DNA of 64,000 nt from Candidatus Zhuqueibacterota bacterium (lineage in GTDB: Bacteria; Zhuqueibacterota; Zhuqueibacteria; Zhuqueibacterales; Geothermadaptataceae), in the NCBI GenBank assembly GCA_015491485.1, contig WFVT01000099.1, positions 1,147-65,146 of the forward strand. The letters run 5' to 3'. Below, piece by piece: positions 1-64,000 of the stretch. Numbering within the stretch: position 1 is the stretch's first letter; every line of letters starts with the position of its first letter. The translations under genes were made by a program, and so were the position numbers. The notes beneath the pieces were generated by a model. It searched no databases and had not been told where the DNA came from. It was given only the letters and a program-made list of their open reading frames with translations.

Positions 1-2523
1 CTCCTCGATGTTATTTTCATTGAAATACACCAGATGCTTGCGGTCTTCAAATAACTGCCCGTCTTCGGGAATCTCGTTGGTCATCAAAAAAGCGCCGCAC
101 AGGAGCACCTCAAAAACGCGCTGTTGAATGCCGGTCCGCCCGATCCCCAGATTGAGGACGATTTTGCTCTCGTTGTAAATGCGGGCGGCTTCCTCGTTAT
201 ACGCCTGAAAAATGTGGACATCAAACCGTTTCGCCAGTCGTTCAAACAGCGCTTTCCGATTGGGATACAGATTGCCCACAAAAACAATGTCGTATTTTTT
301 AGGCCGGAATTGTTTGTGATAAATCTCCGGAGCCGCCGCCAGAGGCAGCCAATCGACATTCCGGATGCCCAGTTCTTTATAGGCACGGATGGCATTGTAG
401 TCAAACGTATAGACTTTATCGAAAAACCGGCCATTATAAGCGAGATCGCGCGGCGCGTGTTCGGTTGAAAAAATGTCGTCCTGATACCACAGCACGGTGC
501 GGTATGGCACCTCCTGAAGCAGTGCCGGCGGAATGCCGCTGCCGCGAAAAACCAGCATCAGATGGGCGGGACGCAGCAATTTGTATTTTAAGTCATGGCG
601 ATCCGCGACATAATCCGTATGGAAGACATCACACCCCCACTGTTCCAGCACCCGTTGCACCTCGATCTCCATGCCCCAGGGGAAGTTGGTTTTTCCTTTG
701 CCGACCAGGTGGATCACCAGACGTTCTTCCTGTTCACCATCCGTCAAAAACAGTCCGTCTTCCCGGCGAATCAGGTTTACATCCCGGTACTCTTTGCGCG
801 CCAATTGAAGTCGCTTGTCTGTCATGCCGCGTTCCACTTGATTCAGCACCCAGTCCACGCTCATGGAGTGCATGCATTGCCAATCCTTGCAGTCAGCCCA
901 CCGTTCGGTATATTGGCACGGGCTGCACGGCAAATCTCGGGTCAGTACATGGACATTTTTTCCGAGGGGACGGTTTTTGGAAACTACGGTGGCGCCGAAC
1001 AGAACGAAAGTTGGCGTGCCCACCGCAGCGGCGATATGCGCCGGCGCGCTGTCGTTGCCGATGAACATGTCCGCCCGCTGAATCACCCAGGCCGTTTCCG
1101 GCAAGGTTAATTTGCCCTGTAAATCAATGACGCCGTCCGGCCAGAATTCGGCTCCGAAACGGCGGGCTTCATCCGGCCCTCCCACCGCAACAACGGTGTA
1201 TCCGCGCTCCATCAATCGCTTTGCCAGTTCGGGATAATACGGCCAGCGCTTGCGCTCCCATTCGCCGTTGTTTTGCGAAGCATTGGCCAGCACAACAAAC
1301 GGCGTTTGCAGCGGCAAATCGATTTTCGGTTGTTGGATGGCAACCTCCGGCATCGGCATATCGCCGTGGTAGCCCAGATGACGCGCCAGCTTAAAATTCG
1401 CCTCAGCCTCGTGCTCCATGCCCAGGCGCAGTTCGGTAGAAAAAACGGAGGCGACATTCCGGGAAAATTTTGCCTGAAATTGGCGTCGGGTCTGCTCGCT
1501 CCACACGCTGCACAGCGCCAGATCAAATTGTTGATCCCGCCAGTCATGCAACACCGCATCCACACAATCGAGCCCATTGAGGATGTCGGTGCTCGTTTTT
1601 TTCCCCAGCACCGTGATATGGCTCTTCGGGAACCGCTGACGCAAGGCTCTGAGCATGGGCGTCAGCATCACCATGTTGCCGATCCCCTCCTCCATCACTA
1701 CCAGCAGGCGGCGGTACACCTGTTCCACCTCGGGCCGGGATTCCCACTGCCGCGCCCGATCAACAATGCGCCGCCCCAGCGTTTCGGTTTCCGCTATATC
1801 AAGAAGCGGCCGTGCGCAAAGCATAGCTTCATATATGCGAAAATCCATTAGCCAAAGCACCGCCATCAGCGCCAGCCAGAGAGGCTTCTGATCGGGATTC
1901 GGCTGACTTTGTTGCAGCACACGCCGGGCGAGATTGCCATCATGTTTCAGGGCCAGTACCGCCAGGGCCCCGCTCAAATGCCGCCAGTAATCATCTAAAG
2001 GCTGCTTACCGATTTTCTTCAGTGCCAGTGCATTTCGCAGGGATTCGGGGACACGCTCTCGATCCATCCAACAATCGCTGTCTGGAGCATCAAGCATGCG
2101 ATCGAACCATTCCTCAGCTAAGTATATCAAAACCTCTCTCCATTTGTCCGCCTCAGGCGGTGGTGTGGATTGCACGCGAAGATAATAATCGCATAGCGCC
2201 GCGATCGCCGCACGCCGCTCCTGACTCTGCAAAAGGGTTAGCAAGTTATCCTGTACATCGCGATGCTGCGGTTCCTGATGCCAGGCTTTCCACAAAAATT
2301 CAATGGCGGTATCGATATTTCCTTCAGCCTGCGCAATGACGGCAAGGTTGTTTAAAACATCCGCGTTGGATGGATGTCGGCGTTGCAGGGCTTCCAAACG
2401 CTCACGTGCGCCGGTAAGGTCGCCCTGTTCGAATAGCTTTTCGGCAATATGGATTTCCTGGCGAAGATTCATGGATTTTTTCAGGACTGGATTCGTATCT
2501 GAGAAAAAGGATTTTTCAGGCAT
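1..2523 (-). CDS. Multidomain TPR / GT9 heptosyltransferase-like / CgeB-like glycosyltransferase (3' end runs off the window; not in the supplied ORF track)
   Basis: Hand translation of the minus strand gives one uninterrupted frame from ATG 2523 (alternative ATG 2472, MNLRQEIHIAEKLFEQG) to base 1, 841 codons. N-terminal TPR (DVLNNLAVIAQAEGNIDTAIEFL). Central GT9 motifs (RRLLVVMEEGIGNMVMLTPMLRALRQRFP; GNDSAPAHIAAAVGTPTFVLFG). C-terminal CgeB/Glyco_trans_1_2-like region (YDIVFVGNLYPNRKALFERL ... QQRVFEVLLCGAFLMTN). Track ORFs in this region are short shadow frames. Confidence 0.8.
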   Translation of the reverse strand, partial: MPEKSFFSDTNPVLKKSMNLRQEIHIAEKLFEQGDLTGARERLEALQRRHPSNADVLNNLAVIAQAEGNIDTAIEFLWKAWHQEPQHRDVQDNLLTLLQSQERRAAIAALCDYYLRVQSTPPPEADKWREVLIYLAEEWFDRMLDAPDSDCWMDRERVPESLRNALALKKIGKQPLDDYWRHLSGALAVLALKHDGNLARRVLQQSQPNPDQKPLWLALMAVLWLMDFRIYEAMLCARPLLDIAETETLGRRIVDRARQWESRPEVEQVYRRLLVVMEEGIGNMVMLTPMLRALRQRFPKSHITVLGKKTSTDILNGLDCVDAVLHDWRDQQFDLALCSVWSEQTRRQFQAKFSRNVASVFSTELRLGMEHEAEANFKLARHLGYHGDMPMPEVAIQQPKIDLPLQTPFVVLANASQNNGEWERKRWPYYPELAKRLMERGYTVVAVGGPDEARRFGAEFWPDGVIDLQGKLTLPETAWVIQRADMFIGNDSAPAHIAAAVGTPTFVLFGATVVSKNRPLGKNVHVLTRDLPCSPCQYTERWADCKDWQCMHSMSVDWVLNQVERGMTDKRLQLARKEYRDVNLIRREDGLFLTDGEQEERLVIHLVGKGKTNFPWGMEIEVQRVLEQWGCDVFHTDYVADRHDLKYKLLRPAHLMLVFRGSGIPPALLQEVPYRTVLWYQDDIFSTEHAPRDLAYNGRFFDKVYTFDYNAIRAYKELGIRNVDWLPLAAAPEIYHKQFRPKKYDIVFVGNLYPNRKALFERLAKRFDVHIFQAYNEEAARIYNESKIVLNLGIGRTGIQQRVFEVLLCGAFLMTNEIPEDGQLFEDRKHLVYFNENNIEE

Positions 2524-2677
2524 GTCGCTCTCAGATACGTTTCGGTGGGAATCAAATCAAACTCAAAATTTTTAAGGTTTTTTTATATTTGACGATAATG
2601 GTAGGCTGGATAGAACACGGAAGGCAACTGCCGCTGTCGAATCGTATCGCATTCGATGCATGTGAACGGCTTTCGGC

Positions 2678-4681
2678 TTATCCGGAGGATGGCATACTGC
2701 CGGCCATTGCAGCGAGGTGCCAAAGCAGTGCGTTTTCGATCGAATGCTGTGCGGCAAGGTCTAACAACTCCTGCCATTGCTGTTTATAACGGCCAAAATG
2801 ATATCGTTCCCGGCATATCTTCCGTAAATAGGCGGACATGGTCTCGCGTTTTTCCTGGGATGAAAGCAAGGCTTTCAGTTTGGATTCCAATATTCCGCCG
2901 ACATTGGTGTGTTCCTGCAAAGGCACCGCAGAATCCCGGTCGATGAAGTCTATTTCAGCACGATATTGCTGGGTCAAGGGGGTCACCGGCATGAGGTGTT
3001 GCGGCGGGATGATCCCGATTGTAGGAATGCCCACCGCCAGCTTTTCGACATATCCGATCATTTGATGGGAAACAAAGTATTGAACGGCCACTTGCGAATG
3101 GATCATGGACTCCCGAAGCGCCAGCTCCGGCGCGCCATCCGCATTGCAATGGGCGTTGGTCTTTTCATAACACAGGTAGCCGAAGATATCCAGAGGATAG
3201 TCTCGGTCGCGCAGATATTGCAAAACCGCATTCAATGGGCTGCCGGAATTGGTAATGCCTCCATGTGCGAAAAATATCGTTTCACGATCTCCCTGCCATT
3301 GGCCATAGTACTCCATTTTAACGCCATGAGGAATTTTCACCAACCGGAATGGATGGTTCGGGAAGGTCGCAACGTACATGTCTTCATAAAAATCTCCGGC
3401 CACCACATGAAAACAGCCTTCGGTATAAAAATCGCAATACGTCTTGATAAACTCATTATCGTGCGACCGGAAGAAAGGATAATATAAAAACGGCGCCACC
3501 GGGTACAGGATGATGGCCCGGGGATACCCAGCAAACCGCAACATTGGAACCAGGGTTTGACTGCGCAAACCGGTGATGATGAGATCATATTCATTTGGAT
3601 TGTAGCGTAAACAAAACTGGTGGGCCGCTTCTTGCATCAGTTCTGGGTACCGGTGCAAAAGCAAATTCCGGTCTAAAACCACACTGTGCTCAACACTGCC
3701 GTTATCAATAAATTTCAAAAAAGACCACAGGTCATAGCTAACTTTAAAAAGCTGCAAATCTTCAAGAGTCGCCAGCTCCTGTGTGGGGCCGAATAATTGA
3801 GCCTGCCGGTAGTAATCGGACACCACAAAATGAAACTCGTACCGGCGCAAGACCTCCGGAGACTCCAGAAGCATGTTCACAAACAGCTTCAAGATTCCGC
3901 GATGATCGATCAGCACCAACACCTTTTTGGTGGAAAAACTTTGCCGCGGCATATCGGGAAGCGTGTGTCGATAAAGCCTGGCCCTCACATTCGCAAAGAA
4001 CGGAACGTCCTGTATCGTTTTCAATTGCTGCCGGGCGTCCTCTTTTCGGCCCAGATGGATCATTAAAACCGCCTTTAGCAGGGCGTTGGCAGCTTGCAAA
4101 ACCGGCGCTTGCAATGACATCCGATCAAGCATGGCCAGGGCTTTTGGGGCATCCGGCTGCCGGAACGCATATCCGAGCGCCGTTAAAAATTGCTGAAACT
4201 CGTTTAAGGCTTCCCGCTCGTTTTCATAGCGCCGGGCCATCTGTTGTATGATGTCATCGTCTTGTTCTCTCTGGTTCCCGGTTTGCCGGGAACTCTGCCC
4301 GAGTATTTGTTCGACGGTCGCCTGCACCAGGCGGATGACGGCATCCTCCAGATACGGCTGCATTTTTGATGCCGATGCAACCGATTCCGCATGGTGCCAA
4401 CATACGTTGAGCATTCCGGATAGATCATTCCGATCGCTCAACAATGCGATCAAATTGACGAAACCGTCCTCATTTCCGGGATCGATTTCCAGACACCGGT
4501 GGAAATAAGAGATGGCGGTATCGAACTGTCCTTCATGGTACGCAATAACGCCCAGGTTATTGAGGACGTTGACGTTATCCGGAGCTTCCCGTAAAAGCCT
4601 CTCGAGAAGACGTTTCGCTTCCGTCACTCGTCCCTGTTCGAACCAGTTTTCAGCCTGCTTCGTTTGTTCTTCTATGGTCAT
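2678..4681 (-). CDS. TPR-repeat protein with an uncharacterised, possibly GT-B glycosyltransferase-like, C-terminal domain
   Basis: Track ORF 2678..4714; ATG at 4681 (MTIEEQTKQAENWFEQG) preferred. The TPR N-terminus is paralogous to the neighbouring gene (NVLNNLGVIAYHEGQFDTAISYF vs DVLNNLAVIAQAEGNIDTAIEFL). The C-terminal ~450 aa are not confidently recognised. Confidence 0.75.
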   Translation of the reverse strand: MTIEEQTKQAENWFEQGRVTEAKRLLERLLREAPDNVNVLNNLGVIAYHEGQFDTAISYFHRCLEIDPGNEDGFVNLIALLSDRNDLSGMLNVCWHHAESVASASKMQPYLEDAVIRLVQATVEQILGQSSRQTGNQREQDDDIIQQMARRYENEREALNEFQQFLTALGYAFRQPDAPKALAMLDRMSLQAPVLQAANALLKAVLMIHLGRKEDARQQLKTIQDVPFFANVRARLYRHTLPDMPRQSFSTKKVLVLIDHRGILKLFVNMLLESPEVLRRYEFHFVVSDYYRQAQLFGPTQELATLEDLQLFKVSYDLWSFLKFIDNGSVEHSVVLDRNLLLHRYPELMQEAAHQFCLRYNPNEYDLIITGLRSQTLVPMLRFAGYPRAIILYPVAPFLYYPFFRSHDNEFIKTYCDFYTEGCFHVVAGDFYEDMYVATFPNHPFRLVKIPHGVKMEYYGQWQGDRETIFFAHGGITNSGSPLNAVLQYLRDRDYPLDIFGYLCYEKTNAHCNADGAPELALRESMIHSQVAVQYFVSHQMIGYVEKLAVGIPTIGIIPPQHLMPVTPLTQQYRAEIDFIDRDSAVPLQEHTNVGGILESKLKALLSSQEKRETMSAYLRKICRERYHFGRYKQQWQELLDLAAQHSIENALLWHLAAMAGSMPSSG

Positions 4682-4957
4682 TGTGCTTCCCTGCTTTGAT
4701 GATGATATCCCCAAAGGTTATGCACCATACCGGATGGATTTTGAAATCCTCAAGGAGGTAAAAATGGCCACTATACTGAATCACGTCATTTGATTATCGG
4801 ACTGAGAGAGGATAATGGAAAGGAAATGAAGAAAAAGGCATCATTGTTGCGCGAAGTTTACACAGCATTGGGCTGGAGGGCGGGATGGCGACATCACAGG
4901 CTGCCTCCGGAAGCACACCATTGCCCCATCGCGTTCGACCGGGACAGCCTGAAACTC

Positions 4958-4982
4958 AAAAGGGAGCCTCAGCTCCCTTTTT
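4958..4982 (-). terminator. Rho-independent terminator after csrA (symmetric, could work in both directions)
   Basis: aaaa-GGGAGC-ctca-GCTCCC-ttttt: 6 bp GC-rich stem (extendable by A:T pairs) flanked by A and T tracts. The csrA stop codon (4969..4971) lies in the loop. Confidence 0.7.
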
Positions 4983-5244
4983 CCACTTTGTCACCGTTTG
5001 TGGCTTTATCCACCAGCATTTTTTTAACATTTTCTTCAATGGCGTCGGTGTCCACCCCGGCGGCTTCAGCAGCGGCTTTGTTTTCTTGCATAATGCGCTC
5101 GTAAATTTCACCCCGGTAAACGCTGATCTCCGACGGCGCCTCAATACCAACACGGATTTGCTTGCCGTGTATATCCACGATCTTAATGACGATATCGTCT
5201 CCGATTACGATGGTCTCGCCCAACCTCCTTGTCAGGACTAACAT
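4969..5244 (-). CDS. csrA: Carbon storage regulator CsrA
   Basis: MLVLTRRLGETIVIGDDIVIKIVDIHGKQIRVGIEAPSEISVYRGEIYERI is the canonical CsrA fold sequence. It lies downstream of fliW, as in Bacillus-type clusters. Confidence 0.95.
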   Translation of the reverse strand: MLVLTRRLGETIVIGDDIVIKIVDIHGKQIRVGIEAPSEISVYRGEIYERIMQENKAAAEAAGVDTDAIEENVKKMLVDKATNGDKVEKGS

Positions 5245-5268
5245 ACCTTCTCCTCGTTTCGTTTCGGC

Positions 5269-5748
5269 TCATTCAGATTTAAGTATCGGATGCTTGGTCG
5301 AGTAGCTGTCGTCAAGGAGTACCAACTGCTTCCCAATTTTCTTCTCCGTGTTGATGAGTATAGGTCCGCAAAGATTGGCTGTCGTCTTTAAAGGATCACG
5401 ATTCAAAGTAACTATAACGTACATCAACAAACTTTGCGGATTTTCAATTTGTAATTCATTTAACTCGCGTTTGGAGATATTGGGATTATAGTCCGGATGA
5501 AAGATCAGCGGATTGACCATGACAAAGCTGGTCATCGGATCATCCACACTGATCATCCACACGAACGGATAGTACTCCTCCCGCTCGACCAAAATATAAT
5601 GTTTTCGTTTCTCAAATCCCAGCAGTCCTTGCGGGAAATGATAGACATCATCCTGGCTATACTCCACACTCCCCAGTCGGGGATGGTCCAGGGAGAGTTT
5701 CTTTCTGGCTTTGCTCGTTTTTTTCGTGGTTCCTGTCTTCGCTGCCAT
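5269..5748 (-). CDS. fliW: Flagellar assembly factor FliW (CsrA antagonist)
   Basis: FPQGLLGFEKRKHYILVE ... FVMVNPLIFHPDY ... ANLCGPILIN is typical FliW. The track start (5757) is TTG; ATG at 5748 is preferred. Basic ~25 aa N-terminal extension. Confidence 0.9.
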   Translation of the reverse strand: MAAKTGTTKKTSKARKKLSLDHPRLGSVEYSQDDVYHFPQGLLGFEKRKHYILVEREEYYPFVWMISVDDPMTSFVMVNPLIFHPDYNPNISKRELNELQIENPQSLLMYVIVTLNRDPLKTTANLCGPILINTEKKIGKQLVLLDDSYSTKHPILKSE

Positions 5749-5762
5749 TGGCCTCAATTCTC

Positions 5763-6668
5763 CTAAGTGAGTATGTCCACAAGATTGGTTTGCATAATAC
5801 GAGCAGCAGCTCCAATTGCACTCCGATAACCGACCTCTTCCGAGGCCAGTTTCATGGTCAAATCAGCCATATCCGCATCTTCCAATTCGGAAATATTGCG
5901 GGTAATGTCAACCTCAGCCGTGCTCAATGCGTTGCCCATGACCTCCATTCGCACCATCCTGGAGCCCAATGAAGTGCGGGCACTGAGCGACTTGTCTAAT
6001 ACATTATCGAGCGCAGATAAAGAAGCATTAATCCCTTCGATATCATTTTTCCTCAGGCTGTCGCGAAGGCTGATCAGAGTGGCGATGGGCCCGTCTTTCA
6101 GGTTGAAAATGTCCGTCCCTGGAATATTCACCTGTATTTTTACTCCGTTTGCAATCTGGCGGTAAATTTTACCGGACGTGTCGCCGGAAAACGTCACGGA
6201 TTCAATATCCCCATTACTGTCTCGGATTTCAACGAAAGGTTGCTCTTTGGTACGAATGCCAGCAAAAAGATACTTTTCCCGAAAATTGGCATTGGAAAGT
6301 GCAACGACGTCTTCCAGAATCTGGTTGATTTCCTGCGCTATCGTCAAACGATCATCCCGAGATTTGGAAGAATTGGCCGCCTGTACCGCCAGCGATTTGG
6401 CCCGCATGATGTTTTGCTCCAACCGGTCCAGCGCCGCTTCGGTTTGTCGCATCCACGTCAAGCCGTCGTTGATATTCTTTTGATATTGCAAGGTATTGGC
6501 TTTCTCTCCACGGTAACGCTCAACTTCGCCTGCCGCCACGGGATCATCTGCATAACGATTGATGCGCTTGCCGGAAGAAAGCTTGGTCTGCAGGTCCAGG
6601 ATTCGGCGGGCCGGTCGTTCTACATTCGTAAGAACGGTCAGGTAGATTTGCTTGTTGGTTATGCGCAT
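5763..6668 (-). CDS. flgL: Flagellar hook-associated protein 3 FlgL
   Basis: MRITNKQIY ... LSSGKRINRYADDPVAA N-terminus and a flagellin-like C-terminus (AIGAAARIMQTNLVDIL). SD GGAGGA upstream of ATG 6668. Confidence 0.9.
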   Translation of the reverse strand: MRITNKQIYLTVLTNVERPARRILDLQTKLSSGKRINRYADDPVAAGEVERYRGEKANTLQYQKNINDGLTWMRQTEAALDRLEQNIMRAKSLAVQAANSSKSRDDRLTIAQEINQILEDVVALSNANFREKYLFAGIRTKEQPFVEIRDSNGDIESVTFSGDTSGKIYRQIANGVKIQVNIPGTDIFNLKDGPIATLISLRDSLRKNDIEGINASLSALDNVLDKSLSARTSLGSRMVRMEVMGNALSTAEVDITRNISELEDADMADLTMKLASEEVGYRSAIGAAARIMQTNLVDILT

Positions 6669-6715
6669 GCGTCCTCCGCCTTCAAAAGTCCTATTTACTA
6701 CCGTATTCCCTCAGG

Positions 6716-6742
6716 TGATCGGACAATTTCAAGAAAAATTAA
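6716..6742 (-). promoter_or_regulatory. Weak sigma-28-like promoter candidate upstream of flgL
   Basis: Minus strand reads TTAA-N15-TCCGATCA against consensus TAAA-N15-GCCGATAA (3/4 and 6/8), about 48 nt upstream of the flgL ATG. Confidence 0.3.
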
Positions 6743-7215
6743 GGGGTTAACCACGAATATCGCAAGGATTATTTTTAAATTATGTTAATATTCCTGAATG
6801 AATGCCCCATTACCCGGGAATTCTGTCATGACATTCATCCGCAGCACAACGGATTCTTCATCCGACTCTCTTACGAAACATGAGCTTAACCGCCCCCTGC
6901 TCTCTCCATTCATGATCTTCTGCCGTCGGTTGTTTTGTGATGATACCGGTCGATTCCCCTGATTTTTTCGTCGCAATGGCGGCGATAATCTTTGAAATTT
7001 CAGACAGATAAACCACGCTGCACCGGCTGAGGTATATGCTCTGATAGTTTCAATCTTTTTCGATTGAACAGAGTCCGGAGCAGGCTGGAATGGCTTGGGG
7101 ATATGCGGTCTTGCTTTCGCGGCAATAACTCGGTTTTCAGGCAACCATTTTTCTGCTGTGTCGGGCCTGCCCGCACTTTTATAACATGGCTAAGGGGGTT
7201 CAACGAAGGGTAAAT

Positions 7216-8586
7216 TTACCGCAGATTGATGATGGCTTCGATCATCTGATCAACCGTGGCAATCATCCGGGAGGCTGCCATGTAGGATTGCTGGTAGCGG
7301 ATCATATCGACCATTTCTTCATCCAGGTTGACTCCAATGGTGGATTCCCGCTGTAACATAGTCTGACGCGTCAATATCTCATTGGATCGGGACAGGTCTT
7401 CGGCCGTCTGGCCATCCAGCCCGACTTTCGTGACCAGGCTGGCGTAATAGTCCCGAAAACTAAAATCATCAAGAAGGGGCAGGTTTTTGAGGGCCGCGAT
7501 TCGCATGGCCTGGGTATTATCCCCGGCAGCATCTTCGGCAGCGGCAATGATTTTATTGACGTCTTCTTCTATCTGGGGATCGAGGCGGATGGTTCCTGCA
7601 GTGATATAGCGGTTATCGAAAAAGTTGAAACCGGTTTCTCCATCCAGAGTGTAACCTACTTTATGATAGGCGTTGACCTGCTCCACCAAATTGCGGGCGA
7701 GCGTGTTCAAAGCATCTTCGTATTCCGGAATAATTTTGTCGCGCAAATCGAGTAGCGCTTTTAATTCACCGGACTGCAGATTCGGTTCGTTGCCGTCGGG
7801 TCCTAACACATTGACCACGGGCAAATCGTTGTTATTGACGACTTCCGTGGTGAGTTCCTGGTAAAATGCGCCTTCCACCAGACTGGTAGAACCAATGTAA
7901 ACCGCAATACCGAGGTTGCTTCGTTCAAAAACCTGTATATCCGCCAGTTCAGCCAGTCTGTCCAACAGCCGATCCCGCTCGTCCAGTAGCTCATTGGCGT
8001 TGCTGTTTTTGGCACCGGCTGCTGGGATCTGACTGTTGAGTTCCGCAATTTTTTTGATGATGGCGTTGAACTCATCCACCACCTTGCTGACCCGGTTGTT
8101 TATATTTTCCTTTTGCCATTTCAATTTGTTCGCGGTCTGCTGAAAGGCATCGGTCAGGGCAATGGCGCTTTCGCGCAGGGCAATTCGCGGCTGCACGCTT
8201 TCCGGATCATTGGCGAGGTCCTGCCAGGCGTTGAAAAACGCATCCATCTTGCTGCCGATCCCGGCTTCGTCGATTTCCGTAAAAATCGAATCGATTTGGC
8301 GCATGAACTGGGCTTTGGTTTCCCACTCTTTATACGCGCCATTGGCATCCCGATAGAGCCGATCCGTCAGGGCGTCACGCATGCGGGAGATGCTTTTCAC
8401 CTGCACACCGAGACCAATGGTTCCCCACGGCGTCCGGAGGCTGCCGACCTGCTCCAGGTCCGTTCGCTGCCGGGAGTACCCCTCGGTATTCACATTGGCA
8501 ATGTTATTTCCGACGATGGACTGCGCCATCTGTTGGGAAATAAGTGTGCGTTTTCCAAGTTCGAGAATTCCAAATAGTCCGGGCAT
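7216..8586 (-). CDS. flgK: Flagellar hook-associated protein 1 FlgK
   Basis: MPGLFGILELGKRTLISQQMAQSIVGNNIANVNTEGYSRQ N-terminus and a conserved C-terminus (MIRYQQSYMAASRMIATVDQMIEAIINL). Confidence 0.93.
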   Translation of the reverse strand: MPGLFGILELGKRTLISQQMAQSIVGNNIANVNTEGYSRQRTDLEQVGSLRTPWGTIGLGVQVKSISRMRDALTDRLYRDANGAYKEWETKAQFMRQIDSIFTEIDEAGIGSKMDAFFNAWQDLANDPESVQPRIALRESAIALTDAFQQTANKLKWQKENINNRVSKVVDEFNAIIKKIAELNSQIPAAGAKNSNANELLDERDRLLDRLAELADIQVFERSNLGIAVYIGSTSLVEGAFYQELTTEVVNNNDLPVVNVLGPDGNEPNLQSGELKALLDLRDKIIPEYEDALNTLARNLVEQVNAYHKVGYTLDGETGFNFFDNRYITAGTIRLDPQIEEDVNKIIAAAEDAAGDNTQAMRIAALKNLPLLDDFSFRDYYASLVTKVGLDGQTAEDLSRSNEILTRQTMLQRESTIGVNLDEEMVDMIRYQQSYMAASRMIATVDQMIEAIINLR

Positions 8587-8603
8587 GGCAATCAGGTGTT
8601 TTA

Positions 8604-9119
8604 TTAAATTTGATGATTAATCATGACATTGCGTCCGGCGGTATAATTCGAAACACCCCGCCGGTTGTAGCCAAACGCCTGAGCGCGAATATCGGTCAGA
8701 TACCGAAAATAGGATTTGAAAAAGGCGCTGGAAACTTCAACGATTCGTTGATTCTCGCGGTTAACCCGTTTTGCCCGCTGGATCACCTTTTTCAACCTGT
8801 CGCTCAACGCAATCAGGGTATTTGCCTCGCGCCCCATCCTTTCACGCAACAGCTTCTCGGTTTTGGTTGAGGCCTGTCGCGGTATGCCAAGATTCTGATA
8901 AAGAGAATCGACTTCTTCTTCATAATCTTTCATGATATCGCGGATTTCTTCCACCAATTCCTGCTGCCGTTCCAGGGACTGATGCAACCGTTGCAGATCG
9001 CGCACCAGAAGCGCTTTGCGTTCTTCGAGCATTTCCTCCACCAGCTTGCCGTAGATGGAAATCTGCCGATTGAGCAGGCCGCAAATTCGGGAGATGGCTA
9101 AGCGCATGGCTATCCTCAT
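8604..9119 (-). CDS. flgN: FlgN-like flagellar export chaperone
   Basis: 171 aa helical/coiled-coil protein directly upstream of flgK. Start overlaps the flgJ stop (ATGA). Assigned by position and composition only. Confidence 0.6.
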   Translation of the reverse strand: MRIAMRLAISRICGLLNRQISIYGKLVEEMLEERKALLVRDLQRLHQSLERQQELVEEIRDIMKDYEEEVDSLYQNLGIPRQASTKTEKLLRERMGREANTLIALSDRLKKVIQRAKRVNRENQRIVEVSSAFFKSYFRYLTDIRAQAFGYNRRGVSNYTAGRNVMINHQI

Positions 9120-9862
9120 CTGTTGTTAAGATTGTAATCCTTTAACCGTTGTAGAATGCGTTTCACATAGTTTTGGGTTTCGGGATAAGGGGGAATCGTC
9201 ATCCCGTAACGGCGAACCGCACCGGGACCGGCATTATAGGCGGCTAAAGCTAATTCCAGTGAGCCAAACTCATCGAGCAGTTGTTTGAGATACCGGCTTC
9301 CGGCAAGCACATTTTCCATAGGATCGAACACATTCTGAACATTGAGCATGGAAGCGGTGGCATCCATGAGTTGCATCAGGCCTTTGGCGCCTTTGGAAGA
9401 GACGGCCCGCGGGTTCCAGGCGCTTTCCTGTTCAATGACCGCGTAAATCAGCGGAGCGGGGAGCTGTGAAGCCTGAGCGGCGCGTTCAACCAATTTTTGT
9501 CGTTGCTGTGGGTCCAGCGTCGCCGGCGATACTGGTTTGGGAGTCAACTCGGTGGAGGGCAAAAATTGTCGGGAAAGCTGTCTTTCGATAAGATCGGCGA
9601 TGCCGAGCTGTCTTCGGCGGGCGAGCACTTCGCTGAGCTTTTCTTCCAGCATGCTCTGGTAAATTTCACCGCGAAGCCCGTCGCCGAACAGTCCGGAACC
9701 GGCCATCGCCTCGCGCAGCGATTTGAACAGCAGATTGGCAAAAATCGCTTCAAAGCTTTCCGCCGCTTCCCTGAGCTGCCGCACGTCCTGATTTTGCGCC
9801 TTCTGCCTCAGCCGATCGAAATAGGCGTTGGCGAGGGCGAGTTCTGATAAACGCTCAGCCAT
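9116..9862 (-). CDS. flgJ: FlgJ-like rod-binding domain fused to a lytic transglycosylase (SLT) domain
   Basis: N-terminus AAESFEAIFANLLFKSLREAM is rod-binding (FlgJ-N)-like. C-terminus AVIEQESAWNPRAVSSKGAKGLMQLM ... AYNAGPGAV carries SLT family signatures. Confidence 0.8.
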   Translation of the reverse strand: MAERLSELALANAYFDRLRQKAQNQDVRQLREAAESFEAIFANLLFKSLREAMAGSGLFGDGLRGEIYQSMLEEKLSEVLARRRQLGIADLIERQLSRQFLPSTELTPKPVSPATLDPQQRQKLVERAAQASQLPAPLIYAVIEQESAWNPRAVSSKGAKGLMQLMDATASMLNVQNVFDPMENVLAGSRYLKQLLDEFGSLELALAAYNAGPGAVRRYGMTIPPYPETQNYVKRILQRLKDYNLNNR

Positions 9863-9866
9863 AAGC

Positions 9867-11021
9867 TCACATAATAATCAGTTTGGCTTTGAGGGCGCCC
9901 GCCTCCTTGAGCGCCTGGAAAATAGCTACAATATCCCTCGGAGAAACACCAAGGGCATTTAACGCCCGCGCTACATCGCGAACACTGGCTGAATTTTCGA
10001 CATACAGCAATTGGCCTTTATTGTCCGTCACCGTGGTTTGTGTCTGAGGCACGACCACCGTTTCGCCCTGAGAGAACGGCGCCGGCTGCGAAATCACCGG
10101 CGTTGTTTGAATCTCAATGCGCAGATTGCCATGCGCAATGGCAACCGGCGACAGTGTGACATGCTCTCCCACCACGACCGTTCCGGTCCGTTCATTGACC
10201 ACCACCCGAGCCTGCACGTCCGGCTCTATTTCAAGATTTTCAATTATGCTAACAAATTGTGTTATTTTTGGCTTAAATTCGTCAGGGATACGTGTACGAA
10301 TTTGAGCCGCATTGACCGCCATGGCCACCTCATTACCAAACTTTTCATTGATGGCGTCTGCCAGACGGACAGCCGTGGTAAAATCCGGGTCTTTCAGGGC
10401 AAAGGTGATCGTCGAATCGGATAATGATGTGTTATTATTTGATTTCAATAGAGTTGCGCCATTCGGAACACGCCCGACAAGAGCGTAGTTTTTTCGGATT
10501 CGATCTCCCCCGATACTCTCGACGTTAAAACCGCCGACTGAGATTGCTCCCTGGGCTTGTGCAAATAGTGTTCCACTTTCATCGACTAATGGCGAAAGAA
10601 TCAGTGTGCCGCCCTCCAGACTGGTGGCATCCCCCATTGACGAAACCAGCACATCCACGGTGCTGCCCTCGGTCAGAAACGGGGGCACCTCGGCGGTTAT
10701 CATCACAGCGGCGATGTTTTTCAGGCGAATCCGCGAAGCCGGAACATTGATGCCAAACCGTTTTAGCATATTGGTGGCGGTTTGCAGAGCAACGATCGAC
10801 CGGTAAGTATCGCCGGTACCGTCCAGGCCAACCACCAGGCCGTAGCCTACCAGCCGAGTGGTTCGCAATCCCTGAATGGTGACCAGATCCTTAGCCCTCA
10901 CCCCCGCTTCCGCCCGGGCGATGAAAGCTCCGCTGCTGATTACAGCCAGCAACAGCCACCATTTAAAACAGCCAGTTAAAAATGCGCGTAATCCAGCCCG
11001 GCTTTTGGCTTCGATCGGCAT
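9867..11021 (-). CDS. flgI: Flagellar P-ring protein FlgI
   Basis: VRAKDLVTIQGLRTTRLVGYGLVVGLDGTGD ... LKAKLIIM. ATG 11021 has an AGGAAAGG SD and precedes a signal peptide. The track start 11051 lacks an SD. Confidence 0.92.
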   Translation of the reverse strand: MPIEAKSRAGLRAFLTGCFKWWLLLAVISSGAFIARAEAGVRAKDLVTIQGLRTTRLVGYGLVVGLDGTGDTYRSIVALQTATNMLKRFGINVPASRIRLKNIAAVMITAEVPPFLTEGSTVDVLVSSMGDATSLEGGTLILSPLVDESGTLFAQAQGAISVGGFNVESIGGDRIRKNYALVGRVPNGATLLKSNNNTSLSDSTITFALKDPDFTTAVRLADAINEKFGNEVAMAVNAAQIRTRIPDEFKPKITQFVSIIENLEIEPDVQARVVVNERTGTVVVGEHVTLSPVAIAHGNLRIEIQTTPVISQPAPFSQGETVVVPQTQTTVTDNKGQLLYVENSASVRDVARALNALGVSPRDIVAIFQALKEAGALKAKLIIM

Positions 11022-11553
11022 GGCCCTTTCCTTTATAAGTGATTTTTGCATTGGCGATCTGATAGCTCATCACGATATTATCGTTGGAAATATCTTCCGG
11101 CCGCACGATCCCGGTGACCAGCATCAGCAAACGATCGTTATTCACCTCCACTTCCCGCGTTCCCTCGATGATGAAATTTCCATTCTCATCAACGGACTTG
11201 ATCACGGCCGTCATTTTGGCTTTGAGCACGCCGGTCCGTTTCGTATCTCCGCTCCCTGAGAAGTTGACGTAATTCTGCGCATCCATCCCGAACAGCGGCA
11301 GAAATTTCGCCGCGCCGTTTCCGGCTCCTTTCACGCCGATTTGACTTTCCTTTTCCGTACGCGAATCGGTTTGGTGACTGCCCTGAGAGAACTCCACGAT
11401 ATTGATGGTAATGATATCTCCCACGCGATGAGCACGCACATCCCCAAAAAGATTCAGCATGTTGGAGGATGAGCGTTCTTGCGAGGGCGATTGCGCGGCC
11501 AGAAAAAAGCCCAAAATCACCCCCATCCATAAATACTTCCATTTGATGGTCAT
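10963..11553 (-). CDS. flgH: Flagellar L-ring protein FlgH
   Basis: RAHRVGDIITINIVE ... GTREVEVNNDRLLMLVTGIVRPEDI is typical FlgH. ATG 11553 overlaps the flgA stop (ATGA). The signal peptide has no lipobox Cys. Confidence 0.9.
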   Translation of the reverse strand: MTIKWKYLWMGVILGFFLAAQSPSQERSSSNMLNLFGDVRAHRVGDIITINIVEFSQGSHQTDSRTEKESQIGVKGAGNGAAKFLPLFGMDAQNYVNFSGSGDTKRTGVLKAKMTAVIKSVDENGNFIIEGTREVEVNNDRLLMLVTGIVRPEDISNDNIVMSYQIANAKITYKGKGHADRSQKPGWITRIFNWLF

Positions 11554-12521
11554 AATAGCACCCGAACTTTCCCTTGTCCGATAACCTGTCCTTTTAAAAC
11601 CCGGCGGGTATCTTTGACCCATACCCGGATCCAGTCGTTGCGATTGCCGGATTGTTGCGCCAATGCGCGCGTCTCCAACCGAATTTGCCCGGCTTCGATC
11701 TCGAGCCGCACCCAGCTACCTTTAATCACATCCGGAATCCGTTCAATCATCCGTTCGGTGATGATTTTGCCTTTCGGTATGACCACACGCGCCCAGATTG
11801 AATCGGCCCGGGATTGCCGGATTGGCTCGCCGGATAAATGCGTGGTTTCGAGCATTTTCATTTCAATATCGCCGGGCCGCAGCGGCTCTCTGGGTTTGAT
11901 ACGGCGCGTGGCGACAGCAATGGACTCATAGGTACGCAAAACCAGTCCCACGGTAAATTGTTTGATTGGAACCCCTTGCTGAACGATTTGGACGTCCACG
12001 AGCTGATAACCGCGTGGTTTCGGCCGCTTTTGCTGGACAACCATCTCAAAGGGACCCACTGGCACCGCGGTGCTATCTGGAATCCGCCGGAATTCCAGAC
12101 GCCAATCCCCGGCAAATTCCCGCATCCGCTGGCGGAAAAACTGGCCGATGGATTCTTCGATGCGCATGCGCGTGATATCCTTGTGCCCGGTCTTCACCCG
12201 GATCACCCTGGGCCCTTTGATTTGCCGGATGAATTTTTCCAGCTTGGCATGGCGCAACACCAGACGCAGTTGACTTAACGAAATGTCTTTGCTTTCTCCG
12301 GGCGGCGCCGCTTTGGTAATTCTGACTTTTTTGAGTTTCTTCAGAAAACTTTTCGACTCAGGTTTTATCTCACACACTTCGTGCAGATAAATATAAGGTC
12401 CCACCACCACCGTTTCGGGTTTCAGGTGCAAAATGTACTTCTTGGTTTGACCGGTGGCTGATTCCCGGAACGGCAGAATGAGCAACAGCGCGATGACAAC
12501 CATGCGAACCGCCGATTTCAT
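11550..12521 (-). CDS. flgA: P-ring assembly chaperone FlgA (long form)
   Basis: Signal peptide plus a C-terminal FlgA/SAF-like pattern (GNRNDWIRVWVKDTRRVLKGQVIGQGKVRVLL). Position between flgG and flgH. Confidence 0.75.
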   Translation of the reverse strand: MKSAVRMVVIALLLILPFRESATGQTKKYILHLKPETVVVGPYIYLHEVCEIKPESKSFLKKLKKVRITKAAPPGESKDISLSQLRLVLRHAKLEKFIRQIKGPRVIRVKTGHKDITRMRIEESIGQFFRQRMREFAGDWRLEFRRIPDSTAVPVGPFEMVVQQKRPKPRGYQLVDVQIVQQGVPIKQFTVGLVLRTYESIAVATRRIKPREPLRPGDIEMKMLETTHLSGEPIRQSRADSIWARVVIPKGKIITERMIERIPDVIKGSWVRLEIEAGQIRLETRALAQQSGNRNDWIRVWVKDTRRVLKGQVIGQGKVRVLL

Positions 12522-12534
12522 GATAAGCCCCTCA

Positions 12535-13323
12535 CTATCTGCGGAGATTTCCGGCTATATTGAGCATTTCATCGGAAGTCCGAATCGCCCGGGAATTAAT
12601 TTCATAAGCACGCTGCGCGACGATTAAGTTGACCATCTCTTCGACGACCTGAACATTCGACATTTCAAGAAATCCCTGACGCAACGTGCCGAAATTTTCC
12701 GTGCCGGGCGTCCCTGTAATGGGCTCTCCCGAAGCCGCCGTCGGCAAATAAATATTGCCGCCGATGCTCTCCAATCCGGCCGGATTCATAAAGCGGACCA
12801 GTTCGATGCGGCCGATTTCCACCGGCGCCACATCGCCGGCCGTCCGGACTGAAACCACGCCGTCCAGACTGATGTGAATTTCCTGAGCGTCCTGCGGAAT
12901 CGTGATTTCCGGCTCCAATACCAGACCGTCAGAGGTGACGATCCGGCCATCTCCCGAAATTTTAAAAGAACCATCCCGGGTGTAACCGAAGGTTCCATCG
13001 TTGCGGATCACCTGGAAAAATCCGTTTCCGTCAATGGCAATATCCAGCGGATTGTCGGTTTGCGCGATATCGCCCTGAAAGAACATCTTTTGCACACTCA
13101 CCGGTTGCGTCCCATGACCGATTTGAATTTCTGTGGGGATATTCACTCCCTGAACGTTCGCGGCGCCGATGGACCGCTGATTTTGATACAGCAAATCCTG
13201 AAACTCCACTTTTGACTTTTTGAATCCCGTGGTGTTGATGTTCGCCAGATTGTTTGAGATGGTATCCACCATCAATTCCTGTGCGAACATCCCGGTTGCA
13301 GCGGTTCTTAAGGCACGTAACAT
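12535..13323 (-). CDS. flgG: Distal rod protein FlgG
   Basis: MLRALRTAATGMFAQELMVDTISNNLANINTTGFKKS ... conserved C-terminus LIVAQRAYEINSRAIRTSDEML. Confidence 0.93.
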   Translation of the reverse strand: MLRALRTAATGMFAQELMVDTISNNLANINTTGFKKSKVEFQDLLYQNQRSIGAANVQGVNIPTEIQIGHGTQPVSVQKMFFQGDIAQTDNPLDIAIDGNGFFQVIRNDGTFGYTRDGSFKISGDGRIVTSDGLVLEPEITIPQDAQEIHISLDGVVSVRTAGDVAPVEIGRIELVRFMNPAGLESIGGNIYLPTAASGEPITGTPGTENFGTLRQGFLEMSNVQVVEEMVNLIVAQRAYEINSRAIRTSDEMLNIAGNLRR

Positions 13324-13373
13324 GGTTCCTGAAACTCCTTTGCGTTTATATACCTGATTTCAATGATTTCACG

Positions 13374-14102
13374 CTAAATCCGCCCCAACTCCGTAACGGC
13401 CTGCCGCAGGGTATCATCCTGTGCTTGAATGGTTTTTTGGTTGTTGGCGAAATCGCGAAGGACGACAATCATGTCCACCATTTCTTCGATGATGTTGACA
13501 TTGGCGCTTTCCAGATACCCCTGACGTACGGGCGCTGCCGCCATTTCCGGCTCCGGGGCATTCGGCCGTCTCATGAACAAATTGTTTCCCCTTTTCATCA
13601 GGGACAAATTGGGATCATCAAAACGGGCGACCAGAAAACGGTTAACCACCTGATTGTTAGCATCCAGGATTTCGCCGTTGTGATTGACCGAAAAGTCACC
13701 ATCGGGCAAAATAATTGGACCGTTTTCACCCAAAACGCGCTGCCCCATGCTGGTCATCAGCTCCCGGTTCTCGTTGATGATAAAATGCCCGTTCCTGGTA
13801 TAAAGCTGTTCGTTTCCACCATCAACAACGAAAAATCCATCGCCTTCAATGGCAAAGTCCAGCAAGGCATCGGTCTTGTATAAGCGCCCCTGCGAAAAAT
13901 CCGTGTAAAATTGCAGTTCTTGTTGCTCTTGCTGCGGATCGTCTCGCCTCACAAAAGCTGCTGAATCCAATGTATTGCGAAAAAAAATTCGATCGCGCTT
14001 AAATCCGGCAGTATTTACATTGGCAAGATTGTTGGAAAGAATTTCCTGCTGAGTTCGGCGAGCGAACATACTCACAGCTGATGTAAAAATCCCTTTGATC
14101 AT
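13374..14102 (-). CDS. flgF: Proximal rod protein FlgF
   Basis: MIKGIFTSAVSMFARRTQQEILSNNLANVNTAGFKRD ... rod-family C-terminus. Position upstream of flgG. Confidence 0.85.
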   Translation of the reverse strand: MIKGIFTSAVSMFARRTQQEILSNNLANVNTAGFKRDRIFFRNTLDSAAFVRRDDPQQEQQELQFYTDFSQGRLYKTDALLDFAIEGDGFFVVDGGNEQLYTRNGHFIINENRELMTSMGQRVLGENGPIILPDGDFSVNHNGEILDANNQVVNRFLVARFDDPNLSLMKRGNNLFMRRPNAPEPEMAAAPVRQGYLESANVNIIEEMVDMIVVLRDFANNQKTIQAQDDTLRQAVTELGRI

Positions 14103-14136
14103 GGCATTCCCTCACATTCTTTTGTCTTTTAGGAAG

Positions 14137-14151
14137 GCAATGGATATGCCA
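14137..14151 (-). promoter_or_regulatory. Sigma-54-type promoter upstream of flgF
   Basis: Minus strand reads TGGCAT-ATCCA-TTGC (GG-N10-GC) about 35 nt upstream of the flgF ATG. The 15-mer is identical to the element at 26955..26969. Confidence 0.7.
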
Positions 14152-14308
14152 GGAAGCACCAATTTATTTTAAGTGTTGTTAACCGCTTAATGGTTGTTTT
14201 TTCAATCGGTTGGGATTTCTTGGGGGAAGGCAAGTCACCTGTGGATTACATATCAGGCGGCAATTTTTACCTGAAGTGGGCGATTGATTCCGAGACGTTT
14301 CTCACGTT

Positions 14309-15376
14309 TTACCGCGATTTATCGAGGTCGATGATCATCTCACCGTCATAGTACTGCTTAAAGACGGGACGCGAAATGTTGCGCATTTTTTGAACATTTT
14401 CCGCGATCCGGCGGGCATTTTCCTGGATATTTTTCAGCTTGGTACGAATGGAATCCGGCAGCAAATGCGCCTCTTCCATAATCAATTCCAGATTTCCAAG
14501 AATGGGGGTGAGCGGATTATTGATTTCATGATTCACGGTCGCCATGGCCTGGACGATAGCGGTCATCCGCTCTTTTTCGATTTTTTCCTGCTCCAATTTT
14601 TTGACCAGAGTGAGATCCTTGACCAGGCCGAGAATTCCGGCAATATGCCCATTCTTGTCCCGGAAAATAGACAGCGACAATTCCACCGGAATCGTTCTCG
14701 AGTCGTGATCCCGTAAAACCGTTTCGATCGTGATCGCTGTGTTATCGTTCTTCAATCGAGAAAGCATGGATTGCAGTTCATGGGGTTGGATATCGAAAAT
14801 ATCAAAAATCAAACGGCCCAGGATACTGGTTTTGGGCGTTTCCAACATTGGATTGCTGCCTTCGGTAAAAAACGATATTCTTCCATCCAATGATGTGGTA
14901 AAAATGATCCCCGGGAAATTTTGCAGAATGTTGCTGAGAAAATCGAGGCTCTCACGCAGATTCTCGATATTTTGTTCCTGGTGGACGTATTTTTCATGAT
15001 TCACCAGGACATTTTCCACCACATTGATCAGTTCATGCTCCCCAAAAGGTTTCTGCAGGTATGCGGAAAGCCCCCGTTCCATGAGCCGCTCGACAAAACT
15101 GCGCTCATGTCCGGCAGCCGTAAGCATCACCACCGGAGTCCGACTCACATCTTTATATTGGGGATCATTCAGCAGCAGGTAGAGAAACTGATCTCCGTTC
15201 ATGCCCGGCATCATGAAATCCAGAAGAATCAGTGCCGGGCGTTCGCTCAAAACCTTCTTTAAGCCTTCCTCTCCGTTATACGCGGAGACGACCTCAAAGC
15301 CGTGTTTCGTAAAATAGTAATGGTTGATCTTATGTTGATTGGCATCATCATCGACGATCAATATCTTTTTCTTCAT
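14309..15376 (-). CDS. Response-regulator receiver + PAS + HisKA/DHp protein lacking a recognisable catalytic ATPase domain
   Basis: REC (KILIVDDD ... LILLDFMMPGMNG ... YLQKPF), PAS-like middle, and an H-box (MATVNHEINNPLTPILGNLELI). The ORF ends ~60 aa after the H-box, with no N/G1/G2 boxes. Confidence 0.8.
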   Translation of the reverse strand: MKKKILIVDDDANQHKINHYYFTKHGFEVVSAYNGEEGLKKVLSERPALILLDFMMPGMNGDQFLYLLLNDPQYKDVSRTPVVMLTAAGHERSFVERLMERGLSAYLQKPFGEHELINVVENVLVNHEKYVHQEQNIENLRESLDFLSNILQNFPGIIFTTSLDGRISFFTEGSNPMLETPKTSILGRLIFDIFDIQPHELQSMLSRLKNDNTAITIETVLRDHDSRTIPVELSLSIFRDKNGHIAGILGLVKDLTLVKKLEQEKIEKERMTAIVQAMATVNHEINNPLTPILGNLELIMEEAHLLPDSIRTKLKNIQENARRIAENVQKMRNISRPVFKQYYDGEMIIDLDKSR

Positions 15377-15881
15377 AGCGAGCGTTGCCGTGGTATCGGT
15401 AGAATAATTTGATAATCGGCTTCAGATTTTCAATGAATTTTCGAATCAGCAGCATTTCCGTCCGTTCAAACGCATGCGGTTTGGTGTGCGCAAAATTGAT
15501 CACACCCACCAGGTCGTCGTGAATCACAATGGGAAGGGACAGGTAGGATCGGATGGGATTGACCCCATGTCGGCTGCCGCGGTGGATATCGGGCAAATAA
15601 ATGGGGCGCTGCTTCTGCGCGACCCAGGCCGACAGGCCGTAGCCATGATCAAAACGCACGCGTTCGATAAAATTCACACCACCGTTGTAATCCGCCACCC
15701 GATGCAGCATTTTCGAATTCCGCAGCACCAGATACAAAGTTGCAGCCTCGAACTCCACCTGTTCGGCAAGTGCACTCAGGCACTCCGTGAATCCTTCCTT
15801 TAGCAAATGATCCATCTCATGCTGTCCGAAGCGCTCTCTACGCTCCTCGAGCCGCTCCCGAATAACTTGAATACGGTCCAT
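15348..15881 (-). CDS. Stand-alone GAF-domain protein
   Basis: 177 aa. LSAWVAQKQRPIYLPDI ... SYLSLPIVIHDDLVGVINFAH is a GAF-like pattern. Overlaps the downstream gene by 29 nt. Confidence 0.7.
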   Translation of the reverse strand: MDRIQVIRERLEERRERFGQHEMDHLLKEGFTECLSALAEQVEFEAATLYLVLRNSKMLHRVADYNGGVNFIERVRFDHGYGLSAWVAQKQRPIYLPDIHRGSRHGVNPIRSYLSLPIVIHDDLVGVINFAHTKPHAFERTEMLLIRKFIENLKPIIKLFYRYHGNARYEEKDIDRR

Positions 15882-15896
15882 GGCTCCTGCTCTTGG

Positions 15897-16232
15897 TTAT
15901 TTGAAACTCGCTATAGCTTCATCTGAACTGTTATGGATATCGAAGAACTTGCTCAATCGGGTGAGCTGAAAAATTTTCGCGACCGCCGGTTGCATATTCG
16001 CCAGTTTGAATTGCGCACGCGACGCCCGCGCATTTTTAAACCCGCTGACCAACACTCCCAATGCCGCACTATCCATATAGGACACTTGCGACATATCGAT
16101 CAGCAGCCGCTTTGTCCCCTTCTGCAATTCATTCTGAATGGTCTGTTTTAAGGTCTCACAGTTGTGAGTATCGATTTCCCCTTCGGGCTTTATAATGGTT
16201 ACATCCTGCTGTTTTTCAATCGTTGGCTCCAT
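15897..16232 (-). CDS. STAS-domain anti-sigma-factor antagonist (RsbV/SpoIIAA-like)
   Basis: 111 aa. LLIDMSQVSYMDSAALGVLVSGFK retains the conserved phosphorylatable Ser in the DS motif. Confidence 0.85.
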   Translation of the reverse strand: MEPTIEKQQDVTIIKPEGEIDTHNCETLKQTIQNELQKGTKRLLIDMSQVSYMDSAALGVLVSGFKNARASRAQFKLANMQPAVAKIFQLTRLSKFFDIHNSSDEAIASFK

Positions 16233-16251
16233 GTTGACCTCGGTCTGTCTG

Positions 16252-16710
16252 TCACGCTTCTTTTTGGCATTGTTTTCGCTTAATCAGTGTCAATACCGTC
16301 CCATCGTCTTGAGAAAAATCAAACTGGACCACATCCATCAGTTTTTCCATCAAAAACAGGCCAAGTCCCCCATCACGCAGTTCATCCAAATCGCGTGGTT
16401 TCAAACGCGTCGGATCGCATTTTTGCCCATAATCTTTAATAATAATCACCAGATCGCCGTTGGCATCGGCGTGAAACTTCACATCGATCCGTCCGTTCTG
16501 ATCCCCCCGATAGGCGTGCTCAATCACATTGGCCAGCGCTTCATTCAGGGCCAATTGCACTTCAAACACATCTTCATCCCCGAAACCCTGCTGCTTGGCA
16601 AAATGCTTGATTTTTTGCCGCAAGTCACGGATGAGTTCATTCCGACTCATCAGCGTAATTTGAAGTTCCTGATTGGAAACTTCGCGAACTTTCAGCGGTT
16701 TATCGCTCAT
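16252..16710 (-). CDS. Anti-sigma factor / serine protein kinase (RsbW/SpoIIAB-like)
   Basis: 152 aa. N-box LNEALANVIEHAY, G1-like IKDYGQKCDP, G2 GGLGLFLMEKLMD. Lies 4 nt downstream of the FlhB-C-like ORF stop. Confidence 0.85.
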   Translation of the reverse strand: MSDKPLKVREVSNQELQITLMSRNELIRDLRQKIKHFAKQQGFGDEDVFEVQLALNEALANVIEHAYRGDQNGRIDVKFHADANGDLVIIIKDYGQKCDPTRLKPRDLDELRDGGLGLFLMEKLMDVVQFDFSQDDGTVLTLIKRKQCQKEA

Positions 16711-16713
16711 GGA

Positions 16714-17004
16714 TCACGTTGCCTTGGTGTCGAATTGACGGCGCTGCTGAAAAACATAGGCTAAAATCTCTGCCACCGCTTCATACAGTTCTTCCGGAAT
16801 CTCACAATGGAGTTCCAACTGCCATAGCTGTTCCGCCAGTAAATCGTCTGCCGTTATGGGGATATCGTGCTGTTCCGCCAGGGCCAAAATGGCGTCAGCG
16901 ATTTTCCCCTGGCCCTTTGCCACTATGACTGGCGCTTGATTTTGCGGTTGATCATACTTCAGGGCAACGGCCGTTTTTCGTTTGTATTTTTCGTGCTTCT
17001 GCAT
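16714..17004 (-). CDS. Soluble FlhB C-terminal-domain paralogue (YlqH/FhlB-like)
   Basis: TAVALKYDQPQNQAPVIVAKGQGKIADAILALAEQHDIPI ... AVAEILAYVF aligns by eye with this window's FlhB (YAVALKYDPGEHTAPVIVAKGERKIAQRIKAIAEEHGVPI ... AVAEILSYIY). ATG 17004 is preferred because the track TTG start overlaps the promoter. Confidence 0.85.
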   Translation of the reverse strand: MQKHEKYKRKTAVALKYDQPQNQAPVIVAKGQGKIADAILALAEQHDIPITADDLLAEQLWQLELHCEIPEELYEAVAEILAYVFQQRRQFDTKAT

Positions 17005-17026
17005 GATTTTCGATGGTTCTCCCAAA

Positions 17027-17052
17027 ATATCGGCGCATCCCCGGCATCTTTA
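17027..17052 (-). promoter_or_regulatory. Sigma-28 (FliA/SigD)-type promoter upstream of the FlhB-C-like/partner-switching operon
   Basis: Minus strand reads TAAA-N14-GCCGATAT. The -10 element equals the Bacillus SigD consensus GCCGATAT and is 7/8 to GCCGATAA. Located in the 88 nt gap after the FliK-like gene. Confidence 0.6.
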
Positions 17053-17113
17053 CGGTTTGTGACGGATTTTAAACATCCTCAGCGAGTTGCCTGGCACAGA
17101 AATTGTTAAACCG

Positions 17114-17758
17114 TTAAAACCCACGGTGTACAATTTGAATCAGCGGAGACGGCACGCCATTTTTACCGGCGAGCCGGGTTTGCAATGCTTGCTGCGATTG
17201 TTTGAGCTGATGAACCCACCGTAAATTGGGACTGGCGATTTGGATTCGCAATCCGCGGGAGGCTGCTTGTAGGTGGACTTCCGTGCGGCCTATCCCCTCG
17301 AAATCGATGAACAGGGTAATCTGTTTAATCGGGCGTCGCTGCTGATTTTTGGCTGATGGATGGTAGCTGACCCTCAAACTGGGTTTGCGGGATTCGGTGG
17401 CGTCGCTGAGGTAAAACACGACCGTTTGGGCGAATTCCTCGGTCACCTGCGCTTCGATTGGCGGGAATCCCCGAATACCGCCGACCGGCTTTTTCTCCGC
17501 CGGGAGCAGCTGCAGGTGCAGGCCGGGGTTTAATCCCGCCACTCGCACCCAAATCCGCTGTCCGGGCTGCAAAGGCAGTTCGCTTTTTGAGAGCAGGCGG
17601 AAAGGACCGATTTGAATCAGGAAGTAATTCCGGTCGATCTGTTTGAGGACGTGACCGGTTTTGACCTGATTCAACTGGAAAAATGATTCAAACCGTGCCT
17701 GCGGAATTTCACGCGCTACAGCACGGCTGAGGAATTGTTGTAATGGGGAAAGCGCCAT
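17114..17758 (-). CDS. Hypothetical protein with a FliK-like (Flg_hook-type) C-terminal pattern
   Basis: 214 aa. ITLFIDFEGIGRTEVHLQAASRGLRIQIASPNLRWVHQLKQSQQALQTRLAGKNG resembles the FliK C-terminal domain pattern (compare IKLRLKPESLGQVIVNIELQDGKMSARMLVES in the true FliK). Confidence 0.5.
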   Translation of the reverse strand: MALSPLQQFLSRAVAREIPQARFESFFQLNQVKTGHVLKQIDRNYFLIQIGPFRLLSKSELPLQPGQRIWVRVAGLNPGLHLQLLPAEKKPVGGIRGFPPIEAQVTEEFAQTVVFYLSDATESRKPSLRVSYHPSAKNQQRRPIKQITLFIDFEGIGRTEVHLQAASRGLRIQIASPNLRWVHQLKQSQQALQTRLAGKNGVPSPLIQIVHRGF

Positions 17759-17771
17759 GGTTCCAGATTAA

Positions 17772-19247
17772 TCAAATTCCGAAATCCAGTGAGGTGTCTT
17801 CATCCCGGGGCGTTGTGAGCATGTTACGGCCAAATCCCAGTATCAGCTCTACTTCGCCCACGCCCATATCGAGTTCACGGGCGATCTGAGTCACCGATTT
17901 GCCCTGCAAAGCCAACTGCAGAACCTGACGCTTGTTGCTGGCGGCATTTTTCAATTCCTGCCGGCGATCGTCGCCCGCCCGTGGTGTGGAAGCCGCCATA
18001 CGCCTCGTCCGGGATTCACGCCCGGCCGTATGCGGAGTGGGGCGTTCCGGCAATACAGCTTCATCGACCAGACGGCGCAGGCGCGTCATCCTCGGGCTCG
18101 GGGCGGAATCCATTGCAAATGGCGTCGCCTCACTTTCATCAATCAAATCGACCCGGGCTTGTTCACCCTTTTCTGAAGCCGTTCGCGTATCATTGATCCC
18201 CGGAATCCGGCGATGCTTGCCTTTTTCGATGAGTTTCAACAAACGTTTGATGCGCTTGGCTTCCCTGCCCTGATTTCGGGGGAGTCGGCGCGGCCGCATG
18301 GCAAGCAACCAGAAAAAGACTCCTGCCAACGCCATCAGCGCCGCAACCACCAAAACCGCCTTCGCCGGAATTCGAGCCAATCCGTCGAAAATTTGCGCAT
18401 ACCATGGCCTGGGCAGCTTCCGGCGCGCCACAATAATGGGCCTGGGGGCCGCTTTCGCCGTTGCTGCTGCTGCGCCGATCGAGTCCGACTGAGCTTCGTT
18501 TACCGAACCGGTTACCGTGTCGGCTGCAGCCGCGATGGCCACGGTATCCATCGCCGCCTGAGCGGTTGTATCCGCCTGCGCAATGAACGTCGGTGCGGCA
18601 GGTTTCTGCTGGCTAAGGCTATCCAGATAAGCCTGGGCTCTGGCGGCCAGGTCGGGGCGTGCATCATGAACGAGGCGCTGAAACGCCGCCCGAGCCGCCG
18701 ATGTATCGCGCCGCCAATAGTAAATTTGCCCCAGCCGCAGATAGGCATTCGACAACCCCGGATTTTGTAAAATGGCGCTACGATACAACTGCTCAGCGCG
18801 GAGTGTATCGCCGCGGCTCAAAGCGCGTCCGGCCATTTCATAACTCTGCACGGCGGATTCAAATTCAAAAATGGGGTAAAAATCAAGGACGATTTTTCGT
18901 CCCGGCGGAAAGTAAAAATGATCGAATTTAAACGACTGCGGCAGGGAAATGGAAAAACGGCTTTGACCATCACCGGAGGTGGTGTGCACATTCAGAGCAA
19001 GAGGCGGCGGAAGAGTTGCCGCGGAATCCAGGGTTGCTGGAATGGACAGAATAACCCGGTTCTCGTCGGTTAAATCCTGAAGCTGATATTCTACATTCCG
19101 GCTCAAATGGAACGACAGTCGCCAGAAGCGGTCATACTCCTGCACCTGAATTTGTTGAATACGGCTTTCGGTTTGAGAGGCCGCAGGTACAGAATACAAT
19201 AACAGGAAAATGAAATTATAAACCCAACGATTCGGTTTTATCGCCAT
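17772..19247 (-). CDS. Membrane-anchored protein: signal peptide, AMIN-like domain, TPR, one TM, cytoplasmic LuxR/GerE-like HTH
   Basis: N-terminal signal (FIFLLLYSVPAASQ). AMIN-like region (IQQIQVQEYDRFWRLSFHLSRNVEYQ ... RVILSIPATL). TPR (AEQLYRSAILQNPGLSNAYLRLGQIYY). TM (AVLVVAALMALAGVFFWLLAM) followed by a basic stretch. C-terminus NKRQVLQLALQGKSVTQIARELDMGVGEVELIL. Confidence 0.7.
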   Translation of the reverse strand: MAIKPNRWVYNFIFLLLYSVPAASQTESRIQQIQVQEYDRFWRLSFHLSRNVEYQLQDLTDENRVILSIPATLDSAATLPPPLALNVHTTSGDGQSRFSISLPQSFKFDHFYFPPGRKIVLDFYPIFEFESAVQSYEMAGRALSRGDTLRAEQLYRSAILQNPGLSNAYLRLGQIYYWRRDTSAARAAFQRLVHDARPDLAARAQAYLDSLSQQKPAAPTFIAQADTTAQAAMDTVAIAAAADTVTGSVNEAQSDSIGAAAATAKAAPRPIIVARRKLPRPWYAQIFDGLARIPAKAVLVVAALMALAGVFFWLLAMRPRRLPRNQGREAKRIKRLLKLIEKGKHRRIPGINDTRTASEKGEQARVDLIDESEATPFAMDSAPSPRMTRLRRLVDEAVLPERPTPHTAGRESRTRRMAASTPRAGDDRRQELKNAASNKRQVLQLALQGKSVTQIARELDMGVGEVELILGFGRNMLTTPRDEDTSLDFGI

Positions 19248-19383
19248 GGTTTCATCCTGAAATATGGGTTACCTGTTTGAGGGAGACGGATTCAATTTTC
19301 TTTGCATCCACAAAGGCAAACGTCTGCAGGAATCTTGAATAAAAGATGAGAGCCGTCTGGAAATTGGAAATGAGGTGGTTCGG

Positions 19384-19710
19384 TCAGGCCTTTAAGTCGA
19401 TCTCAAAACCAAGCTGAGTCATGATTGGTTCGTCTTCATCCGGATCGGTTCGGGCGGGCTGGCTCCGTTTTTTTTCTTTCTCAGCCTGGTCTTGTTGCTG
19501 TTGCCGCTGTTTTTCGTAGGTATCAACGATTTGCTCATCCTGATGAGCAGGTTGAGTGGTCTGCACCTGTTTTTCAGCCGAGTGCTGTGCTATCAACTGC
19601 TGAAATTTCTGCTGGCCTTCCTCTGCCACCTTTTCCGCCTGCTGCACTTTTTCGATGAGAGGCGTTTTGGTAAGCTGATCGTGAAAATCGATGGGCCGAA
19701 TCATGATCAA
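19384..19710 (-). CDS. Small Q/E-rich hypothetical protein downstream of fliA
   Basis: 108 aa (TTG at 19710, ATG at 19704), no recognisable SD. Preceded by a near-consensus sigma-28 promoter. No family recognised. Confidence 0.5.
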   Translation of the reverse strand: MIMIRPIDFHDQLTKTPLIEKVQQAEKVAEEGQQKFQQLIAQHSAEKQVQTTQPAHQDEQIVDTYEKQRQQQQDQAEKEKKRSQPARTDPDEDEPIMTQLGFEIDLKA

Positions 19711-19725
19711 TGCTTTTTATTTTTA

Positions 19726-19753
19726 TTATCGGCCGAAAAAAGACCCGATTTTA
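19726..19753 (-). promoter_or_regulatory. Sigma-28-type promoter
   Basis: Minus strand reads TAAA-N16-GCCGATAA (perfect -10 octamer; AAAA at N15) in the fliA/small-ORF intergenic region. Confidence 0.65.
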
Positions 19754-19796
19754 TTTGACGTTTTCGCAACGTTTGCCGGTAATTACCTCCGCTTGT

Positions 19797-20564
19797 TTAA
19801 TAATTGGTCAATTCTTCCAACAACAGGCTTCGCAGTGTATTTACGGCTTTACTGTGGATCTGAGACACGCGCGATTCGGTTATATTGAGCACCTGCCCGA
19901 TTTCACGCAGGGTCAGCTCTTCATAATAATACAGCGCCATGACGATCTTTTCCTGCTCGGGCAATTTTTCAATGGTTTTCACCAGGAGCCGTTTGATTTC
20001 TTCTTTTTCGATGGAGCTGTACGGGTTATCAGAAGTTGTATTTTCTACCAGATCATACATGGAGGTGGTCTGTTCTCCATCATCGATGCCAGGGCCGTCT
20101 AACGAAACCAGAATGGCATTGTTCACGTCCCGGGTCAGCGCGATCAACTCCTGCTCGCTCATATCCAGACGTTCCATCACTTCCCGTTCACTCACCGCAC
20201 GGCCCAGCTCTTTCTCCATTTCTTGCATGGTGCGATCAAATTTGCGAGCCTTGGATCGCAGGGAACGGGGCGCCCAGTCCAGTTTGCGCAATTCGTCCAG
20301 GATCGCGCCACGAATCCGTGGCAGCACAAAGGTTTCAAATTTGACGCCCATGTTGGGATCGAAACGTTCCAGCGCGCCGATGAGCCCGATCACTCCGGCG
20401 CTGACCAGATCATCATAATCCACCGACGACGGCAGGGTGGCCATCATTTTTCCGGCCACATATTTCACCAGAGGCAGATATTTCAACAGTAACTGTTCCC
20501 GGACTTCAGGCCCTCCGCCGTTCAGGTACTGTTCCCACAGGATTTCTTGCTCGGTGTTCGGCAT
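19797..20564 (-). CDS. fliA: Flagellar sigma factor FliA (sigma-28 / SigD / WhiG family)
   Basis: Regions 2-4 are recognisable: DYDDLVSAGVIGLIGALERFDP ... FETFVLPRIRGAILDELR ... LTLREIGQVLNITESRVSQIHSKAV. Confidence 0.93.
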   Translation of the reverse strand: MPNTEQEILWEQYLNGGGPEVREQLLLKYLPLVKYVAGKMMATLPSSVDYDDLVSAGVIGLIGALERFDPNMGVKFETFVLPRIRGAILDELRKLDWAPRSLRSKARKFDRTMQEMEKELGRAVSEREVMERLDMSEQELIALTRDVNNAILVSLDGPGIDDGEQTTSMYDLVENTTSDNPYSSIEKEEIKRLLVKTIEKLPEQEKIVMALYYYEELTLREIGQVLNITESRVSQIHSKAVNTLRSLLLEELTNY

Positions 20565-20620
20565 GGTGCAGCTCCATTCGTTAGGTGTTTAACTCAAATC
20601 TATAGGCTTATCATTTTGTT

Positions 20621-20896
20621 TTATTCGTTGCCTTTGAAAAAGCCGGAGATGGTTTTTGCTACTCTTTGCTGTTGCTCTTCCCGCTCCCGTCTTTTTTCCT
20701 CTTCCCGTCTTGCCTGTTCCAGCCGGATCATGTGCAATTTGATATGCAAATAAATAATTTGATTGATGGAGATAACCGTATAAAACACAACGAAATACAG
20801 CATGGAACGCATCAGACTCTTGTCAATTGGAACGCCGGAAATGATCTGGAGAAAATACACCAGCACCGCAAGAGCGAGCGATAGTTTGAACGTCAT
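20621..20896 (-). CDS. Small membrane protein (two predicted TM helices, highly charged C-terminal tail)
   Basis: 91 aa, strong SD (GGAGGAGGA) before ATG 20896. Hydrophobic N-terminal two thirds, then RREEEKRREREEQQQR. No family recognised. Confidence 0.6.
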   Translation of the reverse strand: MTFKLSLALAVLVYFLQIISGVPIDKSLMRSMLYFVVFYTVISINQIIYLHIKLHMIRLEQARREEEKRREREEQQQRVAKTISGFFKGNE

Positions 20897-20926
20897 GGCA
20901 TCCTCCTCCAGACTTGCCGTTCCAAA

Positions 20927-21781
20927 CTATGCAACTTCTGCATGCATTTCTCCTTTTGGCCAGACTACGGATGTCAAAAATCGCTTCAAATGGGCTTCGA
21001 TCAGGCGGAACAAGTGCATTTCGGCCGGCCATAAAACCATGGACCGCGTTTCCGCCATTTCTCTCTGAATATCCGGGATCATCGGCGTCCAACCATGCAG
21101 CGCAACCGATTGCCCCAAAAAATGCTCAACAGCCATGTTCAGTTTTCGGTGCAGCAGGCCCGCTTTTTCTTCACTCGGGGTCAGATTCACCCAGAGTCCG
21201 GTTCTGATTTCCGGCTGAGCCTGTTTTATCAATTTGATCAATGCGTAGCTGTTCGAAAAAGAGCCGTAATCCTGTCCAACCACGACGGTCATTAAAGCAC
21301 TGTTTGCGGCAAACCAGCGGTGCATCCCGGCAAAGCCGCCGGGGAGATCAGCAATCAAAATGTCGTACCGCTGCGGCAGTTGTTGCTGGATTTTGTTGAG
21401 CAACCGCTCCCGGGTTTCCTCACTGACCGGTTCGTCGATTTTGGGAAAGAAAACATGAAAGTTGGCACTTATTTCAGAGATGAAATTTCCTATTTCCAAT
21501 ATATCGGCAGCTTGAACCGGAACGTTATGCATCTGCAGGTGGTTGAAATACACGCGCAAACCGGGAAGATGAAAGTCGCCGTCCAGAAGCAGCACCTTCT
21601 TACCCAGCCGCGACAACGTAAGCGCGATCCCGGCGGCGAGCAGCGATTTGCCCGTACCGCCTTTCCCGCTGCAAACACCCCATACGACCGGATTACCCGG
21701 GAACGCGGCCGGGAAAGCCATTTCATGGTTCCGCAATATTTGTCTTAATCCGCTCAACTGATCCATTTGCTCAAATCCCAT
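20927..21781 (-). CDS. flhG: MinD-type ATPase FlhG (FleN/YlxH)
   Basis: Deviant Walker A (GVCSGKGGTGKS). N-terminal MDQLSGLRQIL matches the FlhG DQAxxLR activator-helix motif. Position after flhF. Confidence 0.88.
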   Translation of the reverse strand: MGFEQMDQLSGLRQILRNHEMAFPAAFPGNPVVWGVCSGKGGTGKSLLAAGIALTLSRLGKKVLLLDGDFHLPGLRVYFNHLQMHNVPVQAADILEIGNFISEISANFHVFFPKIDEPVSEETRERLLNKIQQQLPQRYDILIADLPGGFAGMHRWFAANSALMTVVVGQDYGSFSNSYALIKLIKQAQPEIRTGLWVNLTPSEEKAGLLHRKLNMAVEHFLGQSVALHGWTPMIPDIQREMAETRSMVLWPAEMHLFRLIEAHLKRFLTSVVWPKGEMHAEVA

Positions 21782-22950
21782 CCTCGAATAATTGCATTCA
21801 GCAGCGCTTCGCTTCCGGCTTCCAGCAAATCTTCCGGGATATTTTGTCCGTTGGTTACCCAGGTTACTGGAGAATTCGCCAGCTTAAACAGATTGAGAAC
21901 GATGGCCGGATGCATGACCTCATCAATTTTGGTGAGAAGCAACCGATGGAAGCCGATCCGGCTGTACTGCTGGACGATTTCTTCCATTTCCGCATAACGC
22001 GTGGTGGCGCTAAGCACCAGATGCATTTGCAGCGGATGCAGAGGCATGAGAAAACGCTGCAACTCATCCAGGTATTCCGGATTCCGCGGATTGCGCCCGG
22101 TGGTATCGATCAAAATGAAATCCATGTCCTGATATTCAATCAGTGCCTGTAGCAATTCTTCAGGCTGATACGCCACCTGAAGCGGCAGTTCGGCGATATG
22201 CGCAAAGGTGCGCAATTGGTCGATGGCGGCGATCCGGAACGTGTCAATGGAAATCAGTCCAACTTTTTGTTTATGTTCAATTTTCAGACGGGCGGCGATT
22301 TTAGCGAGGGTGGTCGTTTTGCCCACGCCGGTCGGCCCCACAAATGCAATGGCCATGGGTTTCGGCGCCTGCCGGATGTCCAGAGGGGCATACCGGATCA
22401 ATTTCATGAAACCCGATTTCAGAGCCTCTTGCAATCGCTCGACCGAGTTCAATCCACCATGGGGGATTTCCAGGCTCAGATCATGGGTCAACCGCCGGAT
22501 CATTTCATGATGCACGCCCGCGACTTTCATCGCGGCATAAAGTCGCATTAACACCGGATGATTGACATCGATGGCCGGTGCAGCAGGTGGCTCCGGCGGC
22601 GCGCCTGCAGCCGGTTTTCGAGTTTCGGCGGTCTGCATCGAAGAAACCGTTGCCAGAGACTCGCCCTCTGCACCCCCATTTTGCTGATACATCCGCGCTG
22701 CAAAATGAGTCCGGCGTGCGGAGCGCCCGCTTGCCGCCTGTTGGGGCATTGGTGTGGTGCGCTGCGTCCGTGTACGCCGCTTCGCGGTCATTTCATCCAC
22801 AGCGGCTACCACTTCGACATACGAGGCGTTTCCACTGCCCCCCGCTTTATGACGCTTGGTGCTCAGGATTAATGCATTTTCGCCCAACTGTTCTCGAACT
22901 TGCTTCAGCGCGGCATTGAGCGAATCGGCTTTAAATTTTTTAATTCTCAT
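21754..22950 (-). CDS. flhF: SRP-type GTPase FlhF
   Basis: MRIKKFKADSLNAALKQVREQLGENALIL N-terminus. G-domain FVGPTGVGKTTTLAKIAA ... DTTGR. Confidence 0.92.
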   Translation of the reverse strand: MRIKKFKADSLNAALKQVREQLGENALILSTKRHKAGGSGNASYVEVVAAVDEMTAKRRTRTQRTTPMPQQAASGRSARRTHFAARMYQQNGGAEGESLATVSSMQTAETRKPAAGAPPEPPAAPAIDVNHPVLMRLYAAMKVAGVHHEMIRRLTHDLSLEIPHGGLNSVERLQEALKSGFMKLIRYAPLDIRQAPKPMAIAFVGPTGVGKTTTLAKIAARLKIEHKQKVGLISIDTFRIAAIDQLRTFAHIAELPLQVAYQPEELLQALIEYQDMDFILIDTTGRNPRNPEYLDELQRFLMPLHPLQMHLVLSATTRYAEMEEIVQQYSRIGFHRLLLTKIDEVMHPAIVLNLFKLANSPVTWVTNGQNIPEDLLEAGSEALLNAIIRGWDLSKWIS

Positions 22951-25021
22951 GGCTCACTCGTATGGTTCCAATGGACTTGATTTCGATATGAGTCGGAATT
23001 TCTGTGATTGCCAGTACCGCAAGGTCCGGGAAGACGGTTTCCACCAGCCGGCGGGTGTAGAGACGCACGCCGGGCGATACAACCATCACCGCCGGCTTGC
23101 CTTCATCCATCAGCCGGTCGGAAAGCGCCTTGACCTGTTCGTAGATCTGCTTTAAGACGTCAGGCGGCAGATTGGGAATTTTCAGCATGCTTTCGCCGCT
23201 TCTTACCGATTCCGAAATCAGCCGCTCGAGCGCCGGATCGAGCGTCATGGCGTGGATGGCGCCATCATCGGCCACATAGGGTTCATGGATGGTCTGACTG
23301 AGCCCGTTTCGAACATATTCGGTCAGCACGTCCGGGTCTTTGCTGAACTGGATGGAATCGCCGAGAATTTCAAGAATTCGCACCAGATCACGGATCGACA
23401 CGCGTTCTTTGAGCAAGTTTTGCAAGATTTTCTGCACCGTTCCCAGCGACAATTGATTTGGGATCAGCTCTTCTACCACCGCGGGATACTCTTTCTTTAC
23501 ATGATCGATCAGTTTCTGGGTCTCCTGGCGGCCAAGCAACTCATGCGCATGCCGTTTCAAGAGCTCTTTGAGATGTGTGGCCAGTACGGCCGCCGGTTCG
23601 ATAACGGTATATCCCGCCGCGGCGGCTTCCGTCCGCCGCGACTCTGGAATCCATAGAGCGGGCAATCCGAAAGCCGGCTCCACGGTTTCAATGCCCCGCA
23701 AGGGCTTGCTCACAGTTCCAGGATTCAACGCCATAATGTGGCCCATTCGGACTTCTCCGCGGGCGATTTCATGGCCCCGCAATTTCACCACATAATCATC
23801 CGGCTTGAGCTGAATATTATCGCGGATACGAATCGGGGGGATAATAATGCCCAGTTCCAGGGCCACCTGTTTCCGGATCATAGTGATGCGGTGCAGCAAG
23901 TCCCCACCGTGTTCGGGGTCCACCAGCGGTATCAGTCCGTAGCCGATTTCCAGTTCCAGCGGATCGACATGCAGATATTTTTCCACCTCTTCAATGGGTT
24001 CCGGCTCGGCGGCTTTTTCTTTCTCCGCTTCTTCTTCCTCCTCACTCTCTTTTACCATTGCGGATTGTGCCGACCGGGCGGTGATAAACGCCAGAACGGC
24101 CAGGGTCAAAAACGGCACTGTTGGCAGCCCGGGAGTCAGCGCGAAGAAAGCGAGCACCCCGGAAATGATATAGAGACCGCGCGGTTCAAACAGCAATTGG
24201 CTGATTAAATCCTGGCCCAGGTGCGCATTGGAAGCGGCGCGGGCCACAATGATACCGGCGGAAGTGGAGACAATCAACGCGGGGATTTGGGACACCAGTC
24301 CGTCTCCCACCGTGAGCAGGGTGTACGTTTGCGCCGCTTCGGCAAATCCCATCCCTTTTTGGCCCACGCCGATAATCAATCCACCGATGACATTGATAAA
24401 CGTAATAATCAATCCGGCGATGGCATCTCCGCGGACAAATTTGGAGGCGCCGTCCATGGCGCCGTAAAAATCGGCTTCCCGGGAAATGTCCTCGCGCCGT
24501 TTTCTGGCTTCGGCTTCATCAATCAATCCCGCATTCAAATCCGCGTCGATGGCCATTTGCTTTCCGGGCATCGCATCGAGTGTGAAGCGGGCGGCTACTT
24601 CCGCAATCCGGCCGGCACCTTTGGTAATCACCACGAACTGAATAATCACCAGAATGAGGAAGATGATAAAACCGACAACGTAATTGCCTTTGACGACAAA
24701 ATTGCCGAATGAAGTGATGATGCTGCCGGCGTAGCCCTCTCCTAAAATCAAACGAGTGGAGGCAATGTTCAATGACAGACGGAACAGCGTCAGAATCAAC
24801 AGCAAGCCGGGAAAAACGCTGAACTGAAGCGGTTCGGTCATATACATGGCCACCATGAGCACCGCAAGCGCCATGGCAATGTTCAGGGCGATCAGGAAAT
24901 CCAGTACCGGCGTGGGAATCGGGATGATCATGATCACAAGGATCAAAAGTACCCCGCCCGCGACGAGAATATCGCTAAAGCGCTGTAGTCCGGTGTTTAG
25001 CGTCAGGCTCAGGCTGGCCAT
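22940..25021 (-). CDS. flhA: Flagellar export gate protein FlhA
   Basis: 693 aa with canonical FlhA TM and FHIPEP motifs (RFTLDAMPGKQMAIDADLNAGLI ... FYGAMDGASKFVRGDAIAG). Confidence 0.96.
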   Translation of the reverse strand: MASLSLTLNTGLQRFSDILVAGGVLLILVIMIIPIPTPVLDFLIALNIAMALAVLMVAMYMTEPLQFSVFPGLLLILTLFRLSLNIASTRLILGEGYAGSIITSFGNFVVKGNYVVGFIIFLILVIIQFVVITKGAGRIAEVAARFTLDAMPGKQMAIDADLNAGLIDEAEARKRREDISREADFYGAMDGASKFVRGDAIAGLIITFINVIGGLIIGVGQKGMGFAEAAQTYTLLTVGDGLVSQIPALIVSTSAGIIVARAASNAHLGQDLISQLLFEPRGLYIISGVLAFFALTPGLPTVPFLTLAVLAFITARSAQSAMVKESEEEEEAEKEKAAEPEPIEEVEKYLHVDPLELEIGYGLIPLVDPEHGGDLLHRITMIRKQVALELGIIIPPIRIRDNIQLKPDDYVVKLRGHEIARGEVRMGHIMALNPGTVSKPLRGIETVEPAFGLPALWIPESRRTEAAAAGYTVIEPAAVLATHLKELLKRHAHELLGRQETQKLIDHVKKEYPAVVEELIPNQLSLGTVQKILQNLLKERVSIRDLVRILEILGDSIQFSKDPDVLTEYVRNGLSQTIHEPYVADDGAIHAMTLDPALERLISESVRSGESMLKIPNLPPDVLKQIYEQVKALSDRLMDEGKPAVMVVSPGVRLYTRRLVETVFPDLAVLAITEIPTHIEIKSIGTIRVSHEN

Positions 25022-25031
25022 GGTTCCTCAA

Positions 25032-26111
25032 TTAGTTCATGCTGCGTTTCTGGTTTCGCATCGCGTAAATGTAAGACAGAATCTCGGCGACGGCCTGGTA
25101 AGCATCGATAGGAATTTCCTGGCCGATTTCGCCGCGCTTAAACAGCAGTTGCGCCAACGGCGGATCTTCGTAAATCGGCACGCCATGCTCTTCGGCAATG
25201 GCTTTAATGCGCTGAGCAATTTTCCGCTCACCCTTTGCCACAATCACCGGCGCCGTATGTTCGCCGGGATCGTATTTCAACGCCACGGCATAATGCACCG
25301 GGTTGGTGATGACCACATCCGCCTCCGGCACTTCCGCCATCATTCTGCGGCGGGCGGCGGAGCGCTGGACTTCACGGATCCGCGCTTTGATTTGTGGATT
25401 GCCCTCCACCATCTTTTGCTCTTCTTTGGCTTCTTCCTTGGTCATGCGCAGATTTTTCTCAAATTCCCACCGCTGATAACCGTAATCTGCCGCTGCCAGA
25501 ATGAGCAATGCCAGAGCGACTTTAAACATCACCTCGCCGGAGGTCTGCGCCAGAAATTGCAGCAAATAGCCGATGGATTGCTCGGTCATTTGAAAAAAGA
25601 GCTCCACCTTGCTCTGCAAGGTGACATAAATGACCAGGCCGATGATGGTCAATTTGAACAGGTTCTTTAGCAGCTCCACTGCGGACCGCGGCGAAAGCAA
25701 CCGTTTGGCTCCGGCGATCACGTTTAACTTTTCAAATTTTGGCGCCAGCGCCTCCGGCGCCCATAAGAATCCCACCTGCGCTAAATTGGCTGCCAGACCG
25801 ATGAGGCTCACCAACAGCAAAAAAGGGCCCAGCAAATACAGCGTTTTAAATCCGAGGCTGGTGATCAACGCGAACAAGTCTTCTTCATTCACCTGCATCA
25901 AAATGGCTTGTTGCAAATGTTCCCGCCAGAAATACATAATTTTTGCCAGCAGATCGCCGCCGGTGAAAAAGAAGAACGCCGTGCCTGCCAATAGCACCAG
26001 AGCGGTATTCACCTCAGTACTTTTGGCAACCTGCCCCTGCTTTCGGGCTTCACTCCGCTTTCGCGCCGATGGCGCTTCAGTTTTTTCCTGTCCGCTCGGG
26101 TTCTCCGCCAT
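25032..26111 (-). CDS. flhB: Flagellar export switch protein FlhB
   Basis: MAENPSGQEKTEAPSARKRSEARKQGQVAKS N-terminus. The autocleavage-site region reads NPVH (usual NPTH). Confidence 0.95.
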   Translation of the reverse strand: MAENPSGQEKTEAPSARKRSEARKQGQVAKSTEVNTALVLLAGTAFFFFTGGDLLAKIMYFWREHLQQAILMQVNEEDLFALITSLGFKTLYLLGPFLLLVSLIGLAANLAQVGFLWAPEALAPKFEKLNVIAGAKRLLSPRSAVELLKNLFKLTIIGLVIYVTLQSKVELFFQMTEQSIGYLLQFLAQTSGEVMFKVALALLILAAADYGYQRWEFEKNLRMTKEEAKEEQKMVEGNPQIKARIREVQRSAARRRMMAEVPEADVVITNPVHYAVALKYDPGEHTAPVIVAKGERKIAQRIKAIAEEHGVPIYEDPPLAQLLFKRGEIGQEIPIDAYQAVAEILSYIYAMRNQKRSMN

Positions 26112-26114
26112 GCC

Positions 26115-26888
26115 TCACGCTCCAAGAAGTCGTAAAATCACCGCCACGCTTTCACGCAGGTCGGCCAATAGATGTTGAATGATCACCACAAAAACGGGGG
26201 ATACAATGATCATGGTAATCAATCCGATGGAAATGGTCAGCGGGAAGCCAACGATAAACACATTCATTTGCGGCACCATACGCGCGAGCATCGCCAGCGA
26301 GACATTGGTCATGAAAATCGTCACCAGCACCGGCGCACTCATTTGAATTGCAATCACGAAAATGCCGGCACTCAGCTTAGCTACATAAGCCACCAGTCCG
26401 GACGACAACGTGGCATCCACCAGCGGCACCAGTTGGAACGATTTTACCAGAGCCTCGAGAAGCAAAAAATGGCCGTCCAACAGCAGAAAAAACATGATGG
26501 CAAAGAGCCACTGAAATGTGCCGATAATGGAAATCTGTTCGCGGGTGTCCGGCGCGATGGTGGTCACCATGGAAAAACCCATCAAAAAGCTGATGATTTG
26601 TCCGCTGAACCGAACACCCCAAAAAATGAACTGCGCAACAAAGCCCAGAATCATGCCGACAATCACTTCCTTGCCCGCCAGAAGCGCATAATCCAAAACC
26701 GTCGAGCTGGATACGGCCGGTGGCGCGACATTGGGAAAAACCAGAAACGAGATCACCAGGGCCGCTGCCACCCGCATCGGCATGGGGAATCCCTGATGTC
26801 CAAAAAACGGCGCTACCATCCAAAAACTCAGGATGCGCGCCAACACCAGGAAAAAGGTCTCGGCTTTTACTAAAAAGAGATCAAGCAT
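26115..26888 (-). CDS. fliR: Flagellar export apparatus protein FliR
   Basis: Polytopic membrane protein at the expected position. ATG 26888 (MLDLFLVKAETFFLVLARI) is preferred over the track start. Confidence 0.9.
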   Translation of the reverse strand: MLDLFLVKAETFFLVLARILSFWMVAPFFGHQGFPMPMRVAAALVISFLVFPNVAPPAVSSSTVLDYALLAGKEVIVGMILGFVAQFIFWGVRFSGQIISFLMGFSMVTTIAPDTREQISIIGTFQWLFAIMFFLLLDGHFLLLEALVKSFQLVPLVDATLSSGLVAYVAKLSAGIFVIAIQMSAPVLVTIFMTNVSLAMLARMVPQMNVFIVGFPLTISIGLITMIIVSPVFVVIIQHLLADLRESVAVILRLLGA

Positions 26889-26953
26889 TGGAAGATAAGA
26901 TGGCCGCTCACAGCGTTCGATCAACGGATTGGGGTAAATTACGTGATTGGAAA

Positions 26954-26969
26954 AGCAATGGATATGCCA
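26954..26969 (-). promoter_or_regulatory. Internal sigma-54-type promoter upstream of fliR
   Basis: Minus strand reads TGGCAT-ATCCA-TTGCT, about 65 nt upstream of the fliR ATG. 15/15 identical to the flgF promoter core. Confidence 0.65.
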
Positions 26970-27335
26970 AAAACAGGGGAATCAATTGATGTTTCAGTAA
27001 CAGTCTAACTCATTGTTTATCATGCATCTGTACATTATTAAAAAATGAGATACAAAACCGAAGACATGGGCGGGAATCAGATGCTGGGCAAAGATTGCCG
27101 CGGGCGGGTCAAGGCTGCCTATTGCAACCGGCTCCATCTTTGGTTGAATCGGCGAAAAGCGAAAATTCTTGACTAAAAATCAACGCCGAAGTGGAAGGTT
27201 ATAATCTCTCTGAATGGATGATGCGGCAGGAACCCATAACCGCCCCATCACCGGTTGCATCCAGCACCGGCTTGAATAGAGCGGCTCAGGTTGGCGGCGA
27301 CCGCCACACGACCGCAACCGGAAATTCGGTTTCGG

Positions 27336-27602
27336 TTAATGAAGCGTGCCAATCAGGTTGAAAATCTCGCGGGTAAAATCGAGGATGGTGTTCAGCATCC
27401 AGGGAAGAAAGAGCGCCAAAACCAGCGCCACCACCAGAATCTTCGGAATAAAGGTAAGCGTCATTTCCTGAATCTGTGTCACAGCCTGAAAAATCCCGAT
27501 CAATAAGCCGGTGATTAACCCCAGAACCAAAATCGGTCCGGCGACCATGAGGCCGGTCCACAACGCATTTTTCATCAGTGAAAGTACCAATTCCTGAGTC
27601 AT
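27336..27602 (-). CDS. fliQ: Flagellar export apparatus protein FliQ
   Basis: 88 aa. GPILVLGLITGLLIGIFQAVTQIQEMTLTFIPKI is canonical FliQ. Confidence 0.95.
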   Translation of the reverse strand: MTQELVLSLMKNALWTGLMVAGPILVLGLITGLLIGIFQAVTQIQEMTLTFIPKILVVALVLALFLPWMLNTILDFTREIFNLIGTLH

Positions 27603-27611
27603 GTTTTCTCC

Positions 27612-28379
27612 TTACCGGATACTGTCAATCACGGATCCAACGACCAGATACCAGCCGTCCACCAGCACGAACAGCAGCAGTTTGAAAGGCAACGAAATCA
27701 TAATCGGCGGCAGCATGAGCATGCCCATGGACATCAGAACCGAAGCGACAATCATATCGATCATCAAAAACGGAATATACAGCAAAAAGCCGATTTGAAA
27801 AGCCAGTCGAAGTTCCGAAATGATAAACGCCGGGATCAGCACATGGGTCGGCACATCATCGACGGTCTGGGGCCTCGGTACTTCGGCCAGGCGCACGAAT
27901 AGGGCGAGATCTTTTTCCCGTGTCTGCTTGAACATGAATTCCCGCAGCGGTGCTATTCCCTTTTCCAACGCTTCGCGGCCCGATATTTCTTCGTTGATGT
28001 ACGGCTGAAAAGCCTCCTGGTTGATCCGATCGAACACCGGCTGCATCACAAAGAATGTCAGAAACAGTGACAGTCCGATCATCATTTGATTGGGCGGCAT
28101 TTGCTGCAGACCCAGCGCCTGTTTCAGGAAACTTAACACGATCACAATGCGCGTAAACGAAGTCATCATGATCAGAATTGAAGGCGCCAGAGAAAGGACC
28201 GTAAACAGAAACAGCAACTCCAGTCCCAAAGCCACATCGCGGGGAGTCCCGCTGTTGTCAAGAGTAATGGAAACGCGGGGTGTCGGCTGCTGCGTCTGCG
28301 TCCAGCCGGTAGCGGCAAAAAACAGCATCATCGCCAGCAACAGCACGAAACCTGCGCTGCTTTTTTTAAACGGCATCAT
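27612..28379 (-). CDS. fliP: Flagellar export apparatus protein FliP
   Basis: LSLAPSILIMMTSFTRIVIVLSFLKQALG ... LLFVLVDGW are canonical FliP motifs. Confidence 0.95.
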   Translation of the reverse strand: MMPFKKSSAGFVLLLAMMLFFAATGWTQTQQPTPRVSITLDNSGTPRDVALGLELLFLFTVLSLAPSILIMMTSFTRIVIVLSFLKQALGLQQMPPNQMMIGLSLFLTFFVMQPVFDRINQEAFQPYINEEISGREALEKGIAPLREFMFKQTREKDLALFVRLAEVPRPQTVDDVPTHVLIPAFIISELRLAFQIGFLLYIPFLMIDMIVASVLMSMGMLMLPPIMISLPFKLLLFVLVDGWYLVVGSVIDSIR

Positions 28380-28394
28380 GTTTCTCGAAAATCG

Positions 28395-28865
28395 TTATTG
28401 ATGAAATCGCTGCAAGTATTGTTGAAAGGCCGATTGCTGATCCGTGCGCGAGCCGGTGGCAAGACGTTCGAGGGTTTGCGGATCGGAAATTTCAGCCAGA
28501 ACATTCATCTGCTGGTCGGTCACGCCCAAAATCAATATACGATCGATGGCTCGCACCACAAGAATCCGGCTTTTGCTGGTAACGAAAGCCGAATCCAGAA
28601 TTTGAATCCACTGCTGTTTCGATTGCAAAAATCGTCCGTTGAGGAATCGTTTGCCCAACCAGGCGAATCCAATCATCAGGGCGAAAATGGCAACTAGAGC
28701 AAAGAAAAATTTGCCGTAGCTCACTCCGGGCTGGAAAGCCGGTTTTTCGGAAAGCGATTTGCCCGCCATATTCGCCGGATCAATCAACGTGTATGTCACC
28801 AGTCCGGCCAGGCCCATCACCCCGACCAGAAACCAGGCCAGGGCTTTTTTCCATTTGGTTTTCAT
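28395..28865 (-). CDS. fliO: FliO-like flagellar biosynthesis protein
   Basis: Membrane anchor plus SRILVVRAIDRILILGVTDQQMNVLAEI, a FliO-type motif. Position upstream of fliP. Confidence 0.75.
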   Translation of the reverse strand: MKTKWKKALAWFLVGVMGLAGLVTYTLIDPANMAGKSLSEKPAFQPGVSYGKFFFALVAIFALMIGFAWLGKRFLNGRFLQSKQQWIQILDSAFVTSKSRILVVRAIDRILILGVTDQQMNVLAEISDPQTLERLATGSRTDQQSAFQQYLQRFHQ

Positions 28866-29785
28866 GATTCACCAAGGCTTTTAATACGATCTGCCGGTTT
28901 CAGCAGGTTTGTGATTCGCACGCCGAAATGATCATCCACGACCACCACCTCGCCTTCGGCTAACTTTTTATCGTTGACATAAATATCCACCGGATCACCG
29001 GCGAGTTTTTCCAGTTCGATAATGGAGCCGCGGGCCAATTCCAGAATCTCCCGGATGGGCTTTTTCGTCCGCCCCAGCTCCACGACCAAATCCAGCTTAA
29101 GATCATACAGGACCTCGATAGAGCCGATATGGTCATCATCGCCGATTTCTTCTGAAAGATTGCCGAAGTTGACCTTTTCGACATCGATGGCTCCGGTGTT
29201 CAGACCGGCGGATGCAGCCGTGTCGATATCATCAACCGTGGTCACGTCAATGTTTGCGGCTTCCGCCATTTCCTGCCAGAACGGCGAACACAGCCGGTGA
29301 ACCTCGTACTGATTGTCGCCCAACTTGAGGGTATAGATTGCCCAGAGCTCATCGGCCTGTACGGCGTCTTCTTGTAGCTCCCGGGTTTCCGCATTGACCT
29401 GTCCGAAAGCGGGCGGCTGTCCGAGTTTCTCTTCAAAGAACTGAGTTGCGGCGACATTCCAGTTCTCAAAAATGACATCCAGTGAATCCAGGGCTTCATT
29501 CTGAACGGTTACCTGCGCCAGGAAAGCATTGGCATCTTCATCACGCATGAAAAATACATTCCGGCCGTTTTGCGCATTCCACTCCACATCCGATTGCAGC
29601 CATTGCACCGGGCCGTTTAACTTTTGAACCACTTCCGCCGGATCGGCCGTTTTGATTTCTTGCAGCTCCATCTCAATGGAGAGCATGGCATCGTTTGCCA
29701 GCATCGATTTGAAGCTATCGATAATGGCCGTTTCGACTTGATAAAGCGCGTTCAAAGTCTCTTCTTGAATCGTCGAATCCGTCAT
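28862..29785 (-). CDS. fliN: C-ring protein FliN with an extended N-terminal domain (FliY-like)
   Basis: C-terminal SpoA domain (LDLVVELGRTKKPIREILELARGSIIELEKLAGDPVDIYVNDKKLAEGEVVVVDDHFGVRI). The ~200 aa N-terminal region contains DVIFENWN, which fits the D-x3-E-x2-N half of a CheC-type motif. Confidence 0.88.
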   Translation of the reverse strand: MTDSTIQEETLNALYQVETAIIDSFKSMLANDAMLSIEMELQEIKTADPAEVVQKLNGPVQWLQSDVEWNAQNGRNVFFMRDEDANAFLAQVTVQNEALDSLDVIFENWNVAATQFFEEKLGQPPAFGQVNAETRELQEDAVQADELWAIYTLKLGDNQYEVHRLCSPFWQEMAEAANIDVTTVDDIDTAASAGLNTGAIDVEKVNFGNLSEEIGDDDHIGSIEVLYDLKLDLVVELGRTKKPIREILELARGSIIELEKLAGDPVDIYVNDKKLAEGEVVVVDDHFGVRITNLLKPADRIKSLGES

Positions 29786-29812
29786 CGGTTTACTCCTTTT
29801 GCAGCCGCTCCG

Positions 29813-30808
29813 CTAATCCAGAATTTCTACTCGCTCTTTTTCCACCTGGACGATCTTCACCGCCACCCGATCCCGGTGAATACCGGGCCTGCCGCGAAAC
29901 CGTTCGATATTGTTCACCAGAATGGGCAAATCGTCGGTAATCCGGGTATCCAGTTTAATTACGTCGCCGATTTCCAATTCCACCAGTTCGCGCAAACTGA
30001 TTTGCTTCCGTCCCAACTCCACATGCACCGGGATATTGGCGCGCACAATGCGTGAACTGATAACCTGTTTATCGTCCGGCGCCTTCTTGATGCGCGACCG
30101 CACCATCTGCTGCGACGTCATCTTCGGCAGCACTTCCTCGAGCACTTGAAATGGAAAACAGAGGTTCAAAAAGCCCGTCGTTTCCTGTACATTGACTTCC
30201 AGAGAAAGCGAAATAACCATTTCTTCGAGCGGGGCAATCTGAATAAAGCTCGGGCGGCTCTGGTATAATTCAATGCTTGAATCCAAAGGAATCACCTGCT
30301 CCCAGGCTGTATTCAATGCCGTTGAAAACTGTTCGGCCACTTTCTCGATGACTTTCTGTTCAATCAAAGTCATTTCCCGAATCTTGTCCAGGCTGCTTCC
30401 CTCACCGCCGAACAGGCGATCCACTATAAAGAACACCAGCGGCAGAGTGATTTCCAGGATGGCTTCACCATGCAGATTTTCCAGCCTCAAAATGTAAATA
30501 CAACTCGGGTCGCTCATCGAAAGCATGAATTCGGAATAGGTCACCTGATCCACGGCGATGAGCTTGGCATCCACCAGCGTGCGCAGCCGCGTGGTAAGAT
30601 AGGACTCCACCAGCTTGGCAAAACGCTCGTGAATCATCTGCAGGATACGCAGATGTTCTTTGGAGACAATTTTGGGATGGCGGAAATCATAAACGCTGAC
30701 CTGCTTGTTTTTCTGCGTCGAGGTCTCTAAAACCTCTTCAAGCTGGTCACCCGATTCTATATCCGATAGTAGCGCATCAATTTCACTCTGTGATAAAATC
30801 TCTGCCAT
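29813..30808 (-). CDS. fliM: C-ring protein FliM
   Basis: MAEILSQSEIDALL (CheY-P binding motif) and a typical FliM body. Confidence 0.95.
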   Translation of the reverse strand: MAEILSQSEIDALLSDIESGDQLEEVLETSTQKNKQVSVYDFRHPKIVSKEHLRILQMIHERFAKLVESYLTTRLRTLVDAKLIAVDQVTYSEFMLSMSDPSCIYILRLENLHGEAILEITLPLVFFIVDRLFGGEGSSLDKIREMTLIEQKVIEKVAEQFSTALNTAWEQVIPLDSSIELYQSRPSFIQIAPLEEMVISLSLEVNVQETTGFLNLCFPFQVLEEVLPKMTSQQMVRSRIKKAPDDKQVISSRIVRANIPVHVELGRKQISLRELVELEIGDVIKLDTRITDDLPILVNNIERFRGRPGIHRDRVAVKIVQVEKERVEILD

Positions 30809-30823
30809 GCCCGCTCCACACCA

Positions 30824-31348
30824 TTATTGCATGATGAAGTTGGAAAAATAGACTCTTTTGATCTTTCCCTTTTTCAATATAGCATTGCACTTCTCAAGGA
30901 TTTCCTGTTTCAAGGCTTCCCGATCCTCGGGGCCATCCAGCTCGGGGATGGTTTTGGACGCCAGCACATTGATCAGAACATCGCGGATTTGCACTTCCTT
31001 CTCTGTCAATTCCTGCTCCAACTCAGGGGTGGTGTATTCCAGAGCAATGGTGCTGTTCAGAAACCGCGCCCCGGAGGTGCCGGCGGGATTGATGATGACG
31101 TCTTCCACCACGAACAATTTGGCGGGCCCTTCCTCTTCTTCTTCCTTCACCTCTGGTTCCTCGATCTGCTCCGCTGCCTGCGGCACTTTCACCAACTTGG
31201 AAATCAAAAAATAAGCCACTCCGGTTTGCACCACCATCAGCGGCAAACCGATCATCAAAACGGTTTTCATCACCCCGCCGGATTTCGGCTTACTTTCTTT
31301 CTCTTCCTCTTCTTCTTTATTTTTCTTGTCCTTGTCCTTTTCCGCCAT
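30824..31348 (-). CDS. fliL: Flagellar basal-body-associated protein FliL
   Basis: Single TM and FliL C-terminal pattern (RVYFSNFIMQ). ATG 31348 with SD AAGGGAG is preferred over the GTG at 31357. Confidence 0.85.
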   Translation of the reverse strand: MAEKDKDKKNKEEEEEKESKPKSGGVMKTVLMIGLPLMVVQTGVAYFLISKLVKVPQAAEQIEEPEVKEEEEEGPAKLFVVEDVIINPAGTSGARFLNSTIALEYTTPELEQELTEKEVQIRDVLINVLASKTIPELDGPEDREALKQEILEKCNAILKKGKIKRVYFSNFIMQ

Positions 31349-32138
31349 GAGATTCACTCCCTTCTGATTTCTGGATCACGCGAGTTTCCGGTAGTTTAAA
31401 TTTTTGCTGAAATGCTTCGAGAGGCATCTCCCAATCGGAATTGTTTTTATCGACTTCCAGATAAATTTCAACCCGCCGGTTCTTTGCTCGATTTTCCGGT
31501 GATGTATTTGGCACCAGAGGTCGCGTATCGGCATAGCCCACACACGAGAGGCGGCTCCGCGGAATACCGACGTTTTCAAAGTAGTGCAGGACGCTGATGG
31601 CTCGCATGGCGGACAGTTCCCAGTTGCTGGGGAATTCCCGGGTTTTTATCGGTAAGTCGTCGGTATGGCCTTCAATGCGAAGCACACCGTCCACCTTGCG
31701 AGCAATTTTGGCAATTTCCAACAGAACGGGAAAGACAGAAGGCTTTAAGTTCGCTTTTCCCAGATCGAAGAGAATCTGGTTTTGCAGCGTAAATTTTATC
31801 GCCTGGGGCAACTCCTCAATTTTGACCGCGTCTTTGAATTCCTCCGTCTCCATGAGCGCTTTCAGCCGCTCCATTTCCGGCTTGACCATGGCCAACATTT
31901 TAATATTGAGCAGCATGTTTTTAATGGGGGAAAGCATGATGGTGGAACGTTTGGACGTCAGAACGCCCAGCGCGCCTTTCAAAGAGCCGATCGCCTTTTG
32001 AAATTCCACTTCCTGGATGGATGAAAAAGAAACGATCAGGATAAAAAAGGTGAGCAGCAGAGACATCAAATCTCCAAAAGTGGTCATCCATCCCGGGGCG
32101 CCGCCGGAACAATCACACTTTTGTTTCTTTTCCGCCAT
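31317..32138 (-). CDS. motB: Stator protein MotB (OmpA-like C-terminus)
   Basis: GAPGWMTTFGDLMSLLLTFFILI plug/TM with the conserved Asp. OmpA-like C-terminus (GHTDDLPI ... NRRVEI). Confidence 0.93.
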   Translation of the reverse strand: MAEKKQKCDCSGGAPGWMTTFGDLMSLLLTFFILIVSFSSIQEVEFQKAIGSLKGALGVLTSKRSTIMLSPIKNMLLNIKMLAMVKPEMERLKALMETEEFKDAVKIEELPQAIKFTLQNQILFDLGKANLKPSVFPVLLEIAKIARKVDGVLRIEGHTDDLPIKTREFPSNWELSAMRAISVLHYFENVGIPRSRLSCVGYADTRPLVPNTSPENRAKNRRVEIYLEVDKNNSDWEMPLEAFQQKFKLPETRVIQKSEGSESHGGKGQGQEK

Positions 32139-32911
32139 CAGCCTTCCTCTTTCCTCACAGTGGCGCGCAATTTCGGTGCAATGAAAGAGATCAGTTTCTG
32201 CTCGACCAGCCGCGGATTGTCACCGCTTTGCATGGCCAAAATGCCTTCCATCATCAGCTCGCGAATCAGCACTTCCTGGCTGGAGCGCACCTTCAATTTT
32301 CCGGCGATGGGGATAAAAACCAGGTTTGCCAACACAGCACCGTAAAATGTGGTGATCATCGCCACCGCCATTGCCGGACCGATCGAAGACGGATCCTCCA
32401 TGGAACCAAGCATCAGAATGAGACCGATCAGCGTCCCGATCATTCCGAACGCAGGGGCAAATGCGCCCATGGCATCGAAAATCCCTGCACCGGTATCGTG
32501 CCTTTCCTGCAAATAGGCAATTTCCGTGCTAAGAATGCTGCGCATCAGATCGGGCTCAGTGCCGTCCACAGCCAGCTGCAATCCCTGTTTCAGGAAGGGA
32601 TCGGTAATGTTGTTCATTTCTTTTTCCAGAAACAGAATCCCTTCGCGCCGCGCCATTTCGGCGAAATGCACCAACTGCTTGATCGTTTCACCGGGCGGCG
32701 GCGCTTTATAGAGCAGGGCATTCTTCAGCACGCCTACGATGCCCAGAACCTCGCTCAATGGATAGTTGATAAAAGTAGCGGCGATGGTGCCGCCGAAGAC
32801 AATGAACGCCGAACCCGGGTCCCAGAAAGCGGTGAGAGGACCGTTCGCTGTAATGGACAAAATAATTGCTGCCAGCCCGAGTACGAATCCGATGATCGTT
32901 GCGATGTCCAT
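32138..32911 (-). CDS. motA: Stator protein MotA
   Basis: 257 aa with a four-TM MotA/TolQ/ExbB pattern (AFAPAFGMIGTLIGLILML ... TTFYGAVLANLVFIPIAGKL). Confidence 0.93.
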   Translation of the reverse strand: MDIATIIGFVLGLAAIILSITANGPLTAFWDPGSAFIVFGGTIAATFINYPLSEVLGIVGVLKNALLYKAPPPGETIKQLVHFAEMARREGILFLEKEMNNITDPFLKQGLQLAVDGTEPDLMRSILSTEIAYLQERHDTGAGIFDAMGAFAPAFGMIGTLIGLILMLGSMEDPSSIGPAMAVAMITTFYGAVLANLVFIPIAGKLKVRSSQEVLIRELMMEGILAMQSGDNPRLVEQKLISFIAPKLRATVRKEEG

Positions 32912-32923
32912 CGTCTTTACTTC

Positions 32924-33148
32924 CTAATTTTTGAATGAAATATCATCCAGATCGTCCGAGAAATTATTGGAACGGAGGCGACGACGATACTGATACACTT
33001 TTTTCAGCACCTCATCCACCCCCTCCCGAACCACGTATTTCGACTTCGTTGTCAGCGTGATAATGGTGTCGGGGGCGGCTTCAATGGTTTCGATGAGCTC
33101 AGCGTTAATGATAATTTCTGAGCCATTCAGGCGCGTTACCTGTATCAA
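32924..33148 (-). CDS. flbD: Flagellar protein FlbD
   Basis: MIQVTRLNGSEIIINAELIETIEAAPDTIITLTTKSKYVVRE is typical FlbD. TTG start with a GAGGTG SD. Confidence 0.88.
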   Translation of the reverse strand: MIQVTRLNGSEIIINAELIETIEAAPDTIITLTTKSKYVVREGVDEVLKKVYQYRRRLRSNNFSDDLDDISFKN

Positions 33149-33350
33149 TGTTTCACCTCACTAATATATCGAACCAATACAAGAATTATTGATAGGAGGC
33201 GGCGCTGTCCAATCGTCGGAAGCCTATTTCGGGGCATGGATGCCGGAAACCGGCAAGCCCTGCAGCGCGCACCGGGCCTATGAAGCTTCCCACCATCCAG
33301 TGCCGGAAAAGCGGCAATTGGAAACAGCGCCACCTCCATGCTAATTAGGA

Positions 33351-35393
33351 TTACCGTTTCAAATTGACCAGCTCGGTTAACATCTCATCGCTGGTGGTAA
33401 TCACCCGGCTGTTCGCCTGAAAACCACGCTGCGCGATGATCATGTTGGTAAATTCCTGCGCGAGATCCACATTGGACATCTCCAGCGTACCGGGAATGAT
33501 TTCAGCCTGGATGCTCTCTCCGGCCTGTCCGATAATAGCGACGCCGGAGTTTCCAGACGGCAGGTAGGCGTTTCCGCCAACGCGAACCAGACCGCCGGGA
33601 TTGTTGAAAGTAGCCAGACTGATCTGCGCCAGCGTTTTGGTCACCCCGTTGCTAAAGACGCCCGTGATTTTTCCACTGCGATCAATCGAAATATTTTCGA
33701 GATCGCCGTTGCCGTAGCCGTCCTGAGACCGGGCCACTGCGGTGGATGCCGAGGCAAACTGGGTGATGCCGTCAAAACTACCCAGAGTACCGACATCAAG
33801 GGTGATATCCATGATATCGGCGCCATTATTGGGATCGATCTTGAGCGTTGTCAATCCGTTATCAAAGGTAAAGGAATTCAGAGAACCATCGGAATTAAAG
33901 GTGATTTTTCCGCTGCTTCCGCTGGAAATAATTTCGTTGCCATTGGTGGAAGCCGTCCAGGTCCACTGATTGCGTACGGGCGTTTTCTTAAACGTCAGCG
34001 TAATGACATGCTCTTCGCCCAGAGCGTCGAACACCGTAATGCTCGCGCTATGGACCACATCTTTCGCTTCCTGCTCCACCACAAAGCTCATGGCGGTATT
34101 GAATGTCGTTTTTGAAGCCACGCGAAGCGCCACCGACGAAATGGCGTTGTCTTCACCGGGGTCTCCCTGAATTTTAATGGAACCGTCGGCATCGATGGTC
34201 ACGCCCGGCAGGCTTTCAATGCCCAAAATCGTATTCAGTTCCTGGGTCAAATCTTCCAGTGTCATGGTGCTGGTGACCGTGATGGAACCGGACTTGCTTT
34301 CGCCGCCGACCACCGCAGAAACATCGATCACATCCCCTGCCGCGAGTCCCATGGACGTTCCGATGGAATTCCGCAAATTGATGAGGAGCTCATCTTCTTT
34401 GGCGTAACGGGAGAATTGATCGGTCTTGGTGGTGATGTTGTTGCTGCTGTCCACTTCTCCATTGGCGGCGGCAAAGGCCGTTTGCAACACCGGGTTGTTG
34501 CTCGTGAATTTCAATGTGTGCGGCGATCCGGACGTATCCGTCATCACGATGGCGCCTTCGGAATCCAGGTCGGCGCGGAAGGATGTGGCGGCAAAGTCAT
34601 TGTTGATTTCGGCAATAAGATCATCCAGAGAATTAAACTGACCATTGCCGACGCTGCCGTCCTTGCTGACATAAGTATATGTTTTTTCAGTCGTGCCATC
34701 ATTAACGGTAATGGTAGATACTCCCGGCACCAGTCCGGTGATATACGAATTCGCCTGCCCGTTGGCGTACAGCCCGTTCGCGTCGGAATCATCTCCCGCT
34801 TTTTCCACGGCCAGGATCACGCCGGTATCCAGAATACTGGGGATGGGCACCTGACTGCCGTCGAGATTTCCGGTGAATTCAATTTTTGTCGTCGCACGCG
34901 CCGGGGCTTTCTGACCAAACGGCAACACGATATCCTCGATGACGGAACTGGACGGAATATTTCCGGTGTCATCCGCCATCTTTCCCTGCACCACCCAGCC
35001 ACTTGCCGGATCCACCAGGCGACCGTCCGAATCAAAGCTAAAGGCGCCGGCCCGGGTGTAGTAGCGGGTCTTTCCGGAGCGCAGGATGAAAAATCCGCTG
35101 CCATCGATGGCCAGATCGGTGATTTTGCCCGTGGTCTCCAGGTTACCCTGGGAAAATAACGTATCAATCGTGGCGACTCCCATTCCCAGGCCGATCTGGA
35201 TGGGATCCGTACCGCCCTGGGTTGCGGTGGGCCGGGTGGCGCCCCGCAGGGTCAGCGCCAACAATTCTTTGAAATTGACACGCCCCGCCTTGAACCCCAC
35301 CGTATTGACGTTGGCGATGTTGTTACCGATCACATCCATTCGAATCTGATTGTTGCGCAAGCCGGAAACTCCGGCAAACAGTGAGCGCATCAT
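33351..35393 (-). CDS. flgE: Flagellar hook protein FlgE (long form, ~680 aa)
   Basis: MMRSLFAGVSGLRNNQIRMDVIGNNIANVNTVGFK at ATG 35393 with SD AAGGAGGT. Conserved C-terminus (NMIIAQRGFQANSRVITTSDEML). The 41 aa track N-terminal extension is rejected. Confidence 0.93.
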   Translation of the reverse strand: MMRSLFAGVSGLRNNQIRMDVIGNNIANVNTVGFKAGRVNFKELLALTLRGATRPTATQGGTDPIQIGLGMGVATIDTLFSQGNLETTGKITDLAIDGSGFFILRSGKTRYYTRAGAFSFDSDGRLVDPASGWVVQGKMADDTGNIPSSSVIEDIVLPFGQKAPARATTKIEFTGNLDGSQVPIPSILDTGVILAVEKAGDDSDANGLYANGQANSYITGLVPGVSTITVNDGTTEKTYTYVSKDGSVGNGQFNSLDDLIAEINNDFAATSFRADLDSEGAIVMTDTSGSPHTLKFTSNNPVLQTAFAAANGEVDSSNNITTKTDQFSRYAKEDELLINLRNSIGTSMGLAAGDVIDVSAVVGGESKSGSITVTSTMTLEDLTQELNTILGIESLPGVTIDADGSIKIQGDPGEDNAISSVALRVASKTTFNTAMSFVVEQEAKDVVHSASITVFDALGEEHVITLTFKKTPVRNQWTWTASTNGNEIISSGSSGKITFNSDGSLNSFTFDNGLTTLKIDPNNGADIMDITLDVGTLGSFDGITQFASASTAVARSQDGYGNGDLENISIDRSGKITGVFSNGVTKTLAQISLATFNNPGGLVRVGGNAYLPSGNSGVAIIGQAGESIQAEIIPGTLEMSNVDLAQEFTNMIIAQRGFQANSRVITTSDEMLTELVNLKR

Positions 35394-35423
35394 AGCACTA
35401 ACCTCCTTGAGTTTGTTTGTTCC

Positions 35424-35452
35424 GGACTCAATGTACCGCCTGTCCTGAGTCC
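35424..35452 (-). promoter_or_regulatory. Leader hairpin with GGA in its loop upstream of the flgE SD (candidate CsrA site)
   Basis: Minus strand reads GGACTCA-GGACAGGCGGTACAT-TGAGTCC (7 bp stem, 15 nt loop starting with GGA), about 15 nt upstream of the AAGGAGG SD. Confidence 0.3.
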
Positions 35453-35601
35453 AACAGCTATAGGGTTCAGGCGTATGAGGCTGAGGGCACCGGCACAAAT
35501 CGTATCCCTCACCCATGCTTTCCCCAACCTCATGGCTACTTCAGTCGTTCCGTAGCCGGGCATTCCTCAAAGAGGTCCTGCCCACATCACGCCTGATGGG
35601 T

Positions 35602-36018
35602 TTACGATGTGACAATGGCTCCGTCGATATTGGTAAAAACCCGGTATGCAACGGCATCCCGCTGCATGGCGGTAACCACCGTTTTACTGGGCACATTCAC
35701 AATGAATGCCGCATCTCGGGTCAGTACCAGTGAATCGCGAATGCCCTTTTGTTGTGCCAACTGCAGGGCCTGATTCAACTGCTGAAGCTGATCCGCATCC
35801 ACATTGACCTGACGCTGCTGCAGCCGCTGCTGGACATGTCTGGAAAAGTGGAGCTGCGACTGCCGCTCAACCGCACGGTTCAGCAATTCAGCAAAATCGG
35901 TTTTTTGCGCCGGTTCCGTCTGTCCGGCTTTGCCGGTATCCCGTTGAATACGTCTTATGGAATCAATCGACGTAGTCGCGGTCTGAATTCGCTGAATGTG
36001 TTCCAGTTCCATGATCAT
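35602..36018 (-). CDS. Flagellar operon protein (family found between flgD and flgE in Firmicute-type operons)
   Basis: 138 aa. HFSRHVQQRLQQRQVNV ... KGIRDSLVL ... VNVPSKTVVTAM ... VFTNIDGAIV matches my recollection of the TIGR02530-type family. Confidence 0.7.
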   Translation of the reverse strand: MIMELEHIQRIQTATTSIDSIRRIQRDTGKAGQTEPAQKTDFAELLNRAVERQSQLHFSRHVQQRLQQRQVNVDADQLQQLNQALQLAQQKGIRDSLVLTRDAAFIVNVPSKTVVTAMQRDAVAYRVFTNIDGAIVTS

Positions 36019-36698
36019 CCTCTCCGGTTTTGGAGAATTTGCTGTACGTCGCCCAGACTGAGCTCAAGATTGCCAATCAGCAAATAGGCGACGCCTTCGT
36101 CATAACGCACGCCCGTGATGGTGCCGCGGATAAAGGTATCCGCCGAGGTCGTGGTTTCGCCGTTGTTGACTTTGACCTCAAACGTGTACTGACCGGGAGG
36201 CAGGGATTTTCCATACTGATCTTTGCCATCCCATTGCACATAGTGTTCGCCGGCGCTCACTCCCTCCATTTTAATCGTGCGGACTTGCTTCCCGGTGGCA
36301 TCATAAATCTCGACCGTGACCTCCTTGGCCGGTGAATTTAACCGGAAGCCCAGGTCCACATTGGTGTGATCACTCAACGAAATCAAACTGGTGTTGGCAA
36401 TCACATCTTTGCCGATGAGGGTGGTCACCAGCGAATTGTTCATGGCTTTGTTCAGCAGAATGTCCGCATTGATGGAATCTTCCAGATTCCGGTTGATGCT
36501 CTGCATCTGTTCCAGGGCGCTGAATTGCGCCAGTTGTGCCACAAAGGCTTCGTTTTGCATGGGCGACAACGGATCCTGATAATTCAACTGGGTAATCAGC
36601 AACCGCAGAAACGCATCTTTGCCCAGTTCCTTTTGAATGCGTTCCGTTGCGGCGGCATTGGGATCGGTAGTTGTCGCTGCATTGACTGCGTCCAGCAT
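36015..36698 (-). CDS. flgD: Hook capping/scaffold protein FlgD
   Basis: LGKDAFLRLLITQLNYQDPLSPMQNEAFVAQLAQFSALEQM is canonical FlgD, with a FlgD Ig-like C-terminus. Confidence 0.93.
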   Translation of the reverse strand: MLDAVNAATTTDPNAAATERIQKELGKDAFLRLLITQLNYQDPLSPMQNEAFVAQLAQFSALEQMQSINRNLEDSINADILLNKAMNNSLVTTLIGKDVIANTSLISLSDHTNVDLGFRLNSPAKEVTVEIYDATGKQVRTIKMEGVSAGEHYVQWDGKDQYGKSLPPGQYTFEVKVNNGETTTSADTFIRGTITGVRYDEGVAYLLIGNLELSLGDVQQILQNRRG

Positions 36699-36740
36699 AA
36701 GAAGTCCTCCATCTTTAGTGAAGTTGTCGTCGTTTGGAGG

Positions 36741-38936
36741 TTAAAGAAGTTGCTCAAAATCGGGTTTGGGACGTTCATCGTTTTGCTGTCTTGCATCCCG
36801 CTGCGGCTGTTGCCGCTCACGGCGCTCCTGCTCCGGGAATTGATCCATCGAGCGCCCCGCCGATTCACCTTTTGCCGACTGGGCTGCATTTTGATGGATG
36901 CGAATGTCTAAAGATTCCGCCCGGATGCCTTTATCCGCGAGAGTCTCTTTCAAATGGTCAATATTGCTTTCCAGCACCTGTTTGACCACATGGCTTTCCA
37001 CCAGCATTCGGGCGCTCATTTTGCCATCCTGCAGTTCAATATTCACAATCACCTGCCCCAGGCTCTCGGGTTTGAGCCTCAGCTTGATTGATGACGTTTC
37101 CGGTTGAATCCGGGCGCGGAGCTGCTGTTGAATCTGCTCAAATAAAATCTTTTGTTGTTGCTGTTTCCAGATACGGCCGGCTTGATGCACTCCATTTCGC
37201 GGCTCCACACCGCTCCGCTCCAACACCGTTTCCACCGGCGGCGTACCGGTCCATGCTCCGCGGGAAGACGGTTTGCCGTCCGGCCGCGGCTCCGGTGCCG
37301 TCTCGGAGTCCGGGTGTCGTGATGTGTTGCTCACTTCCGCGCGGACAGGCTGCTCCGCTGCATTCCCTGCGCCCGCGTTTCCACCAGCCCGCAGATTCAG
37401 ATCACCGCTTACCGGCGGCTGTGAATTCCCTTCCGCCTCCCCCGCCATTGATGCTGTGGCGGCGGTCTCCGGCCGGATGCTCATGGCATGTTTTACCCCC
37501 GGTAACGGCTGCCGGACCGGCGATTCGGTACCGGCATGGCTTTTGAAATACATCTGTTTGGCCAGCTCCCGGCGCATGCCTTCAAGGGCTCGCAATTCCG
37601 GTGCGTCATGGTTAGTTGCCTGTCCGGGATTGGAAACGACCATTTCAGCGGAACGATTTGCATGAGCCGCCGCTTTCGTGAGTCCGGTCACTTCGCTGCC
37701 GGCATGCAACGGCTTTTCAACGCCTCCCGAAACAGCGGCGGAGCGCAGTCCATCGCCATCGCCCAAATTCGGAGAGATTTCCACGGCAACGCGCTGCTGC
37801 TCGTTCAAAACCTGTCTCAGACTTTTCTGCCATTCCGCCAGGAGATCACGCAATGGCAAAGCGTCCTGGAACGGCAGCATCTCTGTATTCGCCGAGGTCG
37901 GATTGACAGAGGTGGTTATGTTCAATGACACCACATTCAAGTCTTGCATTTTGGTGATCCATCCTTTTTCCCACTCGGTGGCCTTTGTTCCCTGTGGCGG
38001 CTGCCAATAGACGACCGGCATGGTTTCCATGTTCGCCGGGGCATTCCCGGCAACGTTTACCTGCCATAGAGGTTTGTTATCCGCCAGAAGGGCACGATCG
38101 ATATCCCCGTCTTGCCAGCGTAATGCGCCGTACACCTCATACCATCCGCCTCCGGTTTCCGATTGCATCGCCAGCAAGATTGGGGTCAACGTACCATTAC
38201 CGGATGGGGCCGTGCCGGCGGCGGATTGCTGCTCCTGATTGATTTTGCCTATCAGCGCCTCAAACCGGGAGGCGAATGTCGTTTCGTTGCGTGCGGCAAA
38301 GACGATATTTTTGAGTTCGCGATTTGAAAGAATCAAACGCTCCACCGCGTCTTCACGGCCTGTCGTCGGCTCCGGAGTCATGTCGCGGAGGACATCAGAA
38401 ACGACCCTCAAAAGCGTAAATTGCGCGGAAATGGAACTGTCCGTCGCATCGACCTCTTCCGATCCGGCGTTATTTTCTTCCGGCTCAGCCGCTACCATTG
38501 CAGCCATCCTGTTTTCCGGCTCAACTTCTACCGTTTCTTCAGCTTCCGACATCTGCGGCATGGGACGTACCGGGACGGGGCTCGCTTCGCCAAAATCGAA
38601 TTCCAATTGTTGTGGCGCCGCCTGAGCTAAATCGGCCGACAGGTTGGTGAATTCGGTTTCTGTTTTCTGGCTGGCCTGCCCCATTTCCGGCTGGATCAGG
38701 GCTGTCCGCGGATCCTGTTGAGAACTCGCCGTTTCGCCGGTGGATGCGATTGATGCCGCATTCGTTTTCCGGCTTTGTGAAAGGCGCTGGTTCAGCATCT
38801 GCCGGAACGGCTCATTGCCCGCTTCTTCCGATTTTCGGGGCGCAGCATTCCACAGATTTTGGCCCGAATCCGCACGCGCAAATGCATCTGATTTGGCCAG
38901 CGTCGGCTGATCCAGTAGCATAAATCCCATAGCCAT
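36741..38936 (-). CDS. fliK: Hook-length control protein FliK (long, Pro/Ala/Glu-rich)
   Basis: C-terminal Flg_hook pattern (IKLRLKPESLGQVIVNIELQDGKMSARMLVESHVVKQVLESNIDHLKETLADKGI). ATG 38936 with SD GGAGGT lies directly after the upstream stop. Confidence 0.85.
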   Translation of the reverse strand: MAMGFMLLDQPTLAKSDAFARADSGQNLWNAAPRKSEEAGNEPFRQMLNQRLSQSRKTNAASIASTGETASSQQDPRTALIQPEMGQASQKTETEFTNLSADLAQAAPQQLEFDFGEASPVPVRPMPQMSEAEETVEVEPENRMAAMVAAEPEENNAGSEEVDATDSSISAQFTLLRVVSDVLRDMTPEPTTGREDAVERLILSNRELKNIVFAARNETTFASRFEALIGKINQEQQSAAGTAPSGNGTLTPILLAMQSETGGGWYEVYGALRWQDGDIDRALLADNKPLWQVNVAGNAPANMETMPVVYWQPPQGTKATEWEKGWITKMQDLNVVSLNITTSVNPTSANTEMLPFQDALPLRDLLAEWQKSLRQVLNEQQRVAVEISPNLGDGDGLRSAAVSGGVEKPLHAGSEVTGLTKAAAHANRSAEMVVSNPGQATNHDAPELRALEGMRRELAKQMYFKSHAGTESPVRQPLPGVKHAMSIRPETAATASMAGEAEGNSQPPVSGDLNLRAGGNAGAGNAAEQPVRAEVSNTSRHPDSETAPEPRPDGKPSSRGAWTGTPPVETVLERSGVEPRNGVHQAGRIWKQQQQKILFEQIQQQLRARIQPETSSIKLRLKPESLGQVIVNIELQDGKMSARMLVESHVVKQVLESNIDHLKETLADKGIRAESLDIRIHQNAAQSAKGESAGRSMDQFPEQERRERQQPQRDARQQNDERPKPDFEQLL

Positions 38937-38937
38937 A

Positions 38938-39567
38938 TTAACCTCCATTGGTTTTGATGTTTCTGATTCGGGCCATTTCTTTGGCAACAATGGCCGCGCG
39001 CCGCGGCTCCATGGCATTCAAAACAGTTTGCGCCTTCCGCGCGGAGAGATTCAAAACAATGGATACCAGAAGCTTGACATCCATGTTTTCCGTCACTTTT
39101 TTCAAATTTTCTTCCGATAACCCGGCGATAATATTGGCCAGCAGCTTCAAGCGTTCATCGCCTACACCGGCGAGCTGAGATTGCAGCCGTTCAATTTCCT
39201 GTTCCAGTCGCTTGACCACCCGATCCCGTGAATCGATCTCTTGCTTCAGGCTGTCCGCCATCGCTTGCAGCCGTTCGAGTTCTTTTTGTTGCCGTTGAAT
39301 ATCCTGCTGCAAAATGCTTTCGACGGCTCGCAACGAATCCGCCCGCGCCAGGTCTTCCACCGTTTTTTCCTCGGAAGGATCGACAAATGGATTTTGAAAA
39401 CCAACCAGGGCAATCCACATCAGCGCAAACGTCAAAACGAATGACAGCATGGAGAACAGGATCACGGCGATCGCCGCTTTCACATTGCCTTGCTGGTTGT
39501 GATAGATCCATGTCAGACCCTGGACGCTATTGTTCTGCTTTGCCGGTTTCTGTGTTTTCACGGTCAT
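38938..39567 (-). CDS. YlxF/MotE-like protein (TM + coiled coil + MgtE-N-like C-terminus)
   Basis: TM (AAIAVILFSMLSFVLTFALMWIAL), coiled coil, then LLANIIAGLSEENLKKVTENMDVKLLVSIVLNLSARKAQTVLNAMEPRRAAIVAKEM. Same position as ylxF in the B. subtilis fla operon. Start is uncertain (39567 or upstream). Confidence 0.65.
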   Translation of the reverse strand: MTVKTQKPAKQNNSVQGLTWIYHNQQGNVKAAIAVILFSMLSFVLTFALMWIALVGFQNPFVDPSEEKTVEDLARADSLRAVESILQQDIQRQQKELERLQAMADSLKQEIDSRDRVVKRLEQEIERLQSQLAGVGDERLKLLANIIAGLSEENLKKVTENMDVKLLVSIVLNLSARKAQTVLNAMEPRRAAIVAKEMARIRNIKTNGG

Positions 39568-40000
39568 TGTAGTGGTAGCGCAGGGTTGCCAGCTCATCCA
39601 ATTGTTTTTGTTCGCGTTTTTGTTCCGCCTTGCGAAATTCCGCACGCTTCTTTTCCCGGATCTTTTCCAGAATCTTCTGTTCCCGGGCGTATTGCAGTAA
39701 TTTTTCGCGCTTTTGCGCCAGATGTCGGGAAACTTCCATCAACTTGTGGCGCTCATCTTCAATTTTTTGATTTAAATAATCCAGATAGGAAGACCGCAGC
39801 CGGTATTCGGCGGCTACCAGACTGCGGGAATCCCGCGCCAGGGCATCGCTCTCTTTTCGCCATTCCCGGCTGAGCTGTTCTAATCGGCGCTGAATTTGGG
39901 CTTCCTGTTGCTCCAGGCCGGTGACTTCCACTGCGAGCTGCTTTTTCATGCCTTCCTTTAAGTCGAGCACCTGCTCCAGAGTGAACTTGAAAGGTCTCAT
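39527..40000 (-). CDS. fliJ: Flagellar export chaperone/stalk protein FliJ
   Basis: 157 aa coiled coil. MRPFKFTLEQVLDLKE ... is a typical FliJ N-terminus. Position after fliI. Confidence 0.85.
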   Translation of the reverse strand: MRPFKFTLEQVLDLKEGMKKQLAVEVTGLEQQEAQIQRRLEQLSREWRKESDALARDSRSLVAAEYRLRSSYLDYLNQKIEDERHKLMEVSRHLAQKREKLLQYAREQKILEKIREKKRAEFRKAEQKREQKQLDELATLRYHYNDRENTETGKAEQ

Positions 40001-40016
40001 GCCGGACTCCAGATTC

Positions 40017-41336
40017 CTAATTCATTCCTTGTACCAGTGATTTCAATTGCGTCAGGGTTTGTTCGAAGGATGAAAATTCATCCATCGGCTGGCGCAAAAA
40101 ACCGTGAATCCGATCGATATGCTCGATCGCCAAATCAATCCTGGGATGACTGCCCTTTTGGTATGCGCCGATGTTGATCAAATCCTCATTCTCCCGGTAA
40201 ACCGCCAGCAGTTCGCGCACCATCCGGGCCTGCTCCAAATGTTCCCTGGAAACCACCATGGGCATCACCCGGCTGGTGCTTTGCAGCACGTCGATCGCCG
40301 GAAAATGCGCTTTTGCCGCCAGCTCCCGGGAAAGTACGATATGGCCGTCGAGCGTGCCGCGGGCGGTATCGGCAACCGGTTCATCGAAGTCATCGCCTTC
40401 CACCAGAATGGTGTAAATTCCGGTAATGCTGCCATGCTCGCTATTGCCCGCCCGTTCCAGTAACCGCGGAATCAATGAAAACATCGACGGCGTGTAGCCG
40501 CGGGTCGTCGGAGGTTCGCCGACGGCGAGACCGATCTCCCGCTGCGCCATGGCCACCCGCGTCAGAGAATCCATCATCAGAATAACCTGCTGTCCCTGAT
40601 CGCGAAAATATTCCGCTACGGTCGTAGCCAGAAACGCGGCTTTTCGCCGGATGATGGGCATTTCATCCGAAGTGGACACAATCACCACGCTTTTTCGCAA
40701 CCCTTCTTCGCCCAGGTCTCGTTGCAGAAATTCCGCAACTTCACGCCCCCGTTCGCCGATCAGCGCGATGACGTTGACATCCGCTTTGGCGCGGCGGGCA
40801 ATCATGCCGAACAGCACGCTTTTTCCCACCCCGCTTCCGGCCATAATGCCGATCCGCTGCCCGATTCCGATGGTCAGCAGACCGTCGATTGCGCGGACGC
40901 CGGTTTCCAGCGCATTGACAATGGGCATGCGTTTCAAAGGATGCGGCGGCATCTGCACCATTGTTTTCCGGTACTCGCGGGCTCGGATCGGGCCTTTGCC
41001 GTCAATGGGTTCCCCGAGCGCGTTGATCACCCGCCCAATCAGGCCGTCGCCCAGTGGGATCGTCCCGGCAAATGGATGATGGATCACTTTGGAACCGGGA
41101 CGCAGCTTTTCAATTTCATGCAACGGCATGAGAATCAGAGAACCGTGCCGGAAACCGATCACTTCGGCTAAATAGCGGTGCTTGCCATCCGGCGATTGGA
41201 TTTTGCACAGATCGCCGAGTCCGAGGTCCGGTCCGCGGGACTCAATCATGCTGCCGGCAATTCGTGTCACGGTGCCCATAAAAACCAGCGGCTCAATCTG
41301 CTCCAACCGGCGAAAAATGTTGGGAAAATATTTCAT
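40017..41336 (-). CDS. fliI: Flagellum-specific ATPase FliI
   Basis: Walker A (GSGVGKSVL) and F1/T3SS ATPase body. ATG 41336 (MKYFPNIFRRLEQIEP) is preferred. The track extension overlaps fliH. Confidence 0.95.
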   Translation of the reverse strand: MKYFPNIFRRLEQIEPLVFMGTVTRIAGSMIESRGPDLGLGDLCKIQSPDGKHRYLAEVIGFRHGSLILMPLHEIEKLRPGSKVIHHPFAGTIPLGDGLIGRVINALGEPIDGKGPIRAREYRKTMVQMPPHPLKRMPIVNALETGVRAIDGLLTIGIGQRIGIMAGSGVGKSVLFGMIARRAKADVNVIALIGERGREVAEFLQRDLGEEGLRKSVVIVSTSDEMPIIRRKAAFLATTVAEYFRDQGQQVILMMDSLTRVAMAQREIGLAVGEPPTTRGYTPSMFSLIPRLLERAGNSEHGSITGIYTILVEGDDFDEPVADTARGTLDGHIVLSRELAAKAHFPAIDVLQSTSRVMPMVVSREHLEQARMVRELLAVYRENEDLINIGAYQKGSHPRIDLAIEHIDRIHGFLRQPMDEFSSFEQTLTQLKSLVQGMN

Positions 41337-41388
41337 GCGTTCCCGGCTCACTTTTAAAACGCTTTTTTCAGGTGCTTCAGGCGAAACC

Positions 41389-42063
41389 CTATGTATCGAT
41401 TTCGCTGAACAATTGTTTTTCCAGAGCTTCGAGCTGAGTTGCAATCGTGGCATCGATTTCGCCCCGGTCGGATTCTACGAAACAGCCACCGGGTTCAATC
41501 CGATCATCATCGATGATTTTGACCGCGGTATCATGCCGTTCCAGCCAGCTTTGAAAGTCCGGATCATTCCGCAGTATGGCTGCATCCTCCGGATGACACC
41601 GTATGATGATTTGCTCCGCCGTTGTCAGTCGCTGCAAAACCTCCCTGACCGTCTGCAAAATGATCTCCGACGACGTTTCAAGCTCCTTACGGATAATTTT
41701 GCGCGCCACCTCTTTGGCCAGCCGAACCGCCGCCTCTTCGATGCGTTCCAGCATGAGCTGTTTTTGATTTTCCAGCTCTTGCACCGCCTGCTGCACCATG
41801 GTGCGTAGCGGCTCGACTTTCTCTTCCGCCAGCGCCTCGGCCAACTTTTGCGCCTCTTCCTGAATGCGCTCCTGCAGCGCTGCTTCATCCAACACCTGTT
41901 CCGATGCCGACTCCTCAGCCGACTGAGGAGCTGTGTCGGCGTGTTCGTTTTGCTCCTGTTCGGGAGAAACGGGTTCCGGATCGGCGATCTTCTGCTTTTG
42001 CCGGCTCACGGGCTTGTCGGAAATGGCGACCACGCGCCGCGGCAATTTAAAAGATAAATTCAT
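41389..42063 (-). CDS. fliH: Flagellar assembly protein FliH
   Basis: Glu-rich coiled coil then the FliH C-terminal domain (IIRCHPEDAAILRNDP ... GGCFVESDRGEIDATI). Confidence 0.85.
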   Translation of the reverse strand: MNLSFKLPRRVVAISDKPVSRQKQKIADPEPVSPEQEQNEHADTAPQSAEESASEQVLDEAALQERIQEEAQKLAEALAEEKVEPLRTMVQQAVQELENQKQLMLERIEEAAVRLAKEVARKIIRKELETSSEIILQTVREVLQRLTTAEQIIIRCHPEDAAILRNDPDFQSWLERHDTAVKIIDDDRIEPGGCFVESDRGEIDATIATQLEALEKQLFSEIDT

Positions 42064-43063
42064 CGCCGCCCTCGCCGGTCATAATCACGATTTCACCTTC
42101 TTCTTCGAGCCTGCGGATGATTTCAACAATCTGCCGCTGAGCGTCATCCACTTCCTTCACCCGGAGCGGTCCCATAAATTCCATTTCTTCTTTGATCATG
42201 GTTGCGGCACGCTCCGACATATTCGAGAAAATTTTGTTCTGGATGTCCTCGGTGCTGCCTTTAAGAGCAATGGTCAACACCTTCGTATCCACCTCTTTCA
42301 GCAAGCGTTGAATGCTGCGGTCGTCCAGATTCTGAATATCTTCAAAGGTAAACATCAAGCCGCGAATTTCCTGCGCCAGCTCCTGGTTGCGTTTTTGAAT
42401 TTCTTCCAGCACCGGCTTTTCGAGCGATTTTCCGCCCATGTTCAGAATTTCTGCAACCGCCTTTGTGCCGCCCACTTCATTCAATTCTTTTGTGTACACC
42501 GACTCGATCTGCTGTTTCAGAACCGATTCGATCTCCGCCAGTAAATCTGACGGAATTTTTTCCATTTTGGCGATGCGGTACACCACATCCTGCTGGAGTT
42601 CGGGCGATAAACTCATCAAAATGTTGGCGGCCTGCTTGGGCTCCAAATAGGCCAAAATCAGAGCAATGGTTTGAGGATGCTCGTTGTTGATCAAATTCAA
42701 AATCTGATTGTAATCGGCTTTCTTCAACAAATTGAATCCCCGCAACGCCTGATCATGGGCAAGCTGCACCTTTTTGACGATTTCAAAGGCCTTTTTCATG
42801 CCGACTGCATTTTGCAGCACTTTGGACGCATATTCGATACCGCCGATCGAGATAAACTCCTGCGCCTTCAGTAGTTGAACAAATTCATCCACCACCCGGT
42901 CAATGACCTCGGAAGACACCTCCCGCAGATTGGCGATCTCTTTGGTGACTTCCACCAGGTCGGTTTCCGGCAGCATTTTCAGCACGGCGGACGCCACATC
43001 AATGCCCAGGGCAATCATCAAAATCGCCGCTTTTTGCTGGCCTGTCAGGTTCTCGTATTCCAT
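42047..43063 (-). CDS. fliG: Rotor/switch protein FliG
   Basis: LTGQQKAAILMIALG ... canonical FliG including the C-terminal MEFMGPLRVKEVDDAQRQIVEIIRRLEEEGEI. Confidence 0.96.
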   Translation of the reverse strand: MEYENLTGQQKAAILMIALGIDVASAVLKMLPETDLVEVTKEIANLREVSSEVIDRVVDEFVQLLKAQEFISIGGIEYASKVLQNAVGMKKAFEIVKKVQLAHDQALRGFNLLKKADYNQILNLINNEHPQTIALILAYLEPKQAANILMSLSPELQQDVVYRIAKMEKIPSDLLAEIESVLKQQIESVYTKELNEVGGTKAVAEILNMGGKSLEKPVLEEIQKRNQELAQEIRGLMFTFEDIQNLDDRSIQRLLKEVDTKVLTIALKGSTEDIQNKIFSNMSERAATMIKEEMEFMGPLRVKEVDDAQRQIVEIIRRLEEEGEIVIMTGEGGDEFIF

Positions 43064-44580
43064 ATTTCTTCTTCTTCATCCTTGTAAGTCATCCAGCTCT
43101 TGATCAATTTCGCCACTTCATCCGGTTTGTCTTTGGCAATCTCGATGACCATCTGCCGTTTCTGCAAACGCATCTTCGTGTCTTCCGGGAGTTCAAAGCT
43201 TTCCACTTCAGGCTCTTCTTCTTCCGGCGGTTCCGGCAATTCCGGCCGAATGCGTGCAAAAATGCCTCGAAGCAGAACAATCAAAATGCCCAGTGCGAGA
43301 ACCACACTGCCCCAGAAAACCAGTTTATTCAGCAATTCTTTTTGATTGATTTCCTGCAAGTATTTTTCTTGCTCTTCAATCCGGGTCAAATCAAATGGCA
43401 GATTGGTGACTTCGATCTGGTCGTTTCGTTTTTCATCGAATCCGATTGCCCGCCGTACCAGATTGGCGATTTTTTGAATCTCGTCATCGCTGCGGGGAAT
43501 ATATTCGGTGACCTCCTCACCTTCCGGGGTGACCACGGTGCGGTACGTGCCGTTAATCATCACCGCGACTGAAAGCCGCTTAATCGTGCCGACGCCGCCA
43601 ACCACGCGTTCCACCGTTTTGCTGATCTCATAATTGGTCACCACATTCTCAGAACGCGTCGGGTTGTTCGGGTCGGTTCCGGTGGAAATGTCGCTTTCCT
43701 GGCTCCGCACCGTGCTGCTTTCCGGATCATAAATTTCCTTGGTGCGCTCCACCTGATTAAAATCCAGCTCCGCGGTGACACGGACCACGTAATTATTGGG
43801 TCCCACCACACCGGCAAGCAGCGATGCCAGCTTTTCTTCAAAGTACTGCTCCACTTTCCGCTGCAGCTCGATCTGGCTGGATGTCAGCTCTAATACCGGA
43901 TTGCGGCGACTGCGATCGGAAATGATTTTGCCGTGTGAATCGATCACCGTGACGTTCTCCGGCTCCAGCCCCTCGACACTGGCGGCGACGAGATTGGCAA
44001 TGCCTTCGACTTGCTCCGGCCGCAACCGTTTTCCGGGAACCAGGTTTAAAACTACCGAAGCCGTGGCCGGCTTTTCATCTTCGATGAACAATGTGGGCTC
44101 CGGCACCATGATGTGCACCCGAGCCTTGATGATCTCTTCAAAGCTCTGGATCGTCCGGGCAAGCTCGCCTTCAAGAGCGCGCTTGTAGTTCAACTTCTGA
44201 ACAAACTCGGTCAGCCCGATGTTGTTTTTATCAAATATCTCATACCCGATTATGCCGGATTGCGGTAATCCCTCGGAGGCGAACAGCAAACGTTTTTCAT
44301 AAATCAATTTTTTCGGGATGGAAATTGTGGAGCCTTCATCGGTGATTTTGTAGGGGATATTTTCCTCTTTCAGGCGGTTTACGATCGCCGCTGCATCTTT
44401 CTCGCTAAGATTGCTGAATAGAACACCGTATTCCTGGTCTTTGCCCAGGAACACCAAAGAGAGGATGGCAACCAGCAAAGCCGAAGCGCCGGCCACCACG
44501 GCGATACGCTGCCACTTGACCAGGGTCTCCCAATACTCCCTGCTGCGGGCGACAATTTTGTTCCAATATTCTTTAATCAT
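43045..44580 (-). CDS. fliF: MS-ring protein FliF
   Basis: 511 aa with YscJ/FliF family motifs (YGVLFSNLSEKDAAAIVNRLKEENIPYK ... ELARTIQS). Confidence 0.95.
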   Translation of the reverse strand: MIKEYWNKIVARSREYWETLVKWQRIAVVAGASALLVAILSLVFLGKDQEYGVLFSNLSEKDAAAIVNRLKEENIPYKITDEGSTISIPKKLIYEKRLLFASEGLPQSGIIGYEIFDKNNIGLTEFVQKLNYKRALEGELARTIQSFEEIIKARVHIMVPEPTLFIEDEKPATASVVLNLVPGKRLRPEQVEGIANLVAASVEGLEPENVTVIDSHGKIISDRSRRNPVLELTSSQIELQRKVEQYFEEKLASLLAGVVGPNNYVVRVTAELDFNQVERTKEIYDPESSTVRSQESDISTGTDPNNPTRSENVVTNYEISKTVERVVGGVGTIKRLSVAVMINGTYRTVVTPEGEEVTEYIPRSDDEIQKIANLVRRAIGFDEKRNDQIEVTNLPFDLTRIEEQEKYLQEINQKELLNKLVFWGSVVLALGILIVLLRGIFARIRPELPEPPEEEEPEVESFELPEDTKMRLQKRQMVIEIAKDKPDEVAKLIKSWMTYKDEEEEIWNTRT

Positions 44581-44633
44581 AAATCCGACCTTTTCCGTCT
44601 CCGAATGGCATAGCGTCCATCAATCTTTCCCGA

Positions 44634-44948
44634 TTAGACCTGAGTCCGCAACAGTTCCTGATAGGCTTCCAGAATTTTGTTTCGGATTTCCATCACCATC
44701 TCGAAACTTACGCTGGCTTTTTCCACCGCAATCATCACATCGTGAATATCCACGGTTTCCCCGGAAACCAACGCTTCGACGTGCTCACCGGCTTCTTTTT
44801 GCAGTTGATTCACATCACGCAAAAACGATTTCAGGGTTTCGGCGAAAGATTGTCCCTGCGCTTGCTGATTTTTTCCTTCATCCAGCTTGAAACGCTGCAA
44901 TTGGGGAAAATCGGAAAGCGCACCGATTTTGGGTCCGTTGATATCCAT
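44634..44948 (-). CDS. fliE: Basal-body protein FliE
   Basis: 104 aa. HDVMIAVEKASVSFEMVMEIRNKILEAYQELLRTQV is a typical FliE C-terminus. Confidence 0.9.
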   Translation of the reverse strand: MDINGPKIGALSDFPQLQRFKLDEGKNQQAQGQSFAETLKSFLRDVNQLQKEAGEHVEALVSGETVDIHDVMIAVEKASVSFEMVMEIRNKILEAYQELLRTQV

Positions 44949-44996
44949 GGGTTTGCCCTTTATTGGTTCAAGTCAGTTTGTCCCGATTGGCCCGAC

Positions 44997-45341
44997 TCAA
45001 ACTCTGAGATCGATTTTTCTTCCCAGTAGAACGGTTTTTTCCGGTTCGCACCGACCGTTGTAGCACAGATTGGCATCGTCTGTATCGTACAGCTTGCGGA
45101 TAAAACTCTTTTCGCCATCCGTCAGCACATTTGCCAGCTCTTGCTCTTTCAGAACTTTGAGCTCACCGGCAAAAAGACGTTTCTGCGCCACGCGGTCCCG
45201 CTGCTGAACAGCGGCTTTGAGCCGTTCAGCAAAAGCCGGTTCCGCCGATCGTTCCGCCGGACGAACGGATTTGGATTCGCTCTTTGGGCTGATGCCCGGT
45301 TGATGATGTATGGATTGAATTTTCACAGCCAGCACCCTCAC
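44997..45341 (-). CDS. Hypothetical protein inserted between flgC and fliE
   Basis: 114 aa ORF with only GTG starts (45341/45335/45326), no internal Met, no family recognised. Coding status is uncertain. Confidence 0.4.
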   Translation of the reverse strand: MRVLAVKIQSIHHQPGISPKSESKSVRPAERSAEPAFAERLKAAVQQRDRVAQKRLFAGELKVLKEQELANVLTDGEKSFIRKLYDTDDANLCYNGRCEPEKTVLLGRKIDLRV

Positions 45342-45459
45342 AGATGAGCCATTGCGTTTCAGAAGAAACGCCCTTCGCAGTCAATCAAAACCTCAAAAGC
45401 TCTATTTTCAATTGTAACACGGCCGGAGCACCGTCATGGCAAAAGCCGCTCCGGCTCCG

Positions 45460-45960
45460 CTAAATATTCAGCGCTTCCCGGGCGATTTCCTTATCGGCTT
45501 TTACCACGGTCAAATTCGCTTCGTATGCCCGTGACGCTACAATCAAATCCACCATCTCTTCAATAATGTTGATGTTCGGCATAGCCACATAGCCGTTCTC
45601 ATCAGCATCAGGATGAGTGGGATCGAAGACCAATCTCGGCGGATCGTTGGAGATCTGCAGATTGCCTTCCACGCCATGCAGCGGCTCCCGGTCTTCCGGT
45701 GGCGGGCTATACGCCTGTTGCAGGTGGCGGGGATTGGTCACGGCAAGCCGACCTTTGGCATTCCGAAGCAGAAAGGGAAATCCGACCGGCTGCTGTCCTT
45801 CCTGCATCAACACTTCACGACGCCGATAAGGCCCGCCCTCTTCGGTGCGTGTGGTTTCCACGTTGGCAATGTTGCTGGCGATGGCATTCATTTTGAGCCG
45901 CATGGCCGTCAGCCCGGTGGCACTGATATCAATTGCCGGAAGAACACCCACTTTGAGCAT
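45460..45960 (-). CDS. flgC: Proximal rod protein FlgC
   Basis: AIDISATGLTAMRLKMNAIASNIANVETTRTEEGGPYRRR ... IVASRAYEANLTV. Confidence 0.93.
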   Translation of the reverse strand: MLKVGVLPAIDISATGLTAMRLKMNAIASNIANVETTRTEEGGPYRRREVLMQEGQQPVGFPFLLRNAKGRLAVTNPRHLQQAYSPPPEDREPLHGVEGNLQISNDPPRLVFDPTHPDADENGYVAMPNINIIEEMVDLIVASRAYEANLTVVKADKEIAREALNI

Positions 45961-46012
45961 CGAAACAGCCTCCTTATTCAGTGATTTTCGTTTTCCGAAA
46001 TGGCACTATGAC

Positions 46013-46429
46013 TTACGCCCGGCCCCGGATTGCCGTGCGGATTTTATCGAAATTGCGGGCGGCGAATTTTGCCGCGGCAATATACAACATTTGATTTTTT
46101 GCCAGTTGGGTCATTTCATATTCAATGTTGACATTGTTCACGCCACTGGCATCCGAGGGATCGTTGGGGACATAGACTTCAGGCTCAATGCGCGCCACAG
46201 CCGGCCTTCCGACGGGAATATGCCGCTCATTGGTTTCATATCCGCCTACACCGCGCTTTCGCAGCGCTTTCTGCAAATCTTCCTCGAACCGCACATCCAA
46301 CCGGCGGTAACCCTGGGTGTTGGCATTGGCGATATTGTTGGCAATCACCCGTTGCCGAATGGCTGAAGCGCGAAGCGATTTGCTCAGAATCGGAATTTTT
46401 GTATGCTGAAAAATCCCTTTCAACAGCAT
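46013..46429 (-). CDS. flgB: Proximal rod protein FlgB
   Basis: LRASAIRQRVIANNIANANTQGYRRLDVRFEE ... typical FlgB. SD TAGGAGAA. Confidence 0.93.
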   Translation of the reverse strand: MLLKGIFQHTKIPILSKSLRASAIRQRVIANNIANANTQGYRRLDVRFEEDLQKALRKRGVGGYETNERHIPVGRPAVARIEPEVYVPNDPSDASGVNNVNIEYEMTQLAKNQMLYIAAAKFAARNFDKIRTAIRGRA

Positions 46430-46459
46430 GGCATTCTCCTAATTGTTCAGCCCTGGAAA

Positions 46460-46475
46460 AGCAAGCCTTATGCCA
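46460..46475 (-). promoter_or_regulatory. Sigma-54-type promoter upstream of flgB
   Basis: Minus strand reads TGGCAT-AAGGC-TTGCT (GG-N10-GC) about 30 nt upstream of the flgB ATG. Confidence 0.7.
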
Positions 46476-47356
46476 TGAGCCTGTTTTGATCTCCCTGGGA
46501 AAATTTCTTCTCAAGATTTTGACTTAAGATTATGACATTATTTTAATCGGCCAATCCAATAATATTAATTCGGTTAGACGCCTCTGTGCGCATTGATCAT
46601 TTTGTTTTGAATTGGAAACAATCGTGAAATTACGGTCATTTTCTCAATTTCGGCGCGGAAGCGCATTCACGGCGGTGAAACGGGCGGAAGGACTTGCCTC
46701 CGGGCGGTTGAAATTTCCCGTCTCGAAGGGGCGATGCTCTCCGGAGAAATGCCTTTAAAAATCGATTTTGGTTGGACTGGAATGTCGGCTACAGCGACCT
46801 CACAACAAGCAATCCGCTTCGGATAGACAGGCCCACGGTCAATGATCGTTTATTCACCGATAAAGCCCGCGCAATCGGGATAAGGCGCCGGCGCGGCATC
46901 ATCTGAGGCGGGTTCAGGATCGAATCTTCTCAAAAATTCGGTGTGGATTCAGCGCAGGATTTTACTCGGCTGACTATTCGTTTTCTCAGAACAGTCCCTT
47001 TGTTGATCGAATCCAGGCGGGTTGTCGGTGGAAATAACGCACAACAATTGTTGTAGGGCTTGCAAGAATTCATGCAACACGGCATCCAAATCCGAGTGTT
47101 GCCGAACCGGTTGTATGGATGATTTTACCATGCGTCATCCCCCATGCGGTCATGTGACTGAAGTTCCGATACGCTCATCCCTCCCCTCCGATCACGCTAT
47201 AGCAAATTCGCATAAAAATCCACAAGCCTGATGATTCGGAGCCTTTGAATGACACTACATCAATGCATGATGCACGGAATGCCCTGGAGGCGCCCCGGCA
47301 GCCTCGAATTTTTATGGCGCCGATCTTATCCCGCTGAACGGCTCCGGTCGTGCCAC

Positions 47357-48244
47357 CTATGACTGCTTGAACTTTTGGAATAAACTGTCGATTTCTTCCT
47401 GGCTTGCCTTTTCCCCTGTTTGAGACGGGTCTTCAGTAGTTTTATCCGCCTCATCTTGCGGCGCATTTTCAACCACAGTTACAGCCAATTCACGGGTTTC
47501 TTCCTCGGAAACTTCTGTGACTTCCCCCTGATTTAAAAGCTCATCCGCCAATGCCTGAATGTCGCTCCGGTCTTCAAACGTCGCGTTCGGATCAAAGGCG
47601 CGTATTTTTTTGTTGACCGGTTTAGCCTCAATGGCGCCAAACCGCGAAATCAATTCCATCAATTTTTCCTGAACTGATTCAATGAGGCTGTTCGCGGCCA
47701 TAATTTGCTGGGTGGTGATATCCTGAATCTGCATGAGATTCATGATATCATAAGCATCGGTCTGCAGAGCAAGGAGATTTTCACGGAGCTCCTCCAGGTC
47801 TTTTTGGCTTTGGGACTCCGCATAAAAAGCCTCAAGTGCTTTTTCCACTTCCGCTTCGCGTGTTGCTTTTTCTCCATCCAACGTTTCTGCCAGTTTTAAG
47901 ATGAGCGATTTCTCCAATTGAATGCGCTCTTTTTCCTGCTTTTCGAACCGGGCAACCACCTGCAGCGCGTTATCGATGCGGTTCAGGATACGATCGATAC
48001 CATCCAGAATATCGGAGGTTGCCATTTCCGTGGTAGCCGACACTTTGTCCAGTTGGGCAACAGCAGCCGGCATTTTGCTGGAGCTATCCAGAATACTGTT
48101 GTTGACCTCCTGGATCAAAGGCGTCGTTTCTTGCACGAACCGTATGACCTCTTCCAAGTAGGGGATCACTCGCTGAGCAAAAATAAACAGCGCACGGATT
48201 TCTTCGATTTGATAGAGTATTTTTTGAAAATCCACTCTTTCCAT
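47357..48244 (-). CDS. CheZ-like CheY-P phosphatase
   Basis: DIMNLMQIQDITTQQIM matches the CheZ active-site motif (QDLTGQ; Asp and Gln four residues apart). The acidic tail ending SQEEIDSLFQKFKQS resembles the CheZ C-terminal CheY-binding peptide. Adjacent to cheY. Confidence 0.65.
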   Translation of the reverse strand: MERVDFQKILYQIEEIRALFIFAQRVIPYLEEVIRFVQETTPLIQEVNNSILDSSSKMPAAVAQLDKVSATTEMATSDILDGIDRILNRIDNALQVVARFEKQEKERIQLEKSLILKLAETLDGEKATREAEVEKALEAFYAESQSQKDLEELRENLLALQTDAYDIMNLMQIQDITTQQIMAANSLIESVQEKLMELISRFGAIEAKPVNKKIRAFDPNATFEDRSDIQALADELLNQGEVTEVSEEETRELAVTVVENAPQDEADKTTEDPSQTGEKASQEEIDSLFQKFKQS

Positions 48245-48285
48245 ACGTTCAATCCTCGTCGATGGTTAGGGTCTTTGGTTTACCG

Positions 48286-48666
48286 TCAGGATTGTTTGAG
48301 AATGGTTTCGATCTTGCTTTTCAAAGTCTGTGGAGAAAATGGTTTTACGATATAACTGGAAACGCCGGCGCGCATGGCTTCCAGAATGTCATCTTTGACT
48401 CCACGGGTGGTAATCATTAAAATTGGTAAATCCTTGAAATTGTCATCGGATTTAACCGCTTTGACGAACTCAAGGCCGTTCATTTCCGGCATGTTCCAGT
48501 CGGTAATCACCACATCGACTTTTTCACTGTACAATTTAGCCAGGGCATCTTTGCCGTTGGCGGCTTCTATCACATCATCATAGCCGATCCGCTTGAGGGT
48601 ATTGACGACGATGCGTCTCATGGTCGGAGAATCATCGACTGCAAGAAATTTAATTTGATCCATCAT
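48286..48666 (-). CDS. cheY: Chemotaxis response regulator CheY
   Basis: FLAVDDSPTMRRIV ... DVVITDWNMPEMNG ... ILMITT ... SYIVKPF. All CheY catalytic positions and the Tyr106 equivalent are present. Confidence 0.9.
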   Translation of the reverse strand: MMDQIKFLAVDDSPTMRRIVVNTLKRIGYDDVIEAANGKDALAKLYSEKVDVVITDWNMPEMNGLEFVKAVKSDDNFKDLPILMITTRGVKDDILEAMRAGVSSYIVKPFSPQTLKSKIETILKQS

Positions 48667-48720
48667 GAACCTCCTTTGAAAACCACTGACTGTTTGAATA
48701 TTCAGGTACGGACTTTTTCG

Positions 48721-49095
48721 TTATTCAGATTTCTGTAACCATTTTCGGATTTCATTTTGTAAAACTTCGGGAACAAATGGTTTAATCAGATACGCATCCG
48801 CTCCCAACCGATAACCTTTTTGAATTTGATCGAAATGATCTTCACTGCTCATGATCAAAATCGGGATCTGCTGATCTTTATACTCTTTACGAATCGCATC
48901 AATGAGCTGATAGCCGTTATAGTGTGGCATATTCAAATTGGTAATGATCATATCCACGCACGTATTCTCTAACAGTGAAATGGCTTCGAACCCATCCGAT
49001 GCTGTAACAACCCTGTGTCCCATCTCTTCCACAATCATCGACACAATCTTCCGGGTGGTGGGTGAATCATCAACAACCAGGATAACCTTTTCCAT
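48721..49095 (-). CDS. CheY-like single-domain pseudo-receiver (phospho-acceptor Asp replaced by Asn)
   Basis: VILVVDDSPTTRKI ... DMIITNLNMP (compare DVVITDWNMP in the neighbouring CheY) ... ILIMSS ... AYLIKPF. Confidence 0.85.
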   Translation of the reverse strand: MEKVILVVDDSPTTRKIVSMIVEEMGHRVVTASDGFEAISLLENTCVDMIITNLNMPHYNGYQLIDAIRKEYKDQQIPILIMSSEDHFDQIQKGYRLGADAYLIKPFVPEVLQNEIRKWLQKSE

Positions 49096-49113
49096 ATGGC
49101 AAATAACCGATAT

Positions 49114-51042
49114 CTAAACGGTTTCGTTCGTTAAGATATCTTCTTCATTTTCTTGCATAGCAATTGACAAAATCGTGTTCGGCTCCTCGCCCATTTCCGC
49201 CAGGTGCCTTTCGACCTCATCTTTTCCCAACTCCCCTAATAAGTGAATGAGGGCCTGAACCGCTTTTACCTGAACGCGCCGGTCCGATGACTCCAGCAAT
49301 GGGTACAAATAAGGCACCAGCTCATTGAAATGAAAAAACCGTGTCGCCTCGATTGCAGCCAATTGCACCTCGTAATTTTCATCCTTCAGTGCTTGTGTGA
49401 TGGCTGCCAGGGCCCGTTCTGGCGGACCTTGCGCCAGGACATAAAAAGCGTGCAATCGCACATCCGGCTCTGAATCCTTCTGCTTTTGCTCAATGAGCTT
49501 CTGAATATGGAAATCGTCAACATTGGAAAAAGCATAAATAGCGGCTTTTCGAATCGTTGCATCAGGATGATTGAATAAATCCACAGCATGTTTTTGAGGA
49601 GCGCATTGTGGATAACGCGATAAAATGGTGAGAATTAAGTTCAAGCGTTCGACCTGGCCGTCAGCCATCAGTTTTTGGACTTCTTCTTGGATGATATCCG
49701 GCTGTAAAATACTCAATGCATGAATACAGGCGTCACAAATGGCAAAGTCAAGGGTTTGCAATCCTTGAATAAAGACCGGCAACAGCGCCTGATGAGGATG
49801 TTCGCACAGGGCAAGATAGGCCGCTTTTTTCACCGACGGCTCCGGATCGTTCGTCAGTCGAAGCAAGATGCTTTCAAACGCGCTATGATCGCTGTACACG
49901 GCTGCCGTTTGGGCGACCATCGTCCGAATGGTCGGTTCTTTTGAGCCGGACAGTATTTTCAGAAGTTGTTGGATACAGGCAGGATCGCATTCATCCAGCA
50001 AATGCATCAGTGCACGCTGACTGTCAACGGAAATCTCTTCAACATTGGCCTGAATATATTCCAGCAACCGTTCGATATTGATGGTTTTTAATCTGCTCAG
50101 CAAGATTAAACTGATTTCCGCATTCGGTTTCTTGAGTAATTTGAGCAGTTCCGGAAAGTGTGCCAGCAAAAACGAATCGGAAAGGCAGTGAAAGACGGCC
50201 TGAAAAGTTTCTATCCGATCGGTTTGTAATAGCTGAAAAACGAGCTTTTCATAGCTTTCAAAATCCAAATAGGTTTCCGCGGGCTTTTTCATATTTTTGA
50301 GAATACAGCAAACGGTCTTCATCAACCGCGGATGAAAGCGCTCCGGAATCAGCGGTAAAGTTTGAAGCAGAGATTGTGCTGTTTCTGGATGATGGGATGA
50401 TTCGAGAACATCCAGTACCAGCATGGTTAAAATATTATTCCGCCGATGAATGACCTCAACCAGAAACCGTTCGGCTTCCAGCGACCGGCACCGGCCGAGA
50501 GCAATGATCGCAACCGGCGGCATTTCCGGGTAGATATCAAAGTAACGAATTAATGCAGGCACCGCTTCCGCGGCTCTTAAATGCCCCAGCGCTTCCGCCG
50601 CCGCCACAGCGACCATCGGCTCGGAATCCGCCAACAAAGGAACAATCTGCTCCCATTGGGCTGAATCACCGATTTTGCCCAAAAGATCCAGAGAGAGTTT
50701 TCGCAACTGCTTGTCGGGGTGAGATAAATAGGCGGCCAGCCCGCGGACGGCTTCTTTTCCGTAACGGCTCAATAATTCGATGACGAGGTTTTTGATTTGA
50801 AGATCATGTTGACTGAGCAGAGGGATGAGTTGTGAGGCCACTTCTGCAGAAGGGATGAGACTCAGTCCGTAAAACGCTTCCGCACGGATGTTTTCATCGG
50901 GATCCACAAGATACTGTATCAGGTGTGGCGCACGATCCGGAGAAAGTGTTCGTATCAATTCCTGAATTTTTGCCCGCTTATCCTGATCCGGCGCTTGCCG
51001 ATAGCCTGACAAACTGCTTTCATCGTGATGTTTGGATCCCAT
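49114..51042 (-). CDS. HEAT-repeat protein
   Basis: 642 aa with many repeats of the D/HPD-x-x-V/IR-x-x-A type (DPDENIRAEAFYGL; HPDKQLRKLSLDLLGKIGD; DSEPMVAVAAAEALGHL; DPEPSVKKAAYLAL; HPDATIRKAAIYAF; DSEPDVRLHAFYVL; SSDRRVQVKAVQAL). Confidence 0.8.
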   Translation of the reverse strand: MGSKHHDESSLSGYRQAPDQDKRAKIQELIRTLSPDRAPHLIQYLVDPDENIRAEAFYGLSLIPSAEVASQLIPLLSQHDLQIKNLVIELLSRYGKEAVRGLAAYLSHPDKQLRKLSLDLLGKIGDSAQWEQIVPLLADSEPMVAVAAAEALGHLRAAEAVPALIRYFDIYPEMPPVAIIALGRCRSLEAERFLVEVIHRRNNILTMLVLDVLESSHHPETAQSLLQTLPLIPERFHPRLMKTVCCILKNMKKPAETYLDFESYEKLVFQLLQTDRIETFQAVFHCLSDSFLLAHFPELLKLLKKPNAEISLILLSRLKTINIERLLEYIQANVEEISVDSQRALMHLLDECDPACIQQLLKILSGSKEPTIRTMVAQTAAVYSDHSAFESILLRLTNDPEPSVKKAAYLALCEHPHQALLPVFIQGLQTLDFAICDACIHALSILQPDIIQEEVQKLMADGQVERLNLILTILSRYPQCAPQKHAVDLFNHPDATIRKAAIYAFSNVDDFHIQKLIEQKQKDSEPDVRLHAFYVLAQGPPERALAAITQALKDENYEVQLAAIEATRFFHFNELVPYLYPLLESSDRRVQVKAVQALIHLLGELGKDEVERHLAEMGEEPNTILSIAMQENEEDILTNETV

Positions 51043-51062
51043 AGAGACTGCTGATGTGTATC

Positions 51063-51986
51063 TTAATTTTGAATATCCATTCCCTGGAACTGCTCAATCA
51101 ATTGGTTGATGCTCTGCAAATCGTCACGCAGCCGTTTCAGTTCGGATTGCAAGTGCTGGAGGGTTTGATGCACCTGCATCCGCCACTGATGGTGCTCGGC
51201 TTTTTTATTCGCCAACTGCATCTTGAGCGTATCCAGTTTAGGCGCATTCGGGCAGACCTGTTTGCTGGAATGTATGGCGTTGATTTTTTCTTGCAGGTGT
51301 TTTTCCATCTCAAGCAGTTGTTTTTCTTTATCTTTTATCTGCACATGCAGTTGCTTTTCCTGTTCACTGTAGTGCTTGATTTGGCGATTGAGCAAATTTC
51401 GCATATTGAGAAGCCGCCGTAACACCCCATCCGGCCTGCTGATTTCCATCAGTTTTTGTTCCAGTAAGTCCAATTTCACCGGCTTAGCCATATAACTGTC
51501 GATTCCCAAATTGGCGACTTTTACAATGGAGACTCTGTCTCGTTGGGATGTTAAAATGATCACCGGAGTCATCAAATATTTTTTGTGTTTCCGAATTTGC
51601 TTCAGCACCTCCATTCCATTCATCACCGGCATATTCAAATCAATGATGAATAAATCCGGCTCAAACTTTTGCAGTTTTTTTAGCGCCATTCTTCCATTGT
51701 CTGCAACCTCAACCTCATAGCCTTTTTTGCTTAAAATGGTTGATAAGAGCTTCTGGGTCACCCGGTCATCCTCAACGATTAAAATGCGATGAATCCGCCA
51801 TTGCTCATCACGTTTCGCTGCCGTCTTATTTCCGTCGTCATTTGAGGTTGAATCCGCTTTCGCTTCCCCTTCGGTCTGAGCCGTTTTCCCCGAAGACGGC
51901 TCAGATGATGCCGGTGCCGGCTCATTGGAAGCCTGCGGCTGTTCATTCGCCTCAGCCGCTTCTAATGATTGTTTCTCATCTGCCAT
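51063..51986 (-). CDS. Response regulator with a disordered N-terminus and C-terminal coiled coil
   Basis: REC (RILIVEDDRVTQKLL ... LFIIDLNMPVMNG ... VIILTS ... SYMAKPV) followed by ~120 aa of heptad-like K/Q/E/L sequence. Architecture is reminiscent of the FrzS/AglZ type. Confidence 0.8.
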   Translation of the reverse strand: MADEKQSLEAAEANEQPQASNEPAPASSEPSSGKTAQTEGEAKADSTSNDDGNKTAAKRDEQWRIHRILIVEDDRVTQKLLSTILSKKGYEVEVADNGRMALKKLQKFEPDLFIIDLNMPVMNGMEVLKQIRKHKKYLMTPVIILTSQRDRVSIVKVANLGIDSYMAKPVKLDLLEQKLMEISRPDGVLRRLLNMRNLLNRQIKHYSEQEKQLHVQIKDKEKQLLEMEKHLQEKINAIHSSKQVCPNAPKLDTLKMQLANKKAEHHQWRMQVHQTLQHLQSELKRLRDDLQSINQLIEQFQGMDIQN

Positions 51987-52016
51987 TCATTTTCCTCTCA
52001 CTTGCTGAATTAAGGA

Positions 52017-52036
52017 CAGGAAATTCCAGGAAATTC
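52017..52036. repeat. Perfect tandem 2 x 10 bp repeat (caggaaattc) in the leader of the che-like operon
   Basis: 52017..52026 is identical to 52027..52036. On the minus strand it contains the palindrome TTCCTGGAA. It lies between the sigma-28-type -10 element and the start codon. Confidence 0.9.
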
Positions 52037-52043
52037 AATAAAA

Positions 52044-52070
52044 CTTTCGGCATCTATTATATTCTCTTTA
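52044..52070 (-). promoter_or_regulatory. Sigma-28-type promoter upstream of the RR/HEAT/CheY/CheZ-like operon
   Basis: Minus strand reads TAAA-N15-GCCGAAAG (4/4 and 6/8 to TAAA-N15-GCCGATAA), about 58 nt upstream of ATG 51986. Confidence 0.55.
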
Positions 52071-52180
52071 GGGAAGTCGATGTGCGATTTTAAAGAAAGT
52101 TCATATTTGCAGAGGCAGAGCGAGAAACGCCGGTGAGGGGGGCATGAGACAGGTTTTATCGCATTGTTGCCCTGATAACA

Positions 52181-52218
52181 ACAAAAAAGCCTCTTCCGAA
52201 GCGATTCGAAAGAGGCTT
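52181..52218 (-). terminator. Rho-independent terminator after the NtrC-type regulator gene
   Basis: Minus strand reads AAGCCTCTT-TCGAATCGCTTCGG-AAGAGGCTT followed by TTTTTGTTGTT. 9 bp perfect stem, 33 nt after the stop. Confidence 0.8.
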
Positions 52219-52250
52219 GAATGATCAATTCCGTTGCAGCTCTGGATCAT

Positions 52251-53663
52251 CTATTCTTTGGACTCATAGACCCAGATTTGATATTCTTCCGGAACCTCAT
52301 TATTTTCTCGATACTCTTTCAACTTGTTGCGCAAAGTGCGCACGCTGATGCCCAGTTCCTGCGCGGTTTTGGTGCGGTTCCCTTTATTTTTTGCCAGCGT
52401 ATCCAAAATGGCTTTCTTTTCCAGTTCCCGCAAATTAACGCCTACCAGCTTATGGTTATTTGACGGTTCATCGGTCATTTTCCCCATTTCTTTTTCAAGA
52501 AAGCCAAAATGGCTCGGTTTCAAAACGTCGCCTTTATTGATAACCAGCGCACGCTCGATGGCATTCTCAAGCTGCCGGACATTGCCGGGCCAATCGTATT
52601 CCTGTAACAATTTATAAACGTCCTTATCGACCTCCTTCTTCGGCAGACCGTTGATCGCACACAATTTTTCGACAAAGTGACGAACCAGAAGCGGAATATC
52701 TTCTTTGCGTTCACGCAACGGCGGTAGATGAATCGGAACCACATTCAGCCGGTAAAACAAATCTTCCCGAAACTTTCCCTGTTTGACCCATTCCTCCAGA
52801 GGCTGATTGGTGGTTGCCATGATTCGAACATCCACACGCTCGGTTTTGTTGCTGCCGATCGGCGCCACCTCTTTTTCTTGCAAAACCCGAAGCAGCTTGG
52901 CTTGCAGATGAAATCCCATTTCGGATATCTCATCCAGTAGAATAGAGCCTTTGTGAGCTGCTTTAAACCGGCCATCTTTACGGCCAACGGCACCGGTAAA
53001 AGCGCCCTTTTCATGCCCGAACAACTCGGTATCGACCAGAGTTTCCGGCATGGCAGCGCAATTCATCCGGACGAATGGCCCTTTTTTGCGCGGACTCAGT
53101 GCATGGATCGCCCGGGCCACCATTTCTTTACCCGTTCCGCTTTCTCCCCGGATGAGAACGGTACTGTTGGTGGCCGCCACCATCTGAATCGCTTCAAACA
53201 CCTGTTGCATGGCGGCGCTTTTTCCTATGATGCCTTCTAGGGCAAATTCGTCTTGTATGTGCCGCCGCAACACATCCACTTCGCGCTCAAGACGCCGGAC
53301 CCGGAAAAAGCGATCCAGGGTAATTTCAAGCTCATCAATCTCGAAAGGTTTGGTAATGTAATCAAATGCCCCTTCTTTCATGGCTTCCACAGCGTGCTTA
53401 ATCGTGCCATAGGCAGTGATCATAATCACCCCCGGGCTGTCCGGAAGGTTTTTGGCACGCCGCAAAATATCCATCCCATTCACATCGGGCAGTTTGACGT
53501 CGGTAATAATCAAATCGAAATGACTTGATTCAAGGGTCTTCAAAGCGGCTTCCCCCCGATCCACCAGATTGACTTCAAACGACCTTCGTTTCAGAGTCTC
53601 CTTCAATAAATCCAGTATTAGAGGTTCATCGTCCACGACCAAAACACGATGTCTTTTCTCCAT
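52251..53663 (-). CDS. Sigma-54-dependent response regulator (NtrC family; FlgR/FleR/FlrC-like)
   Basis: REC (RVLVVDDEP ... LIITDVKLPDVNG), AAA+ (LIRGESGTGKE, GAFTGA), C-terminal Fis-type HTH (TKTAQELGISVRTLRNKLKEY). ATG 53663 with SD GAGGAGAGGG is preferred over the TTG at 53699. Confidence 0.92.
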   Translation of the reverse strand: MEKRHRVLVVDDEPLILDLLKETLKRRSFEVNLVDRGEAALKTLESSHFDLIITDVKLPDVNGMDILRRAKNLPDSPGVIMITAYGTIKHAVEAMKEGAFDYITKPFEIDELEITLDRFFRVRRLEREVDVLRRHIQDEFALEGIIGKSAAMQQVFEAIQMVAATNSTVLIRGESGTGKEMVARAIHALSPRKKGPFVRMNCAAMPETLVDTELFGHEKGAFTGAVGRKDGRFKAAHKGSILLDEISEMGFHLQAKLLRVLQEKEVAPIGSNKTERVDVRIMATTNQPLEEWVKQGKFREDLFYRLNVVPIHLPPLRERKEDIPLLVRHFVEKLCAINGLPKKEVDKDVYKLLQEYDWPGNVRQLENAIERALVINKGDVLKPSHFGFLEKEMGKMTDEPSNNHKLVGVNLRELEKKAILDTLAKNKGNRTKTAQELGISVRTLRNKLKEYRENNEVPEEYQIWVYESKE

Positions 53664-53725
53664 CCCTCTCCTCGATGCTGGTTCAATGATGCAGTCCAAA
53701 TGATAAGTGATTTAAACGATTCGAT

Positions 53726-55021
53726 TTAACTCATAGTAAATTGCAGCCGAATTTCGATACCGTCTTCCCCCTCTGCAGCAATGGAAAAAACGCCGTCGAG
53801 AATTTCGGTCAGCCGTTTCACAATCGCCAAGGCCAGTCCCTCTTCCTGAGCCAAAAAACTTCCGGTCATCTCTTCTTCTTTTTCCAGATTCAATTTCTGA
53901 CCGTTTGGCGTCAGTAGAAACAGGAATGAAATCGTTGCCTGGTGGTTCTCCGGGTGGCTCATCACCTTGACAGCCACTGGCGCCTGCTTTTTACCCCAGA
54001 ATCCGATGAATTCGTGCACATGACTGACAATCTCAGCAAACAGCTCGGCATCAAGCGTGATAAAAACCGGCTGCGCACATTCTTTCAGTTCATATATCTG
54101 ATTTCGTGCCGCTTGTGACGCCAAAATTCGCAGATTCTTTTGCAACAAATCGTGAATTTCATACCGCTCAAGGGTCGGCTTCATGGGGCGCGCAAACAAT
54201 AACAAGTCAGAAATGTATTTATCCAGTTTTGAAACGCCCTCGAGGATTTTTCCCACATAAACGCGCCGCGGATCATCTTCATCGAAATCCCGTTCCAGCA
54301 AAGCGGCGAACCCCATGATGCCACCCAGGGGATTGCGGATTTTATGCGCAAATTGCCGCGCCATATCCCCCAGGGCATTCAAGTTGCTGGCTTTCTGATA
54401 TTCTTTGTGTAACCGCTTAAATTCGGTGATGTCTTCCAGGATTTCCATCGCCCCGATAATGCGGCTGGCATGATCCCGAATCAGCGTCACGGACCGCCGG
54501 ACATGACGGGCTTCGTTCCGCCCCGACCCGGCTTCCGCATAAATGCGGCCTTCCAGGCCGAGGTACTCCTCCTTATGCCGCAGTGCCGTCAGCGGATTTT
54601 GCGAAAAGCCCAGGCGCTCCTGTATTTCCGCGTAATGCTTCCCCAGCGCTTCCTGCTGCGGAATGCCGGTCATGGCTTCTGCCGCACGATTGAAGACCGT
54701 GATCCGGCCTTCCTTATCGATGGCGATGACACCCGAGTTCATGCTGAGCAACACATAATCTAAATAACTGCGAATATTGCTTTTTTGATGCTTTTCCAGC
54801 CGAAGTTCGAAACTTTTCTTGCGCAATTCCAGGGTGAGGTCTTCCACTCGTCGCTGCAATCGCGAGTAGGCTTCTTCCAGATTGGCAACCGTGTCGGTGA
54901 ACTGGCGGATAATCTGGCTGTAGGTTTTTAAATCCTTTTTGAGGCTTTTCGACCGGACCGGGATGGATGTCACTTTATTGTTCAATTCGGTTCGCTTCTT
55001 CTTGATATTCAAAATAGACAT
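53726..55021 (-). CDS. Soluble PAS sensor histidine kinase (FlgS/FleS-like) with a divergent ATP-binding domain
   Basis: No TM segments. PAS (GVIAIDKEGRITVFNRAAEAMTG), H-box (FAHKIRNPLGGIMGF), G2-like EEGLALAIVKRLTEILDG. I could not find clear N-box or G1-box residues. ATG 55021 preferred. Confidence 0.8.
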   Translation of the reverse strand: MSILNIKKKRTELNNKVTSIPVRSKSLKKDLKTYSQIIRQFTDTVANLEEAYSRLQRRVEDLTLELRKKSFELRLEKHQKSNIRSYLDYVLLSMNSGVIAIDKEGRITVFNRAAEAMTGIPQQEALGKHYAEIQERLGFSQNPLTALRHKEEYLGLEGRIYAEAGSGRNEARHVRRSVTLIRDHASRIIGAMEILEDITEFKRLHKEYQKASNLNALGDMARQFAHKIRNPLGGIMGFAALLERDFDEDDPRRVYVGKILEGVSKLDKYISDLLLFARPMKPTLERYEIHDLLQKNLRILASQAARNQIYELKECAQPVFITLDAELFAEIVSHVHEFIGFWGKKQAPVAVKVMSHPENHQATISFLFLLTPNGQKLNLEKEEEMTGSFLAQEEGLALAIVKRLTEILDGVFSIAAEGEDGIEIRLQFTMS

Positions 55022-55241
55022 GAATTTTTTGTCCACAGCTACAGGTGACTTCAATTCCCTGGATTTCTTGATTCTCGTCTAAAATGGGAGTTACCGAAGG
55101 AGCCCTGTCACCGTCTTCACTAATGGTCCGTTTTCGATCGACAGGTCGGATCTCGTCTCTTTTGAGGATGTTTCCTTTTGTCCTGGCTTTCAATTGCCTG
55201 GCAGCGAGTGCTTTGGCAAAATCCACAAATTGATCGTCCAT
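54975..55241 (-). CDS. Small hypothetical protein, first ORF of the sigma-54-driven HK/NtrC operon
   Basis: 88 aa from ATG 55241 (MDDQFVDFAKALAARQ ... IEVTCSCGQKIHVYFEYQEE). Overlaps the HK start by ~47 nt. No family recognised. Confidence 0.45.
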   Translation of the reverse strand: MDDQFVDFAKALAARQLKARTKGNILKRDEIRPVDRKRTISEDGDRAPSVTPILDENQEIQGIEVTCSCGQKIHVYFEYQEEANRIEQ

Positions 55242-55294
55242 TCTCAACCCTACGTTGCATTCGACGATGACACTATTATCCCAAATCTGCTTTT

Positions 55295-55310
55295 AGCAAT
55301 TATGATGCCA
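55295..55310 (-). promoter_or_regulatory. Sigma-54-type promoter upstream of the small ORF/HK/NtrC operon
   Basis: Minus strand reads TGGCAT-CATAA-TTGCT (GG-N10-GC) about 54 nt upstream of ATG 55241. Confidence 0.65.
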
Positions 55311-55438
55311 CCCCCACCATACGCCCTTTTCATCCTGATTTTATTTGAGTTATATCAATTTCGATTTTATTGAAAATTTATTTAACGCCCTCGGGGGCAC
55401 ATTCCCGCCAAAAGCATGTCCGATTAGCAGCCATTGTG

Positions 55439-55466
55439 GTGCATTTTGAACCGCTTGAAAATGCAC
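55439..55466. promoter_or_regulatory. Perfect 9 bp inverted repeat, candidate enhancer (UAS) for an NtrC-type activator
   Basis: GTGCATTTT-N10-AAAATGCAC, located ~130-155 bp upstream of the sigma-54-type promoter at 55295..55310. Confidence 0.35.
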
Positions 55467-55625
55467 TTGCAACAACTGGTTAAACCATTGCAAAAAAGAT
55501 GTCTGATTTTTAATTAAATGTGAGGTTGCAAGAGAGCTACAACGGTTTGAATCTCCGTGCGGTTGTGTCATGTTCATGCAGCAGGTGTAACGGAAGATGT
55601 TCAGGGGCGCATCCCCCTTTCGCCC

Positions 55626-56408
55626 TCAACCCGACGATTCATCCACGTTGCGGAGATATAGATGATACAGGCCCTCCAGCGTCAGGTCTGGCTCCACTTT
55701 ATCGACGGATGGCAACTCCCTCACCAGGGTTGACGCGAGGCCGCCGGTGGCAATGACTTTGGTGTGTTCGCCAAGCTCGGCTTTCAGCCGCCGGATGAGG
55801 CCCTCTACCATTTCGGCGCCGCCGTACATCAGGCCCGATTGGATGCTGGCTTCCGTATTTTTACCGATGAGCGACGGTGGGAACTTGAGATCTACCGCCG
55901 GCAGCTTGGCCGCGGCGCGGTGCAAACTCTCTACCGCACTTTCCAGTCCGGGGGCGATAATTCCCCCCAGATACTCGGCCTTTTCGGAAACCGCGTCAAA
56001 GGTGGTGGCGGTGCCGAAATCGACGATCACCAGCGGGCCGCCATATTTCTGGAAACCGGCGACGGCATTGCAGATACGGTCCGCGCCCACGGCGGCGGGA
56101 TTTTCGTATAAAATCGTCAGTCCGGTATCGATCTTAGAAGACACCTCCACAAAGTGCACATCCCGCATGCGCCGTTCCACCATGCGGCGAATTACCGTCG
56201 AAACGGCGGGAACCACCGATCCCAAAGCCAAGCCTTTGATTTCCGAAATGCCGATCCGTTCACTGTCGCAAAGCACTTTGATCAGCAGCCAGGTTTCGTC
56301 TTCGGTGCGGGCGATTTTGCTGGTCAATCGCCAATGGCAGCACAATTCGCCGCGGTCAAAAATCCCGATGGTAATGTTCGTGTTGCCGACATCCAGTACC
56401 AAAATCAT
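55626..56408 (-). CDS. coaX: Type III pantothenate kinase CoaX
   Basis: [18 protein letters not shown] ... at ATG 56408, which overlaps the birA stop (ATGA). The 53 aa track extension is rejected. Confidence 0.9.
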   Translation of the reverse strand: MILVLDVGNTNITIGIFDRGELCCHWRLTSKIARTEDETWLLIKVLCDSERIGISEIKGLALGSVVPAVSTVIRRMVERRMRDVHFVEVSSKIDTGLTILYENPAAVGADRICNAVAGFQKYGGPLVIVDFGTATTFDAVSEKAEYLGGIIAPGLESAVESLHRAAAKLPAVDLKFPPSLIGKNTEASIQSGLMYGGAEMVEGLIRRLKAELGEHTKVIATGGLASTLVRELPSVDKVEPDLTLEGLYHLYLRNVDESSG

Positions 56409-57210
56409 GATTCCACCCTCAAGCTTGCCTGTCCGTAGGGAATGATTTGCTCTCGGCCCGACGCATCCCGAATCACGAGGTCGCCGGCGGCGGAAATCTG
56501 CTGCAGGACGCCGCGCCATTCGTGCTGCGGCGTTCGAACGCGCACGGCCCGACCGAAATCGGCGCACAAATCCCGCCAGCCGGACAGTTCCAGCGGGTGC
56601 TCGCCGTGCAGAATCGGCATCAGTCGCTGGGAAACATCATACAGCAATTGCACCAGCACCTCGGTGCGATCGATATCCTGATGCAGCACCATCCGTAGTG
56701 AGGCGGCCGTATCCCGGAACTCGGCCGGAAAATCGTCCGGAGTTTGCCGCACATTCAAACCGATCCCGGCGACCATGTATTCCATACGCCCGCCGTCGGA
56801 GCTCGATTCGCACAAAATGCCGCACAGCTTTTTGCCATCGGCGATGACGTCGTTGGGCCATTTGACGTGAAACGGCCGGTGAAATTGCCGGATCAGGCTG
56901 CGGGCAACGAGTTCACTCAGCAGCATGGGCAACAGGTGCCAGCGGTCGTCCCGGCGCTGCGGTCGCAGCACCAGGCTGAACCACAGCCCTATTCCGGCCG
57001 GTGATTCCCACCGCCGGCCGTGGCGGCCGCGCCCGGCGGTCTGCCGGTCGGCCAGCACCAGAGTGCCGGTTTCCGCTCCGCTCTCCGCCAACCGTTTGGC
57101 CACCAGATTGGTCGAAGAAATCGACTGAAACACGTGAATCCCGTGGATCAGCTCCACCTCGGCCAGCCGTGCGGCCAGCACATCGGGATCGTATGTCTGC
57201 GCCGTCTTGG

Positions 57211-57214
<4 letters not shown>
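56405..57214 (-). CDS. birA: Biotin--[acetyl-CoA-carboxylase] ligase (no N-terminal HTH evident)
   Basis: [33 protein letters not shown] is the BPL signature (GRGRxGRxW). Confidence 0.88.
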
Positions 57215-58785
<1,571 letters not shown>

Positions 58786-58800
58786 GTCGTTTTCCTCATC

Positions 58801-59712
58801 CTATGCACGTTTTCGCTGTCTTCGGGCTAACGGATGGAATTCCAACAACACCTCGCGCAGATATTGCCGGTCGAGGTGCGTGTAAATTTGCGTGGTGGAG
58901 ATGTCGGCGTGGCCGAGCAGCTCCTGCACCACGCGCAGGTCGGCCCCGCCCTCGATGAGATGCGTGGCGAACGAATGCCGCAGCGTATGCGGCGTCACAT
59001 GTTTGTCGAGATTCAACTGCTGGAAATACCGATGCAAAATCTTCCATGCCCCCATACGGCTGAGTTTTTTGCCGCGGCGGTTCAAGAATAAAACGTCTTG
59101 CGAAACAAACGGATTGGCCAGCACCGGCCGGCCAAATTTTTGATATTGCTCGATCCAGAAGGCCGCCTCTTCGCCGATGGGCACATAGCGCTGTTTTCGC
59201 CCTTTGCCGAACAACCGCACGAACCGTTCCTTCGGAAAATAATCGCTTTGTTGCACATGCAGCGCCTCCGAAATGCGGCAGCCGGTGGCGTACATGAACT
59301 CCAGCAGGGCCCGGTCGCGGAGCCCGAGCGGCTGCGACGTATCCGGTAATTCCAGCAGCGCCTCCACCTCATGCACTTCCAATACGATAGGCAGTTTCTG
59401 CACCCGTCGCGACAGGCTCACGGTCTCGGTCGGATCGGAATCAATGTAGTTTTCATTGAGGATGTAGCGGTGAAACATGCGCACGGCGGAAAACATGCGG
59501 GCAATGCTGGTATCGGCCAGTTCGAGGGATTTCAGATAATTCAAAAATCCAAGTACAGTCTCGGATTTAATGCGATGGGGAGAATCGATGGAACAGTTGC
59601 GGAGATAACGTTGATAATGTTTCAGGTCGGTTCGGTAAGCGGCAAGGGTATTGTCGGCGACGTTGCGCTCGATGGCCAGGTAATCCAGAAATTCTTCAAT
59701 CAAGGTCTCCAT
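58801..59712 (-). CDS. xerD: Tyrosine recombinase XerD/XerC family
   Basis: LIEEFLDYLAIERNVADNTLAAYRTDLKHY ... HTLRHSFATHLIEGGADLRVVQELLGHADISTTQIYTH. ATG 59712 is preferred over the GTG at 59751. Confidence 0.85.
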   Translation of the reverse strand: METLIEEFLDYLAIERNVADNTLAAYRTDLKHYQRYLRNCSIDSPHRIKSETVLGFLNYLKSLELADTSIARMFSAVRMFHRYILNENYIDSDPTETVSLSRRVQKLPIVLEVHEVEALLELPDTSQPLGLRDRALLEFMYATGCRISEALHVQQSDYFPKERFVRLFGKGRKQRYVPIGEEAAFWIEQYQKFGRPVLANPFVSQDVLFLNRRGKKLSRMGAWKILHRYFQQLNLDKHVTPHTLRHSFATHLIEGGADLRVVQELLGHADISTTQIYTHLDRQYLREVLLEFHPLARRQRKRA

Positions 59713-59747
59713 ACATTCGCAATGGGAATATGACCATTCAGAAGGCT

Positions 59748-60224
59748 TCACTCGGAAGTCTCATCATCCAGCGCATCAGCATCCACCCGGCCGTCTTCTT
59801 TCTCGAACACCTGTTCCGACAGCGAAAGCGCGATGCTGGTCATCATGACTTCCGGGCCGAGTTGGGTGAAATCACCGGACAGCAGCGATTCATCGACATT
59901 GGCGTACAGCGAGCAGCCGGCCGTGCTTTCCACGATCAATCCGCTGATGCGGCCCTGATGCCGTGCCACAAACGTGACCTCGCCCAGCATTTTGCTGATC
60001 ACATAACCGGTACAAAACTGCAATTGCAAAAACGCATTGTTGGCATATACAATGATCAAATTGCCGGTTTTATCACCGATTTGCGTATCGGGATAAATTT
60101 CGAGACTGATTTTGCGGCCGGCTTCTTCGTTGGACAGGGTCAGCCGGTAGTTATCGCCCATCTTTTTCACCCGGGCGTTCAGCACGCCGGCAATGTGATC
60201 GATATCGGTCTGTGTAAACTTCAC
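59748..60224 (-). CDS. Hypothetical protein
   Basis: 158 aa ORF in an operon-like position, with an acidic C-terminus. No family recognised. Confidence 0.5.
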   Translation of the reverse strand: MKFTQTDIDHIAGVLNARVKKMGDNYRLTLSNEEAGRKISLEIYPDTQIGDKTGNLIIVYANNAFLQLQFCTGYVISKMLGEVTFVARHQGRISGLIVESTAGCSLYANVDESLLSGDFTQLGPEVMMTSIALSLSEQVFEKEDGRVDADALDDETSE

Positions 60225-60300
60225 GTTTTGCCTCGCCTGGATAGTACCTGGCCGTTTTCAAACAAGTTCTGTCAACCGGTTTTGAGCGCGGTGACACGCT

Positions 60301-60513
60301 TCAGGCCGCCTGCCGCGGTTTCACCCGCGTGGTCAGCGGGCCCATCTCACCATCGACATATTCAAATTCCACCGGCTGGCCGTTTTCCAGCGAGCGGTAT
60401 CCCGGCATATCGATGGTGGTGAAATGCACAAAAATCTCTTTTCCGTCATCTTCCCTGATGATGTACCCGTATCCTTTGGTCTCGTTGAACCATTTGACTC
60501 TGCCACGGACCAT
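60301..60513 (-). CDS. Cold-shock protein (CspA family)
   Basis: MVRGRVKWFNETKGYGYIIREDDGKEIFVHFTTI (RNP1/RNP2-like motifs). ATG 60513 is preferred and the track N-terminal extension is rejected. Confidence 0.9.
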   Translation of the reverse strand: MVRGRVKWFNETKGYGYIIREDDGKEIFVHFTTIDMPGYRSLENGQPVEFEYVDGEMGPLTTRVKPRQAA

Positions 60514-60573
60514 GGTGCGGTTCCCCTTTGCTGCTGGGTTCATCATCATTTCAAAAGAACAAACACGCTCATC

Positions 60574-60602
60574 AATATACTGATTAAATGCTTGTTTGTC
60601 AA
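60574..60602 (-). promoter_or_regulatory. Sigma-70-type promoter for the cold-shock gene
   Basis: Minus strand reads TTGACA-N17-TATATT, about 60 nt upstream of the csp ATG. A long 5' UTR is typical of csp genes. Confidence 0.6.
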
Positions 60603-60673
60603 GCATCAAGCCCGGTAAGGATTACGCCAGATTTTTGGATTGGATGTCCAATCGGCCCGAACCCGGCACCGCA

Positions 60674-61354
60674 TTACGCCGCAACCGCGGCCGCACGTTC
60701 GGCGGCTTTACGTAGTTGCCGCACCGCCCGGGCCGGATCGGCCTGCGAAAATACCGACGATCCTGCCACCAATACGTTGGCCCCGGCTTTCACGGCATCG
60801 ACCGCCGTCGTCTCATCAATGCCGCCATCCACCTCGATGTGCGGAAAAGTCTGACGCGCTTCGCACAGCCGTTTCAACCGCCGCACCTTGTCCAGCATGT
60901 TGGCGATGAACGCCTGGCCGCCGAATCCGGGATTTACGGTCATGATGAGTACCAGATCCACATCCGGCAGGATTTCCTCGATCGCCTGCAGCGGAGTTGC
61001 CGGATTGATGGCCACTCCGGCCTGCATCCCCGCCTGCTTGATCTGATCCACCAGCCGGTGCAGATGCACCGTGGCTTCAGCATGCACAATCAGCCGGTCG
61101 GCGCCGGCATCGCGGAAAGAATTCACATATTGCTCGGGACGGCTGATCATCAAATGTGTGTCCAGCGGCAACTCCGTCACTTTGCGTACCGCCGCCACCA
61201 CCATCGGCCCGAAACTGATGTTGGGCACGAAATGGCCGTCCATGACATCGCAATGAATCCAATCAGCGCCCCCTTCCACAACCGCTTCCACCTGCTGCTG
61301 CAAACGGCGGAAATCGGCGGAAAGGATCGACGGCGCAATCCGTATGTTCGGCAT
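60674..61354 (-). CDS. rpe: Ribulose-phosphate 3-epimerase
   Basis: IAPSILSADFRRLQQQV ... WIHCDVMDGHFVPNISFGP ... MTVNPGFGGQAF. Confidence 0.93.
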   Translation of the reverse strand: MPNIRIAPSILSADFRRLQQQVEAVVEGGADWIHCDVMDGHFVPNISFGPMVVAAVRKVTELPLDTHLMISRPEQYVNSFRDAGADRLIVHAEATVHLHRLVDQIKQAGMQAGVAINPATPLQAIEEILPDVDLVLIMTVNPGFGGQAFIANMLDKVRRLKRLCEARQTFPHIEVDGGIDETTAVDAVKAGANVLVAGSSVFSQADPARAVRQLRKAAERAAAVAA

Positions 61355-62154
61355 CAGTGAACGCCCTCACTTTCCGGCAATATCGATACCACCAGATCGA
61401 TGGTCAGATTCTCCTTTTCTTCCGGCGTAAACGTGGTTCCCGCTTTGATAGACTGCTTGATCACGGTTTCCGGGAGCAGGTCTTCCACCGCTTCATACCG
61501 GATCCGCCCGACCCGGAATCCAGCCCGTTCGATGATTTCACGAGCATCATCCAGAGTCCGGCCGATGACGGAGGGCACGACAAATTGGTCGGGCACCGCG
61601 CCAAGACTGACCACGATATCGATTTTTGTGCCCATGGGCACTTCCACTTCCGGCGCAATGGACTGCCGGATCACCACCCCTTCCGGCACGGTGATGGAAT
61701 ATTCATAGCTTTTTTCACCCAGAACCATACCATACCTGGAGAGCAGCAGCTTGGCGTTGCGCTCGGAAATTCCCACCAGCTTGGGCACCGGAAACCGCCG
61801 CGGGCCTTTGCTCAAAATCACATAAATTCGCCGACCTTCTTTCACCTGCGACCCTGCACGCGGCGTTTGCTCGATCACATAACCGTGCGGATACTGCGAA
61901 TCGAACCGCTCTTCCATCTTGACGATTTTAAATCCCTGCGACTCCAGAATGTCGCGGGCATCTTCATAGCGCATGCGGGTCACATCCGGCACGGGCACGG
62001 CTTTACCGTGTTTGGTATAAGCCGGCATGATGAATTGATCCATCACCAGCGCAACAAGGATCAAACCGACAAAACCAAAAAATAATTTACGAAAAAAACC
62101 GACGTGCCAGAGTCGGCTTAAAAAGGATTTCATTTTGCTCCACAATGATTTCAT
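61354..62154 (-). CDS. Membrane-anchored PASTA-domain protein
   Basis: N-terminal TM, then three repeats of the PASTA type (VPDVTRMRYEDARDILESQGFKI; VPKLVGISERNAKLLLSRYGMVL; VPSVIGRTLDDAREIIERAGFRV). Confidence 0.8.
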   Translation of the reverse strand: MKSLWSKMKSFLSRLWHVGFFRKLFFGFVGLILVALVMDQFIMPAYTKHGKAVPVPDVTRMRYEDARDILESQGFKIVKMEERFDSQYPHGYVIEQTPRAGSQVKEGRRIYVILSKGPRRFPVPKLVGISERNAKLLLSRYGMVLGEKSYEYSITVPEGVVIRQSIAPEVEVPMGTKIDIVVSLGAVPDQFVVPSVIGRTLDDAREIIERAGFRVGRIRYEAVEDLLPETVIKQSIKAGTTFTPEEKENLTIDLVVSILPESEGVH

Positions 62155-62156
62155 CC

Positions 62157-63470
62157 CTATCCTCGTTTTCTCATCCTTGCGGCAAACGTGCCGTCCACCT
62201 GATGGCGATGGGGAAAGGTTCGCACAAATCCTTCCGGGGTAACAAACGCGGCATCCACCTTTCCGGTTGCGTCTTCCAGTTCAAACCCGGGATGCGCCTG
62301 CAAAAAGGCCTGCACGATGCGCTCATTTTCTTCAACATCGATGGTGCAGGTCGAATAGATCAGCCGGCCTCCGGGCTTCACCAGTTCACCGGCATGCGCT
62401 AAAATTTCGGATTGCAACCGCGTCAGGGCGGCGAAATCCTCCGGCTGCCGCTGCCAGCGCAGATCCGCCCGGCGCGCCAGTACACCCAATCCGCTGCAGG
62501 GTGCATCCACCAGAACCGCATCGGCCGGCTCCAGCTCCACGAACCGCGCATCGCCCTGCACGGCTTCCACGATGGCCGTTTGAGTCCTCCGGCAATTCTC
62601 ACGGATTTTTTGCAACCGCACTTCGGCGATATCCACAGCAACGACGCGTCCCTGTTGCTGCATCCGGTGCGCCAGCGCAATGGCTTTTCCACCCGGCGCG
62701 GCGCACAGGTCGATGATCGTCTCTCCGGGCCGCGCATCTACCAGATCGATGGTGAGGCCGGCGCTGGCATCCTGAGCGATGCACTTGCCCTGCCGCCAGA
62801 GCTCGAGCTCATGCAACGCCGTACCATGCGGCATGATGAAATAGGATTCAAAATTCGGTACCGGTTCGAGCGGCGGGATATCCGCCGTTGCTTCGTCATC
62901 CAGCACGCGGATCACCGTGTGCGGAACGCGGTTGTTGGCTTGCAGCCAGGCCACCAGCTCGTCACGCCCGAACTGCTCGACGAACCGCTCCACCAGCCAC
63001 AACGGATGCGAGTAATACCGCGCCAGGTCTTTGAGATTATCCTTCGGCTCGGGCGGCGTGAACGGTTTGCGCTGATAATTACGCAGCACCGCATTCACAA
63101 AGGAGGCCCGCGCCGGATCGAACAGACGGCGCGCCAGTTTCACCGATTCCGAAATCACGGCATACGGTGGGATGCGCTGCAGAAACGCCATTTGATACAC
63201 CGCCAGCCGTAGCAGATTTTTCAACAGGACCGGCTGCTTTTTGTAGTTGCGGTGTACGTATTGCTCAATGATCCAGTCCAGATACGACCGGTTCCGCAGT
63301 ACTCCGTTGATCAATTCCAGCATCAGCGCCCGGTCTTTGGCCGAAAGCAATTTCACCGCTTCCGTGGTTTCGATGAGATGATCCACATAACGGCGGCGGG
63401 TTTCGGAACGCGTGAGAATGTGCACGGCCAGCGACCGCGCCGTGGCAGCCTGTTTACTCAAAACGATCAC
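62157..63470 (-). CDS. rsmB: 16S rRNA (cytosine967-C5)-methyltransferase RsmB
   Basis: NusB-like N-terminus plus SAM MTase (IIDLCAAPGGKA ... VLVDAPCSGLGVLARRADLRW ... LIYSTCT). Follows fmt, as is typical. Confidence 0.9.
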   Translation of the reverse strand: MIVLSKQAATARSLAVHILTRSETRRRYVDHLIETTEAVKLLSAKDRALMLELINGVLRNRSYLDWIIEQYVHRNYKKQPVLLKNLLRLAVYQMAFLQRIPPYAVISESVKLARRLFDPARASFVNAVLRNYQRKPFTPPEPKDNLKDLARYYSHPLWLVERFVEQFGRDELVAWLQANNRVPHTVIRVLDDEATADIPPLEPVPNFESYFIMPHGTALHELELWRQGKCIAQDASAGLTIDLVDARPGETIIDLCAAPGGKAIALAHRMQQQGRVVAVDIAEVRLQKIRENCRRTQTAIVEAVQGDARFVELEPADAVLVDAPCSGLGVLARRADLRWQRQPEDFAALTRLQSEILAHAGELVKPGGRLIYSTCTIDVEENERIVQAFLQAHPGFELEDATGKVDAAFVTPEGFVRTFPHRHQVDGTFAARMRKRG

Positions 63471-64000
63471 CCGCCTTCACCGGATAGCCGCGCAAAAATT
63501 CGGCGGCCTGCATGCGGCGCTTGCCCTCGGGCTGCACTTCTTCGAGCAGCAACGCGCCCTCGCCGGTTTTCACCATAAAGACTCCTTTTCTGGCATCGGC
63601 CTGCAAAATCTCTCCGGGCGTTCCGGCGGAATCGTGCTCAGCCGTTCGACAACGATAAATTTTCAACCGCCGGCCGTTCCAGTGCGTATAAGCCGCCGGC
63701 ACCGGCGACAACCCGCGCACCAGATTGCGGATGCGTTCCGCCGGCTGGTGCCAGTCGATGTGCCCCATGTCGGGCTTGATTTTCGGCGCTTTGGTGGCCG
63801 CGCCGATCTGCTTGCGAGGGTGGATGCTGCCCTCGAGCCACTTTACCACCGTCTCAACCAACAGCTCCGCCCCGATGTGCTTCAGCCGTTCGTACAGCTC
63901 GCCGTAGGTCTCGTCTTCGCCGATGGGCACCGTCTTCTGCAGCAAGATATCGCCGGTATCCACATTTTCATTGATCAAAAACGTGGTGACGCCGGTTTCG
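63454..64000 (-). CDS. fmt: Methionyl-tRNA formyltransferase (5' end beyond the window)
   Basis: LINENVDTGDILLQKTVPIGEDETYGELYERL ... The reading frame stays open to base 64000 (ETGVTTFLINE...). Confidence 0.88.
   Translation of the reverse strand, partial: ETGVTTFLINENVDTGDILLQKTVPIGEDETYGELYERLKHIGAELLVETVVKWLEGSIHPRKQIGAATKAPKIKPDMGHIDWHQPAERIRNLVRGLSPVPAAYTHWNGRRLKIYRCRTAEHDSAGTPGEILQADARKGVFMVKTGEGALLLEEVQPEGKRRMQAAEFLRGYPVKAGDRFE

Follow-up and report, generated by a model that had tools for sequence, protein, structure and literature searches.

We report that the flagellar gene cluster of an uncultured hydrothermal-vent bacterium of candidate division KSB1 harbours, in the interval from fliA to flgF, a minus-strand cassette that combines a fliK2-flhX gene pair with a partner-switching module, and that its conservation in seven lineages supports its status as a real flagellum-linked unit. 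It is tempting to propose, as a preferred yet tentative reading, that the cassette is a lineage-specific accessory regulatory unit of the KSB1 flagellar regulon, in which fliK2-flhX is joined to a partner switch that tunes sigma-28. By analogy, late flagellar expression would probably be tuned much as in a known Pseudomonas system, and the cassette is unlikely to replace FlgM as the usual anti-sigma factor.

Gene content and conservation of the cassette

Gene identities in the window, i.e., the whole 64-kb stretch of DNA that was analysed, were assigned by Pfam and NCBIfam profile searches. All seven elements listed in a first-pass annotation of the same DNA were confirmed at the positions given there, in the order FliK-like gene, TAAA-N14-GCCGATAT motif, flhX, RsbW-like Ser kinase, STAS, GAF, and REC-PAS-DHp protein. 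The cassette lies between what appear to be a flhA-to-fliA transcription unit and a sigma-54-driven flgF operon.

19797..20564, minus strand: fliA (sigma-28), TIGR02479 275.8 bits
19726-19753, minus strand: second sigma-28 motif, before the small Q-rich ORF
19384..19710, minus strand: small acidic Q-rich ORF, 106-108 aa, directly after fliA
17772..19247, minus strand: TPR protein with DUF6115 (HTH-like) C-terminus, upstream neighbour, 13 nt from fliK2
17114..17758, minus strand: FliK2, short FliK-like protein, 214 aa, C-terminal T3S4/Flg_hook-like domain at residues about 137-199
17027..17052, minus strand: sigma-28-type motif, sequence TAAAGATGCCGGGGATGCGCCGATAT, 23 nt upstream of the flhX ATG
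16714..17004, minus strand: FlhX, soluble paralogue of the FlhB C-terminal (post-cleavage) subdomain, 96 aa, Bac_export_2
16252..16710, minus strand: RsbW/SpoIIAB-like Ser kinase, 152 aa, HATPase_c_2 99.4 bits
15897..16232, minus strand: STAS protein, anti-sigma-antagonist type, 111 aa, STAS 91.6 bits
15348..15881, minus strand: stand-alone GAF protein, 177 aa, GAF_2 48.4 bits
14309..15376, minus strand: REC-PAS-HisKA (DHp) protein, 355 aa, Response_reg 77.5, PAS_9 39.5 and HisKA 43.1 bits
14137..14151, minus strand: sigma-54-type promoter TGGCATATCCATTGC of the flgF operon, marking the 3' boundary of the cassette

Synteny of the cassette extends over seven lineages with FlgK identities as low as 46%, which answers positively the question of neighbourhood conservation raised with the first-pass annotation. 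RsbW, STAS, GAF and REC proteins share 37-60% identity across lineages and are thus as conserved as FlgF (47-54%); the GAF protein is the most conserved member (92% identity with L007, 52-56% with the divergent lineages). L099, a flagellated relative that shares the fliA-to-flgF backbone, lacks the cassette; this points to an accessory rather than a core role. The TPR/DUF6115 gene belongs to this backbone and not to the cassette; homologues occur in L008 and L094-L097, and in L099 as a 432-aa protein.

The kinase and STAS pair

The kinase finds its best NCBIfam match in RsbW (NF003144), where its 77.7 bits stay short of the 145-bit equivalog cut-off. Its N-box (NEAxxNxIxHxY) and G2 box are kept in all seven lineages, and the kinase is, judging from these motifs, probably active. 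The STAS protein scores 98.7 bits against TIGR00377, above the cut-off of 53.45, and its putative phospho-acceptor Ser55, located in a YMDSAALG motif, is invariant, in agreement with the earlier observation of a retained phosphorylatable Ser. In L095, RsbW and STAS are naturally fused, which speaks for an interaction of kinase and substrate.

The REC Asp and the H-box His of the REC-PAS-HisKA protein are visible in its sequence, and no HATPase_c domain, i.e., no catalytic ATPase domain, was matched by Pfam. Architecture and length are the same in all lineages, and the catalytic domain is present in none. A retained H-box His without a catalytic domain, together with the degenerate catalytic domain of another PAS-HisKA protein of the window (53726-55054), would fit a split histidine kinase, with the HATPase_c_2 protein supplying the catalytic domain in trans and STAS acting as regulator instead of substrate. 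We consider this highly improbable, as HATPase_c_2 kinases with an adjacent Ser-bearing STAS are Ser kinases, to our knowledge in every studied case (RsbW, SpoIIAB, RsbT, BtrW), and as the L095 fusion marks STAS as the partner of the kinase.

FliK2 and FlhX

FliK2 itself scores 24.5 bits against Flg_hook, under the gathering score of 29.8; nevertheless, 19 of 25 homologues found in an exhaustive search match this family (best E 2.3e-12), which bears out the FliK-like assignment. Its L095 orthologue reaches 28 bits for Flg_hook and 23 bits for HpaP, a profile of FliK2 orthologues matched the ruler protein 5cuk in the PDB with an E of 0.058, and hhalign placed FliK2 on residues 642-696 of the FliK encoded in the window. 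The soluble FlhB-C paralogue was confirmed as well: FlhX matches Bac_export_2 with 84.3 bits (profile positions 261-335) and TIGR00789 (flhB_rel) with 97.7 bits, begins right after the NPVH cleavage motif of the window FlhB (25032-26111), and is 48% identical to it. The ATG at 17004 is the likely start, rather than the TTG at 17025. Between the stop codon of FlhX and the ATG of RsbW lie 3 nt, not 4 nt as first noted, so that the described tight spacing holds; four of the seven lineages show either a 3-nt gap or an overlap between flhX and rsbW.

In L008 and L094, FlhX has degenerated but the RsbW, STAS, GAF and REC-PAS-HisKA proteins are intact. A relay of hook or secretion status through FlhX, as had been hypothesized, can therefore not be essential. 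L094 also carries a FliK2-FlhX fusion.

Promoter motifs and the question of FlgM

The pattern TAAA-N13-16-GCCGATAW matched twice in 64 kb (0.03 expected), both times in intergenic regions and on the coding strand. The FliA-type promoter claimed before flhX is hence present as a motif, which is kept in L001-L007 and absent from L008 and L094-L097; its exact form occurs in only two of the seven lineages, the window species and its 83%-identical relative. The sigma-54-type pattern gave four exact matches (0.58 expected), and the promoter upstream of flgF is conserved in L007, L093-L097 and L099.

FlgM (PF04316) was found neither among 66 small or unassigned ORFs nor among the larger Pfam-scanned ORFs of the window, and no FlgM domain was detected in the syntenic loci of relatives. 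The small acidic Q-rich ORF after fliA is not FlgM-like. The first-pass annotation was thus right about the missing flgM but not about a near-complete cluster, given that the window contains no flagellin gene (fliC), no fliD and no fliS. flgM may sit beside these filament genes.

It had been suggested that partner switching substitutes for FlgM, with the RsbW-like kinase as a direct anti-sigma-28 factor, the STAS protein freeing FliA, and the FlhB-C paralogue and FliK-like protein relaying hook or secretion status. Apart from the kinase, the STAS protein and the lack of a FlgM domain in the window and syntenic loci, this is favoured by FliA being the sole sigma-70-family ORF in the 64-kb window, encoded 3 kb upstream of the cassette on the same strand, with no intrinsic terminators detected in the intergenic gaps between them. 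The sigma-28 motif before flhX-rsbW could create an autoregulatory loop typical of anti-sigma operons, and the short or overlapping flhX-rsbW junction in four lineages also fits. However, flgM is likewise absent from the flagellar cluster of L099, which has no cassette, so that its absence is not tied to the cassette, and the filament genes as possible flgM neighbours lie outside the window. The motif is not kept beyond close relatives, FlhX decays where the switch is intact, and the kinase stays under the RsbW equivalog cut-off. Its closest relatives (32-45% identity) belong to STAS-RsbW-STAS-GAF-PP2C cassettes with no sigma factor nearby. Furthermore, the premise that RsbW-type anti-sigmas target group-3 sigma factors was too narrow, as the binding partner of chlamydial RsbW is sigma-66 (PMC11619594) and that of the HsbR kinase domain is RpoS (PMC6482189).

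A further argument against replacement of FlgM comes from published KO annotations: in hydrothermal KSB1 clade II, flgM is reported for 6 of 11 MAGs, against 0 of 15 in flagellated clade IV, with two same-species clade II MAGs disagreeing (0 vs 1) (PMC9012183). flgM elsewhere was half of what the first-pass annotation itself had named as speaking against its proposal. The same table lists one hsbA-type STAS in each of the 11 clade II MAGs and none in the 15 of clade IV (PMC9012183); this KO putatively corresponds to the STAS of the cassette. Habitat and NCBI naming, rather than phylogeny, make clade II the most likely placement of the window: its contigs belong to MAGs of hydrothermal-vent origin, one syntenic relative bears the name 'Deferribacteres bacterium', as does clade II member JdFR-76, and the cassette-less relative is named 'Caldithrix sp.' like clade IV genomes. 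FlgM and the cassette therefore probably co-occur rather than replace each other, and direct anti-sigma-28 action in place of FlgM appears quite improbable. Overall, the observations of the first-pass annotation were confirmed and its interpretation was partly supported.

Proposed function

According to our preferred reading, the cassette would have two parts, (a) fliK2-flhX, a known but uncharacterised late flagellar pair, and (b) a four-gene partner-switching/phosphorelay module of RsbW-like kinase, STAS, GAF sensor and REC-PAS-DHp protein. Gene content, intact domains, synteny and promoter motifs are established from the sequences; the protein-protein interactions and the output of the cassette we infer as follows. 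The REC-PAS-DHp and GAF proteins might take in a phosphorelay or ligand signal; through this signal, the RsbW-like kinase and a PP2C phosphatase from another locus would set the phosphorylation state of STAS (Ser55); and a change of binding partner by STAS and RsbW would tune sigma-28 activity and the motile state. As initially stated, PP2C was not found among the window ORFs scanned. Little can be concluded from this absence, given that each KSB1 genome codes for 3-28 RsbU/P-type phosphatases.

An output via FlgM, probably encoded elsewhere, is somewhat more likely than direct FliA sequestration by RsbW. A classical anti-sigma role is nonetheless conceivable because the kinase is a stand-alone RsbW-type protein and the cassette lacks PP2C and Hpt. 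fliK2-flhX would be co-transcribed late genes, with no essential link to the switch. The tight flhX-rsbW coupling in most lineages is left unexplained by the favoured FlgM-output model.

STAS (in either phospho-state) or free RsbW could instead act on a c-di-GMP enzyme, the export gate (FlhB/FlhX) or the motor, and thereby control secretion or rotation as proposed for BtrW/BtrV of Bordetella type III secretion or HsbA-HsbD. Many STAS/RsbW pairs work outside sigma control (PMC11619594, discussion), the closest relatives of the kinase adjoin exopolysaccharide genes without sigma factors, and both the adjacency of flhX and fliK2 and their L094 fusion point to the export apparatus. Yet the cassette contains no candidate effector gene, FlhX is dispensable in two lineages, and the joint presence of both KOs, hsbA and flgM, in clade II speaks for a sigma-28 link, making such a non-sigma output rather unlikely.

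Comparison with known systems

Two components have precedents: HptB-HsbR-HsbA as a partner switch in a flagellar cluster and fliK2-flhX as a FliA-dependent pair. In Pseudomonas, hsbAR-hptB is located in the flagellar cluster and unphosphorylated HsbA binds FlgM (PMC6482189; bioRxiv 10.1101/2021.08.29.457346). Shared with KSB1 are a STAS protein and RsbW-type kinase inside the flagellar cluster and a REC-linked His-Asp phosphorelay input. The Pseudomonas output is connected to sigma-28, whereas FlgM binding by the KSB1 STAS is our proposal. Moreover, the Pseudomonas kinase forms the third domain of HsbR (REC-PP2C-kinase), with an Hpt as relay protein, whereas the KSB1 kinase stands alone and GAF and REC-PAS-DHp proteins take the place of PP2C/Hpt.

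Bacillus RsbW-RsbV-SigB and SpoIIAB-SpoIIAA-SigF share the kinase and STAS families, a phosphorylatable Ser and the RsbW-like G1 and G2 boxes. In contrast, the KSB1 operon has no sigma gene immediately downstream, its locus lacks PP2C, its scores are below equivalog cut-offs and the closest relatives of its kinase are not sigma-linked. Those relatives, the STAS-RsbW-STAS-GAF(n)-PP2C cassettes beside exopolysaccharide (Wzy) genes in Chloroflexi, Acidobacteria and other MAGs, have the same kinase-STAS-GAF order, and the GAF domains of the GAF-PP2C proteins after RsbW-STAS are homologous to the cassette GAF. They differ in lacking a flagellar context and in fusing PP2C to GAF domains, whereas KSB1 has a GAF-only protein followed by REC-PAS-DHp.

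The FlgM export checkpoint of Salmonella and Bacillus resembles the cassette in its sigma-28-type promoter and in that both would gate sigma-28 late in assembly, but the cassette has no FlgM domain and no evidence points to a secreted cassette protein.

Similar to Pseudomonas putida fliK2-flhX and Helicobacter pylori FlhX (HP1575), a short or atypical Flg_hook FliK-like protein precedes a soluble FlhB-C paralogue in KSB1. The P. putida pair is transcribed from a FliA-dependent promoter (bioRxiv 10.1101/2021.08.29.457346). In KSB1, the sigma-28 motif is instead located between the two genes and not upstream of fliK2, and flhX, decayed in two lineages, is translationally coupled to the partner-switching module.

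A putative partner-switching cassette in the flagellar gene cluster

ORF listing together with Pfam and NCBIfam scans confirmed the tightly packed minus-strand gene block that the first-pass annotation had described between fliA and flgF. Its genes and bounds are as follows.

Genes from fliA to flgF
19797-20564, minus strand: fliA, upstream bound of the block
19384-19710, minus strand: small Q/E/K-rich ORF after fliA, 106-108 aa, with a sigma-28 motif at 19726-19753
17772-19247, minus strand: TPR/DUF6115 protein (ORF listing and Pfam/NCBIfam)
17114-17758, minus strand: FliK-like protein (FliK2), 214 aa, sub-threshold Flg_hook match
16714-17004, minus strand: FlhB C-terminal paralogue (FlhX), 96 aa, Bac_export_2
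16252-16710, minus strand: HATPase_c_2 kinase, RsbW most similar (Pfam/NCBIfam)
15897-16232, minus strand: STAS protein (Pfam/NCBIfam)
15348-15881, minus strand: GAF protein (Pfam/NCBIfam)
14309-15376, minus strand: REC-PAS-HisKA protein without catalytic domain (Pfam/NCBIfam)
13374-14102, minus strand: flgF, downstream bound of the block

An Rfam scan of positions 13000-21000 gave no match. FlhX covers positions 261-335 of the Bac_export_2 profile, i.e., the FlhB C-terminal subdomain alone without the transmembrane region, and scores 97.7 bits against TIGR00789 (flhB_rel), under the cut-off of 117.35 bits. It is 48% identical to the window's own FlhB, and as the alignment begins one residue past the NPVH autocleavage motif, FlhX is the counterpart of the post-cleavage FlhB-CC subdomain. 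The FliK-like label of FliK2 appears to be supported indirectly. The protein scores 24.5 bits against Flg_hook (gathering score 29.8), and 19 of the 25 homologues retrieved in an exhaustive search match this domain (best E-value 2.3e-12). One orthologue has a weak HpaP match, the orthologue profile matches the ruler protein PscP weakly, and a single-sequence AF2 model was unusable (pLDDT 40.7). At only 214 aa, FliK2 lacks a long N-terminal ruler region and lies outside the hook operon; the genuine FliK (758 aa, 36741-39017, Flg_hook 61.7 bits) adjoins flgD and flgE.

The kinase is a stand-alone 152-aa protein that matches PF13581 (HATPase_c_2) with 99.4 bits, possesses the N-box and G-boxes, and keeps the motifs NEALANVIEHAY and GGLGLFLM in seven lineages. 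It falls below the curated equivalog cut-offs for RsbW (NF003144, 77.7 versus 145 bits) and SpoIIAB (TIGR01925, 53.9 versus 135 bits). The STAS gene starts 19 nt downstream, and its product exceeds the TIGR00377 cut-off (98.7 versus 53.45 bits) and has Ser55 within an invariant motif. A HisKA protein without catalytic domain and a separately encoded HATPase could be read as a split histidine kinase; beside the similarity to RsbW and the adjoining STAS protein with its serine, this reading is hardly credible. Neither PP2C nor Hpt domains were found in the window ORFs scanned with Pfam. The missing PP2C phosphatase, already remarked on in the first-pass annotation, is unremarkable because each KSB1 genome carries 3-28 rsbU/P genes, besides 4-11 rsbW and 5-13 rsbV genes (PMC9012183).

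Conservation and possible origin of the cassette

The window contig was found in several hydrothermal-vent MAGs, and among named homologues the closest belongs to candidate division KSB1. Conserved loci were located from the contigs that carry kinase and FlgK homologues. MAGs with the cassette are GCA_015488025.1, GCA_015485555.1, GCA_054032595.1, GCA_030950365.1, GCA_020633655.1, GCA_008501765.1, and GCA_054015175.1. The neighbourhood, on whose conservation the earlier model depended, is indeed conserved: the order FliK2-FlhX-RsbW-STAS-GAF-REC-PAS-HisKA-flgF recurs in seven lineages with FlgK identities down to 46%. Across the divergent lineages, the RsbW, STAS, GAF, and REC proteins are 37-60% identical to those of the window, comparable to FlgF (47-54%), while FlhX is 36-45% identical where intact and FliK2 about 20%. 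In one such lineage (L094, 1086-1931) a 281-aa fusion joins FliK2 to a degenerate C-terminal segment of FlhX, and in another (L008, 6874-7104) a 76-aa remnant without Bac_export_2 match occupies the FlhX position; the four switch genes are intact in both. In a third (L095, 1584-2390, one MAG) the RsbW-like kinase and the STAS protein form a single 268-aa ORF, which is either a natural fusion or the result of a lost stop codon. A more distant flagellated relative (L099), whose FlgK homologues are named 'Caldithrix sp.', has the backbone flhA-flhF-small-fliA-small-432aa-flgF and none of the six cassette genes; the cassette thus represents a clade-specific insertion.

Searching species representatives with the kinase alignment retrieved a single truly orthologous locus and 79 further loci of generic RsbW type, none with flagellar genes. 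No flagellar cluster or adjacent sigma factor was present at these 79 loci or in metagenomic relatives (37-43% identity). Species representatives included an 83%-identical relative (L012) and not the window's own sequence, though MAGs (GCA_015488025.1 and others) carry it. A metagenome scan with the GAF alignment returned two short contigs only. Many kinase relatives, namely L009, L010, L011, and many of the loci numbered L013-L091, are conserved STAS-RsbW-STAS-GAF(n)-SpoIIE(PP2C) cassettes that adjoin Wzy (Wzy_C) and glycosyltransferase genes. In other non-flagellar relatives the RsbW-like domain forms the C-terminal end of a very large ORF (about 1000 aa), with a small REC protein encoded before this ORF and a STAS protein after it. 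The KSB1 GAF protein shares homology with the GAF part of the PP2C phosphatases in the former cassettes, suggesting descent of the KSB1 cassette from one of them, in the course of which the PP2C domain would have been lost and the REC-PAS-DHp gene acquired.

As the nearest kinase relatives have no adjoining sigma factor, family membership alone implies no anti-sigma function. A partner switch with a non-sigma output would fit these relatives, and we regard such an output as unlikely in KSB1. The gene fliA lies 3 kb upstream of the KSB1 kinase gene on the same strand, with four genes between.

Promoters and transcription unit

The sigma-28 pattern TAAA-N14-16-GCCGATAA/T has two matches in the 64 kb of the window versus 0.03 expected. 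One of them, TAAA-N14-GCCGATAT at 17027-17052, lies upstream of flhX, where a FliA-type promoter had been claimed. The motif is there in the window but is not conserved across orthologous loci: an exact copy is confined to the window species and its 83%-identical relative (L007), and the motif is absent at up to two mismatches from L008 and at up to one mismatch from four other divergent lineages (L094-L097). In L008 and L094 the genes abut. No convincing intrinsic terminator was found in the intergenic gaps of the block between fliA and the cassette, which suggests that the cassette is probably the tail of a flhA-fliA unit that in some lineages also has an internal promoter of sigma-28 type. 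In L097 (20641-20666), a perfect TAAA-N14-GCCGATAA precedes a Maf/MptE-like gene. Within the flgJ 3' end, ahead of flgN, the loci L095 (9245-9271), L096 (9290-9316), and L097 (9295-9321) share a conserved near-consensus GAAA-N15-GCCGATAY; the window has no equivalent sigma-28 motif before flgN.

The sigma-54-type pattern TGGCAY-N5-TTGC has four exact matches in the window versus 0.58 expected, each 30-35 nt upstream of a start codon.

Sigma-54-type promoters (exact TGGCAY-N5-TTGC)
14137-14151, minus strand: upstream of flgF
26955-26969, minus strand: upstream of fliR
46461-46475, minus strand: upstream of flgB
55296-55310, minus strand: upstream of a PAS-HisKA gene that precedes a sigma-54 activator gene

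The flgF and fliR copies are the same 15-mer, TGGCATATCCATTGC. The flgF promoter is kept in L007, L093-L097, and the cassette-less L099, and thereby delimits the cassette's transcription unit on its 3' side. By their promoter motifs, the flagellar genes would follow a hierarchy of sigma-54 then sigma-28, as in Vibrio, Pseudomonas, and Campylobacter.

FlgM and the possible target of the switch

The first-pass annotation proposed that the RsbW-like kinase serves as an anti-FliA factor in place of FlgM. Its observation that the window lacks flgM was borne out: PF04316 matched none of the 66 ORFs that were small or unassigned (E ≤ 0.05) and none of the larger ones covered by the Pfam scans, and the FlgM slot upstream of flgN is empty at every locus examined. 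The window also lacks flagellin, fliD, and fliS, so that part of the regulon is encoded elsewhere, which weakens the inference that FlgM has been replaced. L099 has neither the cassette nor a clustered flgM (compare also L098). A complementary pattern of cassette presence and flgM absence, tested through FlgK homologues and their contexts, thus failed, as cassette-less relatives also have no clustered flgM.

The small ORF after fliA was considered as a hidden FlgM and rejected: Pfam gave nothing at E ≤ 10, a profile search of the PDB gave nothing, and its homologues are clade-restricted and unnamed. The second sigma-28-type motif of the window, a perfect TAAA-N16-GCCGATAA, stands in front of this ORF. 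The family has a conserved N-terminus (RPI) and C-terminus (LGxxIDxKA) and no known domain, and remains an uncharacterised late gene.

In a KO table of KSB1 genomes, flgM (K02398) is present in 6 of 11 clade II MAGs and 0 of 15 clade IV MAGs, hsbA (K20978) is a single-copy gene in all 11 clade II MAGs and is listed for no other genome, and fliA is present in both clades (PMC9012183, Table S7). Clade II corresponds to GTDB order JdFR-76, all public members of which are from hydrothermal vents, and clade IV to order CR04bin15, a marine-sediment group whose members NCBI lists as 'Caldithrix sp.'. Reference genomes of clades II and IV include GCA_002898015.1 and GCA_004356825.1. The MAGs with the window sequence are from hydrothermal deposits and L007 is from Arctic vents; L096 is named 'Deferribacteres bacterium', as is JdFR-76, and the L099 homologues bear the clade IV name. 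On these grounds of habitat and NCBI naming, rather than phylogeny, the window likely belongs to clade II; the accessions of its MAGs do not figure in the tables of PMC9012183, and its protein accessions gave no further indication. If this placement is right, cassette and FlgM co-occur, which further weakens the replacement model, and the one 'hsbA' in each genome probably corresponds to the STAS gene of the cassette.

The best-supported reading, which we advance tentatively from these comparisons, is that of an accessory partner-switching and phosphorelay cassette that would tune sigma-28-dependent late gene expression, most plausibly via an HsbA-like STAS protein acting on FlgM encoded elsewhere. 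Indirect evidence that the unphosphorylated STAS protein may bind FlgM comes from the joint occurrence of the hsbA and flgM KOs in clade II. The FlgM-independent checkpoint of the first-pass annotation, drawn from a cluster without flgM, is less likely and, given cassette-less relatives with the same gap, improbable. Its most specific form, in which the kinase directly sequesters FliA, the STAS protein releases it, and FlhX and FliK2 couple the switch to the state of the export gate, is decidedly improbable. The kinase domain of HsbR binds RpoS in Pseudomonas aeruginosa (PMC6482189), and a chlamydial RsbW reportedly binds sigma-66 (PMC11619594). Direct binding of FliA would make the KSB1 kinase the first known RsbW-type anti-sigma-28 factor of a flagellated bacterium, and the full relay would be a flagellar checkpoint based on phosphorylation in the cytoplasm, acting alongside FlgM secretion or without it.

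Comparison with known systems

To our knowledge, little has been described beyond FlgM export of how bacteria tie sigma-28 activity to assembly or environmental state, and the Pseudomonas HsbA-FlgM switch is the main example we know of; nor do we know of any organism in which the function of the fliK2-flhX pair has been established. An uncultured, distantly related phylum has independently placed a putative partner-switching/phosphorelay module in its flagellar cluster. In KSB1 this module adjoins the enigmatic genes fliK2 and flhX, to which it is physically coupled, and therefore provides a second, differently built system for the roles of FlhX and FliK2 and for the input of a switch to sigma-28.

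In P. aeruginosa, FliA is freed when HsbA, in its unphosphorylated form, binds FlgM (PMC6482189). In P. putida, the fliK2-flhX operon is FliA-dependent, and its flagellar cluster also contains the partner-switching genes hsbAR-hptB (bioRxiv 10.1101/2021.08.29.457346). Both halves of the KSB1 block thus have precedents. As in HptB-HsbR-HsbA, a STAS protein and an RsbW-type kinase are encoded in the flagellar cluster with a REC-domain input; unlike in HsbR, the KSB1 kinase is not fused to REC and PP2C domains, and no Hpt domain was seen among the scanned window ORFs. New in KSB1 is that the two halves are physically joined and the kinase stands alone, that GAF and REC-PAS-DHp proteins replace the PP2C and Hpt input, and that natural fusions occur.

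Additional genes in the window

A PAS-HisKA protein (442 aa, 53726-55054, minus strand) is the second DHp protein of the window without recognisable catalytic domain; its C-terminal region has no HATPase_c match, and N and G1 boxes are unclear by eye. It sits upstream of a REC-sigma54-activator-HTH regulator (52251-53699, minus strand), and the pair resembles FlrB/FlrC or FlgS/FlgR. Between flgK and flgL, a 119-aa ORF (6785-7144, minus strand) has no family match, and as no gene was called in the matching gap of L094-L098, it may not be a gene. Upstream of flgB (47357-51986, minus strand), a 295-aa protein without family assignment, two single-domain REC (CheY-like) proteins, a 642-aa HEAT-repeat protein, and a 307-aa REC protein may belong to an additional signalling group joined to the flagellar cluster.
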